NCBI GenBank assembly: GCA_964489425.1
Contig: CAZAYP010000006.1
Location: 47,802 to 111,801 of the forward strand
Reading direction: 5' to 3'
DNA length: 64,000 nt
From: an uncultured Verrucomicrobiota bacterium
Lineage (GTDB): Bacteria; Verrucomicrobiota; Kiritimatiellia; RZYC01; CAZAYP01
In this document: positions 1 through 64,000 of the stretch, one piece after another
Position numbering within the stretch: position 1 is the stretch's first letter
Layout: the number at the start of each line of letters is the position of its first letter
Notes under the pieces: generated by a model
Told to the model about the DNA's origin: nothing
Database searches by the model: none
Seen by the model: the letters and a program-made list of their open reading frames with translations, nothing else
Position numbers and translations under genes: made by a program

Positions 1-3000
1 GCCGATTCGGCGTTCTCGACGAACTCGAACGCGCCCATGTCCGCGTACGCGCCATTGGTGGCGGGCACGCCGGGGTGCGGCGAGCGCGGGTCGGTGTAGC
101 GGCTGGCGCCCATGTAGTCGATCGCGGGCGCGCGCAGGCCGTCGGCGGCGTCGATGCAGGGGCTGCCGAACTGGAGCTGGAACACGGCCGCGCCTGGATT
201 CTTGAACAGAGGATCCTTCGAGATATTGCCGTTCTGGCCGGTGTAATCGCCGGACCCGTAGTTGCGCACGCCGGACCCCCAGACGTTGTTGTACTGGATG
301 TCCCAGCTGCCGCCGCAGCAGTTGAAGATGCCGTACTCAAGGCTCTTGCTCACGATGCAGTTGTAGATGCGCGAGATGCCGCCGTGCGGGCACATGCCCC
401 AGCGGTTGTCATAAAACGCGCAGTTCAGCACCGTGGCCGCGCTGGTTTCACGGATCAGGATACCGCGGTCGTTCCAGAACACCGCGCAGTTGGCCACCAG
501 GGCGGTGCTGTTGTTCCAGGTGGAGATGGCGTCATAGAGCGCATAGCTCAGGCGGCAGGCCTGGGCGTCGAGGACCGCGCCCACGCCATCCACCTTGACC
601 ATGGCGGTGTTGTTCCAGGACCCGCTGTTGTTGCCGCTGCCGTAACGCAGGTCCACGTAGCGCAGGCGGGCGGTCCCTTGCACCAGGAGCATGCCCCAGT
701 CGCCCGCGCCGGGCACGGTGTTGTTGCCGTCCTGGTTGGCGTCGCCGCCCGCGGTGTCGTCCTTGATCGACGTGAACGTGATCGGTTCGGCCAGCGTGCC
801 CTCGGCCACGAGCAGGCCGCCGGCTTCCACGGTCATGCCTTTGAGCGCCGCAAACTTGACCACCGTGCCGGGCTGGATGGTCAGCACGCGGCCGGCGGGG
901 ATGGTGAAATCGTTGGTGACCAGGTAGAGGTACGAGCCGCGCCAGGTGGCGTCCGAGAGCAGGCTGCCGCTCACCAGCACCAGCACGTAGCGGATGTCCG
1001 CGCCGTCGTCGGCCACCTGGCCGCCGGCGTGCACCGTGAAGCCGCGCCAGTCGCCGGGCTGGGGTCGGGTGAGGTCGGCGTCGTGGTTGTCGTCGCCGCT
1101 GACCGCGTCGTCGTAGATGGAGGTCAGCACCGCGGGCGGGCCGGCCTGCAGGTGCAGTTGGCCGCCACCCTCCACCACGAAGCCGCCCTGCGGCAGCACC
1201 TTGACGATCGCGCCGCCCGGCACGCTGACCGTGGCGTTGGTGGCGATGGTCAGCACGCCGTCCACAATGTGGACCCGGCCGGTGACCCAGGTCTCATTAT
1301 TGGTGACCGTGCCGGAATGCCAGACGGCGCCGTTGTTGACCACCACCCAGCGCGCGTCCGTGGCCAGGATCGCACCGCCGGCATCGCGCAAGGTGAACGT
1401 CATCTCGTACCGGTCGTCGGCCGCCGTGGTGGTGTCCCAATCGAACGTCGTGGCGCGGGTGACGCCCGTGGCAATCATCGTGGCCAGGCCGTGGGACGCG
1501 ATGGTGATGTCCACGCGCACCGCGTTGGTGTCCACGCCGGACAGGAACCATTCCAGCCGCCGGGTGTCGTGGACGAACAGGTCGCGGTACGGGTACGCCA
1601 GCATGAGCGCCTGGCTCTCAAACTCGTACGCGCCGATGTCCACCCGGCCATTGATGATGCGGGTCCGGCCCTGCAAATCCACGGCGCCGGCCATCCAGTC
1701 CTGGTTGGTGCCGGCATCGATGGTGGCCGAGCCCCAGAGCGTGCGGTAATCGCCGCGCGCGTCGTCCGCGAACAGGGGCGGGTTGGTCACGTTGCCCGCG
1801 CCGTTGGGCAGGGGCGTGGAGCAGCAAAAGGCGAACGTGGCATCCACGCCGTCGCGCACGGCATAGTTGGGGCCGCTCGGCGCGGCGTTATTCCAGATCG
1901 CGCAGTTTTCAATGGACTTGGCCGTGGCGTTGCCCACGCCCAGCCCGCCGCCGCTGGTGCCGGCGCTGTTGCGGCTGATGGTGCAGCCCTGGAGGCGGCC
2001 CTCGTCGATGAACACGCCGCCGCCGTAGAGGTTGATGGTGTTGTCGGCAATCACGCAGTTGCGCGCCAGGCCGTTGGCCACCAGGCCGCCGCCCTGGTCG
2101 CGGGCGGCGTTGTTGCGGATGACGCAGTTCTCCACCACGGAGTCGTTGTAACAGACCACGCCGCCGCCGTTGGCTGCCAGGGTGTTGTTGCTGACCAGGC
2201 AGCGCGACAGCAGGCCGTGCAGCAGGTACACCCCGGCGCCGAAATGGTTGGCGCGGTTGCCGCTGACCAGGCAGTTGGTGACCGTGCCGTTGTCCATGTA
2301 GATGCCGCCGCCGCGGTAGGCGCCCAGCTCGTAGTTGCTGTTGCCGATGATCCGGCAGTTCTGCACGCGGCCGCCGGTCATGTAGATGCCTGCGCCGTGC
2401 GCGGCCACGTAGCCGTTGCTGAGGGTGAACCCGTCCACCACGGCGTTGCTGTGGGTGATGTACAGCACCCGATGATTGCTGCCCCCCGCGCGCCGGATGA
2501 CCGTCTGCGCCGCGCCCTGCAAGCTGCGCAGTTGCAGGCCGCTGTCGAGCGCCAGCTGGGCGGTGATGGCGTAGTCGCCGTTGGTGACCCACACCGCACC
2601 GTGGGGCGCCACCATGCTGACCGCATGCGCCAGGTTGGTGGCGGCGAGCGCCCAGTTGGTGTAGGGGTACACGTGGCCGCCGTTGGGCGACACGTTGACC
2701 CATGCCGGCGCCACCCGCACGTAATTGGTGCGCACCTTGGTGAACGCCTCGCCCACCTCGTTGCTGACCGTCAACGCCACGCTGTAATACCGGGGCTCCA
2801 CGTACCCGCCGCTGTTGGTGACCGTCGCCAAGTCATACCCCTCGGCATCGATCACGCCGTCGTTCTCGTAATCCCACTGGTAATAGAGCTGGTTCAGGTT
2901 CGTGCCGAACACCTGGGCCGCGAACACGGTAAAAAGTGGCGCCGGGCCGGCCAGCGGCGCGCCGGTAAACGTGCCGTTGAGGTGCGGATTGAAATATTCA

Positions 3001-4121
3001 TAGGCGCCGATGTCCACGATGTAGTTCACGATGCGCGGATGGCCATCCAAGTCCAAAACATCGACCATCCATGCCTGGTTGGTGCCGCGGTCGATGCAGG
3101 GCGCCCCGAACGCCAGCCGATAGTTCTCGCCGCCCAGGTCCATGAACCCCGGCTCGTTGGTGAAGTTGCCCGTGCCGCCCTGCAGCGGCGTGGCGCAGCA
3201 GAACGTGCAGGAGCCGCCGAAATAGTTCCAGACATTGTCGCGGCTGACCGTGCCTTGGCGGGCAATATTATTATAGAAAATGGAGTTGTACGCCGTGCTG
3301 TCGCGGATGCCGCCCGCGTACCAGCCGGAGTTGGACACGAACGTGCAATTGTAGACCGTGGCGCCGTAAGCGCCGCCGCCGTCGTAGGCGCAGTAGTTGT
3401 TGTCCACCAGGCAACTGTAGAGCGCGCTGCCTTTCACGCCGCCAGCCCAGTAGGCCGACGTGTTGCGGCTGATCCGGCTGCGATACACCGTCCCGCCCCA
3501 CACCCCGCCGCCGCCGTTGAACGACGTCAGGCCGGCCGCGTGATTGCCAACGATCAAACTGTCGTAGACACCGCCCATGTAGACGCCACCGCCAAACTGG
3601 TTGGCGGAGCAGCCCGCGACTACGCAGTTGGAGAGGAGGTTGAGATCGCCATGGAAGCACCAGGCGCCGCCGCCGCATTGCTCGTAGTTGACATCGCCCG
3701 CGGCCAGCGTATGGCCATTGGTCAGGGTGAAGCCGGACAGGACCGCCGCACCTTGTTGACAATCAAGCATGGCGCAGCGCACCGCGGCCGGGCCGCGCGG
3801 CCCGCCACCCTCGATGACGGTGGCTGCGGGGCCGTTCACGCTGATCACCGTGATAGCGTTGGTGATGGCCACGCGGTTGGTCAGGCTGCCATATACCACC
3901 CGCCCGCCCGTGTTATACAACCCGTTGGTTACCACCACCACGTCGCCCGCGGCGCTTACGCCGACAACGGTCTGGATCTCGTGGCCGGCCGTGGCCCAGG
4001 TGTCGTAAGGTGCGCCCGGCGCCGGGCTGGCAGGATTCACGTAGCGGGTGGCGGCCGACGCGGTGCCAACGGAAAGCATTAGCCCGAGGATAGAAATCGA
4101 TCCGAACTTGATCCGGTTCAT
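1..4121 (-). CDS. Giant secreted beta-helix surface protein, N-terminal part only (the ORF runs off the left edge). It has a signal peptide and two choice-of-anchor-Q/PbH1-like right-handed beta-helix modules separated by a PKD-like domain.
   Basis: The ORF is absent from the track because it has no stop inside the window, so I read it by hand. The ATG is the complement of cat at 4119-4121, with AGGGAGG about 8 nt upstream. The translation starts MNRIKFGSISILGLMLSVGTASAATRYVNP (signal-peptide-like). Gly/Asn-rich beta-helix rungs follow, with two module caps of the form CC(A/S)TPL..G.GN.TN.P.F...G.PCID.G...DL.G..RI...VDIGAYE. A PKD-like segment (APLFTVFAAQVFG...YYSVALTVSNEVGE) lies between them. 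The track lists no minus-strand ORF pieces in this frame between 1 and 4121, which fits one continuous open frame. The last residues in the window (FGSPCIDAADGL...RYTDPRSPH...GAFEFVENAES) align to nt ~34990-35160 of the 3750-aa gene. Confidence 0.85.
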   Translation of the reverse strand, partial: MNRIKFGSISILGLMLSVGTASAATRYVNPASPAPGAPYDTWATAGHEIQTVVGVSAAGDVVVVTNGLYNTGGRVVYGSLTNRVAITNAITVISVNGPAATVIEGGGPRGPAAVRCAMLDCQQGAAVLSGFTLTNGHTLAAGDVNYEQCGGGAWCFHGDLNLLSNCVVAGCSANQFGGGVYMGGVYDSLIVGNHAAGLTSFNGGGGVWGGTVYRSRISRNTSAYWAGGVKGSALYSCLVDNNYCAYDGGGAYGATVYNCTFVSNSGWYAGGIRDSTAYNSIFYNNIARQGTVSRDNVWNYFGGSCTFCCATPLQGGTGNFTNEPGFMDLGGENYRLAFGAPCIDRGTNQAWMVDVLDLDGHPRIVNYIVDIGAYEYFNPHLNGTFTGAPLAGPAPLFTVFAAQVFGTNLNQLYYQWDYENDGVIDAEGYDLATVTNSGGYVEPRYYSVALTVSNEVGEAFTKVRTNYVRVAPAWVNVSPNGGHVYPYTNWALAATNLAHAVSMVAPHGAVWVTNGDYAITAQLALDSGLQLRSLQGAAQTVIRRAGGSNHRVLYITHSNAVVDGFTLSNGYVAAHGAGIYMTGGRVQNCRIIGNSNYELGAYRGGGIYMDNGTVTNCLVSGNRANHFGAGVYLLHGLLSRCLVSNNTLAANGGGVVCYNDSVVENCVIRNNAARDQGGGLVANGLARNCVIADNTINLYGGGVFIDEGRLQGCTISRNSAGTSGGGLGVGNATAKSIENCAIWNNAAPSGPNYAVRDGVDATFAFCCSTPLPNGAGNVTNPPLFADDARGDYRTLWGSATIDAGTNQDWMAGAVDLQGRTRIINGRVDIGAYEFESQALMLAYPYRDLFVHDTRRLEWFLSGVDTNAVRVDITIASHGLATMIATGVTRATTFDWDTTTAADDRYEMTFTLRDAGGAILATDARWVVVNNGAVWHSGTVTNNETWVTGRVHIVDGVLTIATNATVSVPGGAIVKVLPQGGFVVEGGGQLHLQAGPPAVLTSIYDDAVSGDDNHDADLTRPQPGDWRGFTVHAGGQVADDGADIRYVLVLVSGSLLSDATWRGSYLYLVTNDFTIPAGRVLTIQPGTVVKFAALKGMTVEAGGLLVAEGTLAEPITFTSIKDDTAGGDANQDGNNTVPGAGDWGMLLVQGTARLRYVDLRYGSGNNSGSWNNTAMVKVDGVGAVLDAQACRLSYALYDAISTWNNSTALVANCAVFWNDRGILIRETSAATVLNCAFYDNRWGMCPHGGISRIYNCIVSKSLEYGIFNCCGGSWDIQYNNVWGSGVRNYGSGDYTGQNGNISKDPLFKNPGAAVFQLQFGSPCIDAADGLRAPAIDYMGASRYTDPRSPHPGVPATNGAYADMGAFEFVENAES

Positions 4122-4399
4122 ATAGAGACCTCCCTCTTGCCACGACTGGAACTGCCGCAATGTAACCCCGTGGGCATGCGGCGTAAAGCTGGTTTTCTCC
4201 ACCATCGCAGCCACCGGTGGACACGACTCCGGCAACCTGTCGAACCCCAATAAATGTAGGAACGGACGCACCGTCGTGTTCTGTCTGGAAGACGGCCCGA
4301 CAGGCCCGCGCCACCAGAGGAGGAGGCACACACAAGCAGAAGCCGGCCACTGACACTTGGGCTCCACTTAACCGGCGGCATGCCGGCCGCGCCGCGCTG

Positions 4400-4849
4400 T
4401 TAAAGGGTCCCCAGCCACGTAGTCCAGACCCGCGCCAAGTGCGTCACTGTATCCGGGATTCCACGAAGCGGTTCCTCGACCATGCCCCAGACGATTTCCT
4501 GTCCATAACCGTGGATGAAGCGATGACGAAACGCCAGATACTTCTTCAGGCGCAGGGCAAGGGCCGCGCTCACCCCCCCTCCCAGACACGGTTCGGCAAG
4601 GAAGTCTGCCAGTATACGCGCGTGATAGTCCGGGCCTTGTGGCGGGGGCAATCCCAACGCAGCATACCGTCGCTTGCAAAGGTTTTCAACGGCAAGCCAT
4701 ACGTCGGCCACGTATTTTGCCGCAGCAACGGCCTCCCATTCCCGGAGCCCTTCCTCCGACATGTTGGAAAGTCGATGCGCCTGCTCCGCTATCGCGCGAA
4801 GGTGTTCAAGCTCGCACTGCACCTCCAACGCGACTTTGGCCTTATCCAT
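4400..4849 (-). CDS. HEPN-domain (HepT/DUF86-like) toxin of an MNT-HEPN toxin-antitoxin pair
   Basis: 149-aa track ORF. The HEPN signature R-x4-H-x-Y is present in LAFRHRFIHGYG. Its ATG (4847-4849) overlaps the stop of the upstream nucleotidyltransferase ORF by 8 nt. It lies in a lower-GC patch. Confidence 0.7.
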   Translation of the reverse strand: MDKAKVALEVQCELEHLRAIAEQAHRLSNMSEEGLREWEAVAAAKYVADVWLAVENLCKRRYAALGLPPPQGPDYHARILADFLAEPCLGGGVSAALALRLKKYLAFRHRFIHGYGQEIVWGMVEEPLRGIPDTVTHLARVWTTWLGTL

Positions 4850-5114
4850 AAAGGACTTTCCCGTAGCGTTCGACCACGGAATAAAAAGTCGGATTAAGCT
4901 CGCGAGCCACCAAATCGAATGGCTGGCGCAGAATGTCCATCAGTGCCACGTCGGCATCCAGGATGCGCTCCGGAGGAATGCCCTCAACTGCAAGGTCAAC
5001 ATCGCTTGCACGCCGGGGATCGGTCGTGGCGCTGCCGAACAGAATCACCCGCTTGGCGCCCAAGCGCACCAGTTCGCCAACCGCCTGCGGCAGGCTATCA
5101 AGATTCACAGCCAT
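4842..5114 (-). CDS. Minimal nucleotidyltransferase (MNT/MntA-like) antitoxin
   Basis: The minimal nucleotidyltransferase motif G-S-x(n)-D-x-D is present in VILFGSATTDPRRASDVDLAV. The track start at 5123 is a GTG only 3 nt from a GGAG. The ATG at 5112-5114 (MAVNLDSLPQ...) has better spacing, so it is used here. The gene is translationally coupled to the HEPN ORF downstream. Confidence 0.75.
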   Translation of the reverse strand: MAVNLDSLPQAVGELVRLGAKRVILFGSATTDPRRASDVDLAVEGIPPERILDADVALMDILRQPFDLVARELNPTFYSVVERYGKVLYG

Positions 5115-5479
5115 ATCAAACACACACTCCAGTCGTTGCGAGATCGGTGGCCGATCCGCCTTTGGGACAATGACTGTCGCACAAAAAGCTGCTCCATGAA
5201 ACGAGAAACTTCAGTCAGCTTGGCGTCCGCCCTCCGAAGCTGGACATTATTCGCCGTTCAGTCCGTGCTGCGAGTGGTTAAAAAACACACAAGTGGCATT
5301 GCTGTAGCGCCAATCCCTTTGTAATCAATGTGTTTTGCTGTTTATTTAAAAGTTGGCGCGGTAGTTGCTTAGTCCAGTTCCAAAACCAAGGTCAACAATA
5401 AATAAACAGTGGTCGCATAAAGGTTGAAGACGGCTGGGTTCGGTTTAGGCCGGTCTCAGAGCCGTAGTTGAGGGGGGAG

Positions 5480-5515
5480 CCGCAGCGCCAAGGCAACTTG
5501 GCGCTGCGGTCTTTT
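5480..5515 (+). terminator. Rho-independent-type terminator hairpin on the plus strand, with no annotated gene upstream
   Basis: Perfect 13-bp stem ccgcagcgccaag / cttggcgctgcgg (5480-5492 and 5497-5509) with loop gcaa, followed by tcttttg. On the minus strand the stem is followed by ctcccccc, so it looks plus-strand specific. Confidence 0.5.
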
Positions 5516-5534
5516 GTCCAGGAAAGAGCAGTTG

Positions 5535-5706
5535 AACTACGAATCACGCGAATCACGCGAATGCATCCCTTTGACTCTGCTAAATATGTACGGGCATGGA
5601 TCGAATTCTTCCGTCATCTAACAGGTGAACGATGTTATTCTCAACTTGTTCGCCCGCTCCTCTTTCTGCAGCAATGAGTTTCGCGTGATTCGCGTGATTC
5701 GTAGTT
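5535..5706. repeat. 172-bp element bounded by perfect 26-bp inverted repeats, each arm containing a tandem 9-mer (gaatcacgc x2)
   Basis: aactacgaatcacgcgaatcacgcga (5535-5560) is the exact reverse complement of tcgcgtgattcgcgtgattcgtagtt (5681-5706). The 120-bp AT-richer core has no convincing ORF. The element sits about 90 bp upstream of the CotH operon start. Confidence 0.8.
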
Positions 5707-5796
5707 AATTCAAATGCTGAATTCAGGTTTATAGATCCCGGGCCGAATTTGTCGAAACGGTTTACTTTGTCGGGTGCCAGGTGTAATTTTGATCTT

Positions 5797-8700
5797 ATGT
5801 TTCCTGCGTGGCGCATGTTCGTGTTCGGAGCTGGTGTAACGGCCGTGGCCGGGTGGGTCGCGGCTGCGGAAATTCACCCGGGACCCGCATCCCGATCCAC
5901 GCCGCTGACCATTTCGGAAATCATGTACCATCCCACCGCGCGCGCGGATGGGCGAGATCTGGAGTTCGTCGAGATCTTCAACACCGAGCCGTTCCCGCGG
6001 TCCCTGGCCGGATATAAGCTGGCCGGGGATGTCAGCTTCGACTTTCCCACCAACGCCATCCTGGGGGCGCGGGCGTACCTGGTTCTGGCCGCGGTGCCGG
6101 ACGATGTGCGGGCGGTGTACGGCGCCACCAATGTGCTCGGCGCCTACACGGGCCGACTGTCGAACAGTTCCGGCGCGCTGCGGCTGGAAACCCAGGCCGG
6201 CGCGTGCTTGCTGGAAGCTGAGTTTGACTCGGAGGATCCCTGGCCGGCGGCCGCGGACGGGGGCGGGTGCTCGCTCGTGCTGGCCGAGGGGTCCTACGGC
6301 GCCGCTGACTGCCGCGCGTACGCGCCATCGTACCAGCGCGGCGGGTCGCCCGGCCGTGGCGAGCCGGCGGCGGTCGGCGCGGCGAGCGTGGTCATCAACG
6401 AGCTCCTGACCCACACGGACCTGCCGCTGGTGGATTACGCGGAGCTCTACAACGCGGCCACCACGAGCGTGGACTGCTCCGGCATGGTGTTGACCGATGA
6501 CCCGGCAACCAACAAGTACCGGATCCCTGCCGCCACGGTGCTGGCGCCGGGCGGGTTCCTGGTGCTGGAGGAGGCCACGCTGGGATTCGGCTTGAGTGCC
6601 AACGGCGAAAGCCTGTTCCTGTTTTCGGCCAACACCAGCAACGTGCTGGACGCCGTCAAGTACGGCGGCCAGCAGAACGGCACGGCCTGTGGCCGGTACC
6701 CGGACGGCGCGGAGCGGCTGCGCCCCCTGGCCGCGCGCACGCCCGGCACGACCAACGCGGCGTTCCGGCAGGAGTCGGTCGTGATCAACGAGATCATGTT
6801 CAACCCGCCGGACGGCGACGCGGATGGCGAGTACATCGAGCTGCACAACCAGGGCGTGGCGGACGTGGGCCTGGGCGGCTGGCGCCTGGCCGGCGGCGTG
6901 GAGCTGGTCATCCCCACCGGCACGGTCCTGGCCGCGGGCGGGTACCTGGTGCTGGCCAACAAGGCCGCGCACCTGATCGGCCACTACGCGCACCTGAACG
7001 CGGGCAACTGCATCGGCGACTACTCCGGCACGCTGTCCGACCGCGGCGAGGTCGTCCGCCTGCTGGCGCCCGACGACCCCAACCTGCCCGACGACCTCTG
7101 CCAGTACGAGGTGGACCGCGTGGTGTACTTCGACGGCGGTTCCGGGCGCGAGTACGCGGACGGCGGGGGCAGCAGCCTGGAGCTTACCGACCCGCGCGCG
7201 GACAACGAGATCCCAATCAACTGGGCCGCCAGCGACGAATCGGCCAAGGGCCGGTGGATCACCAACGACATCACCGGCGTGCTGGACAACGGCATGCTGC
7301 CGCCGTCCACGAGCATCAACAACGTCAGCCTGATCCTGCCGCACGGCGGCGAGTGCCAGGTGGACGACGTGGCGGTGTATTACCAGTACGTCAACCGGGT
7401 GCGCAACCCGGACTTCGGCACCGGGACCAACTACTGGCAGCTGCTGGGCAACCACGAGCGCACCCGGCGCGAAGCCGACAGCCAGGGCAGCGGCTACGGG
7501 CTGCACCTGCGCGCGTCCGGTCCGGGCGACACGCGGGTGAACCGCTGCATTGGCGCGCTCTCGGTCTCGCTGCCGGCGGGCGGCACGGTGCGGCTGCGCT
7601 GCCGGGCGCGGTGGCTGGCCGGCAGCCCGGAGCTGGTCATGTGGCTGCGCGGCGGTTACCTCGACGCCCACGTCACGCTGCCCGTGCCCGACAACCTGGG
7701 CACCCCCGGGCAGGCCAACAGCCGGCGCGTGGTCAACCCCGGGCCCGCCATCTACGATGTCCGCCACACGCCCGGCCTGCCCGCGGCCGGCGCGCCGGTC
7801 GTGGTGCTGGCGCGCGCCAGTGACCCGGACGGCGTCGCCGCGGTCGACCTGCGCTACCGCATCGATCCCGCCGCCGGGTACACGACCGTGGCCATGGCCC
7901 GCGATGGGCAGGGCCGCTACGTGGCGCAGCTGCCCGGCCAGGCCCAGGGCGCCCGGGCGGCGTTTTACATCCTGGCGCGGGACGCCGCGGCGGCCTGCGC
8001 CACGAACACGTTCCCGGCCGCTGCCCCGACCAACGAGGCCGTGGTCGGGTTCGGCCTGGCCCGGACCGGCACGGACATCGACCAGGTCGCCGCCTGGATG
8101 ACCACGGCCCGCATGGCCGCGTGGCAGGGCCGTAGTTCCCTCAGCGACGAGCCGCTGCCCTGCACCCTGGTCTGCGGCGAGCGCATCGTATACGACGCCG
8201 CCATCCGGTTCCGCGGCAGCGTGTTCGTGCGCGGCGCCTACGGCGACCCGGCCACCAACGCCGCCTCCTACTGCGTGGACCTGCCGCACGACAACCGCAT
8301 GCTGGACAGCGATGAGCTCACCCTCGACTGGCAGGAGCCCAGCCGCGACAACACGTTCCAGCGCGAGCGCGCCGCCTTGTGGGTTGCGGAGCGCCTCGGC
8401 CTGCCCGCGTTCCACAAGCGCTACGTCACCGTGGACCTCAACGGAATCCGCCGCGCCACCGTGTACAGCGACTCCCAGGAGATCAGCGCCGACTACATCC
8501 GCAGCCGTTACCCCGACGCGGACGCCGGCCACCTCCACAAGATCAACGACTGGTTCGAGCTCAACGACGCGTTCAGCCCCATCGAGGGCGACTTCGTCAA
8601 CCGCGACGGCAGCCTGATCGACTACACCAGCAGCGGCGCCAAGAAAGACGCCGCCTACCGCTGGCGCTGGGAAAAACGGACCACCACCGGATACCAGGCG

Positions 8701-11523
8701 GACATGACCCCGCTGTACGCCCTCGTGGATGCCGCCAACCTGTCCGGCACCGACCTGGTGCGCGAGATGCAGCACCACGCCGACCTGGAGCAGTGGCTGG
8801 GCGTGGTGATGTTCCGCCACCTGGTGGGCGACTGGGACAGCTTCGGCTACAACCGCGGCAAGAACATGCTGGCGTACCTGCCGCCCGGCGGCCGCTGGAA
8901 CCTGTTGAACTGGGACGTGGACTTCTGTCTCGGCGCCGACATGGGCGGGAGCGAGTGGGACGACCCGTTTATCGTGGACTCCGCGCGCATGCCGCGCATG
9001 GCCGCGATCCTGGCGGCCGGCCCGTTCCGCCGCCAGGCATGGCAATGGCTGGACCGCGCCGTGACCGGCCCGTTCCGGGGCGCGGCCATCAACGCGGAAC
9101 TGGACGCCGTCTACGCGGGCCTGACCGCCAACGGCCTCGCCGTGGCCTCGCCGCTGAACATAAAAACGTGGATCGAAAACCGCTATAACTACCTGCTCGG
9201 GCGCCTGAGCGACGTGAAAGACTTCGAGCTCGGGATCCGCGAATCCGATTTCTCCACCGGCCTGAACTGGACCCCGCTGTCCGGCTGGGCGCCCATCCAG
9301 TGCGCGGTGATCAAGATCAACGGCAAGCCCGCGGACATGACCTGGACCGGCGACTGCGACTGGGAAACCCGCGTCTGGCTGACCAACGGGCTCAATATCG
9401 TCACCGTCCAGGGCTGCGATTCCAACGGCGCGGCGCGCGCGGGCCAGGCCGACAGCATCAACATCACCTGCACCGCGCTGGGCGCGGACCCGCGGAGCCG
9501 GCTGGTGATCAACGAGATCATGTACCACCCGCCGACCAACCGGGCCGAGTTCGTGGAACTATACAACCGCTCGTCCACTTCGGCGTTCGATCTCTACAAC
9601 TTCCGCCTGGACGGCGTGGACTGGACGTGCGACCGGGCCCAGGTGATCGCGCCGGGCGAGTTCGTGGTGGTGTGCCGCAGCCTCAACGACAGCGCGCGCG
9701 CCTACGGGCCCGGCCTCCCGCTGGCCGGGCCGTGGGCCGGCACGCTGCGCGCCGACGGCGAAACCCTCACGCTCCAGCAGCTCGACGCCACCGGCGGCGT
9801 GGCGCTGGTGGTGGACACCGTGACCTATTCCAGCAACTGGACGGCCCTGGCCAACGGGCAGGGCTGCGCGCTACAACTGATCGATGCCGCCGAGGACAAT
9901 GACCGGGTGGGCAACTGGACCGTCGACCCCGGCGCGCGCTGCACCCCGGGCCGGACCAACTCCGTGGCCAGCGATCTGCCGGCGTTCCCGCCGCTCTGGA
10001 TCAACGAGGTCCAGCCGGACAACCGCGCGACCCTCGCCGACAACCACGGGGATTTCGATCCGTGGCTCGAGATTTGCAACACCTCCAACGCGGTCCAGGA
10101 CCTGTCCGGGTACTGCCTGACCGATGACCTGGCCGTGCCCGCCAAGTGGGCGTTCCCCGCGGGCGCCGCGGTGACCAACGCCGGGTTCAAGCTGGTCTGG
10201 GCGGATAACGAGCCGGGCGAGTCCACGGCCACGGAATACCATGCCGGGTTCCGCCTCGCCACGGCCGGGGGCCAGGTGGCCCTGATCAGCACCAACGGCG
10301 GGCGCTACATCATCCTCGATCTGTTCGCGTACCCGGCCGCGGTCCCGGCCGACCAATCCTATGGCGATTTCCCGGACAGCCAGGCCCACGACCGCCGCAT
10401 TTTCCATTACCCAAGCCCCGGCGCGACCAACAACAACGCCGCTCCCACCGCCCGCATTTACCTCAACGAGTGGCTGGCTAAAAACAACACCAGCATCGTC
10501 GATCCGGCCACGGGCACGCGCGCCGACTGGTTCGAGCTGTACAACGACCAGGACTATGCCGTGGACATCACCGGCTACGCGCTCAGCGACACGCCGGCCG
10601 TGCCGTTCCAGTTTGTCATCAGCGGCAGCACGGAGCTGCAGCCGCGCGAGTTCCGCCTGGTCTGGGCCGACGACACCAGCGCCAACGCCTGGGGCACCAA
10701 CGATCTCCACGTGCCGTTCAAGCTCAGCACCTCCGGCGAAACCCTGCTGCTGTCCGCGCCCGGCGGCCAGGTCGTGGATACGGTCACGTTCGGCGCCCAG
10801 GCCGACGACGTATCCCAGGGCCGGTACCCGGACGGGGCGGGCACCCTGGTCGCGCTGGCGGCGCGCTCGCCACGCGCGAGCAACGTGACCAACCACCAAT
10901 ACACCCTGACTGCCACGGCGGGCGCCAACGGCCGCATCGCCCCCGCCGGCGTCCAGGCCGTGGCCGGTGGCGGCAGCGCGGTCTTCGTGATCACCGCGGA
11001 TCGCTACTACGTGATCCGCGATATCCAGACCAACGGCGCAAGCGTGGGCGCCCCCTTGGGCATCCCGTGCCGGACCTGCACCTGGGCTGCCGTGAGCGCC
11101 GACGGCGCCATCGCCGCCACGTTCCGCGCCGTCACCGCCACCAACGGCACGCCCCAGTGGTGGCTGGTGCAGTACGGCCTGACCAACGCCGACCTCGATG
11201 CCGACGCGCTGGACGATCCGGATCGGGACGGGTACCCGACCTGGAAGGAGCACGTCGCCGGGTCCAGCCCGGTGAATGCCGACTCCCTGTGGGCGGTGAA
11301 CGGGAGCCGCGATGCGGGCGCGGCGATGTTTTCGTTGTCCTGGCCCAGCCTGGCCGGACGCACCTACAGCCTGCACACTGCCACCAACCTGGCCGACGGG
11401 TTTGTCCGGCTCCCGGAAAATCTCCCCGCCAACCCCCCGGTGAACGTGTACTCCATGCCGGTGAGCAATTACGTGGCGCGCTACTTCCACCTCGGCGTTA
11501 CCATGGATCCGGATGAAGACTGA
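5797..11523 (+). CDS. Secreted CotH-family atypical kinase with six lamin-tail domains (LTD)
   Basis: The track ORF start at 5749 is a TTG. The first ATG at 5797 gives the signal-like N-terminus MFPAWRMFVFGAGVTAVAGWVAAAE. Six LTD units begin ISEIMYHP..EFVEIFN, VINELLTH..YAELYN, VINEIMFNP..EYIELHN, VINEIMYHP..EFVELYN, WINEVQPD..PWLEICN and YLNEWLAKN..DWFELYN. The central CotH core includes FQRERAALWVAERLGLP and GKNMLAYLPPGGRWNLLNWDVDFCLG. A DPDRDGYPTWKE motif lies near the C-terminus. Confidence 0.85.
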   Translation: MFPAWRMFVFGAGVTAVAGWVAAAEIHPGPASRSTPLTISEIMYHPTARADGRDLEFVEIFNTEPFPRSLAGYKLAGDVSFDFPTNAILGARAYLVLAAVPDDVRAVYGATNVLGAYTGRLSNSSGALRLETQAGACLLEAEFDSEDPWPAAADGGGCSLVLAEGSYGAADCRAYAPSYQRGGSPGRGEPAAVGAASVVINELLTHTDLPLVDYAELYNAATTSVDCSGMVLTDDPATNKYRIPAATVLAPGGFLVLEEATLGFGLSANGESLFLFSANTSNVLDAVKYGGQQNGTACGRYPDGAERLRPLAARTPGTTNAAFRQESVVINEIMFNPPDGDADGEYIELHNQGVADVGLGGWRLAGGVELVIPTGTVLAAGGYLVLANKAAHLIGHYAHLNAGNCIGDYSGTLSDRGEVVRLLAPDDPNLPDDLCQYEVDRVVYFDGGSGREYADGGGSSLELTDPRADNEIPINWAASDESAKGRWITNDITGVLDNGMLPPSTSINNVSLILPHGGECQVDDVAVYYQYVNRVRNPDFGTGTNYWQLLGNHERTRREADSQGSGYGLHLRASGPGDTRVNRCIGALSVSLPAGGTVRLRCRARWLAGSPELVMWLRGGYLDAHVTLPVPDNLGTPGQANSRRVVNPGPAIYDVRHTPGLPAAGAPVVVLARASDPDGVAAVDLRYRIDPAAGYTTVAMARDGQGRYVAQLPGQAQGARAAFYILARDAAAACATNTFPAAAPTNEAVVGFGLARTGTDIDQVAAWMTTARMAAWQGRSSLSDEPLPCTLVCGERIVYDAAIRFRGSVFVRGAYGDPATNAASYCVDLPHDNRMLDSDELTLDWQEPSRDNTFQRERAALWVAERLGLPAFHKRYVTVDLNGIRRATVYSDSQEISADYIRSRYPDADAGHLHKINDWFELNDAFSPIEGDFVNRDGSLIDYTSSGAKKDAAYRWRWEKRTTTGYQADMTPLYALVDAANLSGTDLVREMQHHADLEQWLGVVMFRHLVGDWDSFGYNRGKNMLAYLPPGGRWNLLNWDVDFCLGADMGGSEWDDPFIVDSARMPRMAAILAAGPFRRQAWQWLDRAVTGPFRGAAINAELDAVYAGLTANGLAVASPLNIKTWIENRYNYLLGRLSDVKDFELGIRESDFSTGLNWTPLSGWAPIQCAVIKINGKPADMTWTGDCDWETRVWLTNGLNIVTVQGCDSNGAARAGQADSINITCTALGADPRSRLVINEIMYHPPTNRAEFVELYNRSSTSAFDLYNFRLDGVDWTCDRAQVIAPGEFVVVCRSLNDSARAYGPGLPLAGPWAGTLRADGETLTLQQLDATGGVALVVDTVTYSSNWTALANGQGCALQLIDAAEDNDRVGNWTVDPGARCTPGRTNSVASDLPAFPPLWINEVQPDNRATLADNHGDFDPWLEICNTSNAVQDLSGYCLTDDLAVPAKWAFPAGAAVTNAGFKLVWADNEPGESTATEYHAGFRLATAGGQVALISTNGGRYIILDLFAYPAAVPADQSYGDFPDSQAHDRRIFHYPSPGATNNNAAPTARIYLNEWLAKNNTSIVDPATGTRADWFELYNDQDYAVDITGYALSDTPAVPFQFVISGSTELQPREFRLVWADDTSANAWGTNDLHVPFKLSTSGETLLLSAPGGQVVDTVTFGAQADDVSQGRYPDGAGTLVALAARSPRASNVTNHQYTLTATAGANGRIAPAGVQAVAGGGSAVFVITADRYYVIRDIQTNGASVGAPLGIPCRTCTWAAVSADGAIAATFRAVTATNGTPQWWLVQYGLTNADLDADALDDPDRDGYPTWKEHVAGSSPVNADSLWAVNGSRDAGAAMFSLSWPSLAGRTYSLHTATNLADGFVRLPENLPANPPVNVYSMPVSNYVARYFHLGVTMDPDED

Positions 11524-12238
11524 ACGGTGCCTCCCGGCCGTCTGGACCGCGGTTCTGGCCGCGGCGCTGCCGCTGGCCGCCGCCGCCGGGGGCGACCTGC
11601 TCGCCTACTGGGATTTCGGCGCCACGGCCGCCAAGTACACGGAAACCTGCACGGTCCAGCGCGTGACGTTCGCCGCGCTGGCGCTGACCGCTAACGCCGG
11701 CAGCTTCAAGGACCCCAACGGCAAGAACGGCGTGGCCTACACCGACCCCGACGGCGTCACCCACGCCGGCGGCCAGGCCGCCGCCCTGGACGAAGCCATC
11801 GAGAATGCCGGCACGCTCGACGTGCGCCTGGACGGCCGCGGGCGGCAGCTGTCCGAGGTGCGCTGGGACGCGTTCACCGACGACGCCGGCGACGCGCGCG
11901 GGCCCAAGACCTACGACCTGTCCTACAGCGTGGATGGCGGCGTGCACTGGATCCCCCTGGCCCGCGATGCGCCCTTCGTGCGCGACGGCAGCAAAACCAA
12001 TTATTACCCTTACTCCTACAGCCTGACCAACCACGCTGCCTTGCGCAACGCCGCCGAGGTCCGCCTGCTGATCCACAACCTCGCCGGCGGCACGGCCGGC
12101 GCCTGCGGGTTCGACAACGTCATGGTCGCCGGCTGGCCCGAAAATCCCGATGACCTGCTGCTGTTCCTGCCCGCCATCCTGGCCCGGCCGGCCACCAACG
12201 CCGCGGGCACGCGAGCCGGACATGGACGCGGCCTTTGA
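11513..12238 (+). CDS. Hypothetical secreted protein (signal peptide, probably a beta-sandwich)
   Basis: The N-terminus MKTERCLPAVWTAVLAAALPLAAAAGG is signal-peptide-like. The ATG overlaps the CotH stop (11521-11523) and the stop (12236-12238) overlaps the VTC start. The tail ..PENPDDLLLFLPAILARP.. is hydrophobic. I recognise no family. Codon usage matches the neighbouring genes. Confidence 0.6.
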   Translation: MKTERCLPAVWTAVLAAALPLAAAAGGDLLAYWDFGATAAKYTETCTVQRVTFAALALTANAGSFKDPNGKNGVAYTDPDGVTHAGGQAAALDEAIENAGTLDVRLDGRGRQLSEVRWDAFTDDAGDARGPKTYDLSYSVDGGVHWIPLARDAPFVRDGSKTNYYPYSYSLTNHAALRNAAEVRLLIHNLAGGTAGACGFDNVMVAGWPENPDDLLLFLPAILARPATNAAGTRAGHGRGL

Positions 12239-13019
12239 GATCATGATGGAGCGGCTGGAGGCCAAGTACCTGGTCTCGCCCCAGCAGGTGCCCGCGATCC
12301 GCGAATACATCAAGCCGTTCTGCGAGCAGGACAAGAACAGCCGGCGGTCGCTGGACGGGTACGTGATCACCACGCTGCAGCTCGATACGCCCAACTTCGC
12401 GCTCCACATGGCCAAGCCCGATAACGCGCTCACCCGTTTCAAACTGCGGGTGCGCACGTACGGTCTGGATGGCAAAGCCCCGGTGTTCCTGGAAGTGAAG
12501 CGCAAGTTCCGCGGCTCGGTGATCAAAACCCGGGCCGCCGTGCCTCCGGACCGTTGGGGCCCGGACCTGCTGCGGCAGACCGCCACGGACCTGACCTTCC
12601 GCTCGACCACGGAAACGGCTGCGTTCTGCGAGTTCCTGCGCCTGGCGCGGGAGACCGGCGCCCGGCCCGCCGTGCGCATCCGCTACCACCGCGAATCTTT
12701 TTTTGGCCTGGCCGACCGCTACTCGCGGCTGACCCTCGACTCCCGCCTGCGGTTCCAGCGTGCCGACGACTGGTCCGTGCTGGGCGGCAGCGCCTGGCAC
12801 GCCCTGGACTCCAACGCCAGCCAGGGCAAGGGGCACGCCTACTCGGGCGTGGTCCTGGAACTCAAGGCGCTGGTGGAGCCGCCGCAGTGGATGATGGGGC
12901 TGGTGGAATTCTTCGAGCTTGAACGCGTCGGCCACTGCAAGTATTCAATGGCCGTGCAACAGGAGGCTTGGGACCTGGGCGTGATCGAAGATCGCAAGGA
13001 CTGGGTATGGGGCCTCTAG
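12222..13019 (+). CDS. VTC-domain protein (triphosphate-tunnel / polyphosphate-polymerase-like domain)
   Basis: The N-terminus MDAAFEIMMERLEAKYLVSPQQ has the E-x-K-Y start typical of bacterial VTC/TTM proteins. RFKLRVRTY...VFLEVKRK basic strands follow. The track start at 12150 is further upstream, but the ATG at 12222 fits the domain start. Confidence 0.8.
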   Translation: MDAAFEIMMERLEAKYLVSPQQVPAIREYIKPFCEQDKNSRRSLDGYVITTLQLDTPNFALHMAKPDNALTRFKLRVRTYGLDGKAPVFLEVKRKFRGSVIKTRAAVPPDRWGPDLLRQTATDLTFRSTTETAAFCEFLRLARETGARPAVRIRYHRESFFGLADRYSRLTLDSRLRFQRADDWSVLGGSAWHALDSNASQGKGHAYSGVVLELKALVEPPQWMMGLVEFFELERVGHCKYSMAVQQEAWDLGVIEDRKDWVWGL

Positions 13020-13049
13020 CCGGGCGGCAACGACACAAGGCGGAGCATC

Positions 13050-13730
13050 ATGGATTTCGCAACTGTTTTTGAATCAGCGCGCATCATGGGGGTGGTGGAC
13101 ATCCTCTGCGCCATGCTCGCGGCGTTCGTCCTGTGCATGGGGCACGCGGCCGTGTACCGCTGGACGTTCCAGGGGTTCACCTACTCCCGGGCCTACGTGC
13201 ACGCCATGATCCTCGGCGGCATGGTCACCGCCATGCTGATCATGGCCATCGGCAACAACCTCGCCCGCGGGCTGGGCATCCTGGGCACCCTGGCGGTGAT
13301 CCGTTTCCGCACGCCGATCCGCGACCCGCGCGACATGATCTTCCTGTTCGGGTGCCTGGCCACCGGCATTGCCTGCGGCGCCACGGTGTACGCGGTGGCG
13401 GCCATCGGCTCGGTGTGCGTGGACGCGGCCGCCCTGTTCCTGCACTTTTCGCCCTTCGCCTCGCGCCGCAACTACGAGGGCCTGCTGCGCTTCGTGGCCG
13501 CGCCGCACGACACGAACCCCGCCGCCGCGGAGGAACTCATGGCGCGCTACTGCCGCAGCTACACCCTGGTGGCCATGCGCGAGTCCGCCCAGGGCGAGGC
13601 CAACGAGTACGCCTACCACGTGCGTCTGGTGGATCCGGCGTACCGCCAGGACCTGCTGGAAGGCGTCCGCAAGCTGCCGGGCATCACCGACTCCGCCCTG
13701 CTCATGCACCGCACCACCGTGGAGCTCTGA
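13050..13730 (+). CDS. DUF4956-family membrane protein
   Basis: The N-terminal half is hydrophobic with 3-4 probable TM helices (VVDILCAMLAAFVLCMGHAAV, AMILGGMVTAMLIMAI, MIFLFGCLATGIACGATVYAVAAIGSV). It contains the conserved-looking GILGTLAVIRFRTPIRDPRDM and a soluble C-terminal domain. It lies next to a VTC-domain gene, as is usual for this family (from memory). Confidence 0.8.
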   Translation: MDFATVFESARIMGVVDILCAMLAAFVLCMGHAAVYRWTFQGFTYSRAYVHAMILGGMVTAMLIMAIGNNLARGLGILGTLAVIRFRTPIRDPRDMIFLFGCLATGIACGATVYAVAAIGSVCVDAAALFLHFSPFASRRNYEGLLRFVAAPHDTNPAAAEELMARYCRSYTLVAMRESAQGEANEYAYHVRLVDPAYRQDLLEGVRKLPGITDSALLMHRTTVEL

Positions 13731-14911
13731 TGCGCCTGACCCCGCCCGCGCCGCATCCCCACCACCACCTGCCGTGGCGCCTGCGCCTCCGCTCGGGCTG
13801 GCCGCTGCTGGTCTGGCTGGCGGCGGCGATCGCCGTGTACGTTCTGGTCTGGCGCGACCGCGACTGGCTGCTGGGCGTGGAAATCCACGGCATCGTCGGC
13901 CGCGAGACGATCATCGTGGCGCCCGAGGAAACCGCCCGCATCCAGCGCATCCTGGTGGCCGCCGGCCAGCACGTCACCAACAACCAGCCGCTGGTCGAGC
14001 TGGACACCGCGTCCATCGAGTACCAGCTCGCCGACAGCCTGCTGGCCGCCCAGCGCACGGCCCAGACCATCCAGGACCGCCGCCTGGGCCTGCAGGAAAA
14101 CCTGGCCCGGCGCAACGAATACGTGGCCGATCTCGAGGCCCGCCTGGGCGAGGCCCGCCTGGAGCAGGCCGCCGCCCAGGCGGAGCTGGAGCGCCTGCAG
14201 ATCGAGCGCCAGGAGCGGCAAAAACAGTTTGCCCAGGGCCTGCTGGACGCGCTGGGCCGCGATGAACCGCTCGCGCGGCTGTCCGAGCTGGAGCAGGCCG
14301 GGGCGGCGCGCCAGGACCTGATCCGGCTCTACGCGGCGCAACTGGAAACCGCCCGGCGCCAGGCCGCCGCCACCGCCGCCACCCTCGAGCGCAGCCGGCA
14401 ACAGGACCAGGACCCGGCCGCGATCGACGCCATGCTCCAGGACATTGCCCGCGAAACCCAACGCTACCGCGACAGCTACACCTTGCGCTCGCCGTGCAAC
14501 GGGATCGTGTCCGAGGTGCGCAGCGAGCCGGGCGAGGTCGTGGACCGCACCCGCACGGTGATGCGCATCGTGCCGGAATCGTTCAGCACCATCGTGGCGC
14601 TCATCCCCGAAAGCCGCAGCACGCTCTTTGCGGTGGGCGACCGGGTGTACGTCAGCGCGATCAACTGCCGCGAGCCGGGCCGGGTGGGCCTGACGGCCAC
14701 CATCGATTCGCTGGCGCCCGAGGTGCGGGTCGAGGCGGCCATGCTCAACCTGGCGGGCCGCCAGGTCCCCATGCGCACGCGGCGCGCCATGCTGCGGATC
14801 GACGATCCGGCCGCCAGCCACCTCATCGCCGGCGAAGTGGTCGAGGTGTCGCGCAAGGCCACGCGGCCATCCCTGGCCGGCTGGCTGCGCGGGGACCAGG
14901 ACCGGCCATGA
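13730..14911 (+). CDS. HlyD-family periplasmic adaptor (membrane fusion protein)
   Basis: The ATG at 13730 overlaps the DUF4956 TGA. There is one N-terminal TM helix (WPLLVWLAAAIAVYVLVW). A lipoyl-like hairpin (IVAPEETARIQRILVAAGQHVTNNQPLVELD ... LRSPCNGIVSEVRSEPGEVV) flanks a long coiled coil (LEARLGEARLEQAAAQAELERLQIERQERQ). Confidence 0.8.
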   Translation: MRLTPPAPHPHHHLPWRLRLRSGWPLLVWLAAAIAVYVLVWRDRDWLLGVEIHGIVGRETIIVAPEETARIQRILVAAGQHVTNNQPLVELDTASIEYQLADSLLAAQRTAQTIQDRRLGLQENLARRNEYVADLEARLGEARLEQAAAQAELERLQIERQERQKQFAQGLLDALGRDEPLARLSELEQAGAARQDLIRLYAAQLETARRQAAATAATLERSRQQDQDPAAIDAMLQDIARETQRYRDSYTLRSPCNGIVSEVRSEPGEVVDRTRTVMRIVPESFSTIVALIPESRSTLFAVGDRVYVSAINCREPGRVGLTATIDSLAPEVRVEAAMLNLAGRQVPMRTRRAMLRIDDPAASHLIAGEVVEVSRKATRPSLAGWLRGDQDRP

Positions 14912-16611
14912 GCGGCCGCGCCGCCCGCGCAGTCCGTACGGCCGTGCTCCTGGCCGGGCTGGCGGGCCTGGCCGGCGCCTGCGCCCGCGGCCCGCGCACG
15001 TTCCCGGCGCCGCCGGACGTGGTCGTGACCCCGGCCGAGATCGCGGCCGCCGTGGACGAAGAAACCTGCGCCACCCCGCGCGCGGCGATCAATGCCGCCC
15101 TGCTCCAGAACCCCCGCATCCGCGCCCGCGCGCGGGATGTGCGCCAGGCCGCGGCGCGCGCCGGCATGGCCGGCGATATCCGCGCCCCGGAGATCCAGAT
15201 CGGGCTGCGCGGCGCCGATGCCGACGGCGAGGCCCGCGGCCGGGAATCCGCCACGCGCACCGGGCGCGCCCGTGAGCTCGGCGTCCAGACCGAGGAAGAC
15301 ATCTATCCCGACTACCGCGAGTACCGCGGCACCCGGCACAGCGTGCGCCAGTCCCAGTCGACCCAGCAGAGCACCCGATCAGAGTACGGATGGGAACACC
15401 TCGACGACCGCGGCTGGGAGATCGGCCTGCGCCTGTTCCCGCCCAACCCCTGGGAATACCGGGCCGAGGTCTCGGAGGCCGCGGCGCGGCTGCACGTGGC
15501 CGAGGCGCGGCTGCGCGAGGAGCAACTGGACCTGGCGCGCGACGCCGCCCTGGCCGCGTCCGACCTGGCCCACGCCCGCGCCGAACTCGAGGCGCTGCGC
15601 CGCCTGGAACGGCTGTGTGTTGACCAGGCCCGGCGCGCCGCCGCCATGCCCATGGCCGACCGGGCGGCCATGCTGCGGCGCGAGCTGGACGTGCAGTCGC
15701 GCATCGCCCGGGTCGAACGGCGCATCTGCCAGGTCACCGCCGAGCTGGAGCTGCTCGGCGGCCGGCGCGTGGACCCGGACGCGTTCCGCCCCGACTGGAA
15801 CTGGTTGCCCGCGACCAACACGGACGCCGTGGCGCTGCGCCCGCTGCTGGCCGAAGCCGCCACGCGCCGGCCCGATGTGGCCCTGGCGTTCTGGCAGGCG
15901 CGCGAGCTGCAGGCCGAAATGCGCCTGGCCCAATCCGCATCCATCCCCTGGCTGCGGCAGGTTGAAGTCGCTTACGGCACGGAGCGGCGGGAATCGCGCG
16001 GCGGCGGCACGGCCAACCAGTCCGCGTACGAAACCACCACGGACGCCGGCGGGGCCTACACCGATTATGCCGACGGCCACCGCCGCATTGACCGCGAAAC
16101 CGCCAGCCAGCGGTCCTGGTCGCAGGAGTCCGAATCCGGCACCTACGACGGCACGCGGGACACGGACGAGTGGCTGGTCCAGGCCGCGGTCAGCCTCCCG
16201 GTGTTCAACTGGCTGGCGGACGATTACTCCACCGCCCGCCACGCCGTGGGCGAGGCCTGGAAAGACGTGGACGACAGCCTGGCCGCGGCGCGGCGCGACC
16301 TGCTGGCCCACGTGCGCGCCCTGCGCCAGGCCGACACCGCTTGCCGCACCACCGAGGCGCGCCTCATGCCGCCGGCACGTCGGCTGTCGGAGCAGCTCAA
16401 CGCCCTGCAGAAAAACGGCCTGCTCTCGCCCGCGGAGAGCATCCAGCTCTCCGGCCAGGTGCTGGATATCGCGCTGGACTGCCTCGCCGCGCGGCGCGCG
16501 CTGCTGGACGCGCGCATCCGGCTGTGGATTGCCTGCGGCGCGCCGCTGGCCGCAGACCTGGCCGGCGCCGGCGATGGAGCGCCCGCCGCCGCGCCGGTGG
16601 CGCCACCGTAG
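14908..16611 (+). CDS. TolC-like outer-membrane efflux channel (OMF family), divergent
   Basis: The start is an ATGA overlap with the adaptor stop. The signal peptide ends ..LLAGLAGLAGACA (possible lipobox). Two helical repeats resemble TolC coiled coils (NPRIRARARDVRQAAAR...; RRPDVALAFWQARELQAEMRLAQ...; LSPAESIQLSGQVLDIALDCLAARRALLDARIRLW). Two unusually polar inserts are present. Confidence 0.7.
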   Translation: MSGRAARAVRTAVLLAGLAGLAGACARGPRTFPAPPDVVVTPAEIAAAVDEETCATPRAAINAALLQNPRIRARARDVRQAAARAGMAGDIRAPEIQIGLRGADADGEARGRESATRTGRARELGVQTEEDIYPDYREYRGTRHSVRQSQSTQQSTRSEYGWEHLDDRGWEIGLRLFPPNPWEYRAEVSEAAARLHVAEARLREEQLDLARDAALAASDLAHARAELEALRRLERLCVDQARRAAAMPMADRAAMLRRELDVQSRIARVERRICQVTAELELLGGRRVDPDAFRPDWNWLPATNTDAVALRPLLAEAATRRPDVALAFWQARELQAEMRLAQSASIPWLRQVEVAYGTERRESRGGGTANQSAYETTTDAGGAYTDYADGHRRIDRETASQRSWSQESESGTYDGTRDTDEWLVQAAVSLPVFNWLADDYSTARHAVGEAWKDVDDSLAAARRDLLAHVRALRQADTACRTTEARLMPPARRLSEQLNALQKNGLLSPAESIQLSGQVLDIALDCLAARRALLDARIRLWIACGAPLAADLAGAGDGAPAAAPVAPP

Positions 16612-17055
16612 CGCGGCACCCGTTCCCCGTCATCCGTAGTTGTAGCCACGTCGCTGTGCCGACGTGTCTGGCAGCTGGAACGCTATCGGGAGTTGCAGAA
16701 TGATGGTCCATTATCGGCGCTGACAGAGCGGTGCCTCCATCGGCGCGGTCACTATTCATCTGGTGGATGGCGGCGCTCCGTCGACGCCGTCTGCCGGATA
16801 TTTCGGATCATTATTTTGCAAAACCATATATATTCTCGCGCCAAGCCGCCAAGAAGGCGGTGGGAGTATGGGGCGACTGGCAAGATGTTTATCTTTGCCG
16901 ATCAGCGTCATGTGCGATCCTTGTGCCACCCCGGAACCCGAATCATGTGATGAAACTGCCTTGTTATCCCGGGAAATCCTATGCACCCTGCTGGTGGGCA
17001 GGTATAAACAGGATGGTTGCCGGGTTGGATTGCGATCGAGAGGAACGGGTGGAAT

Positions 17056-17187
17056 GTGACCGGGGAAACGAGCTTGGAACCAATCAGCGAGCTAGAAACG
17101 GCGGTTCTAACACTGCGCGGGGTTAAGGTTCTGCTTGACGCCGATCTGGCCCGCATTTATGGGGTTCCGACCACGTTGTTGAACTAG
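17056..17187 (+). pseudogene. Truncated ORF6N/KilA-N-type DNA-binding domain remnant
   Basis: The hand-read frame gives V..ETSLEPISELETAVLTLRGVKVLLDADLARIYGVPTTLLN*. It matches the N-terminal I..LRG.KV(M/L)LD.DLA.(L/I)YGV signature of ORF6N domain proteins. It stops after about 43 codons, where full-length members continue. It lies in a low-GC non-coding stretch. Confidence 0.45.
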
Positions 17188-17708
17188 CCGGCCAGCCCGA
17201 GGATCCGCGCCTGCCGGGCCGGGTGGTTGAGCGCGGCGAGGCCGCGGTCCGGCCGCCGCGACTGCAGGCGCACCAAGGCGGCGCGCAGGGCCCGCGACTC
17301 TGGTGACTGCGCCGGTTGTTTCTGGCGGGCAGTTTTACGCGCGCGGATCCGGCGCATGGCGGCCTCCGGGAAGAAAAAAGACGTCGGACGGCATTAAACC
17401 TTGCCTTGCGGAGCTCGTCGCCTGTCGCCCGACGTCAAAATATTTATAGAGGCGGTTCCCACCGCCAAGGCGCGACAAAACGCGCGCCGCAAAAGAGTTT
17501 TCATGATCCGATCCCGTACCCCACGTGACCAGCCGCCACCCCGGCAACCGGTCAACACGCGTGTTCTTAGAACATATCGCGTCTGATTGTCACAATATAT
17601 TTTGTGTTTTTTAGTTTTTCTCGCGGAGGCACGGAGCGCGCGGAGAAGAAGAGGAACTGTAATGGGCGCTCGGGCGGGCCGCCCGCCATCGCCACCGGGC
17701 AAATAGGA

Positions 17709-18827
17709 TCAAGCCGCCGGTCCGGGTTGGGCCTGGCCGGCGCCGCTGCGTGCGGTTCCCTGTTTGTAGAACGGCAAGCTCACGACGCGCGCGGGCAGGA
17801 CCCCGCCCTTGACCGCGATCGCCAGCGCCTGGCCGGGCGCCGCGAGCGGCCGCTCCACGTAGGCCAGGGCCACGGCCACGCCCAGGCTGGGCGCGACCGA
17901 TCCGCTGGTGACCGTGCCCACGCGCCGGCCGGCGTACTGCACCGCGTCGCCCGCGCGCGCGGCGCGGCGCGATTCCAGCTGCAGGCCCACCAGGTAGGGC
18001 ACGGCGCTGTCTGCCAGGTCGCGCATCACGCGCGCCTTGCCGATGAATTCCTTGGCCTGGTCGATGAACTGGCCGCGGCCGGCGCCCACCGGGGACTGAT
18101 CCTCGTTCAACTCGTGGCCGTACAGCGGGTAGCCCATTTCCAGGCGCAGCGTGTCGCGCGCGCCGAGGCCCACGGGCTGGATGGCCGGATTGGCGAGCAG
18201 CAGATCCCACAGGCGCACCGCCTCGGAGGCGGGAAAATACAGCTCGTAGCCCCATTCGCCGGTGTAGCCCGTGCGGCTGACCAGGCACGGCATGCCGTTC
18301 CAGTTTTCCTCGGCAAACCGGAAATACTTGAGCTCCGGCAAGACCCGCCCCAGGGCGCGCTCGGTTTCCACGCGAGCTCGCGGACCCTGCACGTCCAGCT
18401 TGGCCGTGGCCGCGGAGACGTCGCGAAATACTGTGGCGGGCGACAGGTGGCTCTTGATCCAGGCCGCATCACGCGCGCACGTCCCCGCGTTGACCACCAG
18501 GTAAAACCGGTCCGTGGCCCGGCGGTAGCAGGTCAGGTCGTCCAGCACGCCGCCGGCATCGTTGAGCAGGTAACCGTAGCGGCACTGGCCGACCTGGAGG
18601 CTGGCGATGCCCTGCGTGAGCAGGCGGTCCAGGTCCTGCGCCGCGGTTGGACCCTCGACCTCGAACTCGCCCATGTGGCAGATGTCGAACAGCGCGCAGG
18701 CGGTCCGGGTGTGGGCGTGCTCCGCCAGGATCCCGGCGTACTGGATGGGCATGTCCCAGCCGCCGAACGGCGCCATGCGCGCGCCCTGGGCCACATGCCG
18801 GTCATACAAAGGGGTTCTGGAATTCAT
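17709..18827 (-). CDS. gcvT: Glycine cleavage system aminomethyltransferase T
   Basis: MNSRTPLYDRHVAQGARMAPFGGWDMPIQYAGILAEHAHTRTACALFDICHMGEF is the classic GcvT N-terminus. The 372-aa length is as expected. Confidence 0.95.
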   Translation of the reverse strand: MNSRTPLYDRHVAQGARMAPFGGWDMPIQYAGILAEHAHTRTACALFDICHMGEFEVEGPTAAQDLDRLLTQGIASLQVGQCRYGYLLNDAGGVLDDLTCYRRATDRFYLVVNAGTCARDAAWIKSHLSPATVFRDVSAATAKLDVQGPRARVETERALGRVLPELKYFRFAEENWNGMPCLVSRTGYTGEWGYELYFPASEAVRLWDLLLANPAIQPVGLGARDTLRLEMGYPLYGHELNEDQSPVGAGRGQFIDQAKEFIGKARVMRDLADSAVPYLVGLQLESRRAARAGDAVQYAGRRVGTVTSGSVAPSLGVAVALAYVERPLAAPGQALAIAVKGGVLPARVVSLPFYKQGTARSGAGQAQPGPAA

Positions 18828-19683
18828 GGTAGGATTTGCCTCGCTTCCACTGGAGTTGTTCGGGGTTGTCTGTTGATTTTCGCATCAGCCCGTTTTCGCA
18901 CCTGACCGCCACCGGCCGCCGGTCGAAATAGGCGCGGTTGGGGCTGTCCCAGTCGCCCGCGCCCGCCGGCCGCAGCGACTCGTGGTGCAGATGCAGGGCC
19001 CGCGCCGCCGCGATCACCGACCCCGGCTGGCAGCCGGCCATGAGCAGGCGCAGGGAGAGATCGTTGTCTTCCAGGCCCCAGCCCACGTAGTTTTCGTCGA
19101 AGCCGTTGACCGCCTCAAAATCAGCGCGGAACAGGGAAAAATGGCAGCCGAGAATGCGCGGCTTGTGGGGTTTCACCAAGCCCCACGGCCGCCAGAACGC
19201 GTGGCGCCGGAACTTGCGTTCGTGGCGCCGGATTTCGGCATGGTCGGCCGCCTGCCACGCCTGCTCCAGGGCAGCGCCATCAAAACTTGCGGCGAAAAGC
19301 GGCGCGGCTTGCGCCGCGGAAAGCAACGCGCGGTCGCCGGCCAGGAAGCGCCCGGGCCGGGCCTGCGCCGCATGGACCGCGAGGGCGTCGGGCAGCAGCA
19401 GGATGTCGCAGTCCAGGAACACAAGGTAGTCGCCGGTCGCGGCGCGCACCGCGAGGTTGCGCGCGGCTGCGAGCCGGTACCCGGCGTCCTCCTGGCGCAC
19501 GTACCAGGTCGGCAGCGGGCAGGCGTCGAGGCACGCCTTGATCTGCGCTTGGGCCGCCGCGTCCGAGCCGTCATCCGCGACGACCACCTCGTCGCCGGCG
19601 GTGGTCTGCAGGGTCAGCGCGTGCAGGCAGCTCTGGAGATGGCGCGGCCGGTTGTACACCGTGATAATAATGCTCTTCTTCAT
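18802..19683 (-). CDS. Family 2 glycosyltransferase (with a beta-4-GalT-like C-terminal part)
   Basis: From the ATG at 19683 the protein reads MKKSIIITVYNRPRHLQSCLHAL...VVVADDGSD...YLVFLDCDILL...NGFDENYVGWGLEDNDLSLRL. The track ORF extends to 19929, but the GT2 fold begins at MKKS. Its 3' end overlaps the gcvT start by 26 nt. Confidence 0.85.
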   Translation of the reverse strand: MKKSIIITVYNRPRHLQSCLHALTLQTTAGDEVVVADDGSDAAAQAQIKACLDACPLPTWYVRQEDAGYRLAAARNLAVRAATGDYLVFLDCDILLLPDALAVHAAQARPGRFLAGDRALLSAAQAAPLFAASFDGAALEQAWQAADHAEIRRHERKFRRHAFWRPWGLVKPHKPRILGCHFSLFRADFEAVNGFDENYVGWGLEDNDLSLRLLMAGCQPGSVIAAARALHLHHESLRPAGAGDWDSPNRAYFDRRPVAVRCENGLMRKSTDNPEQLQWKRGKSYHEFQNPFV

Positions 19684-19810
19684 GCCCGGCGGCATTATTC
19701 CATGCGGCGGCGCGAAATGCATGAAGTTTTTTGCGGCCGGCGGGCGCCCCGGCGAAAGATGTCTGGAGATAGCACGGCCGGCTGTGTTAAGCTGGCGGCG
19801 GAGGTAAAAT

Positions 19811-20017
19811 ATGAAGCGTTTTTTCACACTGGAGTACTGGGTGGACGACGGCTGGTTCGTGGGGAAATTGAAGGAAATCCCAGGCATCTTCAGCCAGGGA
19901 GAAACCTTGGAAGAACTCAAGCTCAACATTGTCGACGCCTACCGCATGATGCTGGAGGCCGAGCCGGCGCCGGGCCGGGCTGACGCCCGAACGCTCGAGG
20001 TCGGAGTGGAGGTGTGA
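19811..20017 (+). CDS. hicB: HicB-like antitoxin (short, UPF0150 fold only)
   Basis: The sequence FVGKLKEIPGIFSQGETLEELKLNIVDAYRMMLE matches the HicB N-domain signature (..PG..sqG.T.eE....i.eA). GGAGG lies 6 nt upstream of the ATG. The stop overlaps the hicA GTG start (GTGA). Confidence 0.7.
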   Translation: MKRFFTLEYWVDDGWFVGKLKEIPGIFSQGETLEELKLNIVDAYRMMLEAEPAPGRADARTLEVGVEV

Positions 20018-20196
20018 AACGGAATGAGTTCGTCAGGTCGCTCGTCCGGCGGGGATGCTACCTGCATCGTCATGGGGCACGCCATGATATCTATGCCAAC
20101 CCACAGACCGGGCGTAAATCCCCGGTGCCGAGGCATCCTGAACTCAAAGATTCACTCGCCCGCTTAATCGAGCATCAGCTCGGTTGGGAGCCCTAG
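20014..20196 (+). CDS. hicA: HicA-family mRNA-interferase toxin
   Basis: 60 aa with a GTG start. The pattern KRNEFVRSLVRRGCYLHRHGARHDIYANPQTGRKSPVPRHPELKDSLARLIEHQLG matches HicA/YcfA (...G....R..GSHh.....g....t.P.H..). Confidence 0.75.
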   Translation: MKRNEFVRSLVRRGCYLHRHGARHDIYANPQTGRKSPVPRHPELKDSLARLIEHQLGWEP

Positions 20197-20228
20197 CCAT
20201 ACCCGCAAGCCGCCGGACAGAACCCGCG

Positions 20229-20855
20229 ATGGTCTGGGGGCAATCCACGATGAGCACCCGCAAAAAAGCGCCGCCGGTCAGCGCCCGGATTTTCCCGGAC
20301 TCCTGGCTCGTGCCCATTCCCCTGGCGCGCTACTTCCCGCGGGAGCAGCCGCTGGAGGTGGATGTCGGCTGCGGCAAGGGCCGGTTCCTGCTCGCGCGCG
20401 CGGCCGCGCACCCGGACGTGAACCACCTCGGCCTGGACCGCATGCTCAAGCGGGTGCGCAAGGTGGATCGCAAGATCTACAGCCGCGGGCTGGACAACGT
20501 GCGGCTGCTGCGCATGGAAGCCTACTACGCGGTCACCTACCTCATGCCGCCGGCCGCCGTGCGGACCTATTATATTTTTTTCCCGGATCCCTGGCCCAAG
20601 AAGCGCCACCTGTTCAACCGCCTGTTTGACGCCCGGTTCCTGGACGCCGTGCACCGGACCCTGGCGCCCGGCGGGGCGCTGCATTTTGCCACGGATCACG
20701 AGCCCTACTTCGAACCCGTGCGCGACCTGCTGCGCGCGGACGCGCGGTTCCGCGAAATCGCGCCGTTCGTGCTGGCCCCGGAAGAGCGCACGGACTTCGA
20801 GCTGCTGTTCCTGCCCCAGAAACCCATCGGACGCTGCTCGGTCGTCAAGGCGTAG
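20229..20855 (+). CDS. trmB: tRNA (guanine-N7)-methyltransferase
   Basis: Contains VDVGCGKGRFLL (SAM motif) and the YIFFPDPWPKKRH TrmB signature. The track start at 20184 is a TTG inside hicA. The first ATG is at 20229, with an alternative at 20250. Confidence 0.9.
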   Translation: MVWGQSTMSTRKKAPPVSARIFPDSWLVPIPLARYFPREQPLEVDVGCGKGRFLLARAAAHPDVNHLGLDRMLKRVRKVDRKIYSRGLDNVRLLRMEAYYAVTYLMPPAAVRTYYIFFPDPWPKKRHLFNRLFDARFLDAVHRTLAPGGALHFATDHEPYFEPVRDLLRADARFREIAPFVLAPEERTDFELLFLPQKPIGRCSVVKA

Positions 20856-20978
20856 GCCGGTGTTGGATTCCGAACCCCCGCGGATTCGTCTTGATGAGCA
20901 AGGCCGGGACGGTTATCTTGCCGTGCAATCAGGGCGCGGCGGAAACGTTGCGCTGGTCGGAAGGAACAGAGGGTGCCC

Positions 20979-21983
20979 ATGCAAACCACCGCGGACCACG
21001 CACTGCGCCGGGATCGGCCGGAAATCCGGCCCGCCCGGATGAGTTGGAGCATCCTGGCCGCGGGCCTGGGGAGCTGGTTCCTGCTGGCCGCCGCGGGGTC
21101 GGCCGCTGAACGCAGCGGCAGCACGTATGTGCCGGGGTCGCTGGGCGACTTCAACCTCGGCGTGGTAGCCACCAACGCCGGATTCTTCGTGCGCAACGAC
21201 ATGTTCTACTACGAGGGCACCGACGCCCGCGCCGTGCGCAACGGCCAGGTCAACATGGACCTGCAGATGTCCGCCTGGGTGGATTCCGTGAAGCTGACGC
21301 TCGTGCCGGGCTGGACGCTGCTCGGCGCGCGCTACGCCGCCGCCCTGAACTTCGCCGTGGCCAACGCGCACGTGACCGGCGACGTGCGCACACAGAACGA
21401 GGATGGCACCCTCAGCGCGGAATGGCGATCCGGCACCAAAACCGCCCTGGCCGATATTTTCGTGACTCCGCTCGCGCTCGGCTGGAAGGTGGGCCCAATC
21501 CACGTGGCCTGGGCGGAAATGGTCACCATCCCCTCGGGCAGCTACAACCGCGACGACTTCGTCAACATCAGCCGCAACTACTGGGCGTTGGACTCGCAGC
21601 TTGCCGCCACCTGGCGTCACCCGGTCTATGGCCAGGAAGTCTCGCTCAAGGGCGGCTACATCCTCAACACCCGGAACCACGCCACCGACTATCTCACGGG
21701 CCAGGAAATTCACGTGGATGGATTGCTGGCCCAGCAACTCGGGAAAACCTTAAGCCTCGGCGCGGTCTGGTATTATTATGAACAGGTCACGGCCGACAGC
21801 GGCACCGGCGCCCTGCTGGGCGACTTCCAGGGGGAGGCGTTCGGCGCCGGCCCGGCGGTGCGCGTCATGCTGCCCCTGGGGCCGCGCACCATTTCCATCA
21901 TTGGCAAGTGGCTCCACGAGTTTTATACGCGCGACCGGTTCCAGGGCGACTACCTCTACCTTTGCGCCGCCACCCGGTTCTGA
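20979..21983 (+). CDS. Outer-membrane beta-barrel of the MetA-pathway/phenol-degradation-like transporter family
   Basis: A signal-like segment (MSWSILAAGLGSWFLLAAAGSAAE) is followed by alternating-hydrophobic strands and a C-terminal aromatic residue (..YLYLCAATRF). GSTYVPGSLGDFNLGV...FFVRNDMFYYEG resembles this family. The start is uncertain (GTG 20973, ATG 20979 or ATG 21039). Confidence 0.65.
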   Translation: MQTTADHALRRDRPEIRPARMSWSILAAGLGSWFLLAAAGSAAERSGSTYVPGSLGDFNLGVVATNAGFFVRNDMFYYEGTDARAVRNGQVNMDLQMSAWVDSVKLTLVPGWTLLGARYAAALNFAVANAHVTGDVRTQNEDGTLSAEWRSGTKTALADIFVTPLALGWKVGPIHVAWAEMVTIPSGSYNRDDFVNISRNYWALDSQLAATWRHPVYGQEVSLKGGYILNTRNHATDYLTGQEIHVDGLLAQQLGKTLSLGAVWYYYEQVTADSGTGALLGDFQGEAFGAGPAVRVMLPLGPRTISIIGKWLHEFYTRDRFQGDYLYLCAATRF

Positions 21984-22006
21984 CGCGCAAGGCGGCAGGC
22001 CAGGCG

Positions 22007-25000
22007 CTATTCTTGCAGCAGAATCAGCCAATCCAGGCTGGCCGCGAAGGCGCCCGGCCAGCCCTCGGCGGGACCGGCTTCGCCGACGCTGGGACCGACG
22101 GCATTGGTCGCGCCAACCCAGTACCAATAGTGGTTCGTGAGGCTCGCGGAGCCGTCGCGGTAGGTGGTCGCGGCCAGCGGGCCGCCCAGGGGCGTGGCGT
22201 GGGCGCGGTTGGTGTCGACGCCGCGCAGCAGCAGGTAGGCCGCGGCCTTGTTGACCGGGGCCCACGAGACATCGACATAGCCGGCCTGCGTGCCAGTGGT
22301 GGCTTGAATCCAGGCCGGCGCGGGCGGAACCACGGCCACCACGTAAGTAGCCGCAGTGTTGGTGGTGGCGCCGGCGGACAGCGTCACCGGCTGTAGCGCG
22401 GGCGACTGCCAGCCGTCCAGCGCCAGGAACACCTGGGTGTAGCTGCCGACCGGCGCGGTGCAGGCGGCTCCGCTGGCCAGCCAGTTGGTGTCAGCCAGGC
22501 CCGCCAGGCGCCAGCGGGCGCCGTCGCTCACGGCGCCGGGCGGCTGCAACACAGCCACCACGGTGCCGGTTGGGATCGGCGCCGCGGAGACGACGATGGT
22601 AGTTTCGCCCGTGGCAGAGCCGGCGAAGTTGGCCGCCACCACGCGGACGGTCCAGACCCCAACGGCATCGAACCGGAACGTGGCGGGCGTCAGGCCCTGG
22701 CCTGCCGCGGGCGGCGGGCTCCACGTGAACGCAAGAGGCGGGGTGGCGTTGGTCGGCATCCAGGCGGCGGCGAACGCCACCTCGGCGTTGACCACGGCCG
22801 TGGGCGGCCCAAGCGGCATCACGGCGACCACGGGAACCGGCTGGGGAACGGGCGGGTTGCCCGCCAAAAACGGAGCGGCAAACTCCGACGAACTGGAGAG
22901 AAACTCCGTGTTGGTTTCGGTCATGTTGACGGTAAGGTAAACGCCGTTGGTGAAGGGTTCGAAGCCCGTCATGACAGAATTGAATCCGCCGATGCCGTCG
23001 GGGCCGGTCATGCCCGCGCCCTGGCCGAGCGGCACATGGGCCCAGGCGCCATATTGATTGGTCTGGTAGGCGAAATAGAAATCCAGCAGGTAAAGGCGGC
23101 TGGGCTTGCCGACGATCATTCCGGCCACGGTCTGGTTGGTGGCCGTCACGCTCATGATGACCGGCGCCTTGATGCCCTCATTGGGCTGGTTGGTCGCGGA
23201 GGGCGCATTTGTGGCCAGGAAAATCGATTGCAGCGCGTTGGCGTAAATCCGGTTGTTCATGACCGAGATGCGCGAGCCGGTCCAGATGGCCACGCCGTTG
23301 CCGTTGTTGCGGGCAATGACGTTCGCGCCAACGATGCGGTTGCGGTCGCCGCCGCGCAGGTGCACGCCGTCCCCGGCGTTGGCAAGATCCTGGCCGTTGA
23401 TGTCGGACGTGCCGATCATGTTGTGGATGATCTGGTTCTGATCGCTGGCCGGCCCCGCGAGTTGGATGCCGGCGGCGCCGTTGCCGCCAATGCAGTTGTT
23501 AACGATTTGGGATAGCCTTGAATTCGTGTACAGGATGCCGCAATGGCTGTTGCCCAAGACCGTGGCTTTGTCCATGGACACGCCGATCTGGTTGCCGATA
23601 ATGATAAAATCCGTGCTTTCGAGGGCGGCGACACCGTGGCCGGCGTTATGGACGATCACGTTGCCATAGGCCTCGTTGGTGAACCCGATCATGTTGAAGG
23701 GCGTACCAACCAGCCGGATTCCGTCTTGCTGGTTGCCGTGGTTGCCGCCACTGAGGGTGGTGCCGACCGTATTGCCCATGAACACGTTTTGTTGAGCGGT
23801 AGCGCCTTCGATCAGCGCCCCGCAGCCCGCGTTGTGGCCGATGGCGTTGCCGTTGGAAACGATCAGGCCCCCCACAATGTTGCCAGGGGCGTTGGTAATG
23901 CGAATGCCGTGGCCCTGGTTGCCCAGCGCGGTGAAGTCGGTCTTGAATCCAACGTAGTTGCCCATGACCACATTGCCTTGCGAGAGCGGACCTTCGATGA
24001 CCATGCCATCGCCCAGGTTGCCGCCGATGAAATTGCCGACGCCCGCCAGGCCGGCGCCGATGACGTTCGAGGCGGTATTCACGATCCGCACCCCGGCGCC
24101 GCCGTTGGGCACCGCGCCAGCGCCAGTCTTGTTCAGTCCGATGAGGCAACCGAGCACCTTGGCCCCTTCGCAGGCGGTCGGGGGCAGCGCGCCTTGAATG
24201 TGGATACCGTCACCGGCGTTGCCGGCGATCACTGGCGCGCGGCCAAACCCCATGCCGATAAAAACATTCGTGCAGGTTTCAACTAAAATGCCGTGGCCCT
24301 TGTTGGTCGCTGCCGAGAGCCCGTCGAGCGCCAGCCCAATGGAGTTGCCGAGGATCTGGCCATCGGGCAGCGAATACAACGCCAGCGCGTTGGAGCCGCT
24401 GCCGCCAATGACATTGTAGGCGGTCGATGTCGCGCCCCCGAAGATCAGGTATTCATCCCCCTCGAAGAATACGCCCTGGCCCCGGTTTCCCAGCAACCGG
24501 CCGGCGGGATCCCATCCCACCAGGTTCGCTTGCACCTGGCAGTCGATCGAGGCAAACGAGGCGATGCCGACCCGGTTGCCGGCGATAAAGTTGGGCTGGT
24601 TCGTCAAGCCGACCCTGGTGTCGCCCGCATACTCCATGAGGATGCCGTAGTCGGCGTTGGTGATCACCATGCCGGCGGCGTTGGTGGCGCAGCCGATCAC
24701 GTTGTTGAGAATGTAATGGCCCACCGCGTAATCGCGCAACAACCACGAATTGTTGACGTGAATGCCCGCGTAACTGGCCCCGCCGATGGCATTGCCCCGC
24801 AGTACGCCGACATAGCTGTCCAGGCTGTTTTGAATCTCAATGCCCGTCACCATGGTCGTGGATACGAAAGTTGTAAAAGGATTGAACCCAATGATGTTGC
24901 CATCCACCCGGTTGCGGAGACCCATGCCATAGGCCGCCAAGCCGTACATGCCGACGCCCACCACGCCATCCACGATATTCGCTTCTTCCGGTTGCGCGCC

Positions 25001-27034
25001 GCCAAACCGGTTTTCCAGCATGCCGGCAATCAACGCGCCCCCCTCGGCATTGACCCCGTAGGTCATGCCGCTGGGCGCGATGCCAATCCAGTTGCCGCAG
25101 ATGGTGTTGCGGGTGGCGCTGCTGACCCCCATCCGGCTGGGCAGGTAAACGCCCCAGCCCTCGTTGCCGCCAATGAAGTTGGCCGAGCGCATGAACGATC
25201 CGCCCACGATGTTGTATTGGGCCGCCTCTTCCAGGCAAACGCCGGGGCCGTCGTTGGGCCGATCGCCCTCGCCGTCCGGACCTGTGCCGATGAAGTTGTT
25301 CCAGATCGTGTTGCTAGTGGAGAAGCCCACCCAGACTCCGCCCAGGCCATTGCCGGAAATCACGTTCGGGTATGTGCCGGTCACCCCAACATAACTGTTG
25401 ATAGCGCCCGCCAGGACCACGCCCCACCCGGCATTGGGCAGCGCGAACGCGCCCGCGGGCGCCAGGCCAATCCAGTTGGCGGCCATCCGCGCGCCCAGGG
25501 TGGCGCCGGCCAGGTGCACGCCATTGGATCGGTTGCCGGCGATGACGTTGCCGGCCTCCTCGTCGGTCTCGCCCCAATCCGCGCCAATGACGATATTGGC
25601 GGCGGGACAGTCGACGCTGTATCCTTCCGCATAGATGCCATGCCGCTTGTTGGGTATCGCCGTCACGCCATTCACATCCATCCCGATGAAGTTGCCCTGG
25701 ATGACGACGTTCGAGCAGCACCCGCGGATGCTCACGCCATCGTTGGTGTTGCCGCTGATGAGGTTGCCCATGCCGGACATGCCGATGCGACTGTTGACCA
25801 GGCAGGGATACGCCTGCAGAGATTCGTCGCTCCGCTCGAAACGGATCCCGTACCCGTTGGGGACCGCGTTGGTGCCGTCTTCGCCCAGGCCGATGTAGTT
25901 GTTTAAAATGGTGATGTTATCGTTGTTGACCAGGCCGGATCCGTACTGGCCAAAAATACCCGCCGTCCGGTTGCCGCCGATGCAGTTGCCGTCAGACGGC
26001 CTGTGGCCGCCGATCATGACATTGCGCGCGCCCCACAAGAGGATCCCGTAATCCTGGGCGTTGTACAAGGGAGCATGGCCCGCGTAATGCCCGATGTAGT
26101 TGTCGCTGATGGTCACATCCTGGGCGTTGTACAGGGCAATGCCGCAGGAGTTGGTCCACAAGCTGATGGCGCCCAGGGCGGTCTTGCGTTCATGGCCGGC
26201 GGACGCCCGAGGGAGCCCGGCCGGGACCCCGGCGCGGGCGGAGACGTTGGTCGCCGCGACGCGGTTGCCCCGCACCACCACGTTGGAACCCCCAATCCAC
26301 ACGCTCCACATCCGGTTGCTCTCGATCCGCGAACTGATCGCGCCGAAATCCAGCCTGTCAATTTCGCTGCTCCGCACCACGATGTTGGTTCCCGCCGCCG
26401 CGACGTCTTGCAGGGTGCAGGCGCTGATGTCCGCGTTCGGGCAGTTATACAGCCACATGTTGACCAGGTCGCTGTTCAGGATCACGAGGTTGGTCCCGAT
26501 AATCCGCCCGGCGTGCAGCCGGCAGCCGTCGAATTCCGTGTTCTGCAGTTCCATGGACAGCACGCCGCCGCCAACCGATGAGAAATCGCAGTTCTTGATG
26601 CCTTCCACCACGCGGTAGCCCGGCATGTAAAAATCGTTGGTTATAGTGCAGCGCCAGATTCGCTGCATGTTGCCCGATGCGTTGAAATCAACGATGTTGG
26701 CATCCACGATCGAACCGCCCTTGACGAAGCTCAACGCGCACCGGAGGGTGCAATTGCCCGCCTGGGACGGCCCGATGATTTCCGTGTAGCCTTGCAGCGA
26801 GCCGGACGCCTCGTACACGTGAAACTCGCCTTTTTCCTGGAAGGTGATGGTGTGCGAATCGCCGGGCGCCTGGTTCACCTGCTCCCGCGCCCAGGCAAAA
26901 TTATGCAGGTTGCTGCCCACGACCGTGTCGGTCACTTCGTAATTCCCGGCCTGGGCAACGCCAAGGACCATCCCAGCCCAGGCGATGAAAACAGGCAGCG
27001 CGCGATTGAAGCAGCCATGCGATCCCATGTTCAT
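22007..27034 (-). CDS. Giant secreted right-handed parallel beta-helix (PbH1) repeat protein with C-terminal PKD/Fn3-like domains
   Basis: 1675 aa. The signal peptide is MNMGSHGCFNRALPVFIAWAGMVLGVAQA, with AAAGGGAG upstream of the ATG. There are dozens of ~23-aa rungs of the form GN.I(G/A)....G....N...GI.I......N.IGG. The C-terminal Ig-like segments include TWSPPPAAG...VWTVRVVAANFAGSATG and YVDVSWAPVNKAAAY...YWYWVGATN. Confidence 0.85.
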   Translation of the reverse strand: MNMGSHGCFNRALPVFIAWAGMVLGVAQAGNYEVTDTVVGSNLHNFAWAREQVNQAPGDSHTITFQEKGEFHVYEASGSLQGYTEIIGPSQAGNCTLRCALSFVKGGSIVDANIVDFNASGNMQRIWRCTITNDFYMPGYRVVEGIKNCDFSSVGGGVLSMELQNTEFDGCRLHAGRIIGTNLVILNSDLVNMWLYNCPNADISACTLQDVAAAGTNIVVRSSEIDRLDFGAISSRIESNRMWSVWIGGSNVVVRGNRVAATNVSARAGVPAGLPRASAGHERKTALGAISLWTNSCGIALYNAQDVTISDNYIGHYAGHAPLYNAQDYGILLWGARNVMIGGHRPSDGNCIGGNRTAGIFGQYGSGLVNNDNITILNNYIGLGEDGTNAVPNGYGIRFERSDESLQAYPCLVNSRIGMSGMGNLISGNTNDGVSIRGCCSNVVIQGNFIGMDVNGVTAIPNKRHGIYAEGYSVDCPAANIVIGADWGETDEEAGNVIAGNRSNGVHLAGATLGARMAANWIGLAPAGAFALPNAGWGVVLAGAINSYVGVTGTYPNVISGNGLGGVWVGFSTSNTIWNNFIGTGPDGEGDRPNDGPGVCLEEAAQYNIVGGSFMRSANFIGGNEGWGVYLPSRMGVSSATRNTICGNWIGIAPSGMTYGVNAEGGALIAGMLENRFGGAQPEEANIVDGVVGVGMYGLAAYGMGLRNRVDGNIIGFNPFTTFVSTTMVTGIEIQNSLDSYVGVLRGNAIGGASYAGIHVNNSWLLRDYAVGHYILNNVIGCATNAAGMVITNADYGILMEYAGDTRVGLTNQPNFIAGNRVGIASFASIDCQVQANLVGWDPAGRLLGNRGQGVFFEGDEYLIFGGATSTAYNVIGGSGSNALALYSLPDGQILGNSIGLALDGLSAATNKGHGILVETCTNVFIGMGFGRAPVIAGNAGDGIHIQGALPPTACEGAKVLGCLIGLNKTGAGAVPNGGAGVRIVNTASNVIGAGLAGVGNFIGGNLGDGMVIEGPLSQGNVVMGNYVGFKTDFTALGNQGHGIRITNAPGNIVGGLIVSNGNAIGHNAGCGALIEGATAQQNVFMGNTVGTTLSGGNHGNQQDGIRLVGTPFNMIGFTNEAYGNVIVHNAGHGVAALESTDFIIIGNQIGVSMDKATVLGNSHCGILYTNSRLSQIVNNCIGGNGAAGIQLAGPASDQNQIIHNMIGTSDINGQDLANAGDGVHLRGGDRNRIVGANVIARNNGNGVAIWTGSRISVMNNRIYANALQSIFLATNAPSATNQPNEGIKAPVIMSVTATNQTVAGMIVGKPSRLYLLDFYFAYQTNQYGAWAHVPLGQGAGMTGPDGIGGFNSVMTGFEPFTNGVYLTVNMTETNTEFLSSSSEFAAPFLAGNPPVPQPVPVVAVMPLGPPTAVVNAEVAFAAAWMPTNATPPLAFTWSPPPAAGQGLTPATFRFDAVGVWTVRVVAANFAGSATGETTIVVSAAPIPTGTVVAVLQPPGAVSDGARWRLAGLADTNWLASGAACTAPVGSYTQVFLALDGWQSPALQPVTLSAGATTNTAATYVVAVVPPAPAWIQATTGTQAGYVDVSWAPVNKAAAYLLLRGVDTNRAHATPLGGPLAATTYRDGSASLTNHYWYWVGATNAVGPSVGEAGPAEGWPGAFAASLDWLILLQE

Positions 27035-27053
27035 GTGGTTCTCCCTTTAACGT

Positions 27054-27797
27054 TTAATCTGCGGAACAGGATCCCGGCGGGCCCGGATCCGTGGCGTCCA
27101 TGGGCTCCGGCAGCAAGCCCAGGGCGCGCAGGGCTTCCAGCGCCGCGGCCACCTGCGCCGCCTGCTTGGAGGGCCCGTGGCCCGCCCCCAGGACGCTCTG
27201 GGCGCGCAGCACCTCGGCCGTGTACTGGCGATCGTGGGGCGGGCCGCGCTCCTCTTTCATCCGGTACTGCGGCTCGGTTTTCCAGGTTTTCTGGAAGTGT
27301 TCCTGGAGCGCGCCCTTGGGATTGGCCAGATCCGGAGCAACGACCAGGCGGTCCAGGATCGGCGCAAACCGCGCCATGAACAGGCGGCGCACAGCCTTCA
27401 TGCCGCCATCCAGGTACAGGGCGCCGAGAATGGACTCGAGGGCATCGGCCAGGTTGGACGGGCGATCCGCACCGCCGCTTTGGAACTCGCCGCGGCCCAG
27501 GCGCAGATAAGGGCCCAAGCCCAGGTCCCGGGCCAGTTCCGCCAGGGTCTGGTCATTGGTTACCCGGCTGCGCAGGCGGGTTAACTCGCCCTCGGGCGTG
27601 CCCTTGAACCGCTTGAACAGGTAGTCGGCGGCCACGAGGCCCAGGGTGGCATCCCCCAAAAATTCCAGGCGTTGGTTGTCCGCCGGCAACCGCTCCTCGA
27701 ACCGGGCGGACGGATGGGTCAACGCTTTTTCCAGCAGCCCGCGGCGCCGGAAACAGTGGCCCAGCGCGGATTCCAGGATGGCGAGGTCGGGGCTCAT
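27054..27797 (-). CDS. rnc: Ribonuclease III
   Basis: Contains the NQRLEFLGDATLGLVAADYLF RNase III signature. ADALESILGALYLDGG and a C-terminal dsRBD (PKGALQEHFQK...YRMKEERGPPHDRQYTAEV) are also present. Confidence 0.95.
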   Translation of the reverse strand: MSPDLAILESALGHCFRRRGLLEKALTHPSARFEERLPADNQRLEFLGDATLGLVAADYLFKRFKGTPEGELTRLRSRVTNDQTLAELARDLGLGPYLRLGRGEFQSGGADRPSNLADALESILGALYLDGGMKAVRRLFMARFAPILDRLVVAPDLANPKGALQEHFQKTWKTEPQYRMKEERGPPHDRQYTAEVLRAQSVLGAGHGPSKQAAQVAAALEALRALGLLPEPMDATDPGPPGSCSAD

Positions 27798-28681
27798 GCG
27801 CGGGGGTGGTACTTGGCGTGGACGGACTTGAGGCGCGAGCTGTCCACGTGGGTGTAGACCTGGGTGGTGGCAATGTCGGCGTGGCCCAGCATCTCCTGGA
27901 TCACGCGCAGCGGCGCGTTGTTGGCCAACAGATGGCTGGCGAACGAGTGGCGCAAGGTGTGGGGCGTGACATTTTTCAGGATCCCCGCCAGCCGGGCATA
28001 CTGCTTGATGAGCTTCCAGAGGCCCTGGCGCGAAAACGGTTTCTTGCGGTACGTGAGAAACACGGCGCGGATCTCCGCGGGCGGGGCCGCCGGCGCGCGC
28101 ACCTCGTCCAGGTACCGGTGCAGGGCGGTGGCCGCGGCCTGGCCCAGCGGCACCACCCGCTCCTTGCGGCCCTTGCCAAAGCAGCGGATGTAGCCGGCAT
28201 CAAAGTGCAGGTCTTCCAGCGTCAGCCGGGCCAGCTCCGAAACGCGCAGGCCCGCGCCGTACAAGGTTTCCAGCAGGGCCCGGTCGCGCACGCCGCGGGC
28301 AGTAGCCTGGTCCGGCGCGGCCAGCAGGCGGTCCACTTCCTTGATCGAAAGGGTGTCGGGCAGGATTTTCCACAGCCGCGGCGAGTCCATGGTCTGCGTG
28401 ACGTTGCGCGCCAGCAGGCCCTCGTTTTGCAGGTAGCGGAAGAACATCTTGATCGCCACCAGGCGGCGCGACAGCGAGTTGACGCACAGGCCGCGCGCCT
28501 TTTCGCTCATCAGGAAATCGAGGATCTGGGCGCGGGTGACCTTGTTGGCCGCGTCCACCTGGCGCTCGCGCAAAAAGCCGGCGAACGCGGTCAGGTCCCG
28601 GCCGTAGGCCAGGCGCGTGTTGTTGCTCAGCCCGCGCTCCAGCCCCAGGTGGTCGAGAAACTGTTCAATCAGGACTTGCAT
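27794..28681 (-). CDS. xerD: Tyrosine recombinase XerD
   Basis: Contains LERGLSNNTRLAYGRDL, LYGAGLRVSEL, GKGRKERVVPL, HTLRHSFASHLL and LGHADIATTQVYTH, and ends HPRA as in E. coli XerD. Its stop overlaps the rnc ATG (ATGA). Confidence 0.9.
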   Translation of the reverse strand: MQVLIEQFLDHLGLERGLSNNTRLAYGRDLTAFAGFLRERQVDAANKVTRAQILDFLMSEKARGLCVNSLSRRLVAIKMFFRYLQNEGLLARNVTQTMDSPRLWKILPDTLSIKEVDRLLAAPDQATARGVRDRALLETLYGAGLRVSELARLTLEDLHFDAGYIRCFGKGRKERVVPLGQAAATALHRYLDEVRAPAAPPAEIRAVFLTYRKKPFSRQGLWKLIKQYARLAGILKNVTPHTLRHSFASHLLANNAPLRVIQEMLGHADIATTQVYTHVDSSRLKSVHAKYHPRA

Positions 28682-28732
28682 CGGCCGGGCTGTGCCTGCC
28701 GCGCCGGCGCCGGGCGGCAGTGGCCGGGAGAT

Positions 28733-29410
28733 CTACTCGGGCGCGGGTTCGGTGGCGGGCTCGTCCGCGCCGCCAGCGGGCGGCTCCTGGTCCGCGCCCG
28801 CATCCGTCTCGGCGTCCGCCGCCGGGGTGGTGGTCTGGCCCTTGTTGAGGATCGCGAGGATGTCATCGGTGATGTCAAACTTGCCGTCCGAGAACAGCAC
28901 CAGTTCCACGCCGTTCATGGTCTGGCCGGAGGAATCGAGGATGCAGGGGATGTTGCGCTCCTGGGCATACGCGGTGATTTCCTCGCGGATTTCCTCGATG
29001 ATCTTCTTGCGCATGCGCATCTGCTGCTCTTCCAGCTGGCGGCGGCGGGTGGTTTCCATGCGCTGGATCTTGGCCTCCTGCTCCTTGAGGCTGATCAGCT
29101 TTTCCTCGGCCAAATCGCGCTTCTCCAGGCGCACTTCCTCGCTCAGCGCGGAATTCTGGGCTTCGGCGCGCAAGTCGTTGAAATCTTCCTGCATCTGCTC
29201 ATATTTTGCGACCAGGTCCTTGCGCTCGGTGTTGAAATCGTCGGCCTGGTCCTTGAGCTGGGCATCCGCCAACTGGGTCTTATAATACTTGGAAAACAGG
29301 GTTTCCATGTCCACCAGGGCGATGCCGCCCTCGATCGCCACGGCCGGAAGCGCCCCGGCCACGCATGCAACCAACCCTGCCGCCGCCATGCCAATCCACA
29401 TTTTCTGCAT
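28733..29410 (-). CDS. OmpH/Skp-family periplasmic chaperone
   Basis: From the ATG at 29410 (AGGAG upstream) the protein starts MQKMWIGMAAAGLVACVAGALPAVA, a signal peptide. A long charged coiled coil follows (..QLKDQADDFNTERKDLVAKYEQMQEDFNDLRAEAQ..), then the OmpH-like end IPCILDSSG. The C-terminal tail is acidic and Pro/Ala-rich. Confidence 0.8.
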   Translation of the reverse strand: MQKMWIGMAAAGLVACVAGALPAVAIEGGIALVDMETLFSKYYKTQLADAQLKDQADDFNTERKDLVAKYEQMQEDFNDLRAEAQNSALSEEVRLEKRDLAEEKLISLKEQEAKIQRMETTRRRQLEEQQMRMRKKIIEEIREEITAYAQERNIPCILDSSGQTMNGVELVLFSDGKFDITDDILAILNKGQTTTPAADAETDAGADQEPPAGGADEPATEPAPE

Positions 29411-29593
29411 ATCCCTGCTCCTTTCTGAAAGGCTGCATATTAGCAGCGGGCCGGCAAAACACAAGCGTTACAATAAGCGCATGGTGGTGGCCGCGCATGG
29501 CGCCCGCATTTTTGAAAAAATGTCTCGACCCACGGCGTGGCTGAACGTAACAATAGCCAGTCGAAATAAGCTTCAGAACCCGGGAGATACGCC

Positions 29594-32500
29594 ATGAATA
29601 AAAGCGCCCTGCGTTGTGCCGCCGTTACCACCATCCTCGCGGTATCCGGGCTGTGCCTGGGCCTGCCGGCCGCGGCGGTCACCGTAACCTTCACCAACGC
29701 CACCGCCATCAGCGCCGGCAACCTGGCGTACGAAGGTTACGACGTGGTCGTGGCGCCCTGCACGGTCACGATCGACGGCGCCCATGCCTTCAACTCGCTG
29801 ACCATCCGCAGCAACGGCATCGTGACCCACCCGGCCTGCACAGCCACCTCCGTGTACTCCCTGGCCCTGACGCTGGCCGGGAGCCTGGCCATCGACGCCG
29901 GCGGGAAGATCGACGTGGTGGGCAAGGGCTATCTGCCCAACCGGACCGTGGGCAACAGCACCAACAACGCGGCGACCGGCTGGTCGGGCGGCAGCCATGG
30001 CGGGTTGGGTTACTCTTATAGCGGGATCAGCGGCGCAGCGTACGATGAGTATCGGAATCCGCTCTACCCGGGCGCGGGCGGCGGCGGCACCAGCGCGGGC
30101 GGCGGCGTTATCCGGATCCAGGCCGCGCAGGCCACCGTCAATGGCCTGATCAACGCCAACGGCAGCCTCCAGGGGTCGTACGGCTCGGGCGCCGGCGGCA
30201 GCATCCGCTTGGATGTGGGCACGCTCTCGGGGGGCGGCTTGATCAGCGCCAACGGCGGCAACGCCGCGGGCAACAGCGGGGCCGGCGGTGGCGGCCGGGT
30301 GGCGGTGTATCACACCACCTGCGCCATGAGTTCCACGCAGATCACCGCCTATGCCGGCCACGAAGCCGGCCTGCACCAAGGCGCTGCCGGCACGGTCTAT
30401 TACCAATCGTCCGGCCAGCCGGGCGAGTTGCGGATTTTCAATGACGGGTTGCCCGTGGGCATGTACACGCCCCTGGGCGTAACCAACGACACTAGTTTCG
30501 TGGCCGAGAAGCTCATGGTCAGCGGCACCGGCGTGGTAGTGCAGACCGATCACCAGATGCCCATCCGGATTGGCACCCTGGTCCTTACCAACTGGGCGCA
30601 GCTGACCCATGCGGCCGCCACCGCCGGCGCGGAATACAGCCTGGATCTGACCGTGAGCAATGCCCTCCTCATTGCTTGGAACGGCGCCATTGACGTGGTG
30701 GGCAAGGGCTATCTGCCCAACCGGACCGTGGGCAACAGCACCAACAACGCGGCGACCGGCTGGTCGGGCGGCAGCCATGGCGGGTTGGGTTACTCTTATA
30801 GCGGGATCAGCGGCGCAGCGTACGATGAGTATCGGAATCCGCTCTACCCGGGCGCGGGCGGCGGCGGCACCAGCGCGGGCGGCGGCGTTATCCGGATCCA
30901 GGCCGCGCAGGCCACCGTCAATGGCCTGATCAACGCCAACGGCAGCCTCCAGGGGTCGTACGGCTCGGGCGCCGGCGGCAGCATCCGCTTGGATGTGGGC
31001 ACGCTCTCGGGGGGCGGCTTGATCAGCGCCAACGGCGGCAACGCCGCGGGCAACAGCGGGGCCGGCGGTGGCGGCCGGGTGGCGGTGTATCACACCACCT
31101 GCGCCATGAGTTCCACGCAGATCACCGCCTATGCCGGCCACGAAGCCGGCCTGCACCAAGGCGCTGCCGGCACGGTCTATTACCAATCGTCCGGCCAGCC
31201 GGGCGAGTTGCGGATTTTCAATGACGGGTTGCCCGTGGGCATGTACACGCCCCTGGGCGTAACCAACGACACTAGTTTCGTGGCCGAGAAGCTCATGGTC
31301 AGCGGCACCGGCGTGGTAGTGCAGACCGACCACCAGATGCCCATCCGGGTCGGTAGCCTGGTCCTCACCAATGGCGCGCAGCTAACGCATCCGGCCGCCA
31401 CCGCCGGCGCGGAATACGGCCTTGACCTGACCGCGAGCAACGTCCTGGTCGTTGCCTTGAACAGTTCCATCGACGTGATCGGCAAAGGCTATTTGCCCGG
31501 CCGCACCATCGGCAATACGACGACCAATGCGGCCACGGGCTGGTCCGGCGGCAGCCATGGTGGACTGGGCTACGCCTATAACGGGGTCTGCGGCATCGCG
31601 TTTGATGATTACCGCGACCCGGCCAGTCCGGGCGCGGGGAGTTCCGGTACCAGCGCGGGCGGCGGCGTGATCCGGATTCAGGCCCCGCAGGTGGTTGTCA
31701 GCGGCCGGATCATCGCCAATGGCGCATGCGTGGGTTCCTTTGGCGGAGGCGCGGGCGGCAGCATCCGGCTGGACGTGGGCGCGCTTTCCGGGAACGGCTT
31801 GATCAGCGCCAACGGCGGCCATGCCGCGGGCAACAGCGGGGGCGGCGGGGGCGGCCGGATCGCGCTGTATTACACCACCTGCGCCATGAGTTCCACGCAG
31901 ATCACCGCCTATGCCGGCCACGAAGTGGGCCTGCACCAGGGCGCCGCCGGCACGGTCTATTACCAATCGTCCGGCCAGCCGGGCGAGTTGCGGATTTTCA
32001 ATGACGGGCTGCCCGTGGGCATGTACACGCCCCTGGGCGTACCGGGCGCGGAGGCGTTTACGGCCAATCGGCTGTTCGTCAGCGGCTCCGGCGTGGTCGT
32101 GCAGGCTGAGCACCAGATGCCCATCCAGGTGGCCGACCTGGTCCTGACCAACCAGGCGGTGCTCACCCATCCGGACGCCACCGTGAGCGCGGCTTATTAT
32201 GTTGATTTGGTCGTGTCCAACCGCCTGGTCCTGTCGGCGGACAGCCGGATCGATGCGCTCGGCAAGGGCTATCTGGCGGGTCGCACCAAGGGCAATTCCA
32301 CGGTTAATGCGGCCACGGGCTGGTCCGGCGGCAGCCACGGCGGGCTGGGCTTCTCTTATAACGGGACTAGCGGCGCGGCGTATGATGATTATCGGAATCC
32401 GCTCTACCCGGGCGCGGGCGGCGCCGGCACCAGCGCCGGCGGCGGCGTGATCCGCATCCAGGCGCAGCAGGCCTTGGTCCATGGTCAGATCAGCGCCAAT

Positions 32501-35500
32501 GGCAGCGTCCAAGGGTCGTATGGCGCGGGCGCGGGCGGCGCCATCCGCATGGACGTGGGCACGCTCTCCGGCAGCGGCTGGATCACCGCCAATGGCGGCA
32601 ACGCCACGGGCAACAGCGGGGCCGGCGGCGGCGGCCGGATCGCGCTGTATTACACGGTCAACACCATGAGCCCGACCCAGGTCACCGTCTACGCCGGCAA
32701 CGAGGGCGGCGCGCATGTCGGCGCCGCGGGCACCATCTACCTGAAGCCCGCCGCCGGCCGCAGCGAACTGCGGGTGGTGGGCGACGGCCTGGCCACGGCC
32801 ATGTACACCCCGCTGGGGGCCGAGGGTGACGACGGGTTCACCGCGGACTTGCTGACCCTGTCCGGATCCAACGTGATGGCGGCGCCGGCCGCGAACTTCC
32901 CGGTCCGCATGCAGGACCTGGTTCTGGGGCCGGGCACGGTGCTTGCGCATCGGCCGACCACGGCCCTGGCGGTTTACAGCTTGAACCTGCAAGTATCCAA
33001 CGCCCTGGCCATTGCGACCGGCGCGCGCCTTGATGTCACCGGCCGCGGGTACCTCGTGGGCCGCACCTTCGGCAACGTCACCGAAGGCGCATCCAGCGGC
33101 TACTCGGGCGGCAGCCACGGCGGCCGCGGTTTCTCCTATTACGGCACCTCGGCCGCGACGTATGGCGACCGGTATTACCCGGTGTACCCCGGTAGCGGCG
33201 GCGCCGGATCCGGCCCGGGTGGCGGCGTGGCATGCGTGCGCGCCCTGCTGGTGACGAACGATGGCGTGATCGCCGCCAACGGCGGCACGGGCGTGGGGGC
33301 TGGTGGCGGCGGCGGCGGCAGCCTGATCCTGGACGTGGGCCGGTTGGCGGGCTCGGGCCGGGTCACGGTCAATGGCGGTAACGACCCATCTGGCGGCGGC
33401 GGCGGCGGCGGCCGGTTGGCCATCTACTATTGGGATGCCATCACCAGCCCAACGACGAACTGCACCGCCAACCCCGGCCAGATGAACACGTGGGCGGCCG
33501 GCCAGACCGGCACGGTGTGGATCTCCGGATCGCCTTTCTTCACCTGGATCCTGGAGAACCCCTTGCTGCACGGCGTGGAATCCCTGCAGTGGGATTCCCT
33601 CGGGCTCAACCCCACGGCCGGTGTAGTGGTCACGTGCTCGGCGTTCGTGGACGGCATGGAATACGCGATCGCCCAGGCCCAGCCCGGGGGCGGCGCCCTG
33701 ACCTGGGACACGGCCAACGTGCCGGACGGCCAGTACGAGCTGCGCGCCACGTTCGCCGCCGCCGACGGATCCCTCCTGGGCGCGGCCGCGACCAACGTGC
33801 TGGTAAACAACTCCGTGATCTGGCACAGCGGCACCATCACCGGCGCGGAGGTCTGGGCTTCCGGTACGGTCCACGTGGTGGAAGGGCACTTCACCATTGC
33901 CAGCAACGCGGTGATCACGGTCGCCGCCGGCGCGGTGGTCAAGTTTTCGCCCGACGTCCAGTTCACCATCGCCAAGGGCGGCACGCTGATCGCCAACGGC
34001 GTGGCCGGCGGCCAGATCTTCTTCACCTCGCTCAACGACGACTCCGTGGGCGGCGACACCAACATGGACGCCGACCGGTCGCGGCCGCAACCCGGCGACT
34101 GGCGCGGGTTCATCGTGCAAACCGGCGGCACGTTCACCTACAACGACCAGGCCATCATGCGTTACCTGCGCATGGACCACAGCGGCACGGTCGCCGCCAA
34201 CGAATCGTGGCTGGGCACCGCCCTGCACCAGGTCACCGGCAACCTGACCCTGAATGCCGGCGTCAGCGTGACCATCCTGCCCGGCGCGGTCGTCAAGGTG
34301 GCCACCAACTGCGGGATCACCGCCCAGGCTGGCGCGGCGCTGTTCGCCCACGGCACCGTGGCCCAGCCGATCATCTTCACCTCCGAGAACGACGATAGCG
34401 CGGCCGGCGACAGCAACCGCAACGGCGACGCCACCCGGCCTGGGGCCGGCGACTGGAACTGGATCCTGTTCAACAGCGCCACCGGGTCGTTTGACCACTG
34501 CCGCTTCTATTACGGCGGCGGGCCGGCGGCCGGCGGCTGGGGGCCGGCGGGCGGCCCGGGCAAAGCCACGATCAAGACCGCGGGCGCGTCGGTGCTGGAC
34601 TTTAACAACAGCCTGGTGCGCGACTCGTTCTACGACGGCCTGCTGTGCTGGGGCGGCCCCGTGACCGTACGCAGCAGCGTGTTCAAGGGCATTGACCGCG
34701 CGATCTGCGCGCACCCGGGATCGCCGGTGACCGTGCGCAACTGCACACTGGACAACAACGGCGTGGGCCTGCTGATCCACGGCGGCAGCCTCGACGTGGC
34801 CAACACGCTCGTCGCCAATTCCATCCGCCAGGGCATCCTGCACGACTACAGCACCGACGCCCTCACTATCCGCTACTCCTGCCTGTGGAACCTGACCAAC
34901 GCGGAAGGCACGGCGTACTGGAACGTCGGCACCAACGGCAACATCTCCGTGGATCCGAAGTTCAAGAGCCCCACCAACGACAGCTACCAGCTCAACTTCG
35001 GCTCGCCGTGCATCGACGCGGCCGACGGCCTGCTCGCGCCGGCCACGGACTACATGGACGCCCCGCGCTACACGGATCCGCGCTCGCCGCACACCGGCAT
35101 CGCCTGCACCAACGGCGAGTACGCCGACATCGGCGCGTTCGAGTTCGTGGAAAACGCGGACTCGGACCTTGATCTCGTGGTGGACCGCGTGGACGGCCCG
35201 GCGCAACTCGTGGCCGGCACCACGGCCACGGTGACCTGGGTGCTCGGCAACATCGGCGCCGGCACGGTCAACGGCGCCTGGCACGACGAGGTCGCGCTGA
35301 TCCCCGACACGCCCACGCGCGATGTCAGCAAGGTCGTGGCCGCCAACGTGCTGGTATCGGCCATCGTCGGCCCGGGCGGCAAGCAGACCGTCACCGCCGC
35401 CGTACGGGTGCCCGGCGGCACCGAGGGCACGTGGCGCTGGCAGGTGACCGCCAACGCCCAGGCCGAAGTGTTCGAGGGCCGCAACTGGCGCAACAACGCG

Positions 35501-38500
35501 TCGCCGCTGGCCGCGGCATCGCAACTCCAGATCCCGGAACTCGCCGCCGGCGTGCCAGTGGCGGGCGACTTCGCGGGCGCCGGCCTCGCCTCCTGGTACA
35601 AGTTCAGCCAGCCGGCCGGCGCGGATTACCTCATGCTGCTGGATGCGGCCACCTCCAACGGCCGCTGCCGGGTGTACGCCGGGTTCAATGCCATGCCCAC
35701 GGACCAGAACTTTGACCAGCGCAGCATCGAGTGGAACTCGGCCGACGCCCGCATGGGCGTCCCGGCCCCCGGCATAGCGCGCACCGTGTACCTGCTGGTC
35801 ATGCCCGAGACCCTGCCCGACGGCCGCGCCGGCTACACCCTGCAGGTCGGCCCGTCGCAGTTTGATCTCAGCCGCATTGACCTGGCCGGCGCGGGCAACG
35901 CGGGCGACGCCACCGCGCCGCTGCGCGGCAGCGGGTTCGCCGCCGACCTGGCCGTCAGCCTGCAGGCCGCCAACGGCGCGACCAACCTCGCCGCGCGCCG
36001 CGTGTTGCGGGAAGATTCCACGCGCGCGCTGGCCACGTTCGCGCTCCTGGGCGCGCCCACCGGGCTGTACCACGTGGTGGCCCAGCAGGGCGGGCTCACC
36101 GCCGTGCTGAGCAACGCGTTCGCCGTGGCCGCCGGCCGGGGCGGCGCGTTCAAGGCTTCCCTGATCATGCCCGCCGCGGTGCGCGTGGGCCGGCCGTTCT
36201 CCGCCATGGTGGAGTTCGCCAACCAGGGCGACGCGGACGTGCCCATCCCGCTGCTCATGATCGAAAGCGCCGCCGGGTACCCGGTGTGGCTGGGCGACCT
36301 CAACACCGAGGACACCGCCACCGTCCTGCAGTTCCCGGCCATGCCGCCCAGCGGCCTGAGCGGCGGCGTGCTGGCGCCGGGCGCGCGCCACAGCGTGGAG
36401 TTCTACTCCAAGCTCACCGCCGGCGGCAGCGCCAGCTACTCGGTGACTTGGATCAACGGCGACAACGCCGATGTGCAGGCGTGGGACGACGTGCGCGACG
36501 GCATGCAGCCGGCGCACGCCGACGCCCTGTGGAGCAATGCCTGGACCCTGCTGACCGCCGAGATCGGCCCGACCGTGGGCGACTACATCGCCGCCCTGGC
36601 GCAAGCCGCGGAGGAAATCCGCGGCTACGGGTACGACTACCTGAGCTCCAGCCTGCTCATGTGGTTCATGATGGAAAAAGCCATGCTCGAGTATCCCGGC
36701 GCATCCCTGGCCGGCACGCTCTGCCTCGACACCACCAACGCGCCGCTGCGCCAGAAGACCCTCACGCTGACCGGCGCCACGGGCGACGTGTACTCGGTGA
36801 TGTCGTGGCACAACGGCGCCTACGCGTTCCGCGACCTGCCCGCGGGCACGTACACCATGACCGTGCCCGGCTACCTGCCCAACCCCATGGGCACGCTCGT
36901 GCTGCCGGCGGCGCTGCGCATGAATATCATGGCCCACCTGGGCGCGCGCATCGCCGGCCTGGTGCAGGCCACCGCCGACAGCGCGGCCATCTCCAACGCC
37001 CAGGTGGTGGCCTCGGCCCTGGCCGGCGGCGCGCGCTACATCGCCGCCACGGACGATTCCGGCCGCTACGCGCTGGATGCGCTTGAAGCCGGAGACTACT
37101 TCGTGTCGTGTTCGGCGGCCGACTATGTGCCTTCGGACGTTTTGACGGTGACGGCCGCGACCGGGACCGTCACCACGCTGAGCTTCTCGCTCGCGTCCGG
37201 CGGCACGGCGCGCGGCCAGGTCCTTTCCCCGTGGCTCGGTCCGGCCACCAACGCCACGGTCAGCTTCATGTCCGGCACCAACGGCAGCACCCTCGCCAAG
37301 TCGGTCCAGACCGACACCGGCGGCTGGTACCGCGCGCGCGGCCTGGCGGCCGGGCTGTGGACCGTCATCGCCACCGCGCCCCTGGAGGGGTCCGGACAGC
37401 TGACCGGGGTGAGCGTGGCTGAGCGCGCCACCACCGACGTGGCCGCGATCCAGCTCGGTTTTGCCGCCGGCCTTACCGGCCGCGTGACCAGCGCCGCCAC
37501 CGGCCTGCCGCTGGCCGGCGCGCGCGTGGGCGTGGACTCGCCGATGAGCGTCCTCGCGCCCAACATCGCCAACAGCCAGGGGTTCTACGCCTTCGCCGGG
37601 GTCACGCCCGGCTCGCAGACCGTGTGGTGCGCGGCCGACGGCTACTTCCAGGAACTGCGCTCCGTCAACCTGCCCACTGGCGGCGTGGTCGGCGCGAGCT
37701 TCGCGCTGCGCCAGGCCGGCCGCGTGGCCGGCACGCTGCGCGCGGGCGACGGCTCGCTCATGCCGTTCATGAGCATCACCCTCTCCACCACCAACGGCAC
37801 CCTGGTCATGACCAACACCGACGCGAATGGCCAGTTCGACTTCTCCGGCCTGCCGGACGCCACGTTCGTGCTCTCGATCGGCGGGGTCAACGGGTTCATG
37901 GTCGGCCGCCAGACGTTCAACCTGAACGCCGCCACCAACCAGTACCTGAGCCTCACCATCCAGCCCGCCGGCGCGCTGCTGAAAGGCCGCGTGTGGCTGG
38001 CGGGCGGCGTCACCCCGGCGGCCACCGCCCGCGTGGACGTGGTGCGCAACGGGCAGTCGTGGGGCAGCACGTTCACCGACAGCCAGGGCCGTTACGCCTT
38101 CTACGCCTTGCAGACCGGCCGCGTGGACATCACCGCGTGGCTGCCATCCGGCGGCGTGGCCCTGCGGCCCGGCGTGGACATCCCGGCCACGGGCAGCCGC
38201 ACCGGGCTGGACTGCACCGCGGCCAGTGGGGTGTTGCGCGTCAGTTGCGTGAATGCCGTGGGCAGCCTGGCGGTCACCAACGGCCGGCTGGTGCTGCAGC
38301 CCGGCGCGGCGTTCCCCGCGGACTACCGCCTGCTGGCCGCGCTGAACAGCGCCGGCCAGGCGACCTTCAGCAACCTCGTGCAAACTTCGGCAACGTTGTG
38401 GGTGACCGCGCCCGGGTTCTCCGGCATCGCCACCAACCTGGTCGTGGGCGCGGGCGGGCCGCCCCGCACGCTGACCCTGGCCGCGGGCGCCAGCCTGTCC

Positions 38501-40846
38501 GGCTATGTGCGCGACGCCACCGGCAAGGGGCTGGGCGCCGCCATGGTCACCCTGACCCACGCCGGCACCCGCCAAAGCTTCGGCGCCAAAACCAGCGCGG
38601 ATGGCGCCTTCCTCCTTGATGCGCTCACCCCGGGCACGTACGAGGCCTGGTTCTTCGACAGCGTCCGCTGCCCGGCGCGCCTCACCAACGTCGTGGTCCG
38701 CGCCGGCCTGACCACCTGGCAGGACGCCACCCTGGCCGCCAGCGGCGCCACGCTGTACGGCCGGGTCGGCAGCGGTGCCGGCACGCCGGCGGGCGGCGCG
38801 CGCGTCACGGCCCTGGACGCTGCCGGATTCGCGATCTTCACGACCATGGCCGACAGCGCCGGCCAGTATGTGCTGACCCGGTTGCCGGACGCGATCACCG
38901 TCAACGTCGCGGCCGACGGCATGGCCGCGGCCCAGCAGGTGGTCAGCTTCGGCGGCGGCGGCTCCGCCACCCAGAACTTCGCCCTGGCCACGGCCACGGT
39001 GCTCGCCCTGGACCCGGAGAGCGGCGGCCTGCGGTTTGCCCGCGGCGCGCCAACCCAGCCCAGCGGGTTCTCCGACTGGTGGAACTCCACCAGCGACTTC
39101 TGGACCAGCCTGCCGCGGCCCTGGCGCAACAACCTCTACCCGGACACGCCCGAGTGGCGCAACTCGTACCTGAGCATCCGGCCGGTGAACGCCAACTGCC
39201 TGGCCTACTTGAATGCCATGGCCGCGGCCAACTTCACGCTGCGCCACGTGGACGAGGATTTCGCCACCTGGGAACTGTCCTACGAGGCCTTGAAGGAGCT
39301 GAACAAGTCCAACATGAAGCTGCTGGCCGCGCGCATGACCGGCCTGGCCGCCAAGCTGGCGGCCTTCGCGGTGACCCTGGAATCCGCCGGCCCGGTGCTG
39401 GCTTCCTACAGCGTGGTGGCGGGCGAGGCGGAGATCGTCGCCGTGGCCGGCATGACCATCGGCCTGGTCGCCAACAGCGTGCAAAACACGATCAACGCCA
39501 TTAACGACAAGGACTTCAGCGCCGCGGAAGCGTTCATCATGACCATGGGCGATCTGCTCTCCGGCATGGCCGACACCGTGGCGTTCGGCGGCTCACCCTA
39601 TGCCGGGACTTTGTGGCTGGTGATCTCCGCAGGCAAAGACGTTGTTGACACCTACGGCGACATCAAGGAAGGCCTGCGCGACAACATGAACGGGATCCAG
39701 GGCTATAACAATGCCAAGTATCTCTACTGGAACGCGGTGGGGGCCCATGATTATAACATGCAGAAGGTGCGCGCCGCGGCGCAGCAGGACTGCCCCAACT
39801 GCAAGGACAGCTGCATCCCCTGCCCGCCGCGCATCACGCCGCCTCCTCCTCCCCCGCCGCCCAACCCCTGCTGCGGCAAGCCCCAGCCCTGCCCGCCGCC
39901 CTGTCGCGGTTGCCCGCCCGGCGGCGGTGGCGGCGGCGGCACCACCGGCTCCGGGAGCTGGGACCCGAACGACAAGTTGACCATCGGCTATGGCTCCGCC
40001 GGCTACATCGCCGACGGCACGCGGCTGCTCTACACCATCCGGTTCGAGAACCGCACCAACGCCACGGCGCCGGCGCAGATGGTGGTCGTGACCGACGGCC
40101 TGAGCACCAACCTCGACTGGAGCACGTTGGAACTGGGCGCCGTGGGCTTCAACAACGTGGACGTCGGGGTGCCGGCCGGCCTGCAATCGTTCGTCACCAA
40201 CAATATTGCCGTGGCCACGGACCCATACCCCGTGCGCGTGACCGCGGCCTTTGACCAGGACAGCGGCCTGCTCAGCTGGACGATCGAGTCCGTTGATCCG
40301 GTCAGCGGCGGCGTGCCGGCCGATCCCCTGGCCGGGTTCCTGCCGCCCAACGACACCAACCACGTGGGCGAAGGCTATGTTTCGTTTAGCATCCGGCCGC
40401 GCAGCAACCTGGTGAGCGGCGCGTCCATGATGAACTGGGCGCGGATCGTGTTCGACCAGAACGCGGCCATTGACACGCCCATGGTGACCAACATCCTCGA
40501 CATCGCCGCGCCCACCAGCACGGTCGAGCGCCTGCCGGAGAAGTCCCGCTCCGTGTTCACCGTGAGCTGGAGCGGGTCGGACAACGGCGGCTCCGGCATC
40601 GTGGCCTACGACGTGTACGTGCGCAAGGATCAGGATGCGTACACCCTGCGCTGGACCGGCTCCGCCACCAGCGGCATCTTCACCGGCGAGGTGGATTCCA
40701 CCTACGCGTTCTACAGCATCGCCACCGACGGCGTGGGCTACCGCCAGGTCGAGCGGCGGCAGGCCGGCGGCGAAATCGACCCGGACACGATCACCACGAT
40801 CCAGGAACTGACGCCGCTGCCCTGGCTGATGCTGCTGCTGGAGTAG
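29594..40846 (+). CDS. Giant (3750 aa) secreted multidomain surface protein. In order: signal peptide, 5 x 260-aa Gly-rich beta-solenoid repeats, pectate-lyase-like beta-helix, CARDB, PPC-like domain, about 13 carboxypeptidase-regulatory-like Ig domains, an alpha-helical hydrophobic module, a Cys/Pro-rich linker, then DUF11-like and Fn3-like domains.
   Basis: The ATG at 29594 has GGGAGA upstream. The signal is MNKSALRCAAVTTILAVSGLCLGLPAAAV. The repeat anchor GKGYL recurs every 780 nt. The beta-helix part contains IFFTSLNDDSVGGDTNMD..PQPGDWRG and IIFTSENDDSAAGDSNRNGD..PGAGDWNW. The CARDB-like segment is LDLVVDRVDGPAQLVAGTTATVTWVLGNIGAG. CarboxypepD_reg-like units have the form G.V.....G.P...A.V......Y.A.TD..G.Y.L..L..G.Y. 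The C-terminal region contains SWDPNDK...LLYTIRFENRTNATAPAQMVVVTD. Confidence 0.9.
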   Translation: MNKSALRCAAVTTILAVSGLCLGLPAAAVTVTFTNATAISAGNLAYEGYDVVVAPCTVTIDGAHAFNSLTIRSNGIVTHPACTATSVYSLALTLAGSLAIDAGGKIDVVGKGYLPNRTVGNSTNNAATGWSGGSHGGLGYSYSGISGAAYDEYRNPLYPGAGGGGTSAGGGVIRIQAAQATVNGLINANGSLQGSYGSGAGGSIRLDVGTLSGGGLISANGGNAAGNSGAGGGGRVAVYHTTCAMSSTQITAYAGHEAGLHQGAAGTVYYQSSGQPGELRIFNDGLPVGMYTPLGVTNDTSFVAEKLMVSGTGVVVQTDHQMPIRIGTLVLTNWAQLTHAAATAGAEYSLDLTVSNALLIAWNGAIDVVGKGYLPNRTVGNSTNNAATGWSGGSHGGLGYSYSGISGAAYDEYRNPLYPGAGGGGTSAGGGVIRIQAAQATVNGLINANGSLQGSYGSGAGGSIRLDVGTLSGGGLISANGGNAAGNSGAGGGGRVAVYHTTCAMSSTQITAYAGHEAGLHQGAAGTVYYQSSGQPGELRIFNDGLPVGMYTPLGVTNDTSFVAEKLMVSGTGVVVQTDHQMPIRVGSLVLTNGAQLTHPAATAGAEYGLDLTASNVLVVALNSSIDVIGKGYLPGRTIGNTTTNAATGWSGGSHGGLGYAYNGVCGIAFDDYRDPASPGAGSSGTSAGGGVIRIQAPQVVVSGRIIANGACVGSFGGGAGGSIRLDVGALSGNGLISANGGHAAGNSGGGGGGRIALYYTTCAMSSTQITAYAGHEVGLHQGAAGTVYYQSSGQPGELRIFNDGLPVGMYTPLGVPGAEAFTANRLFVSGSGVVVQAEHQMPIQVADLVLTNQAVLTHPDATVSAAYYVDLVVSNRLVLSADSRIDALGKGYLAGRTKGNSTVNAATGWSGGSHGGLGFSYNGTSGAAYDDYRNPLYPGAGGAGTSAGGGVIRIQAQQALVHGQISANGSVQGSYGAGAGGAIRMDVGTLSGSGWITANGGNATGNSGAGGGGRIALYYTVNTMSPTQVTVYAGNEGGAHVGAAGTIYLKPAAGRSELRVVGDGLATAMYTPLGAEGDDGFTADLLTLSGSNVMAAPAANFPVRMQDLVLGPGTVLAHRPTTALAVYSLNLQVSNALAIATGARLDVTGRGYLVGRTFGNVTEGASSGYSGGSHGGRGFSYYGTSAATYGDRYYPVYPGSGGAGSGPGGGVACVRALLVTNDGVIAANGGTGVGAGGGGGGSLILDVGRLAGSGRVTVNGGNDPSGGGGGGGRLAIYYWDAITSPTTNCTANPGQMNTWAAGQTGTVWISGSPFFTWILENPLLHGVESLQWDSLGLNPTAGVVVTCSAFVDGMEYAIAQAQPGGGALTWDTANVPDGQYELRATFAAADGSLLGAAATNVLVNNSVIWHSGTITGAEVWASGTVHVVEGHFTIASNAVITVAAGAVVKFSPDVQFTIAKGGTLIANGVAGGQIFFTSLNDDSVGGDTNMDADRSRPQPGDWRGFIVQTGGTFTYNDQAIMRYLRMDHSGTVAANESWLGTALHQVTGNLTLNAGVSVTILPGAVVKVATNCGITAQAGAALFAHGTVAQPIIFTSENDDSAAGDSNRNGDATRPGAGDWNWILFNSATGSFDHCRFYYGGGPAAGGWGPAGGPGKATIKTAGASVLDFNNSLVRDSFYDGLLCWGGPVTVRSSVFKGIDRAICAHPGSPVTVRNCTLDNNGVGLLIHGGSLDVANTLVANSIRQGILHDYSTDALTIRYSCLWNLTNAEGTAYWNVGTNGNISVDPKFKSPTNDSYQLNFGSPCIDAADGLLAPATDYMDAPRYTDPRSPHTGIACTNGEYADIGAFEFVENADSDLDLVVDRVDGPAQLVAGTTATVTWVLGNIGAGTVNGAWHDEVALIPDTPTRDVSKVVAANVLVSAIVGPGGKQTVTAAVRVPGGTEGTWRWQVTANAQAEVFEGRNWRNNASPLAAASQLQIPELAAGVPVAGDFAGAGLASWYKFSQPAGADYLMLLDAATSNGRCRVYAGFNAMPTDQNFDQRSIEWNSADARMGVPAPGIARTVYLLVMPETLPDGRAGYTLQVGPSQFDLSRIDLAGAGNAGDATAPLRGSGFAADLAVSLQAANGATNLAARRVLREDSTRALATFALLGAPTGLYHVVAQQGGLTAVLSNAFAVAAGRGGAFKASLIMPAAVRVGRPFSAMVEFANQGDADVPIPLLMIESAAGYPVWLGDLNTEDTATVLQFPAMPPSGLSGGVLAPGARHSVEFYSKLTAGGSASYSVTWINGDNADVQAWDDVRDGMQPAHADALWSNAWTLLTAEIGPTVGDYIAALAQAAEEIRGYGYDYLSSSLLMWFMMEKAMLEYPGASLAGTLCLDTTNAPLRQKTLTLTGATGDVYSVMSWHNGAYAFRDLPAGTYTMTVPGYLPNPMGTLVLPAALRMNIMAHLGARIAGLVQATADSAAISNAQVVASALAGGARYIAATDDSGRYALDALEAGDYFVSCSAADYVPSDVLTVTAATGTVTTLSFSLASGGTARGQVLSPWLGPATNATVSFMSGTNGSTLAKSVQTDTGGWYRARGLAAGLWTVIATAPLEGSGQLTGVSVAERATTDVAAIQLGFAAGLTGRVTSAATGLPLAGARVGVDSPMSVLAPNIANSQGFYAFAGVTPGSQTVWCAADGYFQELRSVNLPTGGVVGASFALRQAGRVAGTLRAGDGSLMPFMSITLSTTNGTLVMTNTDANGQFDFSGLPDATFVLSIGGVNGFMVGRQTFNLNAATNQYLSLTIQPAGALLKGRVWLAGGVTPAATARVDVVRNGQSWGSTFTDSQGRYAFYALQTGRVDITAWLPSGGVALRPGVDIPATGSRTGLDCTAASGVLRVSCVNAVGSLAVTNGRLVLQPGAAFPADYRLLAALNSAGQATFSNLVQTSATLWVTAPGFSGIATNLVVGAGGPPRTLTLAAGASLSGYVRDATGKGLGAAMVTLTHAGTRQSFGAKTSADGAFLLDALTPGTYEAWFFDSVRCPARLTNVVVRAGLTTWQDATLAASGATLYGRVGSGAGTPAGGARVTALDAAGFAIFTTMADSAGQYVLTRLPDAITVNVAADGMAAAQQVVSFGGGGSATQNFALATATVLALDPESGGLRFARGAPTQPSGFSDWWNSTSDFWTSLPRPWRNNLYPDTPEWRNSYLSIRPVNANCLAYLNAMAAANFTLRHVDEDFATWELSYEALKELNKSNMKLLAARMTGLAAKLAAFAVTLESAGPVLASYSVVAGEAEIVAVAGMTIGLVANSVQNTINAINDKDFSAAEAFIMTMGDLLSGMADTVAFGGSPYAGTLWLVISAGKDVVDTYGDIKEGLRDNMNGIQGYNNAKYLYWNAVGAHDYNMQKVRAAAQQDCPNCKDSCIPCPPRITPPPPPPPPNPCCGKPQPCPPPCRGCPPGGGGGGGTTGSGSWDPNDKLTIGYGSAGYIADGTRLLYTIRFENRTNATAPAQMVVVTDGLSTNLDWSTLELGAVGFNNVDVGVPAGLQSFVTNNIAVATDPYPVRVTAAFDQDSGLLSWTIESVDPVSGGVPADPLAGFLPPNDTNHVGEGYVSFSIRPRSNLVSGASMMNWARIVFDQNAAIDTPMVTNILDIAAPTSTVERLPEKSRSVFTVSWSGSDNGGSGIVAYDVYVRKDQDAYTLRWTGSATSGIFTGEVDSTYAFYSIATDGVGYRQVERRQAGGEIDPDTITTIQELTPLPWLMLLLE
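29790..33540 (+). repeat. Five in-frame tandem copies of a 780-bp (260-codon) unit inside the giant CDS. Copies 1 and 2 share a 638-bp perfect match.
   Basis: The anchor ggcaa(g/a)ggct / ggccgcgggt (G-K/R-G-Y) occurs at 29921, 30701, 31481, 32261 and 33041, an exact 780-nt period. Segment 29912-30549 is identical base-for-base to 30692-31329; the first mismatches are at 29911/30691 and 30550/31330. Copy 3 has long near-identical runs, for example around 31875-32040 versus 31095-31260. Confidence 0.9.
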
Positions 40847-40927
40847 GCCCCCGGTGCGCCCGTCGCGGCCGTTCCGCGGGGCCAGGCATGGTCGGCGCCT
40901 TCGGCCGGGACCAGCCCTCACGCCACG

Positions 40928-40969
40928 ATGGTTGCCGCTTGACAACCATAATGATTCCATTATGGTTGT
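40928..40969 (+). promoter_or_regulatory. Putative sigma70-type promoter with an overlapping palindromic operator for vapBC
   Basis: TTGACA (40939-40944), a 16-nt spacer, then TATGGT (40961-40966), ending 6 nt before the vapB ATG region. A perfect 12-bp inverted repeat acaaccataatg / cattatggttgt (40942-40953 and 40958-40969) is present. A third half-site, atggttg, lies at 40928-40934. Confidence 0.5.
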
Positions 40970-40972
40970 GGC

Positions 40973-41212
40973 ATGAGCACCATCACGATCAAAGATATCC
41001 CGCCCGCTGTGCACCGCACGTTGAAGGCGCGCGCGGCGGCGCATGGCCGCAGCCTGAACAAGGAAATCATCGCGACCCTGGAAAGCAACGTGCGCGTCGT
41101 CCCCCTGGATGCCGCGGCGATCGGCCAACGTGCCCGCGCCGTCCGGGAAACGATGGGGGTGTATATTACCCAGAAAGAACTAGCGGCCTTGAAGACCGAG
41201 GGCCGGCCGTGA
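40973..41212 (+). CDS. vapB: Ribbon-helix-helix (Arc/FitA/VapB-like) antitoxin
   Basis: MSTITIKDIPPAVHRTLKARAAAHGRSLNKEIIATLE is a typical RHH antitoxin N-terminus. The stop overlaps the PIN gene GTG start (GTGA). Confidence 0.75.
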   Translation: MSTITIKDIPPAVHRTLKARAAAHGRSLNKEIIATLESNVRVVPLDAAAIGQRARAVRETMGVYITQKELAALKTEGRP

Positions 41213-41622
41213 TTGCGGTGGATGTCAATTGCCTGGCTTATCTTTGGATTCCCGGAGACCTCACCGCGCTGGCCGAAAAGGCGTTGTTGCGCGATCCGCA
41301 CTGGGTCTCGGCGATCTTGTGGCGCTCCGAGTTCCGCAATATATTGGCCGGATATCTGCGGCGCGGCCAGCTGGATCGCTCCGCAGCCGCTCGCTGTCTC
41401 TCCGGCGCCGAAACGCAGATGGCCGGGGGCGAATATATCGTGCCGTCTGAACTGGTTATGCGCAAGGTCGCCACCTCCTCTTGTACGGCTTATGATTGCG
41501 AGTATGTCGCGCTCGCTGAAGATCTGAAGGTGAAGTTAATTACGTCCGATCGGGACATTTTGCGGGCATTCCCCCGGTTGACCCTGAGCATGAAAGCTTT
41601 TGCTGAAGCGGAGCGGATTTGA
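41209..41622 (+). CDS. vapC: PIN-domain ribonuclease toxin VapC
   Basis: GTG start at 41209. VIAVDVNCLAY carries the first acidic PIN residue. TAYDCEYVALAEDLKVKLITSDRDIL carries the later D/E and T.D motifs. About 137 aa. Confidence 0.8.
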   Translation: MIAVDVNCLAYLWIPGDLTALAEKALLRDPHWVSAILWRSEFRNILAGYLRRGQLDRSAAARCLSGAETQMAGGEYIVPSELVMRKVATSSCTAYDCEYVALAEDLKVKLITSDRDILRAFPRLTLSMKAFAEAERI

Positions 41623-42911
41623 TGGCGACTTGCGCTGAAGCAAAAACATGGCGCCTATCGACAGGTGTTACTTTGCAGAAAACATTACCAACAGGACAAG
41701 CTAAAGCGCCCCTCCTTCGCAAGGCGGGGTGGCCGCAGGCCGGGGTGGTTGTGTCTGGTCACGCGGGTGGAGCAACAGCAGGCGGGGACGCCTGCGCCAC
41801 GCCGACGAGGGACACCAGCCGGCGGGGACGCCTGCGTTACGCCGGCGCAGCCCTGTTGCTGGCCTGGCTGCTGGCCGGGTGCGTGGCGCCGCCACGCCCG
41901 GCGCCCGGGCCGCAACCACCGGTCGTGATTCGCCCCCAACCACCGCCGCGACCCACGCCGGCCACTTGGCCGCGGCCAACCCCGGTACCGGACGTGCCTG
42001 CATGGGAACCGCCGCCCCCGACCCCGACCCCGGCGCCGGCGCCGGAACTCACCGCCGAGCAGTTCCGCCACAACCTGGCCTGCCAGGTGCTGCTGGATCG
42101 CGCCAACTTCTCGGCTGGTTGCGCGGATGGCAAGGTGGGGCCCAAGACCAGCGCCGCGCTGCGCGCGTGGCAGGCGGCCAAAGGGGTGCCTGTCACGGGC
42201 GAGTTGGATGCCGCCTCTCTCGCGCGACTGGGCCCGCTGGAAAGCGCCCTGACCAACTACACCGTGACCGCGGAGGACATCGCCTCCCTGGGCCGGGTGC
42301 CGTCCGGGTGGCTGGAAAAATCGCAGCTAGCCGCGCTGCCATACCAGACGGTATTGGAGTTGGTGGCGGAAACCGGCCACGCCAGCGAAGGGGCGATCCG
42401 CCGCCTGAACCCTGACGCGGACTGGCCCGACCCGCCGCCCGGCGTCGTGCTGACCATTCCGCATCCCGGGAACAACCGCGTGCGGCCGGCCGCCAACCTG
42501 CGCGTGAGCGTGGGCGCGAAAACCATCACGGCCTATGATGCCGCCGGGAAAATGATCGCCCTGTTCCCGTGTTCGATTGCGCGTGGCAAACTCAGCGCAC
42601 TGGTCGGAACAACTTTGCGCGTGGTGAACGCAGCCGACAACCCCACGTACACGTTTGATTCCGATCTGTTCCGCGAAGACCCCGAAGCCTATGCGCTGCA
42701 CCGCAACCTATTGATCCCCCCAGGCCCCAACAACCCGGTGGGCGTGGCGTGGATCGGGCTCGACAAGCCGGGTTACGGTATCCACGGCACGCCGCGGCCG
42801 GAAGACATCGGCAAGACCGAGTCGCACGGGTGCCTGCGGCTGGCAAACTGGAACGCGCAGAAGCTGATCAAGATGGTCACCGCCGGCACGCCGGTGCTGA
42901 TTGTGCCGTAA
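41622..42911 (+). CDS. L,D-transpeptidase (YkuD domain) with a peptidoglycan-binding domain; probable lipoprotein
   Basis: Contains HGTPRPEDIGKTESHGCLRLANWN, the YkuD catalytic motif. A PG_binding_1-like segment (GKVGPKTSAALRAWQAAKGVPVTGELD) and the lipobox-like LLLAWLLAGC are present, followed by a Pro-rich linker. The true start is uncertain: TTG 41619, ATG 41622 or an internal GTG near 41744-41750. Confidence 0.85.
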   Translation: MATCAEAKTWRLSTGVTLQKTLPTGQAKAPLLRKAGWPQAGVVVSGHAGGATAGGDACATPTRDTSRRGRLRYAGAALLLAWLLAGCVAPPRPAPGPQPPVVIRPQPPPRPTPATWPRPTPVPDVPAWEPPPPTPTPAPAPELTAEQFRHNLACQVLLDRANFSAGCADGKVGPKTSAALRAWQAAKGVPVTGELDAASLARLGPLESALTNYTVTAEDIASLGRVPSGWLEKSQLAALPYQTVLELVAETGHASEGAIRRLNPDADWPDPPPGVVLTIPHPGNNRVRPAANLRVSVGAKTITAYDAAGKMIALFPCSIARGKLSALVGTTLRVVNAADNPTYTFDSDLFREDPEAYALHRNLLIPPGPNNPVGVAWIGLDKPGYGIHGTPRPEDIGKTESHGCLRLANWNAQKLIKMVTAGTPVLIVP

Positions 42912-42915
42912 GCCG

Positions 42916-45120
42916 CTACTTGGACGGCGGAGCCGCCGGGTCGGGGCCATCGTCGCGCAGGTGGTCGGCGACGAACTGCTCCATGTTGATGATTTCGGGC
43001 AGGGGCATGGGCGGCGCCTCATCCACCGCCTTGTCGAGTTTCTTCTTTTTAATCAGGAACTCGGGTTGGCGTTCGACCATGGCAATGGCGCGGACATGCT
43101 TGATGATCCGGCTCATCTCGCCGATATACTCGTAGCAGTAGAGCGAGGAGATCGGCGTGATGCCCACCCCGCGATGCACGGTGCGGTCCGAGAGCACCTG
43201 CTTGAACTGGTTGCTCTGCTGGATGTAGTTGTCATAGGTAGTCAGGATTTTCGCCACCGCCTCGCCGCGATTTTCCATGGCCGGGTCAAAGGACTCCATG
43301 AGCTGCCGCAGGGAAATGGTCAGCAGCAGCAGCAGGTCGAAAATGTGCTCCAGCAGCTCGCGGTCGAACCGGCCCTCGGGGGTTTTCAGGCGGATGATGG
43401 TGATCTCGGCCATGCGCTCGATATGGTCATGGATGCGCTCGATGTCGATCATGCAGCCGTCCAGGTACTGGATCATCAGGGCCTGGCGGTGGGACAGGTA
43501 GCGCTTGGTGAGCGACTTCAGGTAGCGGTTCATGGCCTTCTTGATCTCGTCGACGATGTCCTCGTTGAGGAGCAGGTCGCGGATCATCTTGGGCTTGCGG
43601 ATGTTGAAGATCTCGCTGGCCATGCGCAGGCTGCGCGCGCACAGGTCGGTCATGCGCCGGCATTCCAACAGGCAGGCGGACAGCGCGGTTTCCGGCTTCT
43701 CCTGCAGTTCCGGGTCGAGGAAGCTGGGCTGCGGCGGCGGCTTGAAGCTGGGCACGATCAGCTCGATGAACCGCGCGTAGATCGCCGAGAACGGCAGGAA
43801 CAGCAGGGCGCCCGCGGTCTGGACAATGGTGTGCATGTTGGCGGCCTGGTGCACAAGGTCGCCGGTGGTCATGACCACCACCTTCATGGTGATGGGCGCC
43901 AGGAAAATAAAGAGGATGGCGTTGAGCACGTTGAACATGAGGTGGGCCACGGCGCAGCGCCGGGCGTTGATGTTGGTGCCGATGCAGGCCAGGAGCGCCG
44001 TGGCGCAGGTGCCGATGTGGGCGCCCAGGATGATGGGATACGCCTGGCTCAGGTCGGTGAACACCCCGGCATTGATCAGGGCATAACACATGCCCACCAT
44101 GGCGCCGCTGCTCTGGATGACGCCCGTGATGGCCGTGGATATCAGCACGCCCAGCACCAGGCCGCCCATGGTGTTGCCGTTAATGCCGGCGAGAATCGGG
44201 GCGAAATCGGCCCCGTAGGGCTTGATCGAGTCGCCCATCACGCGCATGCCCAGGAACAGCAGGCCGAAGCCGAGGATGGCGCTGCCGATGTCCTTGGCGC
44301 GCTGCCCCGGCGCGGCCATGCTCAGCAGGAAACCCAGCACCACGGCCACGTAGCAGTAGGCGTCCAGCTTGAACGAGATCATCTGCATCGAGAGGGTCGT
44401 GCCGATGTTGGCCCCGAGGATCGGCGGGATAGTCTGGGCGAGGCCCATCAGGCCGGCGTTGACAAACCCCACCAGCATGACCGTGGTGGCGCTGCTGTGC
44501 ACCAGGAACCCGAGCGTCGTGCCGGTCAGGATCCCGGCCAGCTTGTTGCCGCCGGTCTTGGCCAACACGATGCGCAGCTTGGCGCCCGCCGCGCTGCGCA
44601 GGCCCGTGGTCATGACGTTCATGCCAAAGATGAACAGCGCCAGGCCGCCCAGCACGTCGAACACCAGGAAGAAGATGTCCTCGCCCGTGACCTCGTGCCC
44701 GGTGCTCTTGCGCTTGAGTTCTTCTAGGCGCTCGGCAAACGGCCCGGTCGGATAGCGCGCCGCCAGGTTGGTGGTGAACGACTTCAACTCGGTGCGCCCG
44801 GCCTCGTACGCGGTCGCCTCGACCGCGTAATCGCGCTCCGCTGTCTGCAGCAGGCCGGTCTCGGCCAACCCCTCCGCCACCAGGAACCGCGCGGTGTGCA
44901 CCCGCTGCGTGGCACACAGCCACTGGTCCCGGCCCAGGAAATAGCCGCGGACCAGGTGGTCCCAGGCCTGCGCGTCATCGGTCGTGATGCCGCTGGCGGC
45001 AACCTGCTCGGCCAGCGCGGGCGGCGCGTCCGCCTGCGCCGCGCCCGGGCGAGCGGCCCATCCCAGCCAGGCGCACGCGATGAGCGCCCAAGTCCACCCT
45101 TGCCGCCGGCTGTTTCTCAT
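42916..45120 (-). CDS. Na+/phosphate cotransporter family protein (NptA-like) with a C-terminal PhoU-like domain and an N-terminal extracytoplasmic extension
   Basis: Contains GLALFIFGMNVMTTGL...HSSATTVMLVGFVNAG and a second repeat, VIQSSGAMVGMCYALINAG. The helical C-terminal PhoU-like region includes DEIKKAMNRYLKSLTKRYLS...ERIHDHIERMAEI. The ATG at 45120 gives the signal-like MRNSRRQGWTWALIACAWLGWAARPGAAQA. The track start at 45189 lies further upstream. Confidence 0.85.
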   Translation of the reverse strand: MRNSRRQGWTWALIACAWLGWAARPGAAQADAPPALAEQVAASGITTDDAQAWDHLVRGYFLGRDQWLCATQRVHTARFLVAEGLAETGLLQTAERDYAVEATAYEAGRTELKSFTTNLAARYPTGPFAERLEELKRKSTGHEVTGEDIFFLVFDVLGGLALFIFGMNVMTTGLRSAAGAKLRIVLAKTGGNKLAGILTGTTLGFLVHSSATTVMLVGFVNAGLMGLAQTIPPILGANIGTTLSMQMISFKLDAYCYVAVVLGFLLSMAAPGQRAKDIGSAILGFGLLFLGMRVMGDSIKPYGADFAPILAGINGNTMGGLVLGVLISTAITGVIQSSGAMVGMCYALINAGVFTDLSQAYPIILGAHIGTCATALLACIGTNINARRCAVAHLMFNVLNAILFIFLAPITMKVVVMTTGDLVHQAANMHTIVQTAGALLFLPFSAIYARFIELIVPSFKPPPQPSFLDPELQEKPETALSACLLECRRMTDLCARSLRMASEIFNIRKPKMIRDLLLNEDIVDEIKKAMNRYLKSLTKRYLSHRQALMIQYLDGCMIDIERIHDHIERMAEITIIRLKTPEGRFDRELLEHIFDLLLLLTISLRQLMESFDPAMENRGEAVAKILTTYDNYIQQSNQFKQVLSDRTVHRGVGITPISSLYCYEYIGEMSRIIKHVRAIAMVERQPEFLIKKKKLDKAVDEAPPMPLPEIINMEQFVADHLRDDGPDPAAPPSK

Positions 45121-45278
45121 ACGCTTTGGCTCATGTTCAATGATATAAGCATAAACAAGTAATTGTAGCGGTCGAAACAAGTATGTCAAGCGCCGATTGT
45201 GATGAATAATGCTTGCGGCGGGCGGGCCGCGCGTCTATCGTTACGGACCAATGTCGATGGTACCCGGGAGGATTGTGC

Positions 45279-45704
45279 ATGGCAACGGTTATTGTGCTGG
45301 ATGACGAGGAGCGGCTGCGCGAGTTGATCAAGCTCTCGCTGGTGGCGGAAGGCTATGAAACGCACGCCGTGGGCACGGCCGCGGAGGCGTTCAGCCTGCT
45401 CGACAGCCTGACGGCCAACACCACCTGCACGGCCCGCGACGTGCTGCTCATCACGGATATCCGGATGCCGGGCATGCACGGCCTCGAGGTCATCAGCAAG
45501 GTGCACCAGCGGTATCCCGGCCTGCCGATCATCGTGTGCAGCAGCATGGTGAACACCGCGACCGTGCAGGAGTCGTTCGAGCTGTGGGACGCCCGCCAGG
45601 ACGTCGTGGCGGTGTTGGACAAGCCGTTTAGTCCCAACGAGCTGCTGGCCAAGGTCAACGAGGCCTTGCGCGGATCCGGAGGCCGGCCGGGCCAGCCGGC
45701 CTGA
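45279..45704 (+). CDS. Stand-alone response-regulator receiver domain protein
   Basis: The ATG at 45279 is preceded by GGGAGG. MATVIVLDDEE...LLITDIRMPGMHGLEVISKV...PIIVCSS...LDKPF gives the canonical DD / D / S(T) / K receiver residues. There is no output domain. Confidence 0.8.
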   Translation: MATVIVLDDEERLRELIKLSLVAEGYETHAVGTAAEAFSLLDSLTANTTCTARDVLLITDIRMPGMHGLEVISKVHQRYPGLPIIVCSSMVNTATVQESFELWDARQDVVAVLDKPFSPNELLAKVNEALRGSGGRPGQPA

Positions 45705-45764
45705 TCATGCCGGGACGGGCCAGCGCGGCCGCGGCCGCGGCCGCGCACGGGGGAACTGACACTG

Positions 45765-48700
45765 ATGAATAGCACAAATCCTTGGTCGTTACCGCGGCGA
45801 TACTGGGCCTGGCTGGTGTTTGCCGGCGCCTTGGGCCTCTACCTGCTCACCCTCAGCCGGGGCGCGTTCCCCGGGCTGTCGGCCATGCTGATCGCCGGGC
45901 ACCTGGGCTGGAACCCCTTTCCCATGCTGGCCAACCCGTTGTGGGGGCTGGTGGCCCGGGCCCTGGCCGCGCTGCCGGCGGCCAACACGGCCCTGGTGCT
46001 GAACATTTTTTCCGCCCTGTGCGCGGCCGCGGTGGTGGCCCTGTTTTTCCTGTTCATGGCCGGCTGGCCGTATTTCCAACTGCCCGAGCGCTACCGACGC
46101 GCCGCCGTCAAGTCCATGGGCCAGTGGCTGGCCGCGGTGGTGGCCACAGTGGCCCTGGCCACCAGCGTACCGTTCTGGTACGTGGCCACCCGCGCCCATG
46201 CCGCCGCGTTCGACCTGCTGCTGCTGTTTCTCGCGCTCCACCTGCTGCTGCGTTTCGCCGCCGAGCCCCGCGTCGGCCGGCTGTACCTGCTGGCGCTCCT
46301 GTGGGGCCTGGGCACTGCGGAGTACGCGACGTTCATCGTGTTCACGCCCGTGGTGGTGGTGGTGTCCATCTACCTGCTGTGGCAGGCGCGCCTGTTCCTG
46401 TTCCGGCACCTGCTGGCCGGCTTCGGCCTGTACGGGCTGGGCCTGACCATGTACCTGGTCGGCGCCTGGATGTTTGCCCAGTACCCGGCCTACGAGTGGC
46501 GCGGGTTCACCGGCCTGCCCCAGGTGGTGTGGTACATCTGGCGCGACCAGTACCAGGCGATCGCCAAGAGCATGGGCGCCCTGGGCTGGCTGCTGGTGTT
46601 CATGAGCTCGGCATTCCCGGTGATCATGTTCCTGCTGCTGCCCCTGTCCGGCGAACGCGCGCTGCACTTCAAGGCCGGGTACCAGTTCCTGTTCTGGGTC
46701 CTGGGCATCATGGGCGTCTTGATCCTGGCCAACCTGCCGCCGGCGCCCTGGGCCATCACCGGGATGAACCCGTTCCTGGTCATGCCCTACGTCTTCTTCG
46801 CGGTCTGGTTCGGCCGCCTGGCGGGCCTGGGCTACATCATGCTCCGGTCCCGCGGCCACTATGACCCGCCGTGGCAAACCCGCGCCCAGGCGGTCGCCCG
46901 GCCGATGTACCTGGCGATCCTGGGCGTGGCCCTGCTGGCCAGCGCCTGGGCCAACCAGCGCGCCGTCACCCCGCGCTACGGCGACATCGCCGGCCGCTAC
47001 GCCCGCCAGATGCTGGCCGACCTGGGCGCCGCATCCTGGTTCATCAGCGACGGCATGCTGGACGACAACCTCCTCATCGTCGCCCGCGAAACCCGGCGGC
47101 CGCTCAAGCTGATCAACATGCGCTTCGCCAACAACAAGGGCTACCTCAACTACGTCGCCTCCCTGTTCAGTGACGAGCGCCTCCAGCGCTTTGCCCGGTT
47201 CGGGCTCGAGCCGCTCTTCCGCGAGTGGCTGGAGCGCGGGCCGGACCTGACCGGCGCGCTGGGCGTGGAGTCGTCGGCCAACCTGCTGCTGGCCACCGGC
47301 TACCAGGCCCTGCCGCAAGGCACGGTCTTCGCCGCTTCGCGCGCCACGAACACCCTGGACAGCGCCGCCCTGTTCGAGCAGTACCGCCAACTGTGGGCGC
47401 GGCCGGACCTCAACCTGCGCCTGCGCGTGCGGGAAGACAACCTCGGCGCGCTGGCCTACGCCCTGGTCAAGCAGCAGGCGTCCAAGCTGGCCAACAACCT
47501 CGGCGTGCTCATGGAAGACCAGGCCCGGCCGGACCTGGCGGTCGCCGCCTACGCAGAGGCGCGGATGATCGACACCAACAACCTCAGCGCCCTGCTGAAC
47601 CTCCTCGCCCTCAGCACGCGCGACCAGCGGCCGGAGGCCGCCCGGCTCGAGCAGCAGCTGGCGGATATCGCCGATCAGCGCAAAGGCAAGCTCAACGAGT
47701 GGGACCTGTCCAGCCTGTATGGCTACGTGCGCCATCCGCAGGCCTACGTCAACCGCGGCTACGTCTGGGCGCTGTCCGGCAAGCCCCAGGCCGCCCTGCA
47801 GGAGATCCAGCGCGCGCGCAGCATCGTGGGCGCCAACCCCCAGATCCAGCTATCCCTGGCGACCCTGTATTCCAGCCTCGGCCTGCGCGAGAACAGCCGC
47901 CAGGAGTTCCTGACCCTGCTGGACACGGATCCCGACAACCCCGCCGCCCTGCTGGGCCTGGCCGCGCTGGCGCTGCAGGATCAGGACCGGGCCGCCGCGG
48001 ACCAGTACCTGAAGCAGGCCCGGGCGCTGAACCTGGAAGCCCCCGCCGTCCTGCTGCAGGAAGCCCTGCTGGACTACTTCCTGGGCCGGCCCAAGGACGC
48101 CCTGGCCGCCCTGCGCAGCCTCGCCACCCGCGACGCCGACAACGCCCAGGTGTGGCTGGCGCTGGCGCTGCTTTCGTTTGAGCAGGGGGACCGGGCCACC
48201 GCCGAGGAGAACGCCAAGGTGCTTGCGGCCATGGTGGGCCGCCAGCCGGCCCTGGCCGTGCCCCTGGCGCAGCTGGAGATCGCGCTGGGCCAGACCAAGG
48301 CCGCCCGCGCCCACCTCGAAGAGGTGCTGCGCCTGCCGTCGGAGCAGGTGCGCGCCCTGGAACAGCTGTTGCGGCTGGATATCGTCGAAGGCATGCGCGA
48401 CGAGGCTGACCTGCACGTGGAACAGCTGATCAAGCTGCGGCCCGACAGCGCGTTCGGCAACTACATCCTCGGCACCATCCAATTCAGCCACGGCCAGCAG
48501 GCCCTGGCCGAAGAGTCTTTCCGCAACAGCCTGGTGGTCCAGCCCACCTGGGAGGCAATGAACGATTTGGCCTGGGTGCTGACGCGCCGAGGGACCCGCG
48601 CGGCCGACCAGGAGGCCTTGCGCCTGATCAAGCAGGCCATGGAGATCAACCCCAAGAATCCCGGATCCTGGGACACCTATGGCGTGATCCTGACCCACCT

Positions 48701-48923
48701 CGGCCAGTATGACGCCGCGCGCGAGGCCATCGCCAACGCGCTGTCCATGGCGCCCGGCCACCCGGACATGACCCTGCACATGGCCCAGCTCTACGAGAAA
48801 ACCGGCAACCCGGCCGAGAGCCTGCGCATGGCCGAAGACCTCATGCAGAAAATCTCCCTGATGAATCCCGAGACGCAGGACGAGCTGCGCGCCCTGCTGG
48901 CCCGCCTGCGGGGCAACGGATGA
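45765..48923 (+). CDS. Polytopic membrane protein with a long C-terminal TPR domain (GT-C / DUF2723-like glycosyltransferase suspected)
   Basis: The N-terminal ~400 aa hold about 10 hydrophobic helices (WAWLVFAGALGLYLLTL, ALVLNIFSALCAAAVVALFFLF, LLLLFLALHLLLRF, ...). These are followed by about 600 aa of TPR-like repeats (..AALQEIQRARSIVGANPQ.., ..LLDTDPDNPAALLGLAALAL.., ..AMEINPKNPGSWDTYGVIL..). Confidence 0.75.
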   Translation: MNSTNPWSLPRRYWAWLVFAGALGLYLLTLSRGAFPGLSAMLIAGHLGWNPFPMLANPLWGLVARALAALPAANTALVLNIFSALCAAAVVALFFLFMAGWPYFQLPERYRRAAVKSMGQWLAAVVATVALATSVPFWYVATRAHAAAFDLLLLFLALHLLLRFAAEPRVGRLYLLALLWGLGTAEYATFIVFTPVVVVVSIYLLWQARLFLFRHLLAGFGLYGLGLTMYLVGAWMFAQYPAYEWRGFTGLPQVVWYIWRDQYQAIAKSMGALGWLLVFMSSAFPVIMFLLLPLSGERALHFKAGYQFLFWVLGIMGVLILANLPPAPWAITGMNPFLVMPYVFFAVWFGRLAGLGYIMLRSRGHYDPPWQTRAQAVARPMYLAILGVALLASAWANQRAVTPRYGDIAGRYARQMLADLGAASWFISDGMLDDNLLIVARETRRPLKLINMRFANNKGYLNYVASLFSDERLQRFARFGLEPLFREWLERGPDLTGALGVESSANLLLATGYQALPQGTVFAASRATNTLDSAALFEQYRQLWARPDLNLRLRVREDNLGALAYALVKQQASKLANNLGVLMEDQARPDLAVAAYAEARMIDTNNLSALLNLLALSTRDQRPEAARLEQQLADIADQRKGKLNEWDLSSLYGYVRHPQAYVNRGYVWALSGKPQAALQEIQRARSIVGANPQIQLSLATLYSSLGLRENSRQEFLTLLDTDPDNPAALLGLAALALQDQDRAAADQYLKQARALNLEAPAVLLQEALLDYFLGRPKDALAALRSLATRDADNAQVWLALALLSFEQGDRATAEENAKVLAAMVGRQPALAVPLAQLEIALGQTKAARAHLEEVLRLPSEQVRALEQLLRLDIVEGMRDEADLHVEQLIKLRPDSAFGNYILGTIQFSHGQQALAEESFRNSLVVQPTWEAMNDLAWVLTRRGTRAADQEALRLIKQAMEINPKNPGSWDTYGVILTHLGQYDAAREAIANALSMAPGHPDMTLHMAQLYEKTGNPAESLRMAEDLMQKISLMNPETQDELRALLARLRGNG

Positions 48924-49702
48924 GCTCCGGCCGGCCCCCCCCCGGCACGCCCGGCCCGGCCTGGGCGGACACGTTCAAGGTTCATTCTTACGAGGTCGAT
49001 CTGCGGCACGAGCTGACCCTGCCGGCCCTGACGCGTTACCTTCAGGAAGCCGCCTGGCGGCACGCGGAGGAGCTGGGCTACGGCCTGGCCGCGATGCGCG
49101 CGCGCCACCTGGCCTTTGTTCTCGCGCGCCAGCTCATCCACATCCACCGCCAGCCCCGCTGGGGCGATGCCCTGCGGCTGCGCACCTGGCCGGCGGGGAA
49201 AGACCGCATTTTCTGCTACCGCGACTTCCGCTGGTTCGACGCCCACGGAATGGAGCTGGGATGGGCCGCCACCCTGTGGTTCGTGTTTGACCTGCGCACC
49301 CGCGAGCCGCAGCGGACCGACACGTACTTTCACCTGGATGCCGGTGACTGCGACCGGGTGCACCCCGGCCGGATCGGCAAGCTGCCCCCCCCGGCGCAAC
49401 CGGAGCCGACAGGCCGGGTCAGGGCTGGTTACACCGCCCTGGACATCAACGGCCACGTCAACAACGTGAGCTACCTGGACTGGATCCTGGACGGGTTCCC
49501 GGCCGAGTTCCACGCCGCGCACGCGGTGCGCGAGCTGGAGATCAATTACCTGGCGGAAGCGTTTCACAACGAAGACCTGCTGATCCAGGCGGCCGCCCAG
49601 GGCGAGGTCACGGAACACAGCATCGTGACCCCGGACAGCGCCAAGGAAGTCTGCCGGGCACGCATCACCTGGGCGCCGCGCCCGGCCACGGAGCTGCCAT
49701 GA
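48920..49702 (+). CDS. Acyl-ACP thioesterase family protein
   Basis: Contains FKVHSYEVDLRHELTLPALTRYLQEAAWRHAEELG and ALDINGHVNNVSYLDWILD, the double-hotdog FatA/B-like signatures. The start is an ATGA overlap with the upstream stop. Confidence 0.8.
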   Translation: MSSGRPPPGTPGPAWADTFKVHSYEVDLRHELTLPALTRYLQEAAWRHAEELGYGLAAMRARHLAFVLARQLIHIHRQPRWGDALRLRTWPAGKDRIFCYRDFRWFDAHGMELGWAATLWFVFDLRTREPQRTDTYFHLDAGDCDRVHPGRIGKLPPPAQPEPTGRVRAGYTALDINGHVNNVSYLDWILDGFPAEFHAAHAVRELEINYLAEAFHNEDLLIQAAAQGEVTEHSIVTPDSAKEVCRARITWAPRPATELP

Positions 49703-50733
49703 GCCGCCCGTGGCGCGCCATCCGGCGCGGGCTCCTGGTGCTGGCCGGCGGACTGCTGCTGGCCGTGGCCGGCATCGAGCTTGCCAGCCGCCGGCCGCCG
49801 CCCCCGGCCGCCTTCCCGATGGACAAAGCCCGCATCAGCCTCTGGGCCGCGCGCGAGCGGCAGCACCCGTGGCTGCGCGGCGCCACGAACGAGCTGCGGG
49901 TGGCCATCCTGGGCGACTCCATCACCGCCGGCGCCGGGGTCCAGGGCTACTGTGTCTACGGCCAGCAGCTGGAATGGATGCTCAATCTCAACCGCGACAC
50001 GCCGCCGGCCGCAGTCGGCGTGTTCGCCCAGGCCGGCACCTCGCCGGTCAACCAGCGCTTCCTGATGAAACGCGCGCTGGATTTCCAGCCCAGCCTTCTG
50101 ATTCTCGGCACCACGATCAGCGATCTGGAGGATCGTGACGTGCCCGGCCCCCTGTTCACGCTGATCGCAGATACCCAGCCGCGCGACCCGCCGCCATGGC
50201 TGGCGCGCGCCGCCCGCTTCAGCCGCGCCGCGGAGCGCCTGGCGCGCTGGCGCGAGCAGCGCCGGGTCCACGCCGCAGTCCGCCGTTACTACGCCTTCAT
50301 CTTCCGCGACGATTATTCCGGATGGGGCAAGTTTCAGCGCGCCGTGCGGGCGTTCCGCGACGCCTGCCGCGAGCGCCAGATCCAGTTCGTGGTGCTCATC
50401 ATCCCGCCGATGTTCGATGTCCATGTGCCGCCCGGCGGGCTGGAACCCTACAGCCGCATGCTGCGCCAGTTCCTCAACGCGGAGCAGATTCCCGGCCTGG
50501 ACCTGCTGCCGCTCCTGGAAGCGTACGCCCCCGCGCGCCTGGAACTGGTTCCGGACGTGGACGCGCACTTCAACGAGCTGGGCCACCGGATCGTGGCGGA
50601 AAACCTGTTCGCCTACCTGGTGCTCAACGGCCTGGTGCCGGCAGCGTACACCCCGGAGCATATGAGCCATGCCTCGCTCTCGCGCATCTGGGGCGCGCAC
50701 CAGCCGCGCATCCCGCCTTCGGAACCGCCATGA
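49699..50733 (+). CDS. SGNH/GDSL-family hydrolase (membrane-anchored)
   Basis: There is an N-terminal TM helix (GLLVLAGGLLLAVAGI). Block I is VAILGDSITAG and block V is DAHFNELGH. The start is an ATGA overlap with the thioesterase stop. Confidence 0.7.
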   Translation: MSRPWRAIRRGLLVLAGGLLLAVAGIELASRRPPPPAAFPMDKARISLWAARERQHPWLRGATNELRVAILGDSITAGAGVQGYCVYGQQLEWMLNLNRDTPPAAVGVFAQAGTSPVNQRFLMKRALDFQPSLLILGTTISDLEDRDVPGPLFTLIADTQPRDPPPWLARAARFSRAAERLARWREQRRVHAAVRRYYAFIFRDDYSGWGKFQRAVRAFRDACRERQIQFVVLIIPPMFDVHVPPGGLEPYSRMLRQFLNAEQIPGLDLLPLLEAYAPARLELVPDVDAHFNELGHRIVAENLFAYLVLNGLVPAAYTPEHMSHASLSRIWGAHQPRIPPSEPP

Positions 50734-50833
50734 ATCTGCTTTAAATGCGGCGCGGCCCGTGCCATCGTGAAGGCTGGTTGGCCGCCGCGACCGGGCGCCG
50801 CCAAATCAACGGGAAAGACGGAGGTAACCGACC

Positions 50834-51838
50834 ATGGCCAGTCTGGTGGTGCAGATGCCCGCCCTTAACGAGGAGCGGACCATCGCGGAAGTGATCGCGC
50901 AAATCCCGCGCCGCATCCCGGGCGTGGACGAGGTGCGCGTCGTAGTGGTCGATGACGGGTCCACGGACCGCACCGGCGAACTGGCGCGCGCGGCCGGAGC
51001 GGACGTGGTGCGCCATGGGCAGCGCCGCGGCGTGGGTGCGGCCTTCCGCTCGGGCATCGAGCGCGCCACGGCCCTGGGCGCGGACTACGTGGTCACCATC
51101 GACGCCGACGGCCAGTTTGATCCCCACGACATTCCCCAGGTGATCCAGCCCCTGCTGGACGGCTCGGCGGACTTCGTCACCGCGTCCCGGTTCATCGACC
51201 CCGCGCTGGCGCCGACAATGCCGTACATGAAGCGCTGGGGCAACGACTTCATGGCCCGCTGGATCAGCCGCCTGACCGGCCAGCGGTTTTACGATGTGTC
51301 CTGCGGGTTCCGCGCCTACTCGCGCAACGCCTACCTGCGCCTGGTGCTGCTGGGCTCGTTCACCTACACCCACGAAACCTTCCTCAACCTGGCGTTCAGC
51401 GGGGTGCGCATCCAGGAGGTCCCGGTCCGGGTGCGCGGCGTGCGTGAGTTCGGCACGTCGCGCGTGGCCAACAACCTGTTCAACTACGGGTGGCGCACCT
51501 CCAGCATCATCCTCAAAACCTACCGCGACTACCGTCCCTTGCGCTTCTTCGGGTACCTGGCGCTGGTCCTCTTCCTCATCGCGCTGGGGTTTGCCGGGTT
51601 CCTGGCCTACATCAAGGTCACCACCGGCGGGTTTTCGCCGCACAAATGGTCCGGTTTTGTGGCCGGCGCCTTGGCCGGCGCGAGCATGGCGATCTACATG
51701 ATGGGCGTGGTGGCGGAAATGCTCGACCGCATCCGCGTGGCCCAGGACGAGACCTTGTTCCGCGTGCGCCAACTCGAATACCGCCTGGCCAAGCTGACCG
51801 AAACCCGGCCGCCCGATCCGCCGGCCAGGGCCGGGTAG
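50834..51838 (+). CDS. Family 2 glycosyltransferase, polyprenol-phosphate sugar synthase type (GtrB/ArnC/Dpm1-like)
   Basis: GGAGG lies upstream of the ATG. The sequence reads VVQMPALNEERTI...VVVVDDGSTDRT...VVTIDADGQFDP. Two C-terminal TM helices (FFGYLALVLFLIALGFAGFLAYI and FVAGALAGASMAIYMMGVVAEML) are typical of this subgroup. Confidence 0.85.
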   Translation: MASLVVQMPALNEERTIAEVIAQIPRRIPGVDEVRVVVVDDGSTDRTGELARAAGADVVRHGQRRGVGAAFRSGIERATALGADYVVTIDADGQFDPHDIPQVIQPLLDGSADFVTASRFIDPALAPTMPYMKRWGNDFMARWISRLTGQRFYDVSCGFRAYSRNAYLRLVLLGSFTYTHETFLNLAFSGVRIQEVPVRVRGVREFGTSRVANNLFNYGWRTSSIILKTYRDYRPLRFFGYLALVLFLIALGFAGFLAYIKVTTGGFSPHKWSGFVAGALAGASMAIYMMGVVAEMLDRIRVAQDETLFRVRQLEYRLAKLTETRPPDPPARAG

Positions 51839-51852
51839 CGCGGGGTCGCTCC

Positions 51853-53001
51853 ATGCCCGTTTCCGGCCCCCTGGTATTGTCCTACTGGAACCTGAACGGG
51901 TTTGCGTTCGGCGGCGCGCGCCGCATCGAGGCCTTGTTGCGCCTGCTGGGCCCACGCACGCTGCTGTGCCAGCCGGCGCCGGCGCACCCGCAATACGAAA
52001 CCGTGCCGTTCCGGCCCGACCTCGGCCGCCGCAAGCTCGGCATCAACTGGGGGATCTTCAACTTCATGCTGCCCGGGGCCGCGCGCGCCGCGCGCCGGGC
52101 CGTGGCCGGCCAGCCGCCGCTGATCGTGGCCACCTCGATCTGGGCGTTCATCCCGGTGCGGCGCGAGACCGCCATCCCGGTGGTGCTCGACGCGCACGAT
52201 GTCAGCGCCCTGGCCCTGGCCGAGCGGTTCGGCGCCGGCCACCCCTTTACCCGCCAGGTGCGGCGCTGGGAAGGCCGGGTGGTGCGCAGCGCCCGCCACG
52301 TGTTTGTCTGTTCCGCCGGCGACCGCGAGCAGATGATCTCCATGTACGGCGTGGCGCCCGACCGGATCACGGCGGTGCCCAACGGCGTGGACCTGCCGGC
52401 GTTCGCGGTCCCGGCCACGGACCTGCCGCCCGCCATCGAGCGCGAGTTGCAGGGGAAAACCGTGCTCTTTTTCATGGGCAAGCTGGACTACCAGCCCAAC
52501 CGGGCCGCCCTGCGGTTCATGAACGACCAGCTCCTGCCCGCGCTGGAGCAGGCCCGGCCCGGCCGGTTCAAGCTGCTGGTGTGCGGCGGGCCGCGGCCGG
52601 CCGGCGCGTGGCACCCGGCCATGCTGCTCACCGGCCGGGTTCCGGAGGTGCTCCCCTACGTGCAGCGGGCCGACCTGTGCCTCGCGCCGCTATTCACCGG
52701 GTCCGGCACGCGCCTCAAGATTCTGGAATACCTGGCCGCGGCCAAGCCGGTCGTGGCCACGCCCAAGGCCGCGGAAGGGCTCGTGGCGCAGGACAACCGC
52801 GACCTGGCGCTGGCCCCGGCCCCGGAGTTCGCCGCCCGCGTGCTGGCCCTGGCCGGGGATCCGGCCGCCGGCCGCGCGCTGGGCCTGGCCGGCCGCGAGC
52901 TGGTGCGGCAGCACTACGATTGGAACGCCATCCGCGAGCAATGGAAGACGGTCCTCGGCCCGTGGCTGGCCGCGTCCGCGCCCGACCCGGCCGCCGGCTG
53001 A
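51853..53001 (+). CDS. Family 4 (GT-B, group 1) glycosyltransferase
   Basis: The ATG at 51853 gives MPVSGPLVLSYWNLNGFAFGGA. The C-terminal half contains FFMGKLDYQPNRAAL...CLAPLFTGSGTRLKILEYLAAAKPVVATPKAAEGL, the E-x7-E-type GT1 motif region. The track ORF start at 51490 lies inside the previous gene. Confidence 0.8.
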   Translation: MPVSGPLVLSYWNLNGFAFGGARRIEALLRLLGPRTLLCQPAPAHPQYETVPFRPDLGRRKLGINWGIFNFMLPGAARAARRAVAGQPPLIVATSIWAFIPVRRETAIPVVLDAHDVSALALAERFGAGHPFTRQVRRWEGRVVRSARHVFVCSAGDREQMISMYGVAPDRITAVPNGVDLPAFAVPATDLPPAIERELQGKTVLFFMGKLDYQPNRAALRFMNDQLLPALEQARPGRFKLLVCGGPRPAGAWHPAMLLTGRVPEVLPYVQRADLCLAPLFTGSGTRLKILEYLAAAKPVVATPKAAEGLVAQDNRDLALAPAPEFAARVLALAGDPAAGRALGLAGRELVRQHYDWNAIREQWKTVLGPWLAASAPDPAAG

Positions 53002-53017
53002 ATGCGGCTGGCCAGGC

Positions 53018-55156
53018 TTACTTTTCGGCCAGGTTCCAGATCCCGTCCCAGTCGCCGCCGGATGCCAGCAACTCGCGGCATTGGGCCGCGTATTTGCGGG
53101 CCACGGGGTCCTGCTCGAGCGGCTGCAGGATCGCCAGCGCCTCCGCCCACTTGCGCGCGCCGCACAGGCCCAGCGCGTTGTGGAACAGCGCTACCGCCGG
53201 TGGTTCCCCGCCCCCGAGCGCGACCAGTTCCAGCACCTTGACCGGCGTCTTGCGGCCCACCACGCGGATCGCCCCGAGCCGCCGGCCGACAAAGGCGTTG
53301 GCGGTTTGGAGCCACGTGGTTTCCGAGGCCATGGTGTAGGTGCCGAACGCCTTGTTGGCGCCCTCGAGGCGCGAGGCCAGGTTGGCGGCATCGCCCAGCA
53401 CGGTGTAATCGAACCGGCGCTGCGATCCCATGTTGCCCACCACCACCTCGCCAGTGTGCAGGCCGACGCGCATGTACAGCTGGCTGCCGGTGCGCCGGGC
53501 GAACTCCTCGCGCCGGGCCGCCAGCTTCTGCTGGCACAGCAGCGCCGCCCGGCAGGCGCGCCGCGCGTGGTCCGGCTGCGGCAGCGGCGCGTTCCAGAAG
53601 GCGATGATGGCATCGCCCTCGTACTTGTCCAAGGTGCCGCCCTCGTCGAGGATGATGTTGGTCATGTCGGTGAGGTAATCGTTCAGCAGGGTGGTCAGCT
53701 CGGTGGGGTTGAGTTTTTCCGAGAGGGAGGAAAACCCCTGCAGGTCCGAGAAGAAGATGGTCAGCTCGCGCTTTTCGCCGCCCAGCTTGAGCTGCTCCGG
53801 GTGCAGGAGAATGGCGTCGATCACCTCGGGGCTCAAGTAATGTTTGAACGCGCCCTTGATGAACGCCTTCTGGCGGCCTTCGGTGGCGTAGCTGTAGACC
53901 AGCGCGCCGGCCAGGGCCAGGGCCACGGCCCCGGCCTGCGGCACCATGGGGTACCAGTAGCCCAACCCGTACGCGCCGAACGCCGCGGCCACGGCCAGCG
54001 CGAGGAACGCCACGATGCAGAGCACGCTGTGCCACGCCCGCCGGCTGAACACCACGGCGGCGCTGCCCAGGCAGGCCAACAGGCCCACCAGCAGCGCCAG
54101 CAGCGCGGCCGGCATCTCGCGCATGGGGTCCATGGCCAGCAGGTTGTCCAGCATGGTGGCGTAGACCATGACGCCCGGCGCCACATTGCTGATGGGCGTG
54201 GGCCGCAGATCCATCAGCCCGGGCGCACTGAAGCCGAACAGCACGTACGCGTCCTGGAACTCGCGCGGATCCACCAGGGGCTCGCCGCCCGCCTGCAGGC
54301 GCAGCTCGGACTGCAGGATGGCCTGGGCGCTGTAGGGCCGGTACACGTCACTCAGGGTGCCGCGGTAGCAGAGGATCATCCGCCCGCGGCGGTCCAGCGG
54401 CACTCGGCGCGTCCCGATGTGCAGCCAGCCCGGCTCCAGCCGCAGGGGCTCCAGGTCCTGGATATTGGCCGCCACGGCCGCCAGCCGGTACAGCCCGAAT
54501 CCCAGTGCCGGCACCACCTGGCCGTCAAACAGGCGGAACAGGCTGGCCCGGCGGATCACCCCGTCGGCGTCCGGTTCCCCCTTGACATCGGCCAACAGGG
54601 CGGCGTTGGTGGCCACTTCCGGCACCGGGAACGTGGCCCGGGGCAGGGCCAGGCCCGCGTCATCGGCGGCGCGCCGCACGGCGTCCAGGTTGGCCACCTG
54701 CAGCGGGCTGGGCCGCAGGTCCGCGGGCCAGGCCGTGGCCGACCCCTCGTCGCGGCCCAGGAACAGGGCGCCCACAAAACCGCCGCTGGCGTGGATGGCC
54801 GCGCCGAACGCCTCGTCATCCGCCACGCCATACTTGGACGGCTCGGTGAACAGCACGTCGAACCCGACCGCCCGCGCGCCACCGCGCTGGCAGAACTGGA
54901 GGATCGGCGCGTAGACCTCGCGCGGCCAGGGCCACGACCAGTCGTTCTCGCGCGCGCCCCAGTCGAGCGAGGCCTGGTCAAGCAGGATGATCTTGATCTG
55001 TTGCGACTGGGCGCTGGGCCGGGCAAAGACCCGCGCGCGCCAGCTCCAGGTGGGGTATTCCAGGCCGTCGAGGGCGCCGGCCCACCACAGGGCCAGCATC
55101 ACCGCGGCGGCGCCCGCGCCCATCAGCGCGGCGGCCAAGAGTTTTTTGCGTTTCAT
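53018..55156 (-). CDS. CHASE2 sensor-domain class III adenylate/guanylate cyclase
   Basis: An N-terminal TM helix is followed by a CHASE2-like periplasmic domain (IKIILLDQASLDW...WPWPREVYAPIL...GARAVGFDVLFTEPS). Three TM helices come next. The cyclase core is LTIFFSDLQGFSSLSE...YEGDAIIAFWNAP...MRVGLHTGEVVVGNMGS..RFDYTVLGDAANLASRLE. Confidence 0.85.
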   Translation of the reverse strand: MKRKKLLAAALMGAGAAAVMLALWWAGALDGLEYPTWSWRARVFARPSAQSQQIKIILLDQASLDWGARENDWSWPWPREVYAPILQFCQRGGARAVGFDVLFTEPSKYGVADDEAFGAAIHASGGFVGALFLGRDEGSATAWPADLRPSPLQVANLDAVRRAADDAGLALPRATFPVPEVATNAALLADVKGEPDADGVIRRASLFRLFDGQVVPALGFGLYRLAAVAANIQDLEPLRLEPGWLHIGTRRVPLDRRGRMILCYRGTLSDVYRPYSAQAILQSELRLQAGGEPLVDPREFQDAYVLFGFSAPGLMDLRPTPISNVAPGVMVYATMLDNLLAMDPMREMPAALLALLVGLLACLGSAAVVFSRRAWHSVLCIVAFLALAVAAAFGAYGLGYWYPMVPQAGAVALALAGALVYSYATEGRQKAFIKGAFKHYLSPEVIDAILLHPEQLKLGGEKRELTIFFSDLQGFSSLSEKLNPTELTTLLNDYLTDMTNIILDEGGTLDKYEGDAIIAFWNAPLPQPDHARRACRAALLCQQKLAARREEFARRTGSQLYMRVGLHTGEVVVGNMGSQRRFDYTVLGDAANLASRLEGANKAFGTYTMASETTWLQTANAFVGRRLGAIRVVGRKTPVKVLELVALGGGEPPAVALFHNALGLCGARKWAEALAILQPLEQDPVARKYAAQCRELLASGGDWDGIWNLAEK

Positions 55157-55174
55157 CCGGGTTCCTTTCAGCCG

Positions 55175-56452
55175 TCAAGCGACGCGGACCATGTCCGCGC
55201 CGAGGGCGCGCAGGCGCTCGTCCACGCGCTCGTACCCGCGGTCCACCACCTGGGCGTTCTCGATGACGCTCTCGCCCCGCGCGCACAGCGCGGCGATGAT
55301 CAGCGCCATGCCGGCGCGGATGTCCGGGCTGTTCATGTGGGCGGCGTGCAGGCGCGCGGGGCCGGTCACCACCACGCGGTGCGGATCACACTGCACGATC
55401 TGCGCGCCCATGCTGATGAGCTGGTCCACGAAATACAGCCGGCTTTCGAACAGTTTCTCAAAAAACAGGACCGTGCCGCGGGCCTGGGTGGCCAACACCA
55501 CCAGCACGCTCATCAGGTCCGACGGCAGGGCCGGCCAGGTGCCGTCCTCGATCTTGGGGATGGCGGACTGGAAGTCGGACCGGACGCGCAAGGTGGCGGG
55601 CGCCTTGAACACCAGGCGCCGGCCGGCGGTCGACCACCCGAGGTCGAGCTTGCCGAACGCCTGCGCCAGCACGGCCAGCCACTCCCCGGCCGGCGCGGGC
55701 TTGATCTCCAGGCGGCCGCCGGTGGCCGCGGCCGCGGCCAGGAAGCTGCCGATCTCGATGTAGTCCGGGCCCACCGCGTGCCGCGCCCCGCCCAGGGTCC
55801 GCACCCCGTCGATCTGCAGGCGGTTGGTGCCCAGGCCGCCGATGCGCGCGCCCATCTTGTTCAGCAGCAGGCCCAGGTCCTGCACGTGCGGCTCGCAGGC
55901 CGCATTGAAGATGGTGGTCCGGCCGGGCGCCAGCGTCGCGGCCATCATGGCGTTCTCCGTGGCCGTGACGCTGGACTCCTCCAGCAGGATGTAGGCGCCC
56001 CGGAGGTGGCGGCGGCGCAGCGCAAACTCGCGGTCACCGCGGATTTCCAGGCCCAGCGCCTGCAGCGCCTGGAAATGCGGGTCCAGGCGGCGCCGGCCGA
56101 TGACGTCTCCGCCGGGCGGGTGCAGCACGGCTCGGCCGTGCCGGGCGGCGAGCGGACCGGCCACGAGGATCGAGCTGCGCACCCGGCGGCACAGGTCGGC
56201 GCGCAGCTCCGTCTTCTTCAGCCCGGCGGCGCACAGCGCCAGGCGCCCGCCGCGGCCGCTCACGCTCACGCCCAGGTCGGCCAGCAGCTCCAACATGACC
56301 CGCACATCCTCGATGTCCGGCACGTTGCGCAGGTGCACGGGCTGGTCGGTCAGCAGGCACGCGGCCAGCATGGGCAGGGCGGCGTTCTTGTTGCCCACCG
56401 GCTGCAGGGCGCCCGCCAGCCGCCGGCCGCCATGGATGATGAAGCGGGCCAT
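55175..56452 (-). CDS. murA: UDP-N-acetylglucosamine 1-carboxyvinyltransferase
   Basis: MARFIIHGGRRLAGALQPVGNKNAALPMLAACLLT...LRNVPDIEDV is the canonical MurA N-terminus. Length is 425 aa. Confidence 0.95.
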   Translation of the reverse strand: MARFIIHGGRRLAGALQPVGNKNAALPMLAACLLTDQPVHLRNVPDIEDVRVMLELLADLGVSVSGRGGRLALCAAGLKKTELRADLCRRVRSSILVAGPLAARHGRAVLHPPGGDVIGRRRLDPHFQALQALGLEIRGDREFALRRRHLRGAYILLEESSVTATENAMMAATLAPGRTTIFNAACEPHVQDLGLLLNKMGARIGGLGTNRLQIDGVRTLGGARHAVGPDYIEIGSFLAAAAATGGRLEIKPAPAGEWLAVLAQAFGKLDLGWSTAGRRLVFKAPATLRVRSDFQSAIPKIEDGTWPALPSDLMSVLVVLATQARGTVLFFEKLFESRLYFVDQLISMGAQIVQCDPHRVVVTGPARLHAAHMNSPDIRAGMALIIAALCARGESVIENAQVVDRGYERVDERLRALGADMVRVA

Positions 56453-56453
56453 G

Positions 56454-58130
56454 TCAGCGCCTGCGGCCCGCGTTGGCCAGCATCTCGCGGGCGTGCTCCA
56501 GGGTCACGCGGGTCAGGTCGCGGCCGCCGAGCATGCGGGCCAGCTCCTCGACCCGCGCCGCGTCCGCCAGGCGGGCCACGCGCGAGACCGTGCGGTGGTT
56601 ATGCACGGTTTTTTCGACCACGAAATGGGCCTGGCCGCACACGGCGACCTGGGGAAAGTGGGTGATGCAGATCACCTGGTGGCGCCGGGCCAACTCCGCC
56701 ACCTTGCGGCCCACGGCGCCGGCGGTTTCGCCGCCCACGTTGGTGTCGATCTCATCAAACACCAGCACCGGGATGTGGTCGTGGCCAGCCAAGGCGCACT
56801 TGGTGGCCAGCATGATCCGCGAAATCTCGCCGCTGGAGGCGATCTGCCGCAGCGGGCGCGGCGGCTCGCCCTCGTTGGGGGCGAACATCATCTCGATCGC
56901 GTCGCCGCCCGAGGGCCGCAGCGGCGTCTCGGCAAACTCGAGGCCGAACGCGCCGCGCGCCAGCCCCAGGGTTTCCAGCTCGCGCGCCACGGCCTTGGTC
57001 AGCTTGGCGGCAGCCAGCTTGCGCCGCCGCCGCAGGTCCCGGGCCTGGGTGTCCAGTTCCGCTTCGACGGCCAGGATCTCCCGGTCCAGCGCGGCCAGCT
57101 GGTCGCCGCGGCCGGCCAGGGCCTGCAGGCGCGCCCGGGACTGCTCAAGCAGGGCGAGCACCTCGGGCACGGTGGGTCCGTATTTCTTCTTCAGGGATTG
57201 GTACTGGGCCAGGCGCTGGTCGAGCCAGGCCAGGCGCGTCGGGTCGTCGTCCAGGCCTTCGACCCGGCGCTGGACATCGGTGATGAGCTCCTGCGCCTGG
57301 CGCGCCATGGACTCCAGGTTGCGGGCCCATTCTTCGGACGCGGGAAACAGGCGTGCCAGCTCCACGGCCGACTTGCGCCCGCGCACCAGGGCGTCGAACG
57401 CGGCCGACTCGCCTTCGCCGAGGTGCGCGAGCATTTCGGCAGCCAGCTCGCGGATGCGCTGGGCATGGCCCAGCGCATGGTGCTCGGCTTGGATCTTCTC
57501 CTCTTCCTCCACCGTCACCTGCGCGTCGCCGATTTCCTTGACGCGGAACGCCAGGAGGTCCATCTGCTCCGCCACGGCCGCGCCGTCCATGACCGCCAGC
57601 TCCGCCTTGCGCCGCAGAAGCTCAGCGCGGCCGGCATACGCCGTGCCGTAGGCCTGCCGCGCGCCTTGCAGCTGGCCGTATTCGTCCAGGAGGTCGAGCT
57701 GGGCCTCGGGCCGGAACAGCGACTGGTGATCGTGCGGGCCGTGGAAATCCACGAGCGCGTCGCCCAACTGCTTGAGCACCGGCACCGTGACCGGGCTGTC
57801 GTTCACGAAGTTCTGCGTGGCGCCGCCGGCCTTGAGCACCCGGCGAATGACCAGCGTCCCGTCCTCGCCCGGCGCCAGCCCGAACTGCTCGAGGACCGCG
57901 TTGATCCGGCCGGGCTCCGCAAGCTGGAACTGCGCCTCGGCCTGGGCAGCCGACTCGCCGGTACGGATCATGGACTTGTCGGCGCGCCCGCCCAGCAGCA
58001 GTTCCAGGGCGCCCATGAGGATGGATTTCCCGGCGCCGGTTTCGCCGGTGATGACGTTCAAGCCGCCTTCAAATTCCACCTGCGTGGTGTCGGCCAGAGC
58101 CAGGTTCTTGATGCGCAGGGCGGCCAGCAT
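56454..58130 (-). CDS. recN: DNA repair protein RecN
   Basis: Contains LRIKNLALADTTQVEFEGGLNVITGETGAGKSILMGAL (Walker A). A long coiled coil follows. The C-terminus contains ASSGEISRIMLA and VLVFDEIDTNVGG. Confidence 0.95.
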   Translation of the reverse strand: MLAALRIKNLALADTTQVEFEGGLNVITGETGAGKSILMGALELLLGGRADKSMIRTGESAAQAEAQFQLAEPGRINAVLEQFGLAPGEDGTLVIRRVLKAGGATQNFVNDSPVTVPVLKQLGDALVDFHGPHDHQSLFRPEAQLDLLDEYGQLQGARQAYGTAYAGRAELLRRKAELAVMDGAAVAEQMDLLAFRVKEIGDAQVTVEEEEKIQAEHHALGHAQRIRELAAEMLAHLGEGESAAFDALVRGRKSAVELARLFPASEEWARNLESMARQAQELITDVQRRVEGLDDDPTRLAWLDQRLAQYQSLKKKYGPTVPEVLALLEQSRARLQALAGRGDQLAALDREILAVEAELDTQARDLRRRRKLAAAKLTKAVARELETLGLARGAFGLEFAETPLRPSGGDAIEMMFAPNEGEPPRPLRQIASSGEISRIMLATKCALAGHDHIPVLVFDEIDTNVGGETAGAVGRKVAELARRHQVICITHFPQVAVCGQAHFVVEKTVHNHRTVSRVARLADAARVEELARMLGGRDLTRVTLEHAREMLANAGRRR

Positions 58131-58156
58131 GGGTCAAGCCGGGGTAAGTCCGTGCA

Positions 58157-58438
58157 TCAGAGCAGCTCCGTCTGGATTTCGAGCAGCACATGGCGCGGGT
58201 TGCCGTGCAGCATTTCGGTGAGCTCCGCCAGCCGCTGGTCCACCACGTCTTTCTCGGCGGCCACGGTCACGAACGCCAGCTCGGAGAACTGCCACGCGTC
58301 CTGCTGGCCCACCTCGGCGACGCTCACGTTCATCTTGTTCAGCACGCGGTCCTTGAGGCTGCGCAGCACCGAGCGCTTATCCTTGAGCGAACGGGACTCG
58401 GGAATGCTGATCCGCGCCTGTAACAGTCCAATGACCAT
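58157..58438 (-). CDS. DUF503 (YlxP-like) family protein
   Basis: The 93-aa sequence MVIGLLQARISIPESRSLKDKRSVLRSLKDRVLNKMNVSVAEVG matches the DUF503 pattern (..l.ipes.SLKeKR.v.rsl..r...kfnvsvaEv..). Confidence 0.8.
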   Translation of the reverse strand: MVIGLLQARISIPESRSLKDKRSVLRSLKDRVLNKMNVSVAEVGQQDAWQFSELAFVTVAAEKDVVDQRLAELTEMLHGNPRHVLLEIQTELL

Positions 58439-58462
58439 GCCGATCTCCCGCTGTCGGCCAGG

Positions 58463-59653
58463 TCAGCCGGCAGCCGGCGCCGCGGGCGGCGCCGCCGGTG
58501 GCGCCACATCTTTTTTCTTGTGCGCCTTGCTGATCAGCAGCCAGAACGCGCCCACGGCCACGCCCAGCAGGATGATGCCCAGCAGGGGCCGGTAAATGAA
58601 CCACGCGATGGCAATGGTCAGCAACGAGAGCGACACGGAGAGCAGGAACGCCACCAGGCCGGTGCCCATGCCCACCAGGCTGCCGAGGAACGGCAGCACA
58701 TCCGCGAGCACCGACAGGGGCTTGAAGACCATGGACAGCCCGATGAACATCAGGAACCAGCCCAGAACGCGCAGCAGCCAGGTGATGATCTTGTTTTGCG
58801 TGTGGGCGTTGGCAAACATCTGCTGCGCGTCCAGCCGGCCGAGTTCCAACAGATCGATGGTCTTGCCCACCTTCGTGGGGTACGGCACGAACGTGCTCCC
58901 GGACTGCTTGGCGATCACGCTGACGTCCTGGGGCTTGACCGACTTGAACGAGATGCGCAGGTCGCCGACCGCCGGCGCGGCCGGGTCTTTGCCCATGTAA
59001 AACGTGTTGGCCTGCAGGAGCAGCGGGCTGATGCGGTTGGTCAGCCCGACGGGCATTTCGGGAACAGGCAGCGACTGGAAGGAGCTGATCCGCAACACCT
59101 GGCCGGGCTGCAGCTCGAACGCGCCGAGGGTCACGTCGTCGGCCTGCCAGGTCTGGCTGGCAAACCGCATCGCCCCGGGATTCTCGTGGCCGGTGGGTTC
59201 CTGGAAATTGCTGGAGGCGATCACGTCATCGGACCAGGTTTTGCTGTAGGTGTAGGTGGTCACGGTTTCTTCGCCGCCGCCGAGCTTCTTGCGCGTCTCG
59301 GACTGCGACTTCTCGGACCATTGGTACATTTCCACCGCGCGCTGCAGTTGGATGGCGTTGACGGCGGAGATACCGAACTCCGCATCGTCCAGGGTGCCCG
59401 GGGTGGTGGCCAGGCCGGACACGTGCACCAGCTTGCCTTCGCTGGCCGGGTCGACCTTCTCGGCGTCCACGCTCACGACGGCGCCTTCGCCCTCCTTGAG
59501 GCTTTTGTAGGTTTTGACCGAGTTGCCTTCGTTCCAGAACAGCAGGGGAAACGCCACGACAAACAGGATTAAGCCAAATATAACCCCGCCAAACGCATTG
59601 CCCAACCGACTGCCCCACGACTTGTTGGTTACCGTTACGATCCTGTCCGCCAT
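58463..59653 (-). CDS. TMEM43/LUMA-family (DUF1625) membrane protein
   Basis: AAGGAGG lies upstream of the ATG. The sequence WGSRLGNAFGGVIFGLILFVVAFPLLFWNEGNSV...VEMYQWSE...TYTYSKTWS is characteristic of the family. Three C-terminal TM helices are present. Confidence 0.75.
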   Translation of the reverse strand: MADRIVTVTNKSWGSRLGNAFGGVIFGLILFVVAFPLLFWNEGNSVKTYKSLKEGEGAVVSVDAEKVDPASEGKLVHVSGLATTPGTLDDAEFGISAVNAIQLQRAVEMYQWSEKSQSETRKKLGGGEETVTTYTYSKTWSDDVIASSNFQEPTGHENPGAMRFASQTWQADDVTLGAFELQPGQVLRISSFQSLPVPEMPVGLTNRISPLLLQANTFYMGKDPAAPAVGDLRISFKSVKPQDVSVIAKQSGSTFVPYPTKVGKTIDLLELGRLDAQQMFANAHTQNKIITWLLRVLGWFLMFIGLSMVFKPLSVLADVLPFLGSLVGMGTGLVAFLLSVSLSLLTIAIAWFIYRPLLGIILLGVAVGAFWLLISKAHKKKDVAPPAAPPAAPAAG

Positions 59654-59808
59654 GATGAATTCCTCCTTGGTGGGTCCACCCCACTCGCGCGTATGTACCC
59701 GATCCCGCCCATGGGTTCAACACTATTCACGATCTGGCGGGCGCGTGGCCGTTCCGTTGGGATCTTCCCACAGGCGCAGAAGCTCCGGGATGTTATCGGC
59801 GCCGCGGC

Positions 59809-62295
59809 TCAGCCGGTGGCAGCCGGCTGGGCGAACACCAGTTCGTCGCCGGCCACGTTGACCTCCACGGTCTCCGCGTCGTGGATGTGGCCGCGCAGCA
59901 GCTCCTCCGCCAGCGGATCCTCGAGGTACTTGGAGATCGCCCGGCGCAGCGGGCGCGCGCCGTAGGCCCGGTCGTAGCCCTTGAGGATCAGGAAGTCGCG
60001 CGCCGCGTCGCTCAGGCGCAGCTCGATCTTGCGCGCGCCCAGGCGCTCGCGCACCTTGGCCAGCTCCAACAGGAGAATCTGCTCGACGTGGGATTTGTCG
60101 AGCTGCTTGAAAACGATCACCTCGTCCATGCGGTTGAGCAGCTCCGGCTTGAACACCTTCTTGGCCGCCTCGGACATGTTCTCCTTGAGCTTCTTGTAGT
60201 CGGCCGCATTGTCGCCTGCGCCGAAGCCCAATTGGCCGCCGTGGCGCGTGAAGTCCGCGCCGAGGTTGGAGGTGATGATGATGATCGTGTTGCGGAAGTC
60301 CACGGTCCGGCCGACGCTGTCGGTCAGGCGGCCGTCCTCGAGGATCTGCAGCAGCAGGTGCATCACGTCCGGGTGGGCCTTTTCGGCCTCGTCGAACAAC
60401 ACCACGGAGTAGGGCCGGCGGCGGATCTTCTCGGTCAGCTGGCCGCCCTCGTCGTAGCCCACGTAGCCGGGCGGCGACCCGACCAGGCGCGACGAGGCGA
60501 ACTTCTCCATGTACTCGGACATGTCGATCTGGATCAGCGCGTTGGGGTCGTCGAAGATGAACTCCGCCAGCACGCGCGCCAGCAGGGTCTTGCCCACGCC
60601 GGTCGGGCCCAGGAAGATGAACGAGCCAATCGGCCGGCGCGGATCCTTGAGGTTGGCGCGCGAGCGGCGCAGGGCCTTGGAAATCGCGGCCACGGCGTCC
60701 TGCTGGCCGATGACGCGCTTGCCCAGCTCCTCGTCCATCTGCAGCAGCTTGCTCATTTCCGTGGCTTCGAGCTTGGTCAGCGGCACGCCGGTCCACTTGG
60801 ACACGATGGTCATGATGTCCTCGGCGGACACGTTGACGACCTTCTCGTCGCGCTCTTTGCGCCAGGCGGCAAGGACCTTGTCCATCTCCTCGCGAGCGAT
60901 GCGCTCCTGGTCGCGGTAGCCGGCGGCTTCCTCGAAGCGCTGGGCGCGGATCGCCTCTTCCTTCTTCTTCTTGATATCGGCCAGCTTCTGTTCCTGCTCC
61001 TTGACGTCCGGCGGGCGGGTCATGGAGGAGATGCGGGCGCGGGCGCCGGCCTCGTCCATGACATCGATCGCCTTGTCGGGCAGGAAGCGCTCGGAGAGGT
61101 AGCGCGAGGACAGGTCGGCAGCGGCCTGCAGGGCCTCGTCGGCGATGCGCGCGTGGTGGTGCTGCTCGTAGCGCGGCCGCAGGCCCTTGAGGATCTCGAC
61201 GGTCTCCTCGATCGTGGGCTCGCGCACGAGGATCGACTGGAAGCGGCGCTCGAGGGCCGCGTCCTTCTCGATGAACTTGCGGTACTCCTTGATCGTGGTC
61301 GCGCCGACGCACTGCAGCTCGCCGCGCGACAGGGCGGGCTTGATGATGTTGGAGGCGTCCATGGCGCCCTCGGCCGAGCCGGCGCCGACGATGGTGTGCA
61401 GCTCGTCGATGAAGAGGATGACATTCTTGGCGCGCTTGATCTCGTCCATCACCGCCTTGATGCGCTCCTCGAACTGGCCGCGGTACTTGGTGCCGGCGAC
61501 CATGCTGGCGAGGTCGAGCACCACCAGGCGCTTGTCGAACAGCAGGTCGGGGACGTCCTGCGAGATGATCCGCTGCGCCAGGCCCTCGACGATCGCCGTC
61601 TTGCCGACGCCGGCCTCGCCGAGCAGCACCGGGTTGTTCTTGGTGCGGCGGCAGAGGATCTGGATCACGCGCTCGATCTCGTTGGCGCGGCCGATCACCG
61701 GGTCCAGCTCGTTCTTGCGCGCCAGCTCGGTCAGGTCGCGGCCGAACGCGGCCAGGGCCGGGGTCTTGCCGGCCGCATCGCGCGGCGCCCCGGCGGCTTG
61801 CCCCCCGCCACCGCCGCCGGCCCCGGCGCCGGCCATGTTTTCCTCGGACCCGGGCTCGAAGTTGGGGTCCAGCTCCTTCATGATCTCGAGGCGGGTCTTG
61901 TCGAGGTCGACGCTCAGGTTGCGCAGGACGCGGGCGGCGACGCCCTCGCCCTCGCGCAGCAGGCCCAGCAGGATGTGCTCGGTGCCGACGTAGGAGTGGT
62001 TCAGGGCGCGCGCCTCGCTCGAGGCCAGGGCCAGCACCTTCTTGACCCGCGGGGTGAACGGGACGTTGCCCACGGTCTTGGTTTCCGGGCCCACGCCCAC
62101 AGCCTTCTCGACTTCGAGGCGGACGGTCTCGAGGTCCACGCCCATCTTGAGCAGGACGTTGACGGCCACGCCCTGGCCGAGAACGATCAGGCCCAGGAGC
62201 AGGTGCTCGGTGCCGACATAGCCGTGGTTGAAGCGGTCCGCCTCTTTGCGGGCCAGCTGGATGACTTGTTGCGCGCGCGGGGTAAAATTATTCAT
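59809..62295 (-). CDS. clpC: ATP-dependent Clp protease ATP-binding subunit ClpC
   Basis: There is a double Clp_N repeat ([25 protein letters not shown] and ..[13 protein letters not shown]). Two AAA+ modules are present ([15 protein letters not shown] and [17 protein letters not shown]). A UVR-like linker ([15 protein letters not shown]) joins them. Confidence 0.95.
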
Positions 62296-63373
62296 GGCTG
62301 CTGTCTCGCCGTCGGGACGGACCTGCCGCGGCGGCCAGGTGCTGGCGCACCAGCTCGGCGCGGCAGGCGTCGCGTTGCTTGGTGTTTAGTGTCTTGCCTT
62401 TCATCTTCTGCAGGTGCGCCGGCTGGGTCATGATCGTCAACGCGTCCACGGTTTCCCGGCGCACATTTTTCAATATAGCCAGTTCGATGCCCAGGCGCAA
62501 GCCCGAGAGCAGGTTCAGCGCCTCCTTGGAGGTCAGGAGGTGGGCGTGGGTCAGCAGCCCGTAGGCGCGCCCCACGTGGTCGTGCAGCGCGATCTTCTTC
62601 TTTTCCAGCAGGCGCAGGCGGGCGTTATTTTCGTGGCCCACGATCTCGTGGATGATCTTTTCCAGGTGCTGGAGCAGGTCCGCCTCGGACTGGCCCAGGG
62701 TGACCTGGTTGGAGATCTGGAACATGTTGCCGGTGGCCTCGGTGCCTTCGCCCCACAGCCCGCGCACGGCCAGGCCGATCTTGGACAGGCCGCGCACCAC
62801 CGGCTCCATCTCGTTGAGCAGGACCAGCCCCGGCAGGTGCAGCATGGCGCTGGCGCGGAGCCCGGTGCCCACGTTGGTCGGGCAGGCGGTGAGGTAGCCC
62901 AGGCGCGGGGAGAACGCGTAGTCCAGCCGCGCTTCCAGCTCGCTGTCCAGCTGGTCCGCCAGGCGCCAGGCCTCGGCCAGTTGCAGGCCCGGCTGCAGCG
63001 ACTGCAGGCGCAGGTGGTCCTCCTCGTTCACCATCACCGCCAGGCGCTCGTCCCGGCGGATGACCACCCCGCCGCTCTGCTTGTCCTGGATCTGCTCGCG
63101 GCTGACCAGGTGGCGCTCGAACAGGATCAGGCGGTCAAGCTCCTCGAGATCGTCCATCTTGAAGACCCCGCCCGGGGCCATGGCCGGCGCCGCGCCCACG
63201 GTCGGGGCCAGCTCGTCGTACAGCGCCGCGCGCTGCGCCGCGTTGGCCCAGCCCGGGAACCGCCGCGCCCGCAGGTTGCGCGCCAGGCGCACGCGGCTGG
63301 ACACCACGACCCCGCACTGGGCGCCGGCGGTCATCCACGCGCCGGCATTGCCAAAAAAGTCGCACACGTTCAT
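62288..63373 (-). CDS. mcsB: Protein arginine kinase McsB
   Basis: The ATG at 63373 gives MNVCDFFGNAGAWM..VVVSSRVRLARNL. Phosphagen-kinase motifs are present: NEEDHLRLQ, CPTNVGTGLRAS and LAVRGLWGEG. The track start at 63622 lies inside mcsA. The start overlaps the mcsA stop by 4 nt. Confidence 0.9.
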   Translation of the reverse strand: MNVCDFFGNAGAWMTAGAQCGVVVSSRVRLARNLRARRFPGWANAAQRAALYDELAPTVGAAPAMAPGGVFKMDDLEELDRLILFERHLVSREQIQDKQSGGVVIRRDERLAVMVNEEDHLRLQSLQPGLQLAEAWRLADQLDSELEARLDYAFSPRLGYLTACPTNVGTGLRASAMLHLPGLVLLNEMEPVVRGLSKIGLAVRGLWGEGTEATGNMFQISNQVTLGQSEADLLQHLEKIIHEIVGHENNARLRLLEKKKIALHDHVGRAYGLLTHAHLLTSKEALNLLSGLRLGIELAILKNVRRETVDALTIMTQPAHLQKMKGKTLNTKQRDACRAELVRQHLAAAAGPSRRRDSSHE

Positions 63374-63891
63374 GGCGTTGCCTGCTGGCTCCCGGCCGGG
63401 CTGCGGCAGGTCTGGATGCGGTCGCGCAGGCGCGCGGCCTCCTCGAAGCGTTCCGCGGCCACGGCCTGGTCCAGGGCCTGCTGCAGCGCGGCAAGCTCCG
63501 CGGCCACGGCGACCGCCTGCTGCTCGCGGGCCGGGACCTTGCCCTGGTGCCGGTCGCCATGGTGCACGGCCTTGAGCACCCCGGCGAGCTCTTCGGCAAA
63601 GGTCTCGTAGCAACCGGCGCATCCCAGGCGCCCGGTTTTTTTAAAGTCCTGGCGCTTCAGGCCGCAGGCCGGGCATTGGAGGTCGGCGGCCGGCGCCGCC
63701 GCGTCCGGCGGTTCCTGCTCTTTGGCCTGGCCGGCGCCGAACAGGATATCGGTGATCGAAATGGGGCCCTGGATATCGAAGCCGGCCTTGTCGGCGCACA
63801 CCTGGCACAGGTGCAGCTTGCGCACCTTGCCATCGGCCACTTGGGTCAGATGAACATTCGCCTCCTGCGTATGGCAATGTTCGCATTCCAT
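63370..63891 (-). CDS. mcsA: McsA-like activator (Cys-rich zinc-binding N-terminus plus UVR motif)
   Basis: MECEHCHTQEANVHLTQV...LHLCQVCA and CPACG..GRLGCAGCY give two CxxC pairs. The C-terminus carries the UVR motif ERFEEAARLRDRI. Confidence 0.8.
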   Translation of the reverse strand: MECEHCHTQEANVHLTQVADGKVRKLHLCQVCADKAGFDIQGPISITDILFGAGQAKEQEPPDAAAPAADLQCPACGLKRQDFKKTGRLGCAGCYETFAEELAGVLKAVHHGDRHQGKVPAREQQAVAVAAELAALQQALDQAVAAERFEEAARLRDRIQTCRSPAGSQQATP

Positions 63892-63898
63892 GGGCAGG

Positions 63899-64000
63899 CT
63901 ACTTGATCGGGCGACCGTTCTGGGCCGCGTACTCCTTGAACCGCGCTTCCAGCTTGCGGGTGATGACCCCGGGCTGGCCGCTGCCGATCGTGCGCCGGTC
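63899..64000 (-). CDS. 3' end of a class IV (branched-chain / D-amino-acid) aminotransferase-like gene (partial; continues beyond the right edge)
   Basis: The hand-read frame gives ..DRRTIGSGQPGVITRKLEARFKEYAAQNGRPIK*, with the stop as complement of cta at 63899-63901. The G.PG.iT.kL...F C-terminal pattern is typical of IlvE/DAAT-type enzymes. Only 33 codons are visible. Confidence 0.5.
   Translation of the reverse strand, partial: DRRTIGSGQPGVITRKLEARFKEYAAQNGRPIK

Follow-up and report, generated by a model that had tools for sequence, protein, structure and literature searches.

PPK1 and PPK2 are credited with polyphosphate synthesis in bacteria. Polyphosphate has reportedly been found outside the cell, in the periplasm and in capsule-like form in several bacteria, and we know of no bacterial route for its export. 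In the eukaryotic VTC complex, translocation across the membrane is coupled to polyphosphate synthesis (PMC9911596). Genes for CotH, a 'polyphosphate polymerase' and DUF4956, with or without DUF4832, adjoin Gram-positive pel operons (Whitfield et al. 2020, PMC7112168), and the same trio lies side by side, with its function unassigned, both there and in a preprint on S. intermedius (PMC7112168; bioRxiv 10.1101/2024.04.20.589940). The original prediction for the locus described here had named this neighbourhood, and the two sources bear it out. We found no published description of an export machine composed of VTC, DUF4956, a periplasmic adaptor and an outer-membrane channel. Here we analyse a 64,000-nucleotide stretch of DNA from an uncultured Verrucomicrobiota bacterium (GCA_964489425.1 CAZAYP010000006.1:47802-111801), referred to as the window, in which genes for CotH, VTC, DUF4956, an adaptor and a channel are found together.

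A packed gene cluster and its products

The cluster consists of six tightly packed genes on the same strand (5797-16611), preceded by two inverted repeats.

5479..5510, strand +: strong terminator-like hairpin, an inverted repeat with a 14-bp stem and T tail
5535..5706, no strand: perfect 27-nt inverted repeat, arms 5535-5561 and 5680-5706
5797..11523, strand +: secreted protein with six LTDs and a CotH domain, 1908 aa (Pfam)
11513..12238, strand +: orphan secreted protein with signal peptide, 241 aa (GC3 0.90)
12222..13019, strand +: VTC-type triphosphate-tunnel enzyme, cytoplasmic, 265 aa (Pfam VTC)
13050..13730, strand +: DUF4956 inner-membrane protein, 226 aa (Pfam, E 4e-10)
13730..14911, strand +: HlyD/EmrA-type periplasmic adaptor, 393 aa (Pfam and NCBIfam)
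14908..16611, strand +: OprM/NodT/TolC-family outer-membrane channel lipoprotein, 567 aa (Pfam OEP)

The predicted stops and starts, with their overlaps and single gap, all agree with the window sequence. The CotH stop (TGA, 11521-11523) lies beyond the ATG of the orphan gene at 11513, and the VTC ATG at 12222 is likewise upstream of the orphan stop (TGA, 12236-12238). Further in-frame starts for VTC are present nearby at 12150, 12243 and 12246; 12222 is also the pick of the gene caller on the identical public contig. The VTC stop (13017-13019) and the DUF4956 ATG at 13050 are separated by a 30-nt gap, the A of the DUF4956 TGA (13728-13730) is the first base of the adaptor ATG at 13730, and an ATGA at 14908 joins the ATG of the channel gene to the adaptor TGA. 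For the CotH gene, a start at 5815, which the gene caller selects, is equally possible as 5797. All six reading frames have a GC3 of 0.88-0.93, the usual level for genuine genes in this genome of ~68% GC, and the Pfam search of the six proteins gave domain calls that were all above the curated cut-offs, confirming the assignments to CotH, LTD, VTC, DUF4956, HlyD and OEP. The hairpin marks the upstream boundary of the cluster. The 27-nt inverted repeat, with an AT-richer 118-nt spacer and lying ~90 nt 5' of the first gene, occurs only once in the window against a chance expectation of 0, and may be a regulatory element or the remnant of a small mobile element.

The first gene encodes a predicted CotH kinase, with an N-terminal Sec signal peptide that can be read from the sequence. 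In Pfam, LTD is matched in 6 stretches (E 5e-73) and the central CotH kinase domain at 3e-14. The CotH profile also matches B. cereus CotH (5jd9, E 1.6e-21), and both catalytic aspartates are kept, with D228 and D251 of the B. subtilis protein aligning to invariant or near-invariant Asp residues. The orphan gene that follows is genuinely coding, as indicated by its GC3, and among 5.8 billion proteins its product matched only itself.

The VTC protein, which matches Pfam PF09359 with an E-value of 4.5e-32 (111.9 bits, cut-off 23), is a predicted polyphosphate polymerase. It holds the VTC domain alone; the Pfam search found neither an SPX nor a membrane domain. A profile made from 20 VTC homologues matches yeast Vtc4 (3g3q, E 3.5e-8), and we compared nine tunnel residues of Vtc4 that contact the triphosphate or Mn2+ (bioRxiv 10.1101/2023.01.27.525886). 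Seven of the nine are identical in the alignment and conserved (K200, R264, R266, K281, Y359, R361 and E426), and the same source shows that polyphosphate synthesis depends on these seven. Most of the catalytic tunnel residues expected of a VTC enzyme are present. The HMM alignment to Vtc4 does not reach the equivalents of the other two, S457 and K458. C239-K240-Y241, which is invariant, is their tentative counterpart.

The adaptor is built from a basic cytoplasmic N-tail, a single transmembrane helix and a long coiled-coil hairpin, and matches HlyD_3/HlyD_D23 in Pfam at about 1e-10 to 1e-11. Its profile matches EmrA (4tko, 1.6e-29) as well as LipC, MacA and HlyD, and its nearest solved relatives are of the EmrA/HlyD/MacA type, which pair with non-RND inner-membrane partners. 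The channel protein matches Pfam OEP (E 5e-8, 33.5 bits, cut-off 22), and its profile matches OprM (9e-23), SilC, VceC, CusC and TolC (5e-10) over almost the full length. It also carries the lipobox LAGAC, in which the Cys is conserved among homologues. On this profile evidence both adaptor and channel are bona fide members of their families. Pfam revealed no ABC, RND or MFS transporter in the window's cluster and no canonical pump in the annotated neighbourhoods of related cassettes, and the 136 flanking same-strand ORFs contained one MFS match, while neither an ABC nor an RND family recurred among them.

Conservation of a four-gene cassette

We surveyed 240 species-level loci. The VTC-DUF4956-adaptor-channel arrangement was found in Verrucomicrobiota, Kiritimatiellia, Lentisphaerota, Acidobacteriota, Myxococcota, Planctomycetota, KSB1, Marinimicrobia and other phyla. 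In the set from the first three of these groups, VTC is adjacent in 77/78 loci, the adaptor in 67/73 and the channel in 57/67. The set from the remaining groups, which shows two gene orders, gives 74/74 for the adaptor, 54/61 for the channel and 48/55 for VTC. With both sets pooled, the adaptor adjoins DUF4956 in 141/147 loci that have sufficient flank and the channel is present in 111/128; over 120 of the surveyed cassettes have VTC as their neighbouring enzyme. The arrangement is not due to chance: over 100 species-level genomes from many phyla show this order. The pairwise-distance matrices of the four proteins also correlate (r = 0.64-0.91, 105 loci). The adaptor and TolC-like genes, which the original prediction had linked to the CotH/VTC/DUF4956 trio, are widely attached and co-conserved with VTC and DUF4956 in close and distant genomes, without a canonical inner-membrane pump.

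The conserved core is the four-gene cassette of VTC, DUF4956, adaptor and channel. The original prediction had treated all six genes as the unit; their tight packing stands, but CotH and the second gene do not qualify as core members. CotH lies within 10 kb of the DUF4956 cassette in 16/80 and 25/80 loci (about 20-30%), and the orphan gene, which has no homologue, is absent from 80 related loci and so falls outside the cassette. Secreted CotH and LTD proteins are nevertheless found repeatedly beside it, and the predicted kinase is a facultative partner. The adaptor and channel could be a type-I-like route for these giant CotH/LTD proteins, with VTC and DUF4956 as accessories, given that large secreted CotH/LTD proteins adjoin a minority of cassettes and that the adaptor is related, among others, to HlyD and LipC, which serve type-I secretion. 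We consider this very improbable, as the ABC transporter is absent, both CotH and the orphan carry N-terminal Sec signal peptides, the Bacteroidota homologues have T9SS tails and CotH is missing from the 10 kb around most cassettes.

Several loci depart from the four-gene arrangement. A large Bacteroidota/Ignavibacteriota-type subfamily of DUF4956 has VTC, and often a T9SS-secreted CotH, with no adaptor or channel in hosts that are diderm, and the duct is also missing from four PVC loci with VTC-DUF4956. One Spartobacteria MAG has DUF4956, adaptor and channel without an adjacent VTC, as do several Sorangium genomes, where a PPDK_N protein of the ATP-grasp type, which has no relationship to VTC, takes the slot. 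These exceptions count against polyphosphate export as the explanation. It is conceivable, if unlikely, that the same architecture handles another cargo, the enzyme in the VTC slot being an ATP/NTP-consuming energiser or the maker of a different phosphorylated product, which DUF4956, adaptor and channel would export in place of polyphosphate, or else another small anionic molecule. Both the Sorangium replacement and the cassette that lacks an adjacent VTC are consistent with this, and the triphosphate-tunnel superfamily includes triphosphatases, adenylate cyclases and RNA triphosphatases. However, it is the VTC family in particular that the bacterial proteins match, the counterpart of K200 is among the polymerase residues that they retain, and VTC is the usual neighbour in the cassettes counted above. 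Polyphosphate is the product that we favour.

DUF4956 and a proposed route for polyphosphate export

As no ABC, RND or MFS pump lies beside the cassette, DUF4956 is the sole candidate inner-membrane partner, and we propose that it serves as the inner-membrane conduit and partner of the adaptor. The family is large, comprising over 4,900 clusters at 50% identity. An AF2 model (pLDDT 77.9) has four long helices, one short helix and a C-terminal ACT-like domain, and the protein carries an invariant loop motif, RFRT..RD.RD. Foldseek with this model returned matches for its C-terminal ACT/MgtC-like domain only, the MgtC C-domains 2lqj and 7qa5 among them. Alignment to E. coli YhiD using hhalign gave a probability of 94% (E 1e-7, 143 columns), with no Pfam MgtC match, and on these comparisons DUF4956 appears to be a remote relative of MgtC/YhiD at the superfamily level only. 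It is unlike the VTC (Vtc1/DUF202-type) membrane domain: Foldseek gave zero matches between the model and the VTC-complex chains 7ytj and 8i6v.

The MgtC/YhiD relationship, and the lack of likeness to VTC channel subunits, speaks against a polyphosphate conduit. Characterised MgtC proteins are regulators that bind other membrane proteins, and they are not known to be channels. DUF4956 might in the same way bind membrane proteins as a regulator or sensor, with the ACT-like domain sensing a ligand; the adaptor and channel would then serve a pump encoded elsewhere, and the VTC product would be cytoplasmic polyphosphate, as was likewise assumed in the 2024 S. intermedius preprint (bioRxiv 10.1101/2024.04.20.589940). 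The remote homology, the ACT/MgtC-like C-terminal domain and the missing duct in the Bacteroidota-type subfamily would all fit. Yet the adaptor and channel genes adjoin DUF4956 in about 140 species from many phyla with no pump nearby, their junctions in this window are stop/start overlaps and the four distance matrices correlate, whereas one would not expect a pair that served a distant pump to remain attached to DUF4956. A purely regulatory role therefore seems distinctly unlikely to us.

The best-supported mechanism is polyphosphate synthesis coupled to export by a four-part machine spanning the envelope, which we put forward tentatively, judging its prospects to be a little short of even. 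We infer that the four proteins form a complex, in which the cytoplasmic VTC-type enzyme would work at the inner membrane, making polyphosphate from the gamma-phosphate of ATP. The growing chain would pass outwards through an oligomer of the small DUF4956 protein with its MgtC-like fold; the invariant arginine-rich loop would sit on the cytoplasmic side, and the ACT-like domain may serve to dock the enzyme or to regulate it. The HlyD/EmrA-type adaptor and the OprM/TolC-type lipoprotein would then conduct the chain through the periplasm and out across the outer membrane. The driving force would be polymerisation itself, as in the eukaryotic VTC complex and synthase-dependent polysaccharide secretion, and if polymerisation drives translocation then an ABC, RND or MFS pump would be unnecessary. 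In this genome the giant LTD-rich CotH kinase and the orphan, both secreted, appear to have been added upstream in the same packed string of genes, and would probably act at the surface, either on the exported polymer or together with it; that CotH draws on the product as a phosphodonor is speculative. The broader proposal, of a new trans-envelope secretion class in at least ten diderm phyla that extrudes polyphosphate for secreted CotH/LTD proteins to use or organise, for example as a phosphodonor, is possible but rather more doubtful.

The presence of the cassette in many diderm bacteria suggests an undescribed way of making and exporting polyphosphate. If this is true, a yeast-type VTC polymerase functions in bacteria, the cassette is the first candidate polyphosphate exporter and TolC-type ducts gain a further class of inner-membrane partner. 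It would also give a first molecular role to the large DUF4956 family, a lead on the enigmatic MgtC superfamily and a testable answer to how phosphodonor is supplied to secreted CotH kinases, and would be relevant to the unexplained cotH/VTC/DUF4956 genes that adjoin Gram-positive pel biofilm operons or lie at the NELoc-2 locus of Clostridium perfringens. Cultured carriers include Sorangium, which has the variant with the duct, and Belliella marina, which has the variant without it, and the export idea is therefore directly testable.

Comparison with known systems

The cassette shares with the eukaryotic VTC complex (Vtc4/Vtc3/Vtc1; 7ytj, 8i6v) the catalytic family PF09359, with 7/9 residues, and, by analogy, may share the logic of a cytoplasmic polymerase on a membrane partner, in which synthesis feeds translocation. 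Unlike that complex it has no SPX sensor, its enzyme is soluble and separate, DUF4956 takes the place of a three-helix membrane partner of the Vtc1/DUF202 type, and an adaptor and outer-membrane channel are added. The latter resemble those of EmrAB-TolC, MacAB-TolC and HlyBD-TolC: the channel is an OprM/NodT/TolC-family lipoprotein, and the EmrA/HlyD/MacA-kind adaptor has the N-terminal transmembrane helix and long hairpin of tripartite and type-I systems, with adjacent genes whose stops and starts overlap. In contrast to these systems, the cassette has no ABC, MFS or RND component, and its sole membrane protein is the 226-aa DUF4956, together with a triphosphate-tunnel enzyme.

Compared with the pel-linked trio, the host here is diderm, the adaptor and outer-membrane channel are added and the CotH protein reaches 1908 aa with six LTDs; within the window, no pel genes and no DUF4832 hydrolase flank the cluster. 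DUF4956 resembles MgtC/SapB/YhiD in having an N-terminal helical membrane domain and a C-terminal ACT-like domain, but is a separate Pfam family with its own RFRT..RD.RD motif and with VTC, adaptor and channel as partners. A further analogy, with BcsABC cellulose, PgaABCD PNAG, Pel and alginate, lies in the proposed use of inner-membrane polymerisation to drive a linear polymer across the envelope. The cassette differs from such synthase-dependent exopolysaccharide secretion in having no glycosyltransferase and a polymer presumed to be inorganic, and its outer path is an adaptor and TolC-type channel in place of a TPR scaffold and beta-barrel porin.

Gene content and surroundings of the cluster

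Reading the junctions directly bore out every coordinate claimed for the six packed ORFs, and the same six gene calls were obtained on an identical public contig from SRR12261224.

Junctions of the cluster and features upstream of it
4121 or 4367 (alternative starts), minus strand: secreted NosD-type beta-helix protein of >1370 aa, running off the window's left end
5301-5367 and 5461-5510: two related GC-rich, REP-like hairpin elements in a 1.4-kb lower-GC intergenic stretch (4400-5800)
11521-11523, plus strand: TGA stop of the CotH/LTD (lamin-tail domain) ORF
11513-12238, plus strand: second gene, ATG at 11513 and TGA at 12236-12238
12222, plus strand: ATG of the VTC gene
13050, plus strand: ATG of the DUF4956 gene, preceded by a 30-nt gap
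13728-13732, plus strand: TGATG at the DUF4956/adaptor junction
14908-14911, plus strand: ATGA at the junction of the adaptor and outer-membrane factor (OMF) genes
16609-16611, plus strand: last stop of the cluster, that of the OMF

The domain assignments also stood, with Pfam matches that all exceed the curated cut-offs: LTD in six stretches plus CotH in the 1908-aa first protein, then VTC, DUF4956, HlyD_3/HlyD_D23 in the adaptor and OEP in the OMF. The window has a GC content of ~68%, and all six ORFs have a GC3 of 0.88-0.93, as real genes of this genome typically do. Within the cluster, terminator-like hits were no more frequent than chance predicts. N-terminal signal peptides were read in the CotH protein and in the second protein. 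We found no homologue of the second protein among 5.8 billion proteins, and its gene is present in 0/80 related loci (set 1, below). A non-coding artefact was rejected on its GC3 of 0.90, and the gene is a lineage-specific addition. Its C-terminal 'PENP...LLLFLPAILAR' is reminiscent of a degenerate PEP-CTERM-like tail.

The genes neighbouring the cluster are unrelated to it, and no ABC, RND or MFS transporter lies near it in the window. Ahead of the cluster, the second REP-like element contains a strong terminator-like hairpin with a 14-bp stem (5479-5510). A perfect 27-nt inverted repeat (AACTACGAATCACGCGAATCACGCGAA) at 5535-5561 and 5680-5706 surrounds a 118-nt AT-richer spacer ~90 nt upstream of the CotH start, the single occurrence of its kind in the window. 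An ORF at 75-4082 (plus strand; GC1 0.91, GC3 0.60) was rejected as a neighbouring gene, being the shadow of a minus-strand gene. Downstream of the OMF, ~1 kb of non-coding DNA precedes genes for a glycine-cleavage T protein, a GT2 glycosyltransferase, a TrmB-like methyltransferase and an outer-membrane barrel. Within this stretch sits a short frame at 17100-17186 (plus strand), ending in GVKVLLDADLARIYGVPTTLLN and a stop, which resembles a truncated remnant of an ORF6N/KilA-N-type gene. Rfam and tRNA scans of the whole window gave no match. Elsewhere in the window we observed a second NosD beta-helix giant (22007-27034, minus strand), a 3750-aa protein with seven CarboxypepD_reg repeats, SdrD_B and DUF7619 (29594-40846, plus strand), and, 26 kb from the cluster, a Na+/Pi cotransporter fused to a PhoU domain (42916-45189, minus strand), which is phosphate-related and has no link to the cassette.

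Distribution of the four-gene cassette

DUF4956 is a large family, with at least 4,999 clusters at 50% identity (E ≤ 1e-3), and homologues of 55-74% identity are spread throughout Verrucomicrobiota, Kiritimatiellia and Lentisphaerota. Pfam-annotated contigs of these three lineages have the order VTC–DUF4956–adaptor–OEP and no pump gene was found in them; one Spartobacteria MAG has DUF4956–adaptor–OMF without VTC. We used three DUF4956 sub-alignments to fetch three sets of 80 species-representative loci; the HMMs for annotating them were built by iteration, starting from the proteins of the window.

Neighbours of DUF4956 in the three survey sets
Set 1 (Verrucomicrobiota, Kiritimatiellia and Lentisphaerota, the PVC group): VTC directly upstream 77/78; adaptor directly downstream 67/73; OMF 57/67; CotH within 10 kb 16/80
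Set 2 (Bacteroidota, Ignavibacteriota, Calditrichota and relatives): VTC upstream 72/80; adaptor none; OMF none; CotH within 10 kb ~24/80
Set 3 (Acidobacteriota (Bryobacteraceae, Solibacteraceae), Myxococcota including cultured Sorangium, Planctomycetota, KSB1, Marinimicrobia, Latescibacterota, and some Ignavibacteria and Calditrichota): VTC 48/55 (31 before DUF4956, 17 after the OMF); adaptor 74/74; OMF 54/61; CotH within 10 kb 25/80

The adaptor and OMF, which together would form a duct, are thus co-conserved with VTC and DUF4956 in related and in distant genomes, as the original prediction required; in two further set 1 loci the adaptor-OMF pair lies upstream of VTC. Set 2 loci (L091-L170) carry a DUF4956 subfamily with the motif ARAFGLVGA, keep VTC upstream and have no adaptor or OMF. 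DUF4956 is followed there by CotH/LTD proteins with T9SS tails or by unrelated genes, and by a nucleotidyl-transferase gene in 10/45 loci with a scanned downstream ORF. These 80 Bacteroidota-type loci without a duct had suggested that the duct is specific to the PVC superphylum, a view overturned by set 3, where 17 of the 48 loci with VTC have a second order, DUF4956-adaptor-OMF-VTC (L193, L195, L198, L199, L204, L209, L211 and others). In many loci of this order the adaptor ORF is ~690 aa long, compared with ~390 aa. Because of this three-set survey we conclude that the four-gene cassette is widespread and tracks DUF4956 subfamily, not phylum. Pairwise-distance matrices of the four cassette proteins correlate at r = 0.64-0.91 (105 loci), which is consistent with inheritance as a unit, with shared species phylogeny also contributing. 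The original prediction of a six-gene machine is borne out in part and narrowed to a four-gene core conserved across many phyla; CotH is facultative and the second gene falls away.

Among 136 same-strand ORFs flanking 160 cassettes we found no recurrent transporter family, MFS being matched once. The only recurrent family was LTD, in 19 ORFs, and LTD may be the domain functionally tied to the exported product. These LTD proteins adjoin the cassette in the flanks of loci L011-L090 and L172-L251 even where no CotH domain was detected.

In four Sorangium genomes the gene directly 5' of DUF4956-adaptor-OMF-CotH encodes a ~700-aa PPDK_N ATP-grasp protein, with PPDK_N in the C-terminal half (E 1e-20 to 4e-22).

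PPDK_N genes in the VTC slot of Sorangium
L197:7822-9933
L206:7816-9933
L221:7192-9936
L228:7801-9870

A divergent VTC was rejected for this protein (hhalign probability 1.5%), which may stand in for the cytoplasmic enzyme as a non-orthologous replacement. Since it occupies the VTC slot without VTC similarity, it speaks for a cytoplasmic partner that is, in general terms, an ATP-using phosphotransfer enzyme, and it leaves room for a rival reading in which the cargo is something other than polyphosphate (polyP).

Predicted properties of the cassette proteins and CotH

VTC, DUF4956 and the CotH domain had no useful match in single-sequence PDB searches, and profiles were required. A VTC profile of 20 homologues matched yeast Vtc4 (3g3q, E 3.5e-8), with identical conserved residues aligned at Vtc4 K200, R264, R266, K281, Y359, R361 and E426, all of which are needed for polyP synthesis in Vtc4 (bioRxiv 10.1101/2023.01.27.525886). 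Neither an SPX domain nor a membrane domain was found in the VTC protein. S457 and K458 of Vtc4 lie beyond the aligned region; an invariant C-K-Y near the VTC C-terminus is their probable equivalent. A search with the 48-aa C-terminal peptide, aimed at placing these two residues, returned an unrelated protein as its sole match.

The hallmark of DUF4956 is an invariant R-F-R within IG..lArg.G..G.l..iRFRt..rD.rD. The AF2 model (pLDDT 77.9) has helices at 15-39, 47-67, 71-83 (short), 93-110 and 114-133, followed by a beta-alpha-beta-beta-alpha-beta domain; a DUF4956 protein of Streptococcus intermedius was described in a 2024 preprint as having four transmembrane segments and an ACT domain (bioRxiv 10.1101/2024.04.20.589940). 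In Foldseek only the final domain was matched, to ACT domains, the MgtC C-terminal domains 2lqj and 7qa5, and PII/CutA folds, and no VTC membrane subunit was among the matches. A profile-profile comparison with E. coli YhiD, of the MgtC family, gave a probability of 94% over 143 columns. Because of the Foldseek matches and the YhiD comparison, DUF4956 is predicted to be MgtC-like, not Vtc1-like. Judging from the model and the positive-inside rule, a cytoplasmic location of the ACT-like domain would put the arginine-rich loop on the cytoplasmic side as well. The MgtC proteins characterised so far act as regulators and are not known to be channels.

The adaptor sequence begins with a basic N-tail, after which comes a single transmembrane helix, and its profile matches EmrA (1.6e-29), LipC, MacA and HlyD. 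The OMF profile matches OprM (9e-23), SilC, VceC, CusC and TolC over almost the full length, and its lipobox, LAGAC, has a conserved cysteine. The CotH profile matches B. cereus CotH (5jd9, 1.6e-21). Because it retains the counterparts of the B. subtilis aspartates D228 and D251, the kinase is probably active. CotH is unlikely to take a type-I-like secretion route, given its signal peptide and the absence of an ABC transporter from the cassette.

A candidate export machine and its relation to known systems

The most economical reading is a synthase-coupled polyphosphate export machine, in which we infer complex formation, conduction of the polymer by DUF4956 and polyP as the product. DUF4956 would be the inner-membrane partner of the adaptor and OMF, because these need one and no other membrane protein is conserved with them. 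The VTC enzyme, with its polymerase residues kept, would make polyP, and polymerisation would supply the driving force for export; in eukaryotes, a membrane channel receives the product directly from the VTC enzyme (PMC9911596). At the surface, secreted CotH and LTD proteins would serve as optional clients. The further proposal that CotH uses the exported polymer as a phosphodonor is in keeping with the repeated occurrence of secreted CotH beside VTC/DUF4956 in both monoderms and diderms; we nevertheless consider it unlikely. Counting against the export reading are the regulatory role of MgtC proteins, the Bacteroidota-type subfamily without a duct, the few duct loci without an adjacent VTC and the PPDK_N protein of Sorangium.

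The genes cotH, 'polyphosphate polymerase' (VTC) and DUF4956 have been reported as accessory genes beside Gram-positive pel operons, where a DUF4832 hydrolase sometimes accompanies them, and were given no function there (PMC7112168). The S. intermedius preprint assumes that any polyP remains cytoplasmic (bioRxiv 10.1101/2024.04.20.589940). In the searchable literature we found neither a link between VTC or DUF4956 and an adaptor or TolC-like protein, nor a bacterial polyP exporter. The cassette is a widespread and experimentally tractable candidate machine that would address how polyphosphate exits bacterial cells and, if the biochemistry holds, it would be a new secretion system.

Compared with known systems, the cassette resembles the eukaryotic VTC complex in its proposed mode of working, but lacks an SPX domain and a Vtc1-type channel. 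The likeness to synthase-dependent polysaccharide secretion is again in the proposed mode of working, but there is no glycosyltransferase. Of a tripartite efflux or type-I system it has the outer two-thirds, without an ABC, RND or MFS pump. The cassette is thus a member of none of these classes, and we rate it as a tripartite duct to which a polymerase and an inner-membrane partner of a new class belong.

Follow-up and report, generated by a model that had tools for sequence, protein, structure and literature searches.

A conserved cassette of VTC-domain, DUF4956, adaptor and outer-membrane factor genes without a linked pump: a candidate polyphosphate exporter in Verrucomicrobia-type bacteria

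Adaptor genes usually adjoin transporter genes, as in EmrAB, MacAB and HlyBD. In the window studied here (the whole 64-kb stretch of DNA analysed), which comes from a freshwater Verrucomicrobia-type bacterium, an adaptor gene and the gene of a TolC-like outer-membrane factor (OMF) follow the gene of a small DUF4956 membrane protein, and the question is what serves as the inner-membrane engine of this pair. The features concerned are:

5479..5510, + strand: strong terminator-like hairpin (14-bp stem, T tail) closing the unit upstream, and the probable 5′ boundary of the operon
5749..11523, + strand: LTD/CotH giant, 1924 aa, presumably secreted; first gene of the operon, accessory
11513..12238, + strand: hypothetical protein, 241 aa, with a hydrophobic N-terminal leader, between the CotH gene and the VTC gene
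12222-13019, + strand: VTC-domain gene, 265 aa
13050-13730, + strand: DUF4956 gene, 226 aa
13730-14911, + strand: adaptor gene, 393 aa
14908-16611, + strand: OMF gene, 567 aa

Layout and recurrence of the cassette

The cassette is tightly packed and widely conserved, with the VTC-domain gene immediately 5′ of the DUF4956 gene. The overlapping stop and start codons reported in the preliminary description are present at both junctions: in TGATG (13728-13732) the adaptor ATG and the DUF4956 stop have one base in common, and in ATGA (14908-14911) the OMF start overlaps the adaptor stop. A public, independent gene call gives identical products of 265, 226, and 393 aa. A scan for sigma-70 promoters found nothing above shuffled expectation, and the sequence words sampled are next to absent from metatranscriptomes of the same samples. 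The 241-aa protein has no Pfam family, and blastp against all other loci returned no relative; we therefore rejected it as a fifth component, and by sequence it is lineage-specific and outside the conserved core.

We compared about 85 related loci, which include near-duplicates, have unrelated flanks and yield about 50 nonredundant DUF4956/adaptor pairs. The VTC gene lies 5′ of DUF4956 in 63 of 65 evaluable loci (the other two have no VTC gene in cis), the adaptor gene lies 3′ in 58 of 63, and the OMF gene is next in order in 37 of 43. In 54 loci, the chosen adaptor start falls between −3 and +28 nt from the DUF4956 stop. The DUF4956-adaptor adjacency holds in Verrucomicrobiota/Spartobacteria, Lentisphaerae, and Kiritimatiellae, amid unrelated neighbours, and the metagenomes that yielded the carriers are environmental, freshwater among them. 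Since so many evaluable loci share it despite unrelated flanks, the adjacency is far beyond chance. Its recurrence in other PVC genomes, which the preliminary description had named as a check, is strong. In one locus, a membrane H+-pyrophosphatase occupies the OMF position, the phosphate-anhydride theme again.

Distant DUF4956 genes (31-38% identity) still adjoin an adaptor or OMF gene, in differing order: one at 31% identity (L092) shows VTC-DUF4956-HlyD with overlapping codons, and one at 38% (L089) shows OEP-VTC-DUF4956. A further distant gene (L091) has neither VTC nor adaptor alongside. The five loci without an adaptor, which have no OMF gene either, belong to four distinct lineages scattered across the DUF4956 tree, a loss pattern that suggests that the cassette is ancestral. 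Since the adaptor is missing from these 5 of 63 loci and from Gram-positives, DUF4956 is firstly the partner of VTC and only secondarily that of the adaptor.

The giant protein at the head of the operon matches LTD over six stretches (5.7e-73) and the CotH kinase domain (3.2e-14) in Pfam, and its N-terminal leader, hydrophobic by eye, suggests Sec export. The cassette has an LTD giant at its side in 20 related loci and a CotH gene in at least four (that of L004 also in Pfam). Such neighbours, seen as LTD or CotH giants in these 20 loci and likewise in the operon of the window, could mean that the adaptor and OMF move or anchor the surface giants in a type-I-like manner, with VTC and DUF4956 as accessories. 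We hold this to be very improbable: no ABC exporter turned up among the ORFs screened in the window, the leader points to the Sec route, and many loci with long flanks carry the cassette with neither an LTD nor a CotH gene.

Predicted properties of the four proteins

The VTC protein matches PF09359 (3.4e-32) over 232 of the 235 model positions; it has no hydrophobic segment and is cytoplasmic. The family profile matches yeast Vtc4 structures (5e-6), and in the profile alignment K15, R76, R78, K93, Y155, R157, and E213 correspond to Vtc4 K200, R264, R266, K281, Y359, R361, and E426. R264, R266, and E426 are residues that have been mutated to kill yeast VTC (PMC9911596). Six orthologues, drawn from three classes, show no variation at any of these seven catalytic or tunnel positions. 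Loss of the residues S457/K458 of Vtc4 marks the inactive paralogues; this pair lies beyond the aligned stretch, the profile alignment ending earlier, and the VTC family has an invariant C239-K240-Y241, of which C239 and K240 are possibly the equivalents. A search with the C-terminal VTC fragment returned unrelated proteins only and did not match Vtc4. By its sequence, the VTC-domain protein is a candidate polyphosphate polymerase of the triphosphate-tunnel type; we found no bacterial VTC-domain protein in the literature with demonstrated polyphosphate synthesis.

The gene order described above would serve equally well if the four proteins formed one module, with DUF4956 as inner-membrane partner, whose cargo is not polyphosphate. 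The VTC protein would then be an NTP or triphosphate hydrolase that powers or gates the exit of a small molecule or of some other anion, or the maker of a different phosphorylated product. Triphosphate-tunnel enzymes are catalytically diverse, with hydrolases and cyclases among them (PMC4641920), and the position equivalent to K458 falls outside the alignment. We nevertheless consider this reading unlikely, since the conserved residues are those of the polymerase Vtc4, Pfam assigns VTC and not CYTH, and no other cargo-making gene is conserved in the flanks.

The DUF4956 protein matches PF16316 (4.2e-10; 40.0 bits against a gathering score of 30.6). Its family is 55-74% identical, with an invariant core GNNLARGxGILGTLA..RF..xRD..D. 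The AF2 model (pLDDT 78) has five membrane helices and a cytoplasmic C-terminal ACT-like domain; the charge distribution favours an N-terminus outside and a C-terminus inside, and the modelled periplasmic loops have just 2-3 residues, so that periplasmic exposure is almost nil. DUF4956 comprises 4,999 clusters at 50% identity, and the cluster lengths among the best 150 of these are 111-284 aa. A Rosetta-stone search for proteins of ≥400 aa with this DUF4956 found none, and thus neither a VTC-DUF4956 nor a DUF4956-adaptor fusion.

Five membrane helices followed by an ACT-like domain are also the plan of MgtC/SapB/YhiD. Foldseek against the PDB places the C-terminal domain near ACT folds, including the MgtC C-domains 7qa5 and 2lqj, and many DUF4956 relatives are labelled "YhiD" by JGI. 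The resemblance is limited to architecture and C-terminal fold: against MgtC PF02308 the protein scores 12.5 bits, under the gathering score of 31.4 (E = 0.2), and MgtC, unlike DUF4956 of the cassette, is not known to be linked to VTC, adaptors, or OMFs. The known role of MgtC is regulatory and not that of a channel (PMC12345266). A DUF4956 member, SIR_1592, is described as an ACT domain joined to a membrane domain of the MgtC type, and Pel-dependent aggregation is reduced in its mutant (bioRxiv 10.1101/768473; PMC12345266). We found no sequence or fold likeness between DUF4956 and the three-helix VTC channel domain; Foldseek matched the ACT-like C-domain alone, and a fold link to the yeast channel was dropped.

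The adaptor matches HlyD_3 (3e-11) and HlyD_D23 in Pfam. Its AF2 model (pLDDT 88.5) shows a single N-terminal membrane helix, a lipoyl domain, an alpha-hairpin of about 75 residues, and a beta-barrel, with no membrane-proximal domain. The top Foldseek matches are EmrA (4tko, 3e-18) and EmrAB-TolC (8zar/8zal), then MacA; on the model, the protein is an EmrA-like periplasmic membrane fusion protein. Conservation of the membrane helix and of the juxtamembrane segment (R19, W24-P25) equals that of the lipoyl domain. The family consensus has R-x3-L-x6-[D/S] at 162/166/173, close to the hairpin turn of the model (about 168-174), a pattern that the window's own adaptor does not match. The adaptor set was taken from the loci; a direct homologue search gave 9 matches only, coiled-coil words swamping the index.

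The OMF is of the TolC/OprM type, matching OEP PF02321 (4.8e-8; 33.5 bits against a cut-off of 22), as do its orthologues. It carries a lipoprotein-type leader (LAGAC), and a lipobox-like motif occurs in 20 of 39 orthologues by pattern. Two long polar inserts (residues ~100-165 and ~355-420) stand out in the orthologue alignment.

Search for an inner-membrane pump

We screened the large ORFs of the 64-kb window against Pfam, chosen by third-position GC and length (ORFs of about 100 aa or more, outside 16.6-17.7 kb). None matched ABC_tran, MacB/FtsX, ACR_tran, MFS, MatE, or FUSC, so that the preliminary description's statement that operon and flanks hold no pump stands for the ORFs screened. 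Elsewhere in the window, the multi-pass membrane proteins identified were a TMEM260-like/TPR protein and, on the − strand at 42916-45234, a fusion of a Na/Pi cotransporter with PhoU. AaeB-type (ArAE) transporters pair with adaptors too, and the list of ABC, RND, and MFS pumps that the preliminary description had considered was thus slightly too narrow.

Pattern and membrane-helix screens of all ~85 related loci, with Pfam checks, found no conserved pump near the cassette. ABC neighbours number two only, both lineage-specific, and neither qualifies as a hidden pump: that of L018 is a full MacAB system to which a separate adaptor and OMF belong, and that of L071 is a MacB/FtsX and ATPase pair missing from sister loci. 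A third candidate, in L047, is UvrA, not a pump.

The adaptor and OMF could still serve a conventional pump encoded elsewhere, with VTC-DUF4956 as an MgtC-kind polyphosphate- or phosphate-regulatory pair, acting in the cytoplasm or membrane, that is merely co-regulated. The MgtC-like architecture of DUF4956 would suit this, as would the VTC-DUF4956 pairs that occur without an adaptor (5 of 63 loci; bioRxiv 10.1101/768473). The L071 ABC pair lies just upstream of its cassette and has no adaptor of its own, but it is missing from the closest relatives, and the sole complete MacAB nearby, in L018, is self-sufficient. More generally, adaptor genes adjoin their transporter gene as a rule, and here the constant, translationally coupled neighbour of the adaptor is DUF4956. 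We regard an unlinked pump as quite unlikely.

The preliminary description had proposed DUF4956 as the inner-membrane partner of the adaptor. The recurring adjacency, the lack of a pump in cis, and an EmrA-type adaptor that fits the DUF4956 model lend this partial support. The last point is one of geometry: since the EmrA type serves inner-membrane partners whose periplasmic part is very small, an adaptor without a membrane-proximal domain fits the near-zero periplasmic exposure modelled for DUF4956.

A proposed polymerase-driven route across the envelope

We propose that VTC, DUF4956, adaptor, and OMF form one machine spanning the envelope, a polyphosphate exporter driven by its polymerase in which DUF4956 stands where the pump would be, and we give this an even chance. 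The VTC enzyme, like yeast Vtc4, would use NTP to make inorganic polyphosphate on the cytoplasmic side of the membrane. The growing chain would enter a DUF4956 oligomer, the replacement for the ABC, RND, or MFS pump of ordinary tripartite systems, at its conserved arginine-rich cytoplasmic loop and then cross the inner membrane. A single membrane helix would hold the EmrA-like adaptor next to DUF4956, and adaptor and TolC-like lipoprotein would together form a closed duct through which the polymer passes periplasm and outer membrane. The drive would be polymerisation itself together with the inside-negative membrane potential acting on the polyanion, which would make a transport ATPase and proton antiport unnecessary. 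A role as ligand-sensing regulator is likely for the ACT-like domain, and the LTD/CotH giant may bind or use the exported polymer. We found no paper in the literature on this cassette or on such an export route.

The nearest enzymatic counterpart is the eukaryotic VTC complex (yeast Vtc4/Vtc3/Vtc1; PDB 3G3Q, 7YTJ, 8I6V), which has the same triphosphate-tunnel domain and catalytic residues and likewise joins the enzyme to a small multi-helix membrane protein with conserved arginines. By analogy, the VTC enzyme as drive fits the yeast model, in which synthesis is proposed to be coupled to translocation (PMC9911596). The preliminary description had already suggested this source of energy, though not polyphosphate as the cargo. 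The cassette differs in that its membrane partner is a five-helix DUF4956 protein with an ACT-like domain rather than the three-helix VTC/DUF202 domain, in that enzyme and membrane protein are separate polypeptides, and in the addition of an adaptor and outer-membrane duct; no cassette protein has a Pfam match to the three-helix VTC (DUF202-type) domain or to an SPX sensor.

With EmrAB-TolC and MacAB-TolC, the cassette shares the adaptor fold (one N-terminal membrane helix, long hairpin, no membrane-proximal domain), an OEP-family OMF, and an operon grammar in which the adaptor gene is fused to the gene of the inner-membrane partner. Unlike these, it has no MFS, ABC, RND, or ArAE transporter in the window and locus screens; the partner is a 226-aa protein without transporter family assignment, and the machine presumably carries a polymer that it makes itself. 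The concept recalls synthase-dependent secretion (cellulose Bcs, alginate, Pel), where a polymerase at the inner membrane pushes its product along a route across the envelope reserved for it. Those systems, in contrast to the cassette, use glycosyltransferase synthases, TPR scaffolds, and beta-barrel porins for organic polymers, with no adaptor/TolC pair.

The VTC-DUF4956 pair, its enzyme labelled "polyphosphate polymerase", also occurs with a secreted CotH among the accessory genes adjacent to Gram-positive pel (bioRxiv 10.1101/768473; mBio PMC12345266). Those CotH-VTC-DUF4956 trios belong to cells with a single membrane and, unlike the cassette, come without adaptor and OMF. An extension that we hold to be doubtful is a dedicated, pump-less secretion system for an inorganic polymer that supplies energy-rich phosphate outside the cell, where the secreted CotH kinase and lamin-tail giants would take polyphosphate as a ligand or as a source of phosphoryl groups; if true, these bacteria would run a phosphorylation economy outside the cell and store phosphate at their surface.

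If the proposed exporter is real, it would represent a new class of inner-membrane engine for tripartite systems, in which polymer synthesis and membrane potential replace an ABC ATPase or the antiport of protons. DUF4956 and the VTC-domain proteins of bacteria would thereby acquire a function, as perhaps would their CotH and LTD proteins. The exporter would also provide a concrete genetic handle on bacterial extracellular polyphosphate; in the Bacillus cereus group, PPK-independent extracellular polyphosphate has been ascribed to an "uncharacterized pathway", with no VTC4 homologue found (2026 preprint, bioRxiv 10.64898/2026.08.04.742738). Exported polyphosphate could then matter to phosphorus and metal cycling in the freshwater and other environmental habitats of the carriers.

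Gene content of the window

Raw ORF lists are crowded because the G+C content of the region is ~68-74%. Reading frames, taken together with the contexts of start and stop codons and with family searches, give a single co-directional string on the + strand, listed here with other features of the window.

Features of the cassette region and of the wider window (coordinates, strand, description)
5479-5510: terminator-like hairpin with a 14-bp stem, 5′ of the gene string
5749-11523, +: 1924-aa protein with six lamin-tail (LTD) domains and a CotH kinase domain
11513-12238, +: 241-aa protein without family
12222-13019, +: VTC-domain protein (PF09359, 3.4e-32)
13050-13730, +: DUF4956 protein, 226 aa (PF16316, above cut-off)
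13730-14911, +: HlyD-type adaptor, 393 aa
14908-16611, +: OEP/TolC-family outer-membrane factor (OMF), 567 aa, with a lipoprotein-type leader
27794-28732, -: tyrosine recombinase
59809-62385 and 62288-63640, both -: ClpC/ClpB-type chaperone and McsB-like kinase pair

The DUF4956 stop and the adaptor start have one base in common (TGATG), the OMF start overlaps the adaptor stop (ATGA), and a public gene call, made on a different assembly of this sequence, has identical products of 265, 226, and 393 aa. The gene calls, codon overlaps, and matching public call show that the preliminary description was correct in reporting an operon with an adaptor and a TolC-like channel but no pump. Beyond 16611 there is ~1.1 kb without a convincing gene (16612-17700), of patchy low G+C, and then convergent genes. 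Around 17110-17185, translation of the + strand gives '...LRGVKVLLDADLARIYGVPTTLLN*'; by eye this resembles a relic of a phage gene of the ORF6N/KilA-N type.

Candidate genes were chosen across all 64 kb by third-position GC and length and scanned against Pfam; they gave zero matches to ABC_tran, MacB_PCD/FtsX, ACR_tran, MFS, MatE, and FUSC, so that the reported lack of a pump in the operon and its flanks holds within the window. The multi-pass membrane proteins identified are a Na+/Pi cotransporter-PhoU fusion (42916-45234, -) and a TMEM260-like/TPR protein. The fusion adjoins a stand-alone response-regulator receiver (45213-45704, +); this phosphate-uptake and sensing pair (42916-45704) is ~26 kb from the cassette.

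Very large surface proteins are abundant in the window. Three more giant secreted-type proteins (29594-40846, +; 22007-27046, -; 3-4367, -) comprise one of 3750 aa with eight CarboxypepD_reg repeats and two, of ~1680 and 1455 aa, that carry NosD/beta-helix repeats. The genes at 53018-55174 (-) and 58463-59716 (-) encode, in turn, a CHASE2-sensor adenylate/guanylate cyclase and a bacterial member of the TMEM43 family (PF07787, 8e-90). The ClpC/ClpB-type AAA+ chaperone carries Clp_N and UVR motifs and adjoins an ATP:guanido phosphotransferase (McsB-like protein arginine kinase), a pairing best known from Gram-positives.

Recurrence of the four-gene cassette

The DUF4956 protein is unusually conserved: its best 120 database relatives are 226-229 aa long and 55-74% identical, and the named ones belong to Spartobacteria/Verrucomicrobiota, Lentisphaerae, and Kiritimatiellae. 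In genome and assembly look-ups, we find the four genes in unchanged order among completely different neighbors. These are EF-P and EamA on one side and an NTP-transferase on the other in a Lentisphaerae contig; DciA and a sigma-54 activator upstream, with LTD and CotH giants downstream, in a Kiritimatiellae contig; and dapA/dapB/panB upstream, with thioredoxin and Rnf genes downstream, in a further contig.

A metagenome scan yielded 80 additional loci. HMMs built from the four alignments were run against every ORF of every locus, counting only loci with sufficient sequence. VTC immediately precedes DUF4956 in 63 of 65 evaluable loci and the adaptor immediately follows it in 58 of 63, with the OMF next in 37 of 43 (37 of the 39 that have an adaptor). 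Since the 85 loci represent 78 distinct DUF4956 sequences (79 including the window's own), near-duplicates inflate these counts only slightly. Across 54 loci, the adaptor starts -3 to +28 nt from the DUF4956 stop, the start codon nearest the stop being chosen. The adjacency of DUF4956 and adaptor therefore recurs in other PVC genomes, as the preliminary description had proposed to check, and its suggested placement of DUF4956 in the pump position is largely borne out by this recurrence as far as gene arrangement goes, contact between the proteins and the VTC-derived energy supply being proposals.

The exceptions are of several kinds. In L016, L035, L042, and L060/L061, the genes after the VTC-DUF4956 pair are unrelated and often convergent; L013 and L018, a sister pair, have DUF4956-adaptor-OMF with VTC missing in cis; and the adaptor of L062 is truncated. 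In L067, a membrane H+-pyrophosphatase (9847-12372; PF03030, 4.5e-181) directly follows VTC-DUF4956-adaptor at the usual OMF position. The adaptor-less loci are scattered on the DUF4956 tree (four label changes), two of them on long terminal branches, and seem to have become uncoupled secondarily from an ancestral four-gene arrangement. Three otherwise different loci, L003 (13817-15698), L060 (3043-3954), and L016 (7117-9066), have a gene for an NTP-transferase convergent to the cassette, with a GHMP or APH-type kinase either fused to it or next to it (by eye, MurU/AmgK-like).

We screened all related loci for pumps by Walker-A plus LSGGQ motifs and by membrane-helix count, followed by Pfam; these screens flagged very little, and no conserved pump was found in cis. 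The ABC candidate of L047 is UvrA by Pfam. In L018 (646-7107), a MatE gene and a complete MacA-MacB-OEP set, which has its own adaptor and OMF, lie upstream of DUF4956-adaptor-OMF. The MacB/FtsX permease and ATPase upstream in L071 are missing from its nearest relatives, L079, L057, and L076.

HMMER, run in full against 1.84 billion cluster representatives, detected 4,999 DUF4956 clusters, 1,606 of them at 1e-10. The best 150 of the 4,999 range in length from 111 to 284 aa and thus include no fusions. Five distant members were checked for context, one on a contig too short to judge. One (L092, 31% identity) has VTC-DUF4956-HlyD with overlapping codons, another (L089, 38%) has the order OEP-VTC-DUF4956, in a third (L090, 29%) CotH adjoins VTC-DUF4956, and the fourth (L091) has DUF4956 with neither VTC nor adaptor. 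That linkage to adaptor or OMF genes persists despite changed order argues for function rather than inheritance.

Predicted properties of the four proteins

The rate of evolution is slow for VTC and DUF4956 (48-74% identity across classes) and fast for the adaptor and OMF (22-31%). A profile of six VTC orthologues from three classes matches yeast Vtc4 structures at 5e-6. Vtc4 residues K200, R264, R266, K281, Y359, R361, and E426 align with K15, R76, R78, K93, Y155, R157, and E213, all seven invariant among the six orthologues; in yeast, the complex structure was obtained with the inactive mutant R264A/R266A/E426N (PMC9911596). The Vtc4 pair S457/K458 falls beyond the aligned stretch, and the invariant C239-K240-Y241 is a plausible candidate equivalent. 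No hydrophobic segment was found in the VTC protein.

The AF2 model of the DUF4956 protein (pLDDT 78) has five helices within residues 15-133 and a beta-alpha-beta-beta-alpha-beta domain at 140-223. In Foldseek, the C-terminal domain alone has matches, to ACT folds including MgtC C-terminal domains (7qa5, 2lqj), and Pfam MgtC is a faint sub-threshold match to the protein. Basic residues are concentrated in loops 1-2 and 3-4 (RFRTPIRDPRD, four Arg) and past helix 5, and loops 2-3 and 4-5 consist of two to three uncharged residues. On this model, the N-terminus is likely outside and the C-terminus inside, and hardly any of the protein would protrude into the periplasm. Within the invariant core, GNNLARGxGILGTLA..RF..xRD..D, R73 lies in helix 3, and a cluster of arginines lies on the cytoplasmic side. 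The yeast VTC channel is lined by basic residues (PMC9911596), and by analogy R73 and the cluster are candidate polyanion contacts.

The adaptor model (pLDDT 88.5) comprises a membrane helix (24-48), a lipoyl domain, a hairpin of two helices of ~75 residues each, and a beta-barrel; the membrane-proximal domain is missing. In structure it matches EmrA and EmrAB-TolC best, and MacA next. Conservation of the juxtamembrane segment (R19, W24-P25, W29) equals that of the lipoyl domain, and the coiled coil drifts. The family consensus carries an R-x3-L-x6-[D/S] pattern at 162/166/173, near the modeled hairpin turn, to which the window's own adaptor has no match. The OMF is an OEP member, usually a lipoprotein, with two inserts (residues ~100-165 and 355-420) of 50-70 residues each, rich in Ser/Thr/Gln/Arg/Glu. 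Aligned orthologues place them at equivalent points of the two OEP repeats; they are kept in orthologues of 500-730 aa and missing from those of ~400 aa. By the topology of TolC, they are probably extracellular loops.

A possible route for polyphosphate export

In full-text searches, the relevant DUF4956 literature found covers a Gram-positive trio alone: CotH, 'polyphosphate polymerase', and DUF4956 beside pel loci, of which the DUF4956 member is described in one paper as having an MgtC-like membrane domain and an ACT domain, its deletion lowering Pel-dependent aggregation (bioRxiv 10.1101/768473; PMC12345266). For the Bacillus cereus group, extracellular polyphosphate made independently of PPK, by an uncharacterized pathway, is reported in a 2026 preprint (bioRxiv 10.64898/2026.08.04.742738). 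Searches on polyphosphate with TolC and VTC, and on polyphosphate export or secretion, found no publication on this cassette; as far as the literature searched shows, the adaptor- and OMF-linked form is undescribed.

Several observations count against an exporter. DUF4956 resembles MgtC, a regulator, and does not resemble the yeast VTC channel; fusions were not found among the best 150 clusters; and the adaptor or OMF is missing beside VTC-DUF4956 at some two-membrane loci and in every Gram-positive case. On the other side, the constant, translationally coupled neighbor of the adaptor is DUF4956 and not a transporter of any known class, and the adaptor as modeled is of the type that serves membrane-embedded partners. 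DUF4956 in turn almost always has VTC before it, an enzyme whose only characterized relatives, to our knowledge, make phosphate polymers and pass them into a channel in the membrane. In bacteria, the inside-negative potential would also draw a polyanion outward electrophoretically, so that a transport ATPase might not be needed.

The cassette is real, conserved, and unexplained by any characterized system. Functionally, DUF4956 is probably the partner of the adaptor and OMF in the inner membrane. The simplest reading of the whole, to which gene order and models lead us to give an even chance, is that these bacteria may possess a polymerase-driven, envelope-spanning polyphosphate exporter.
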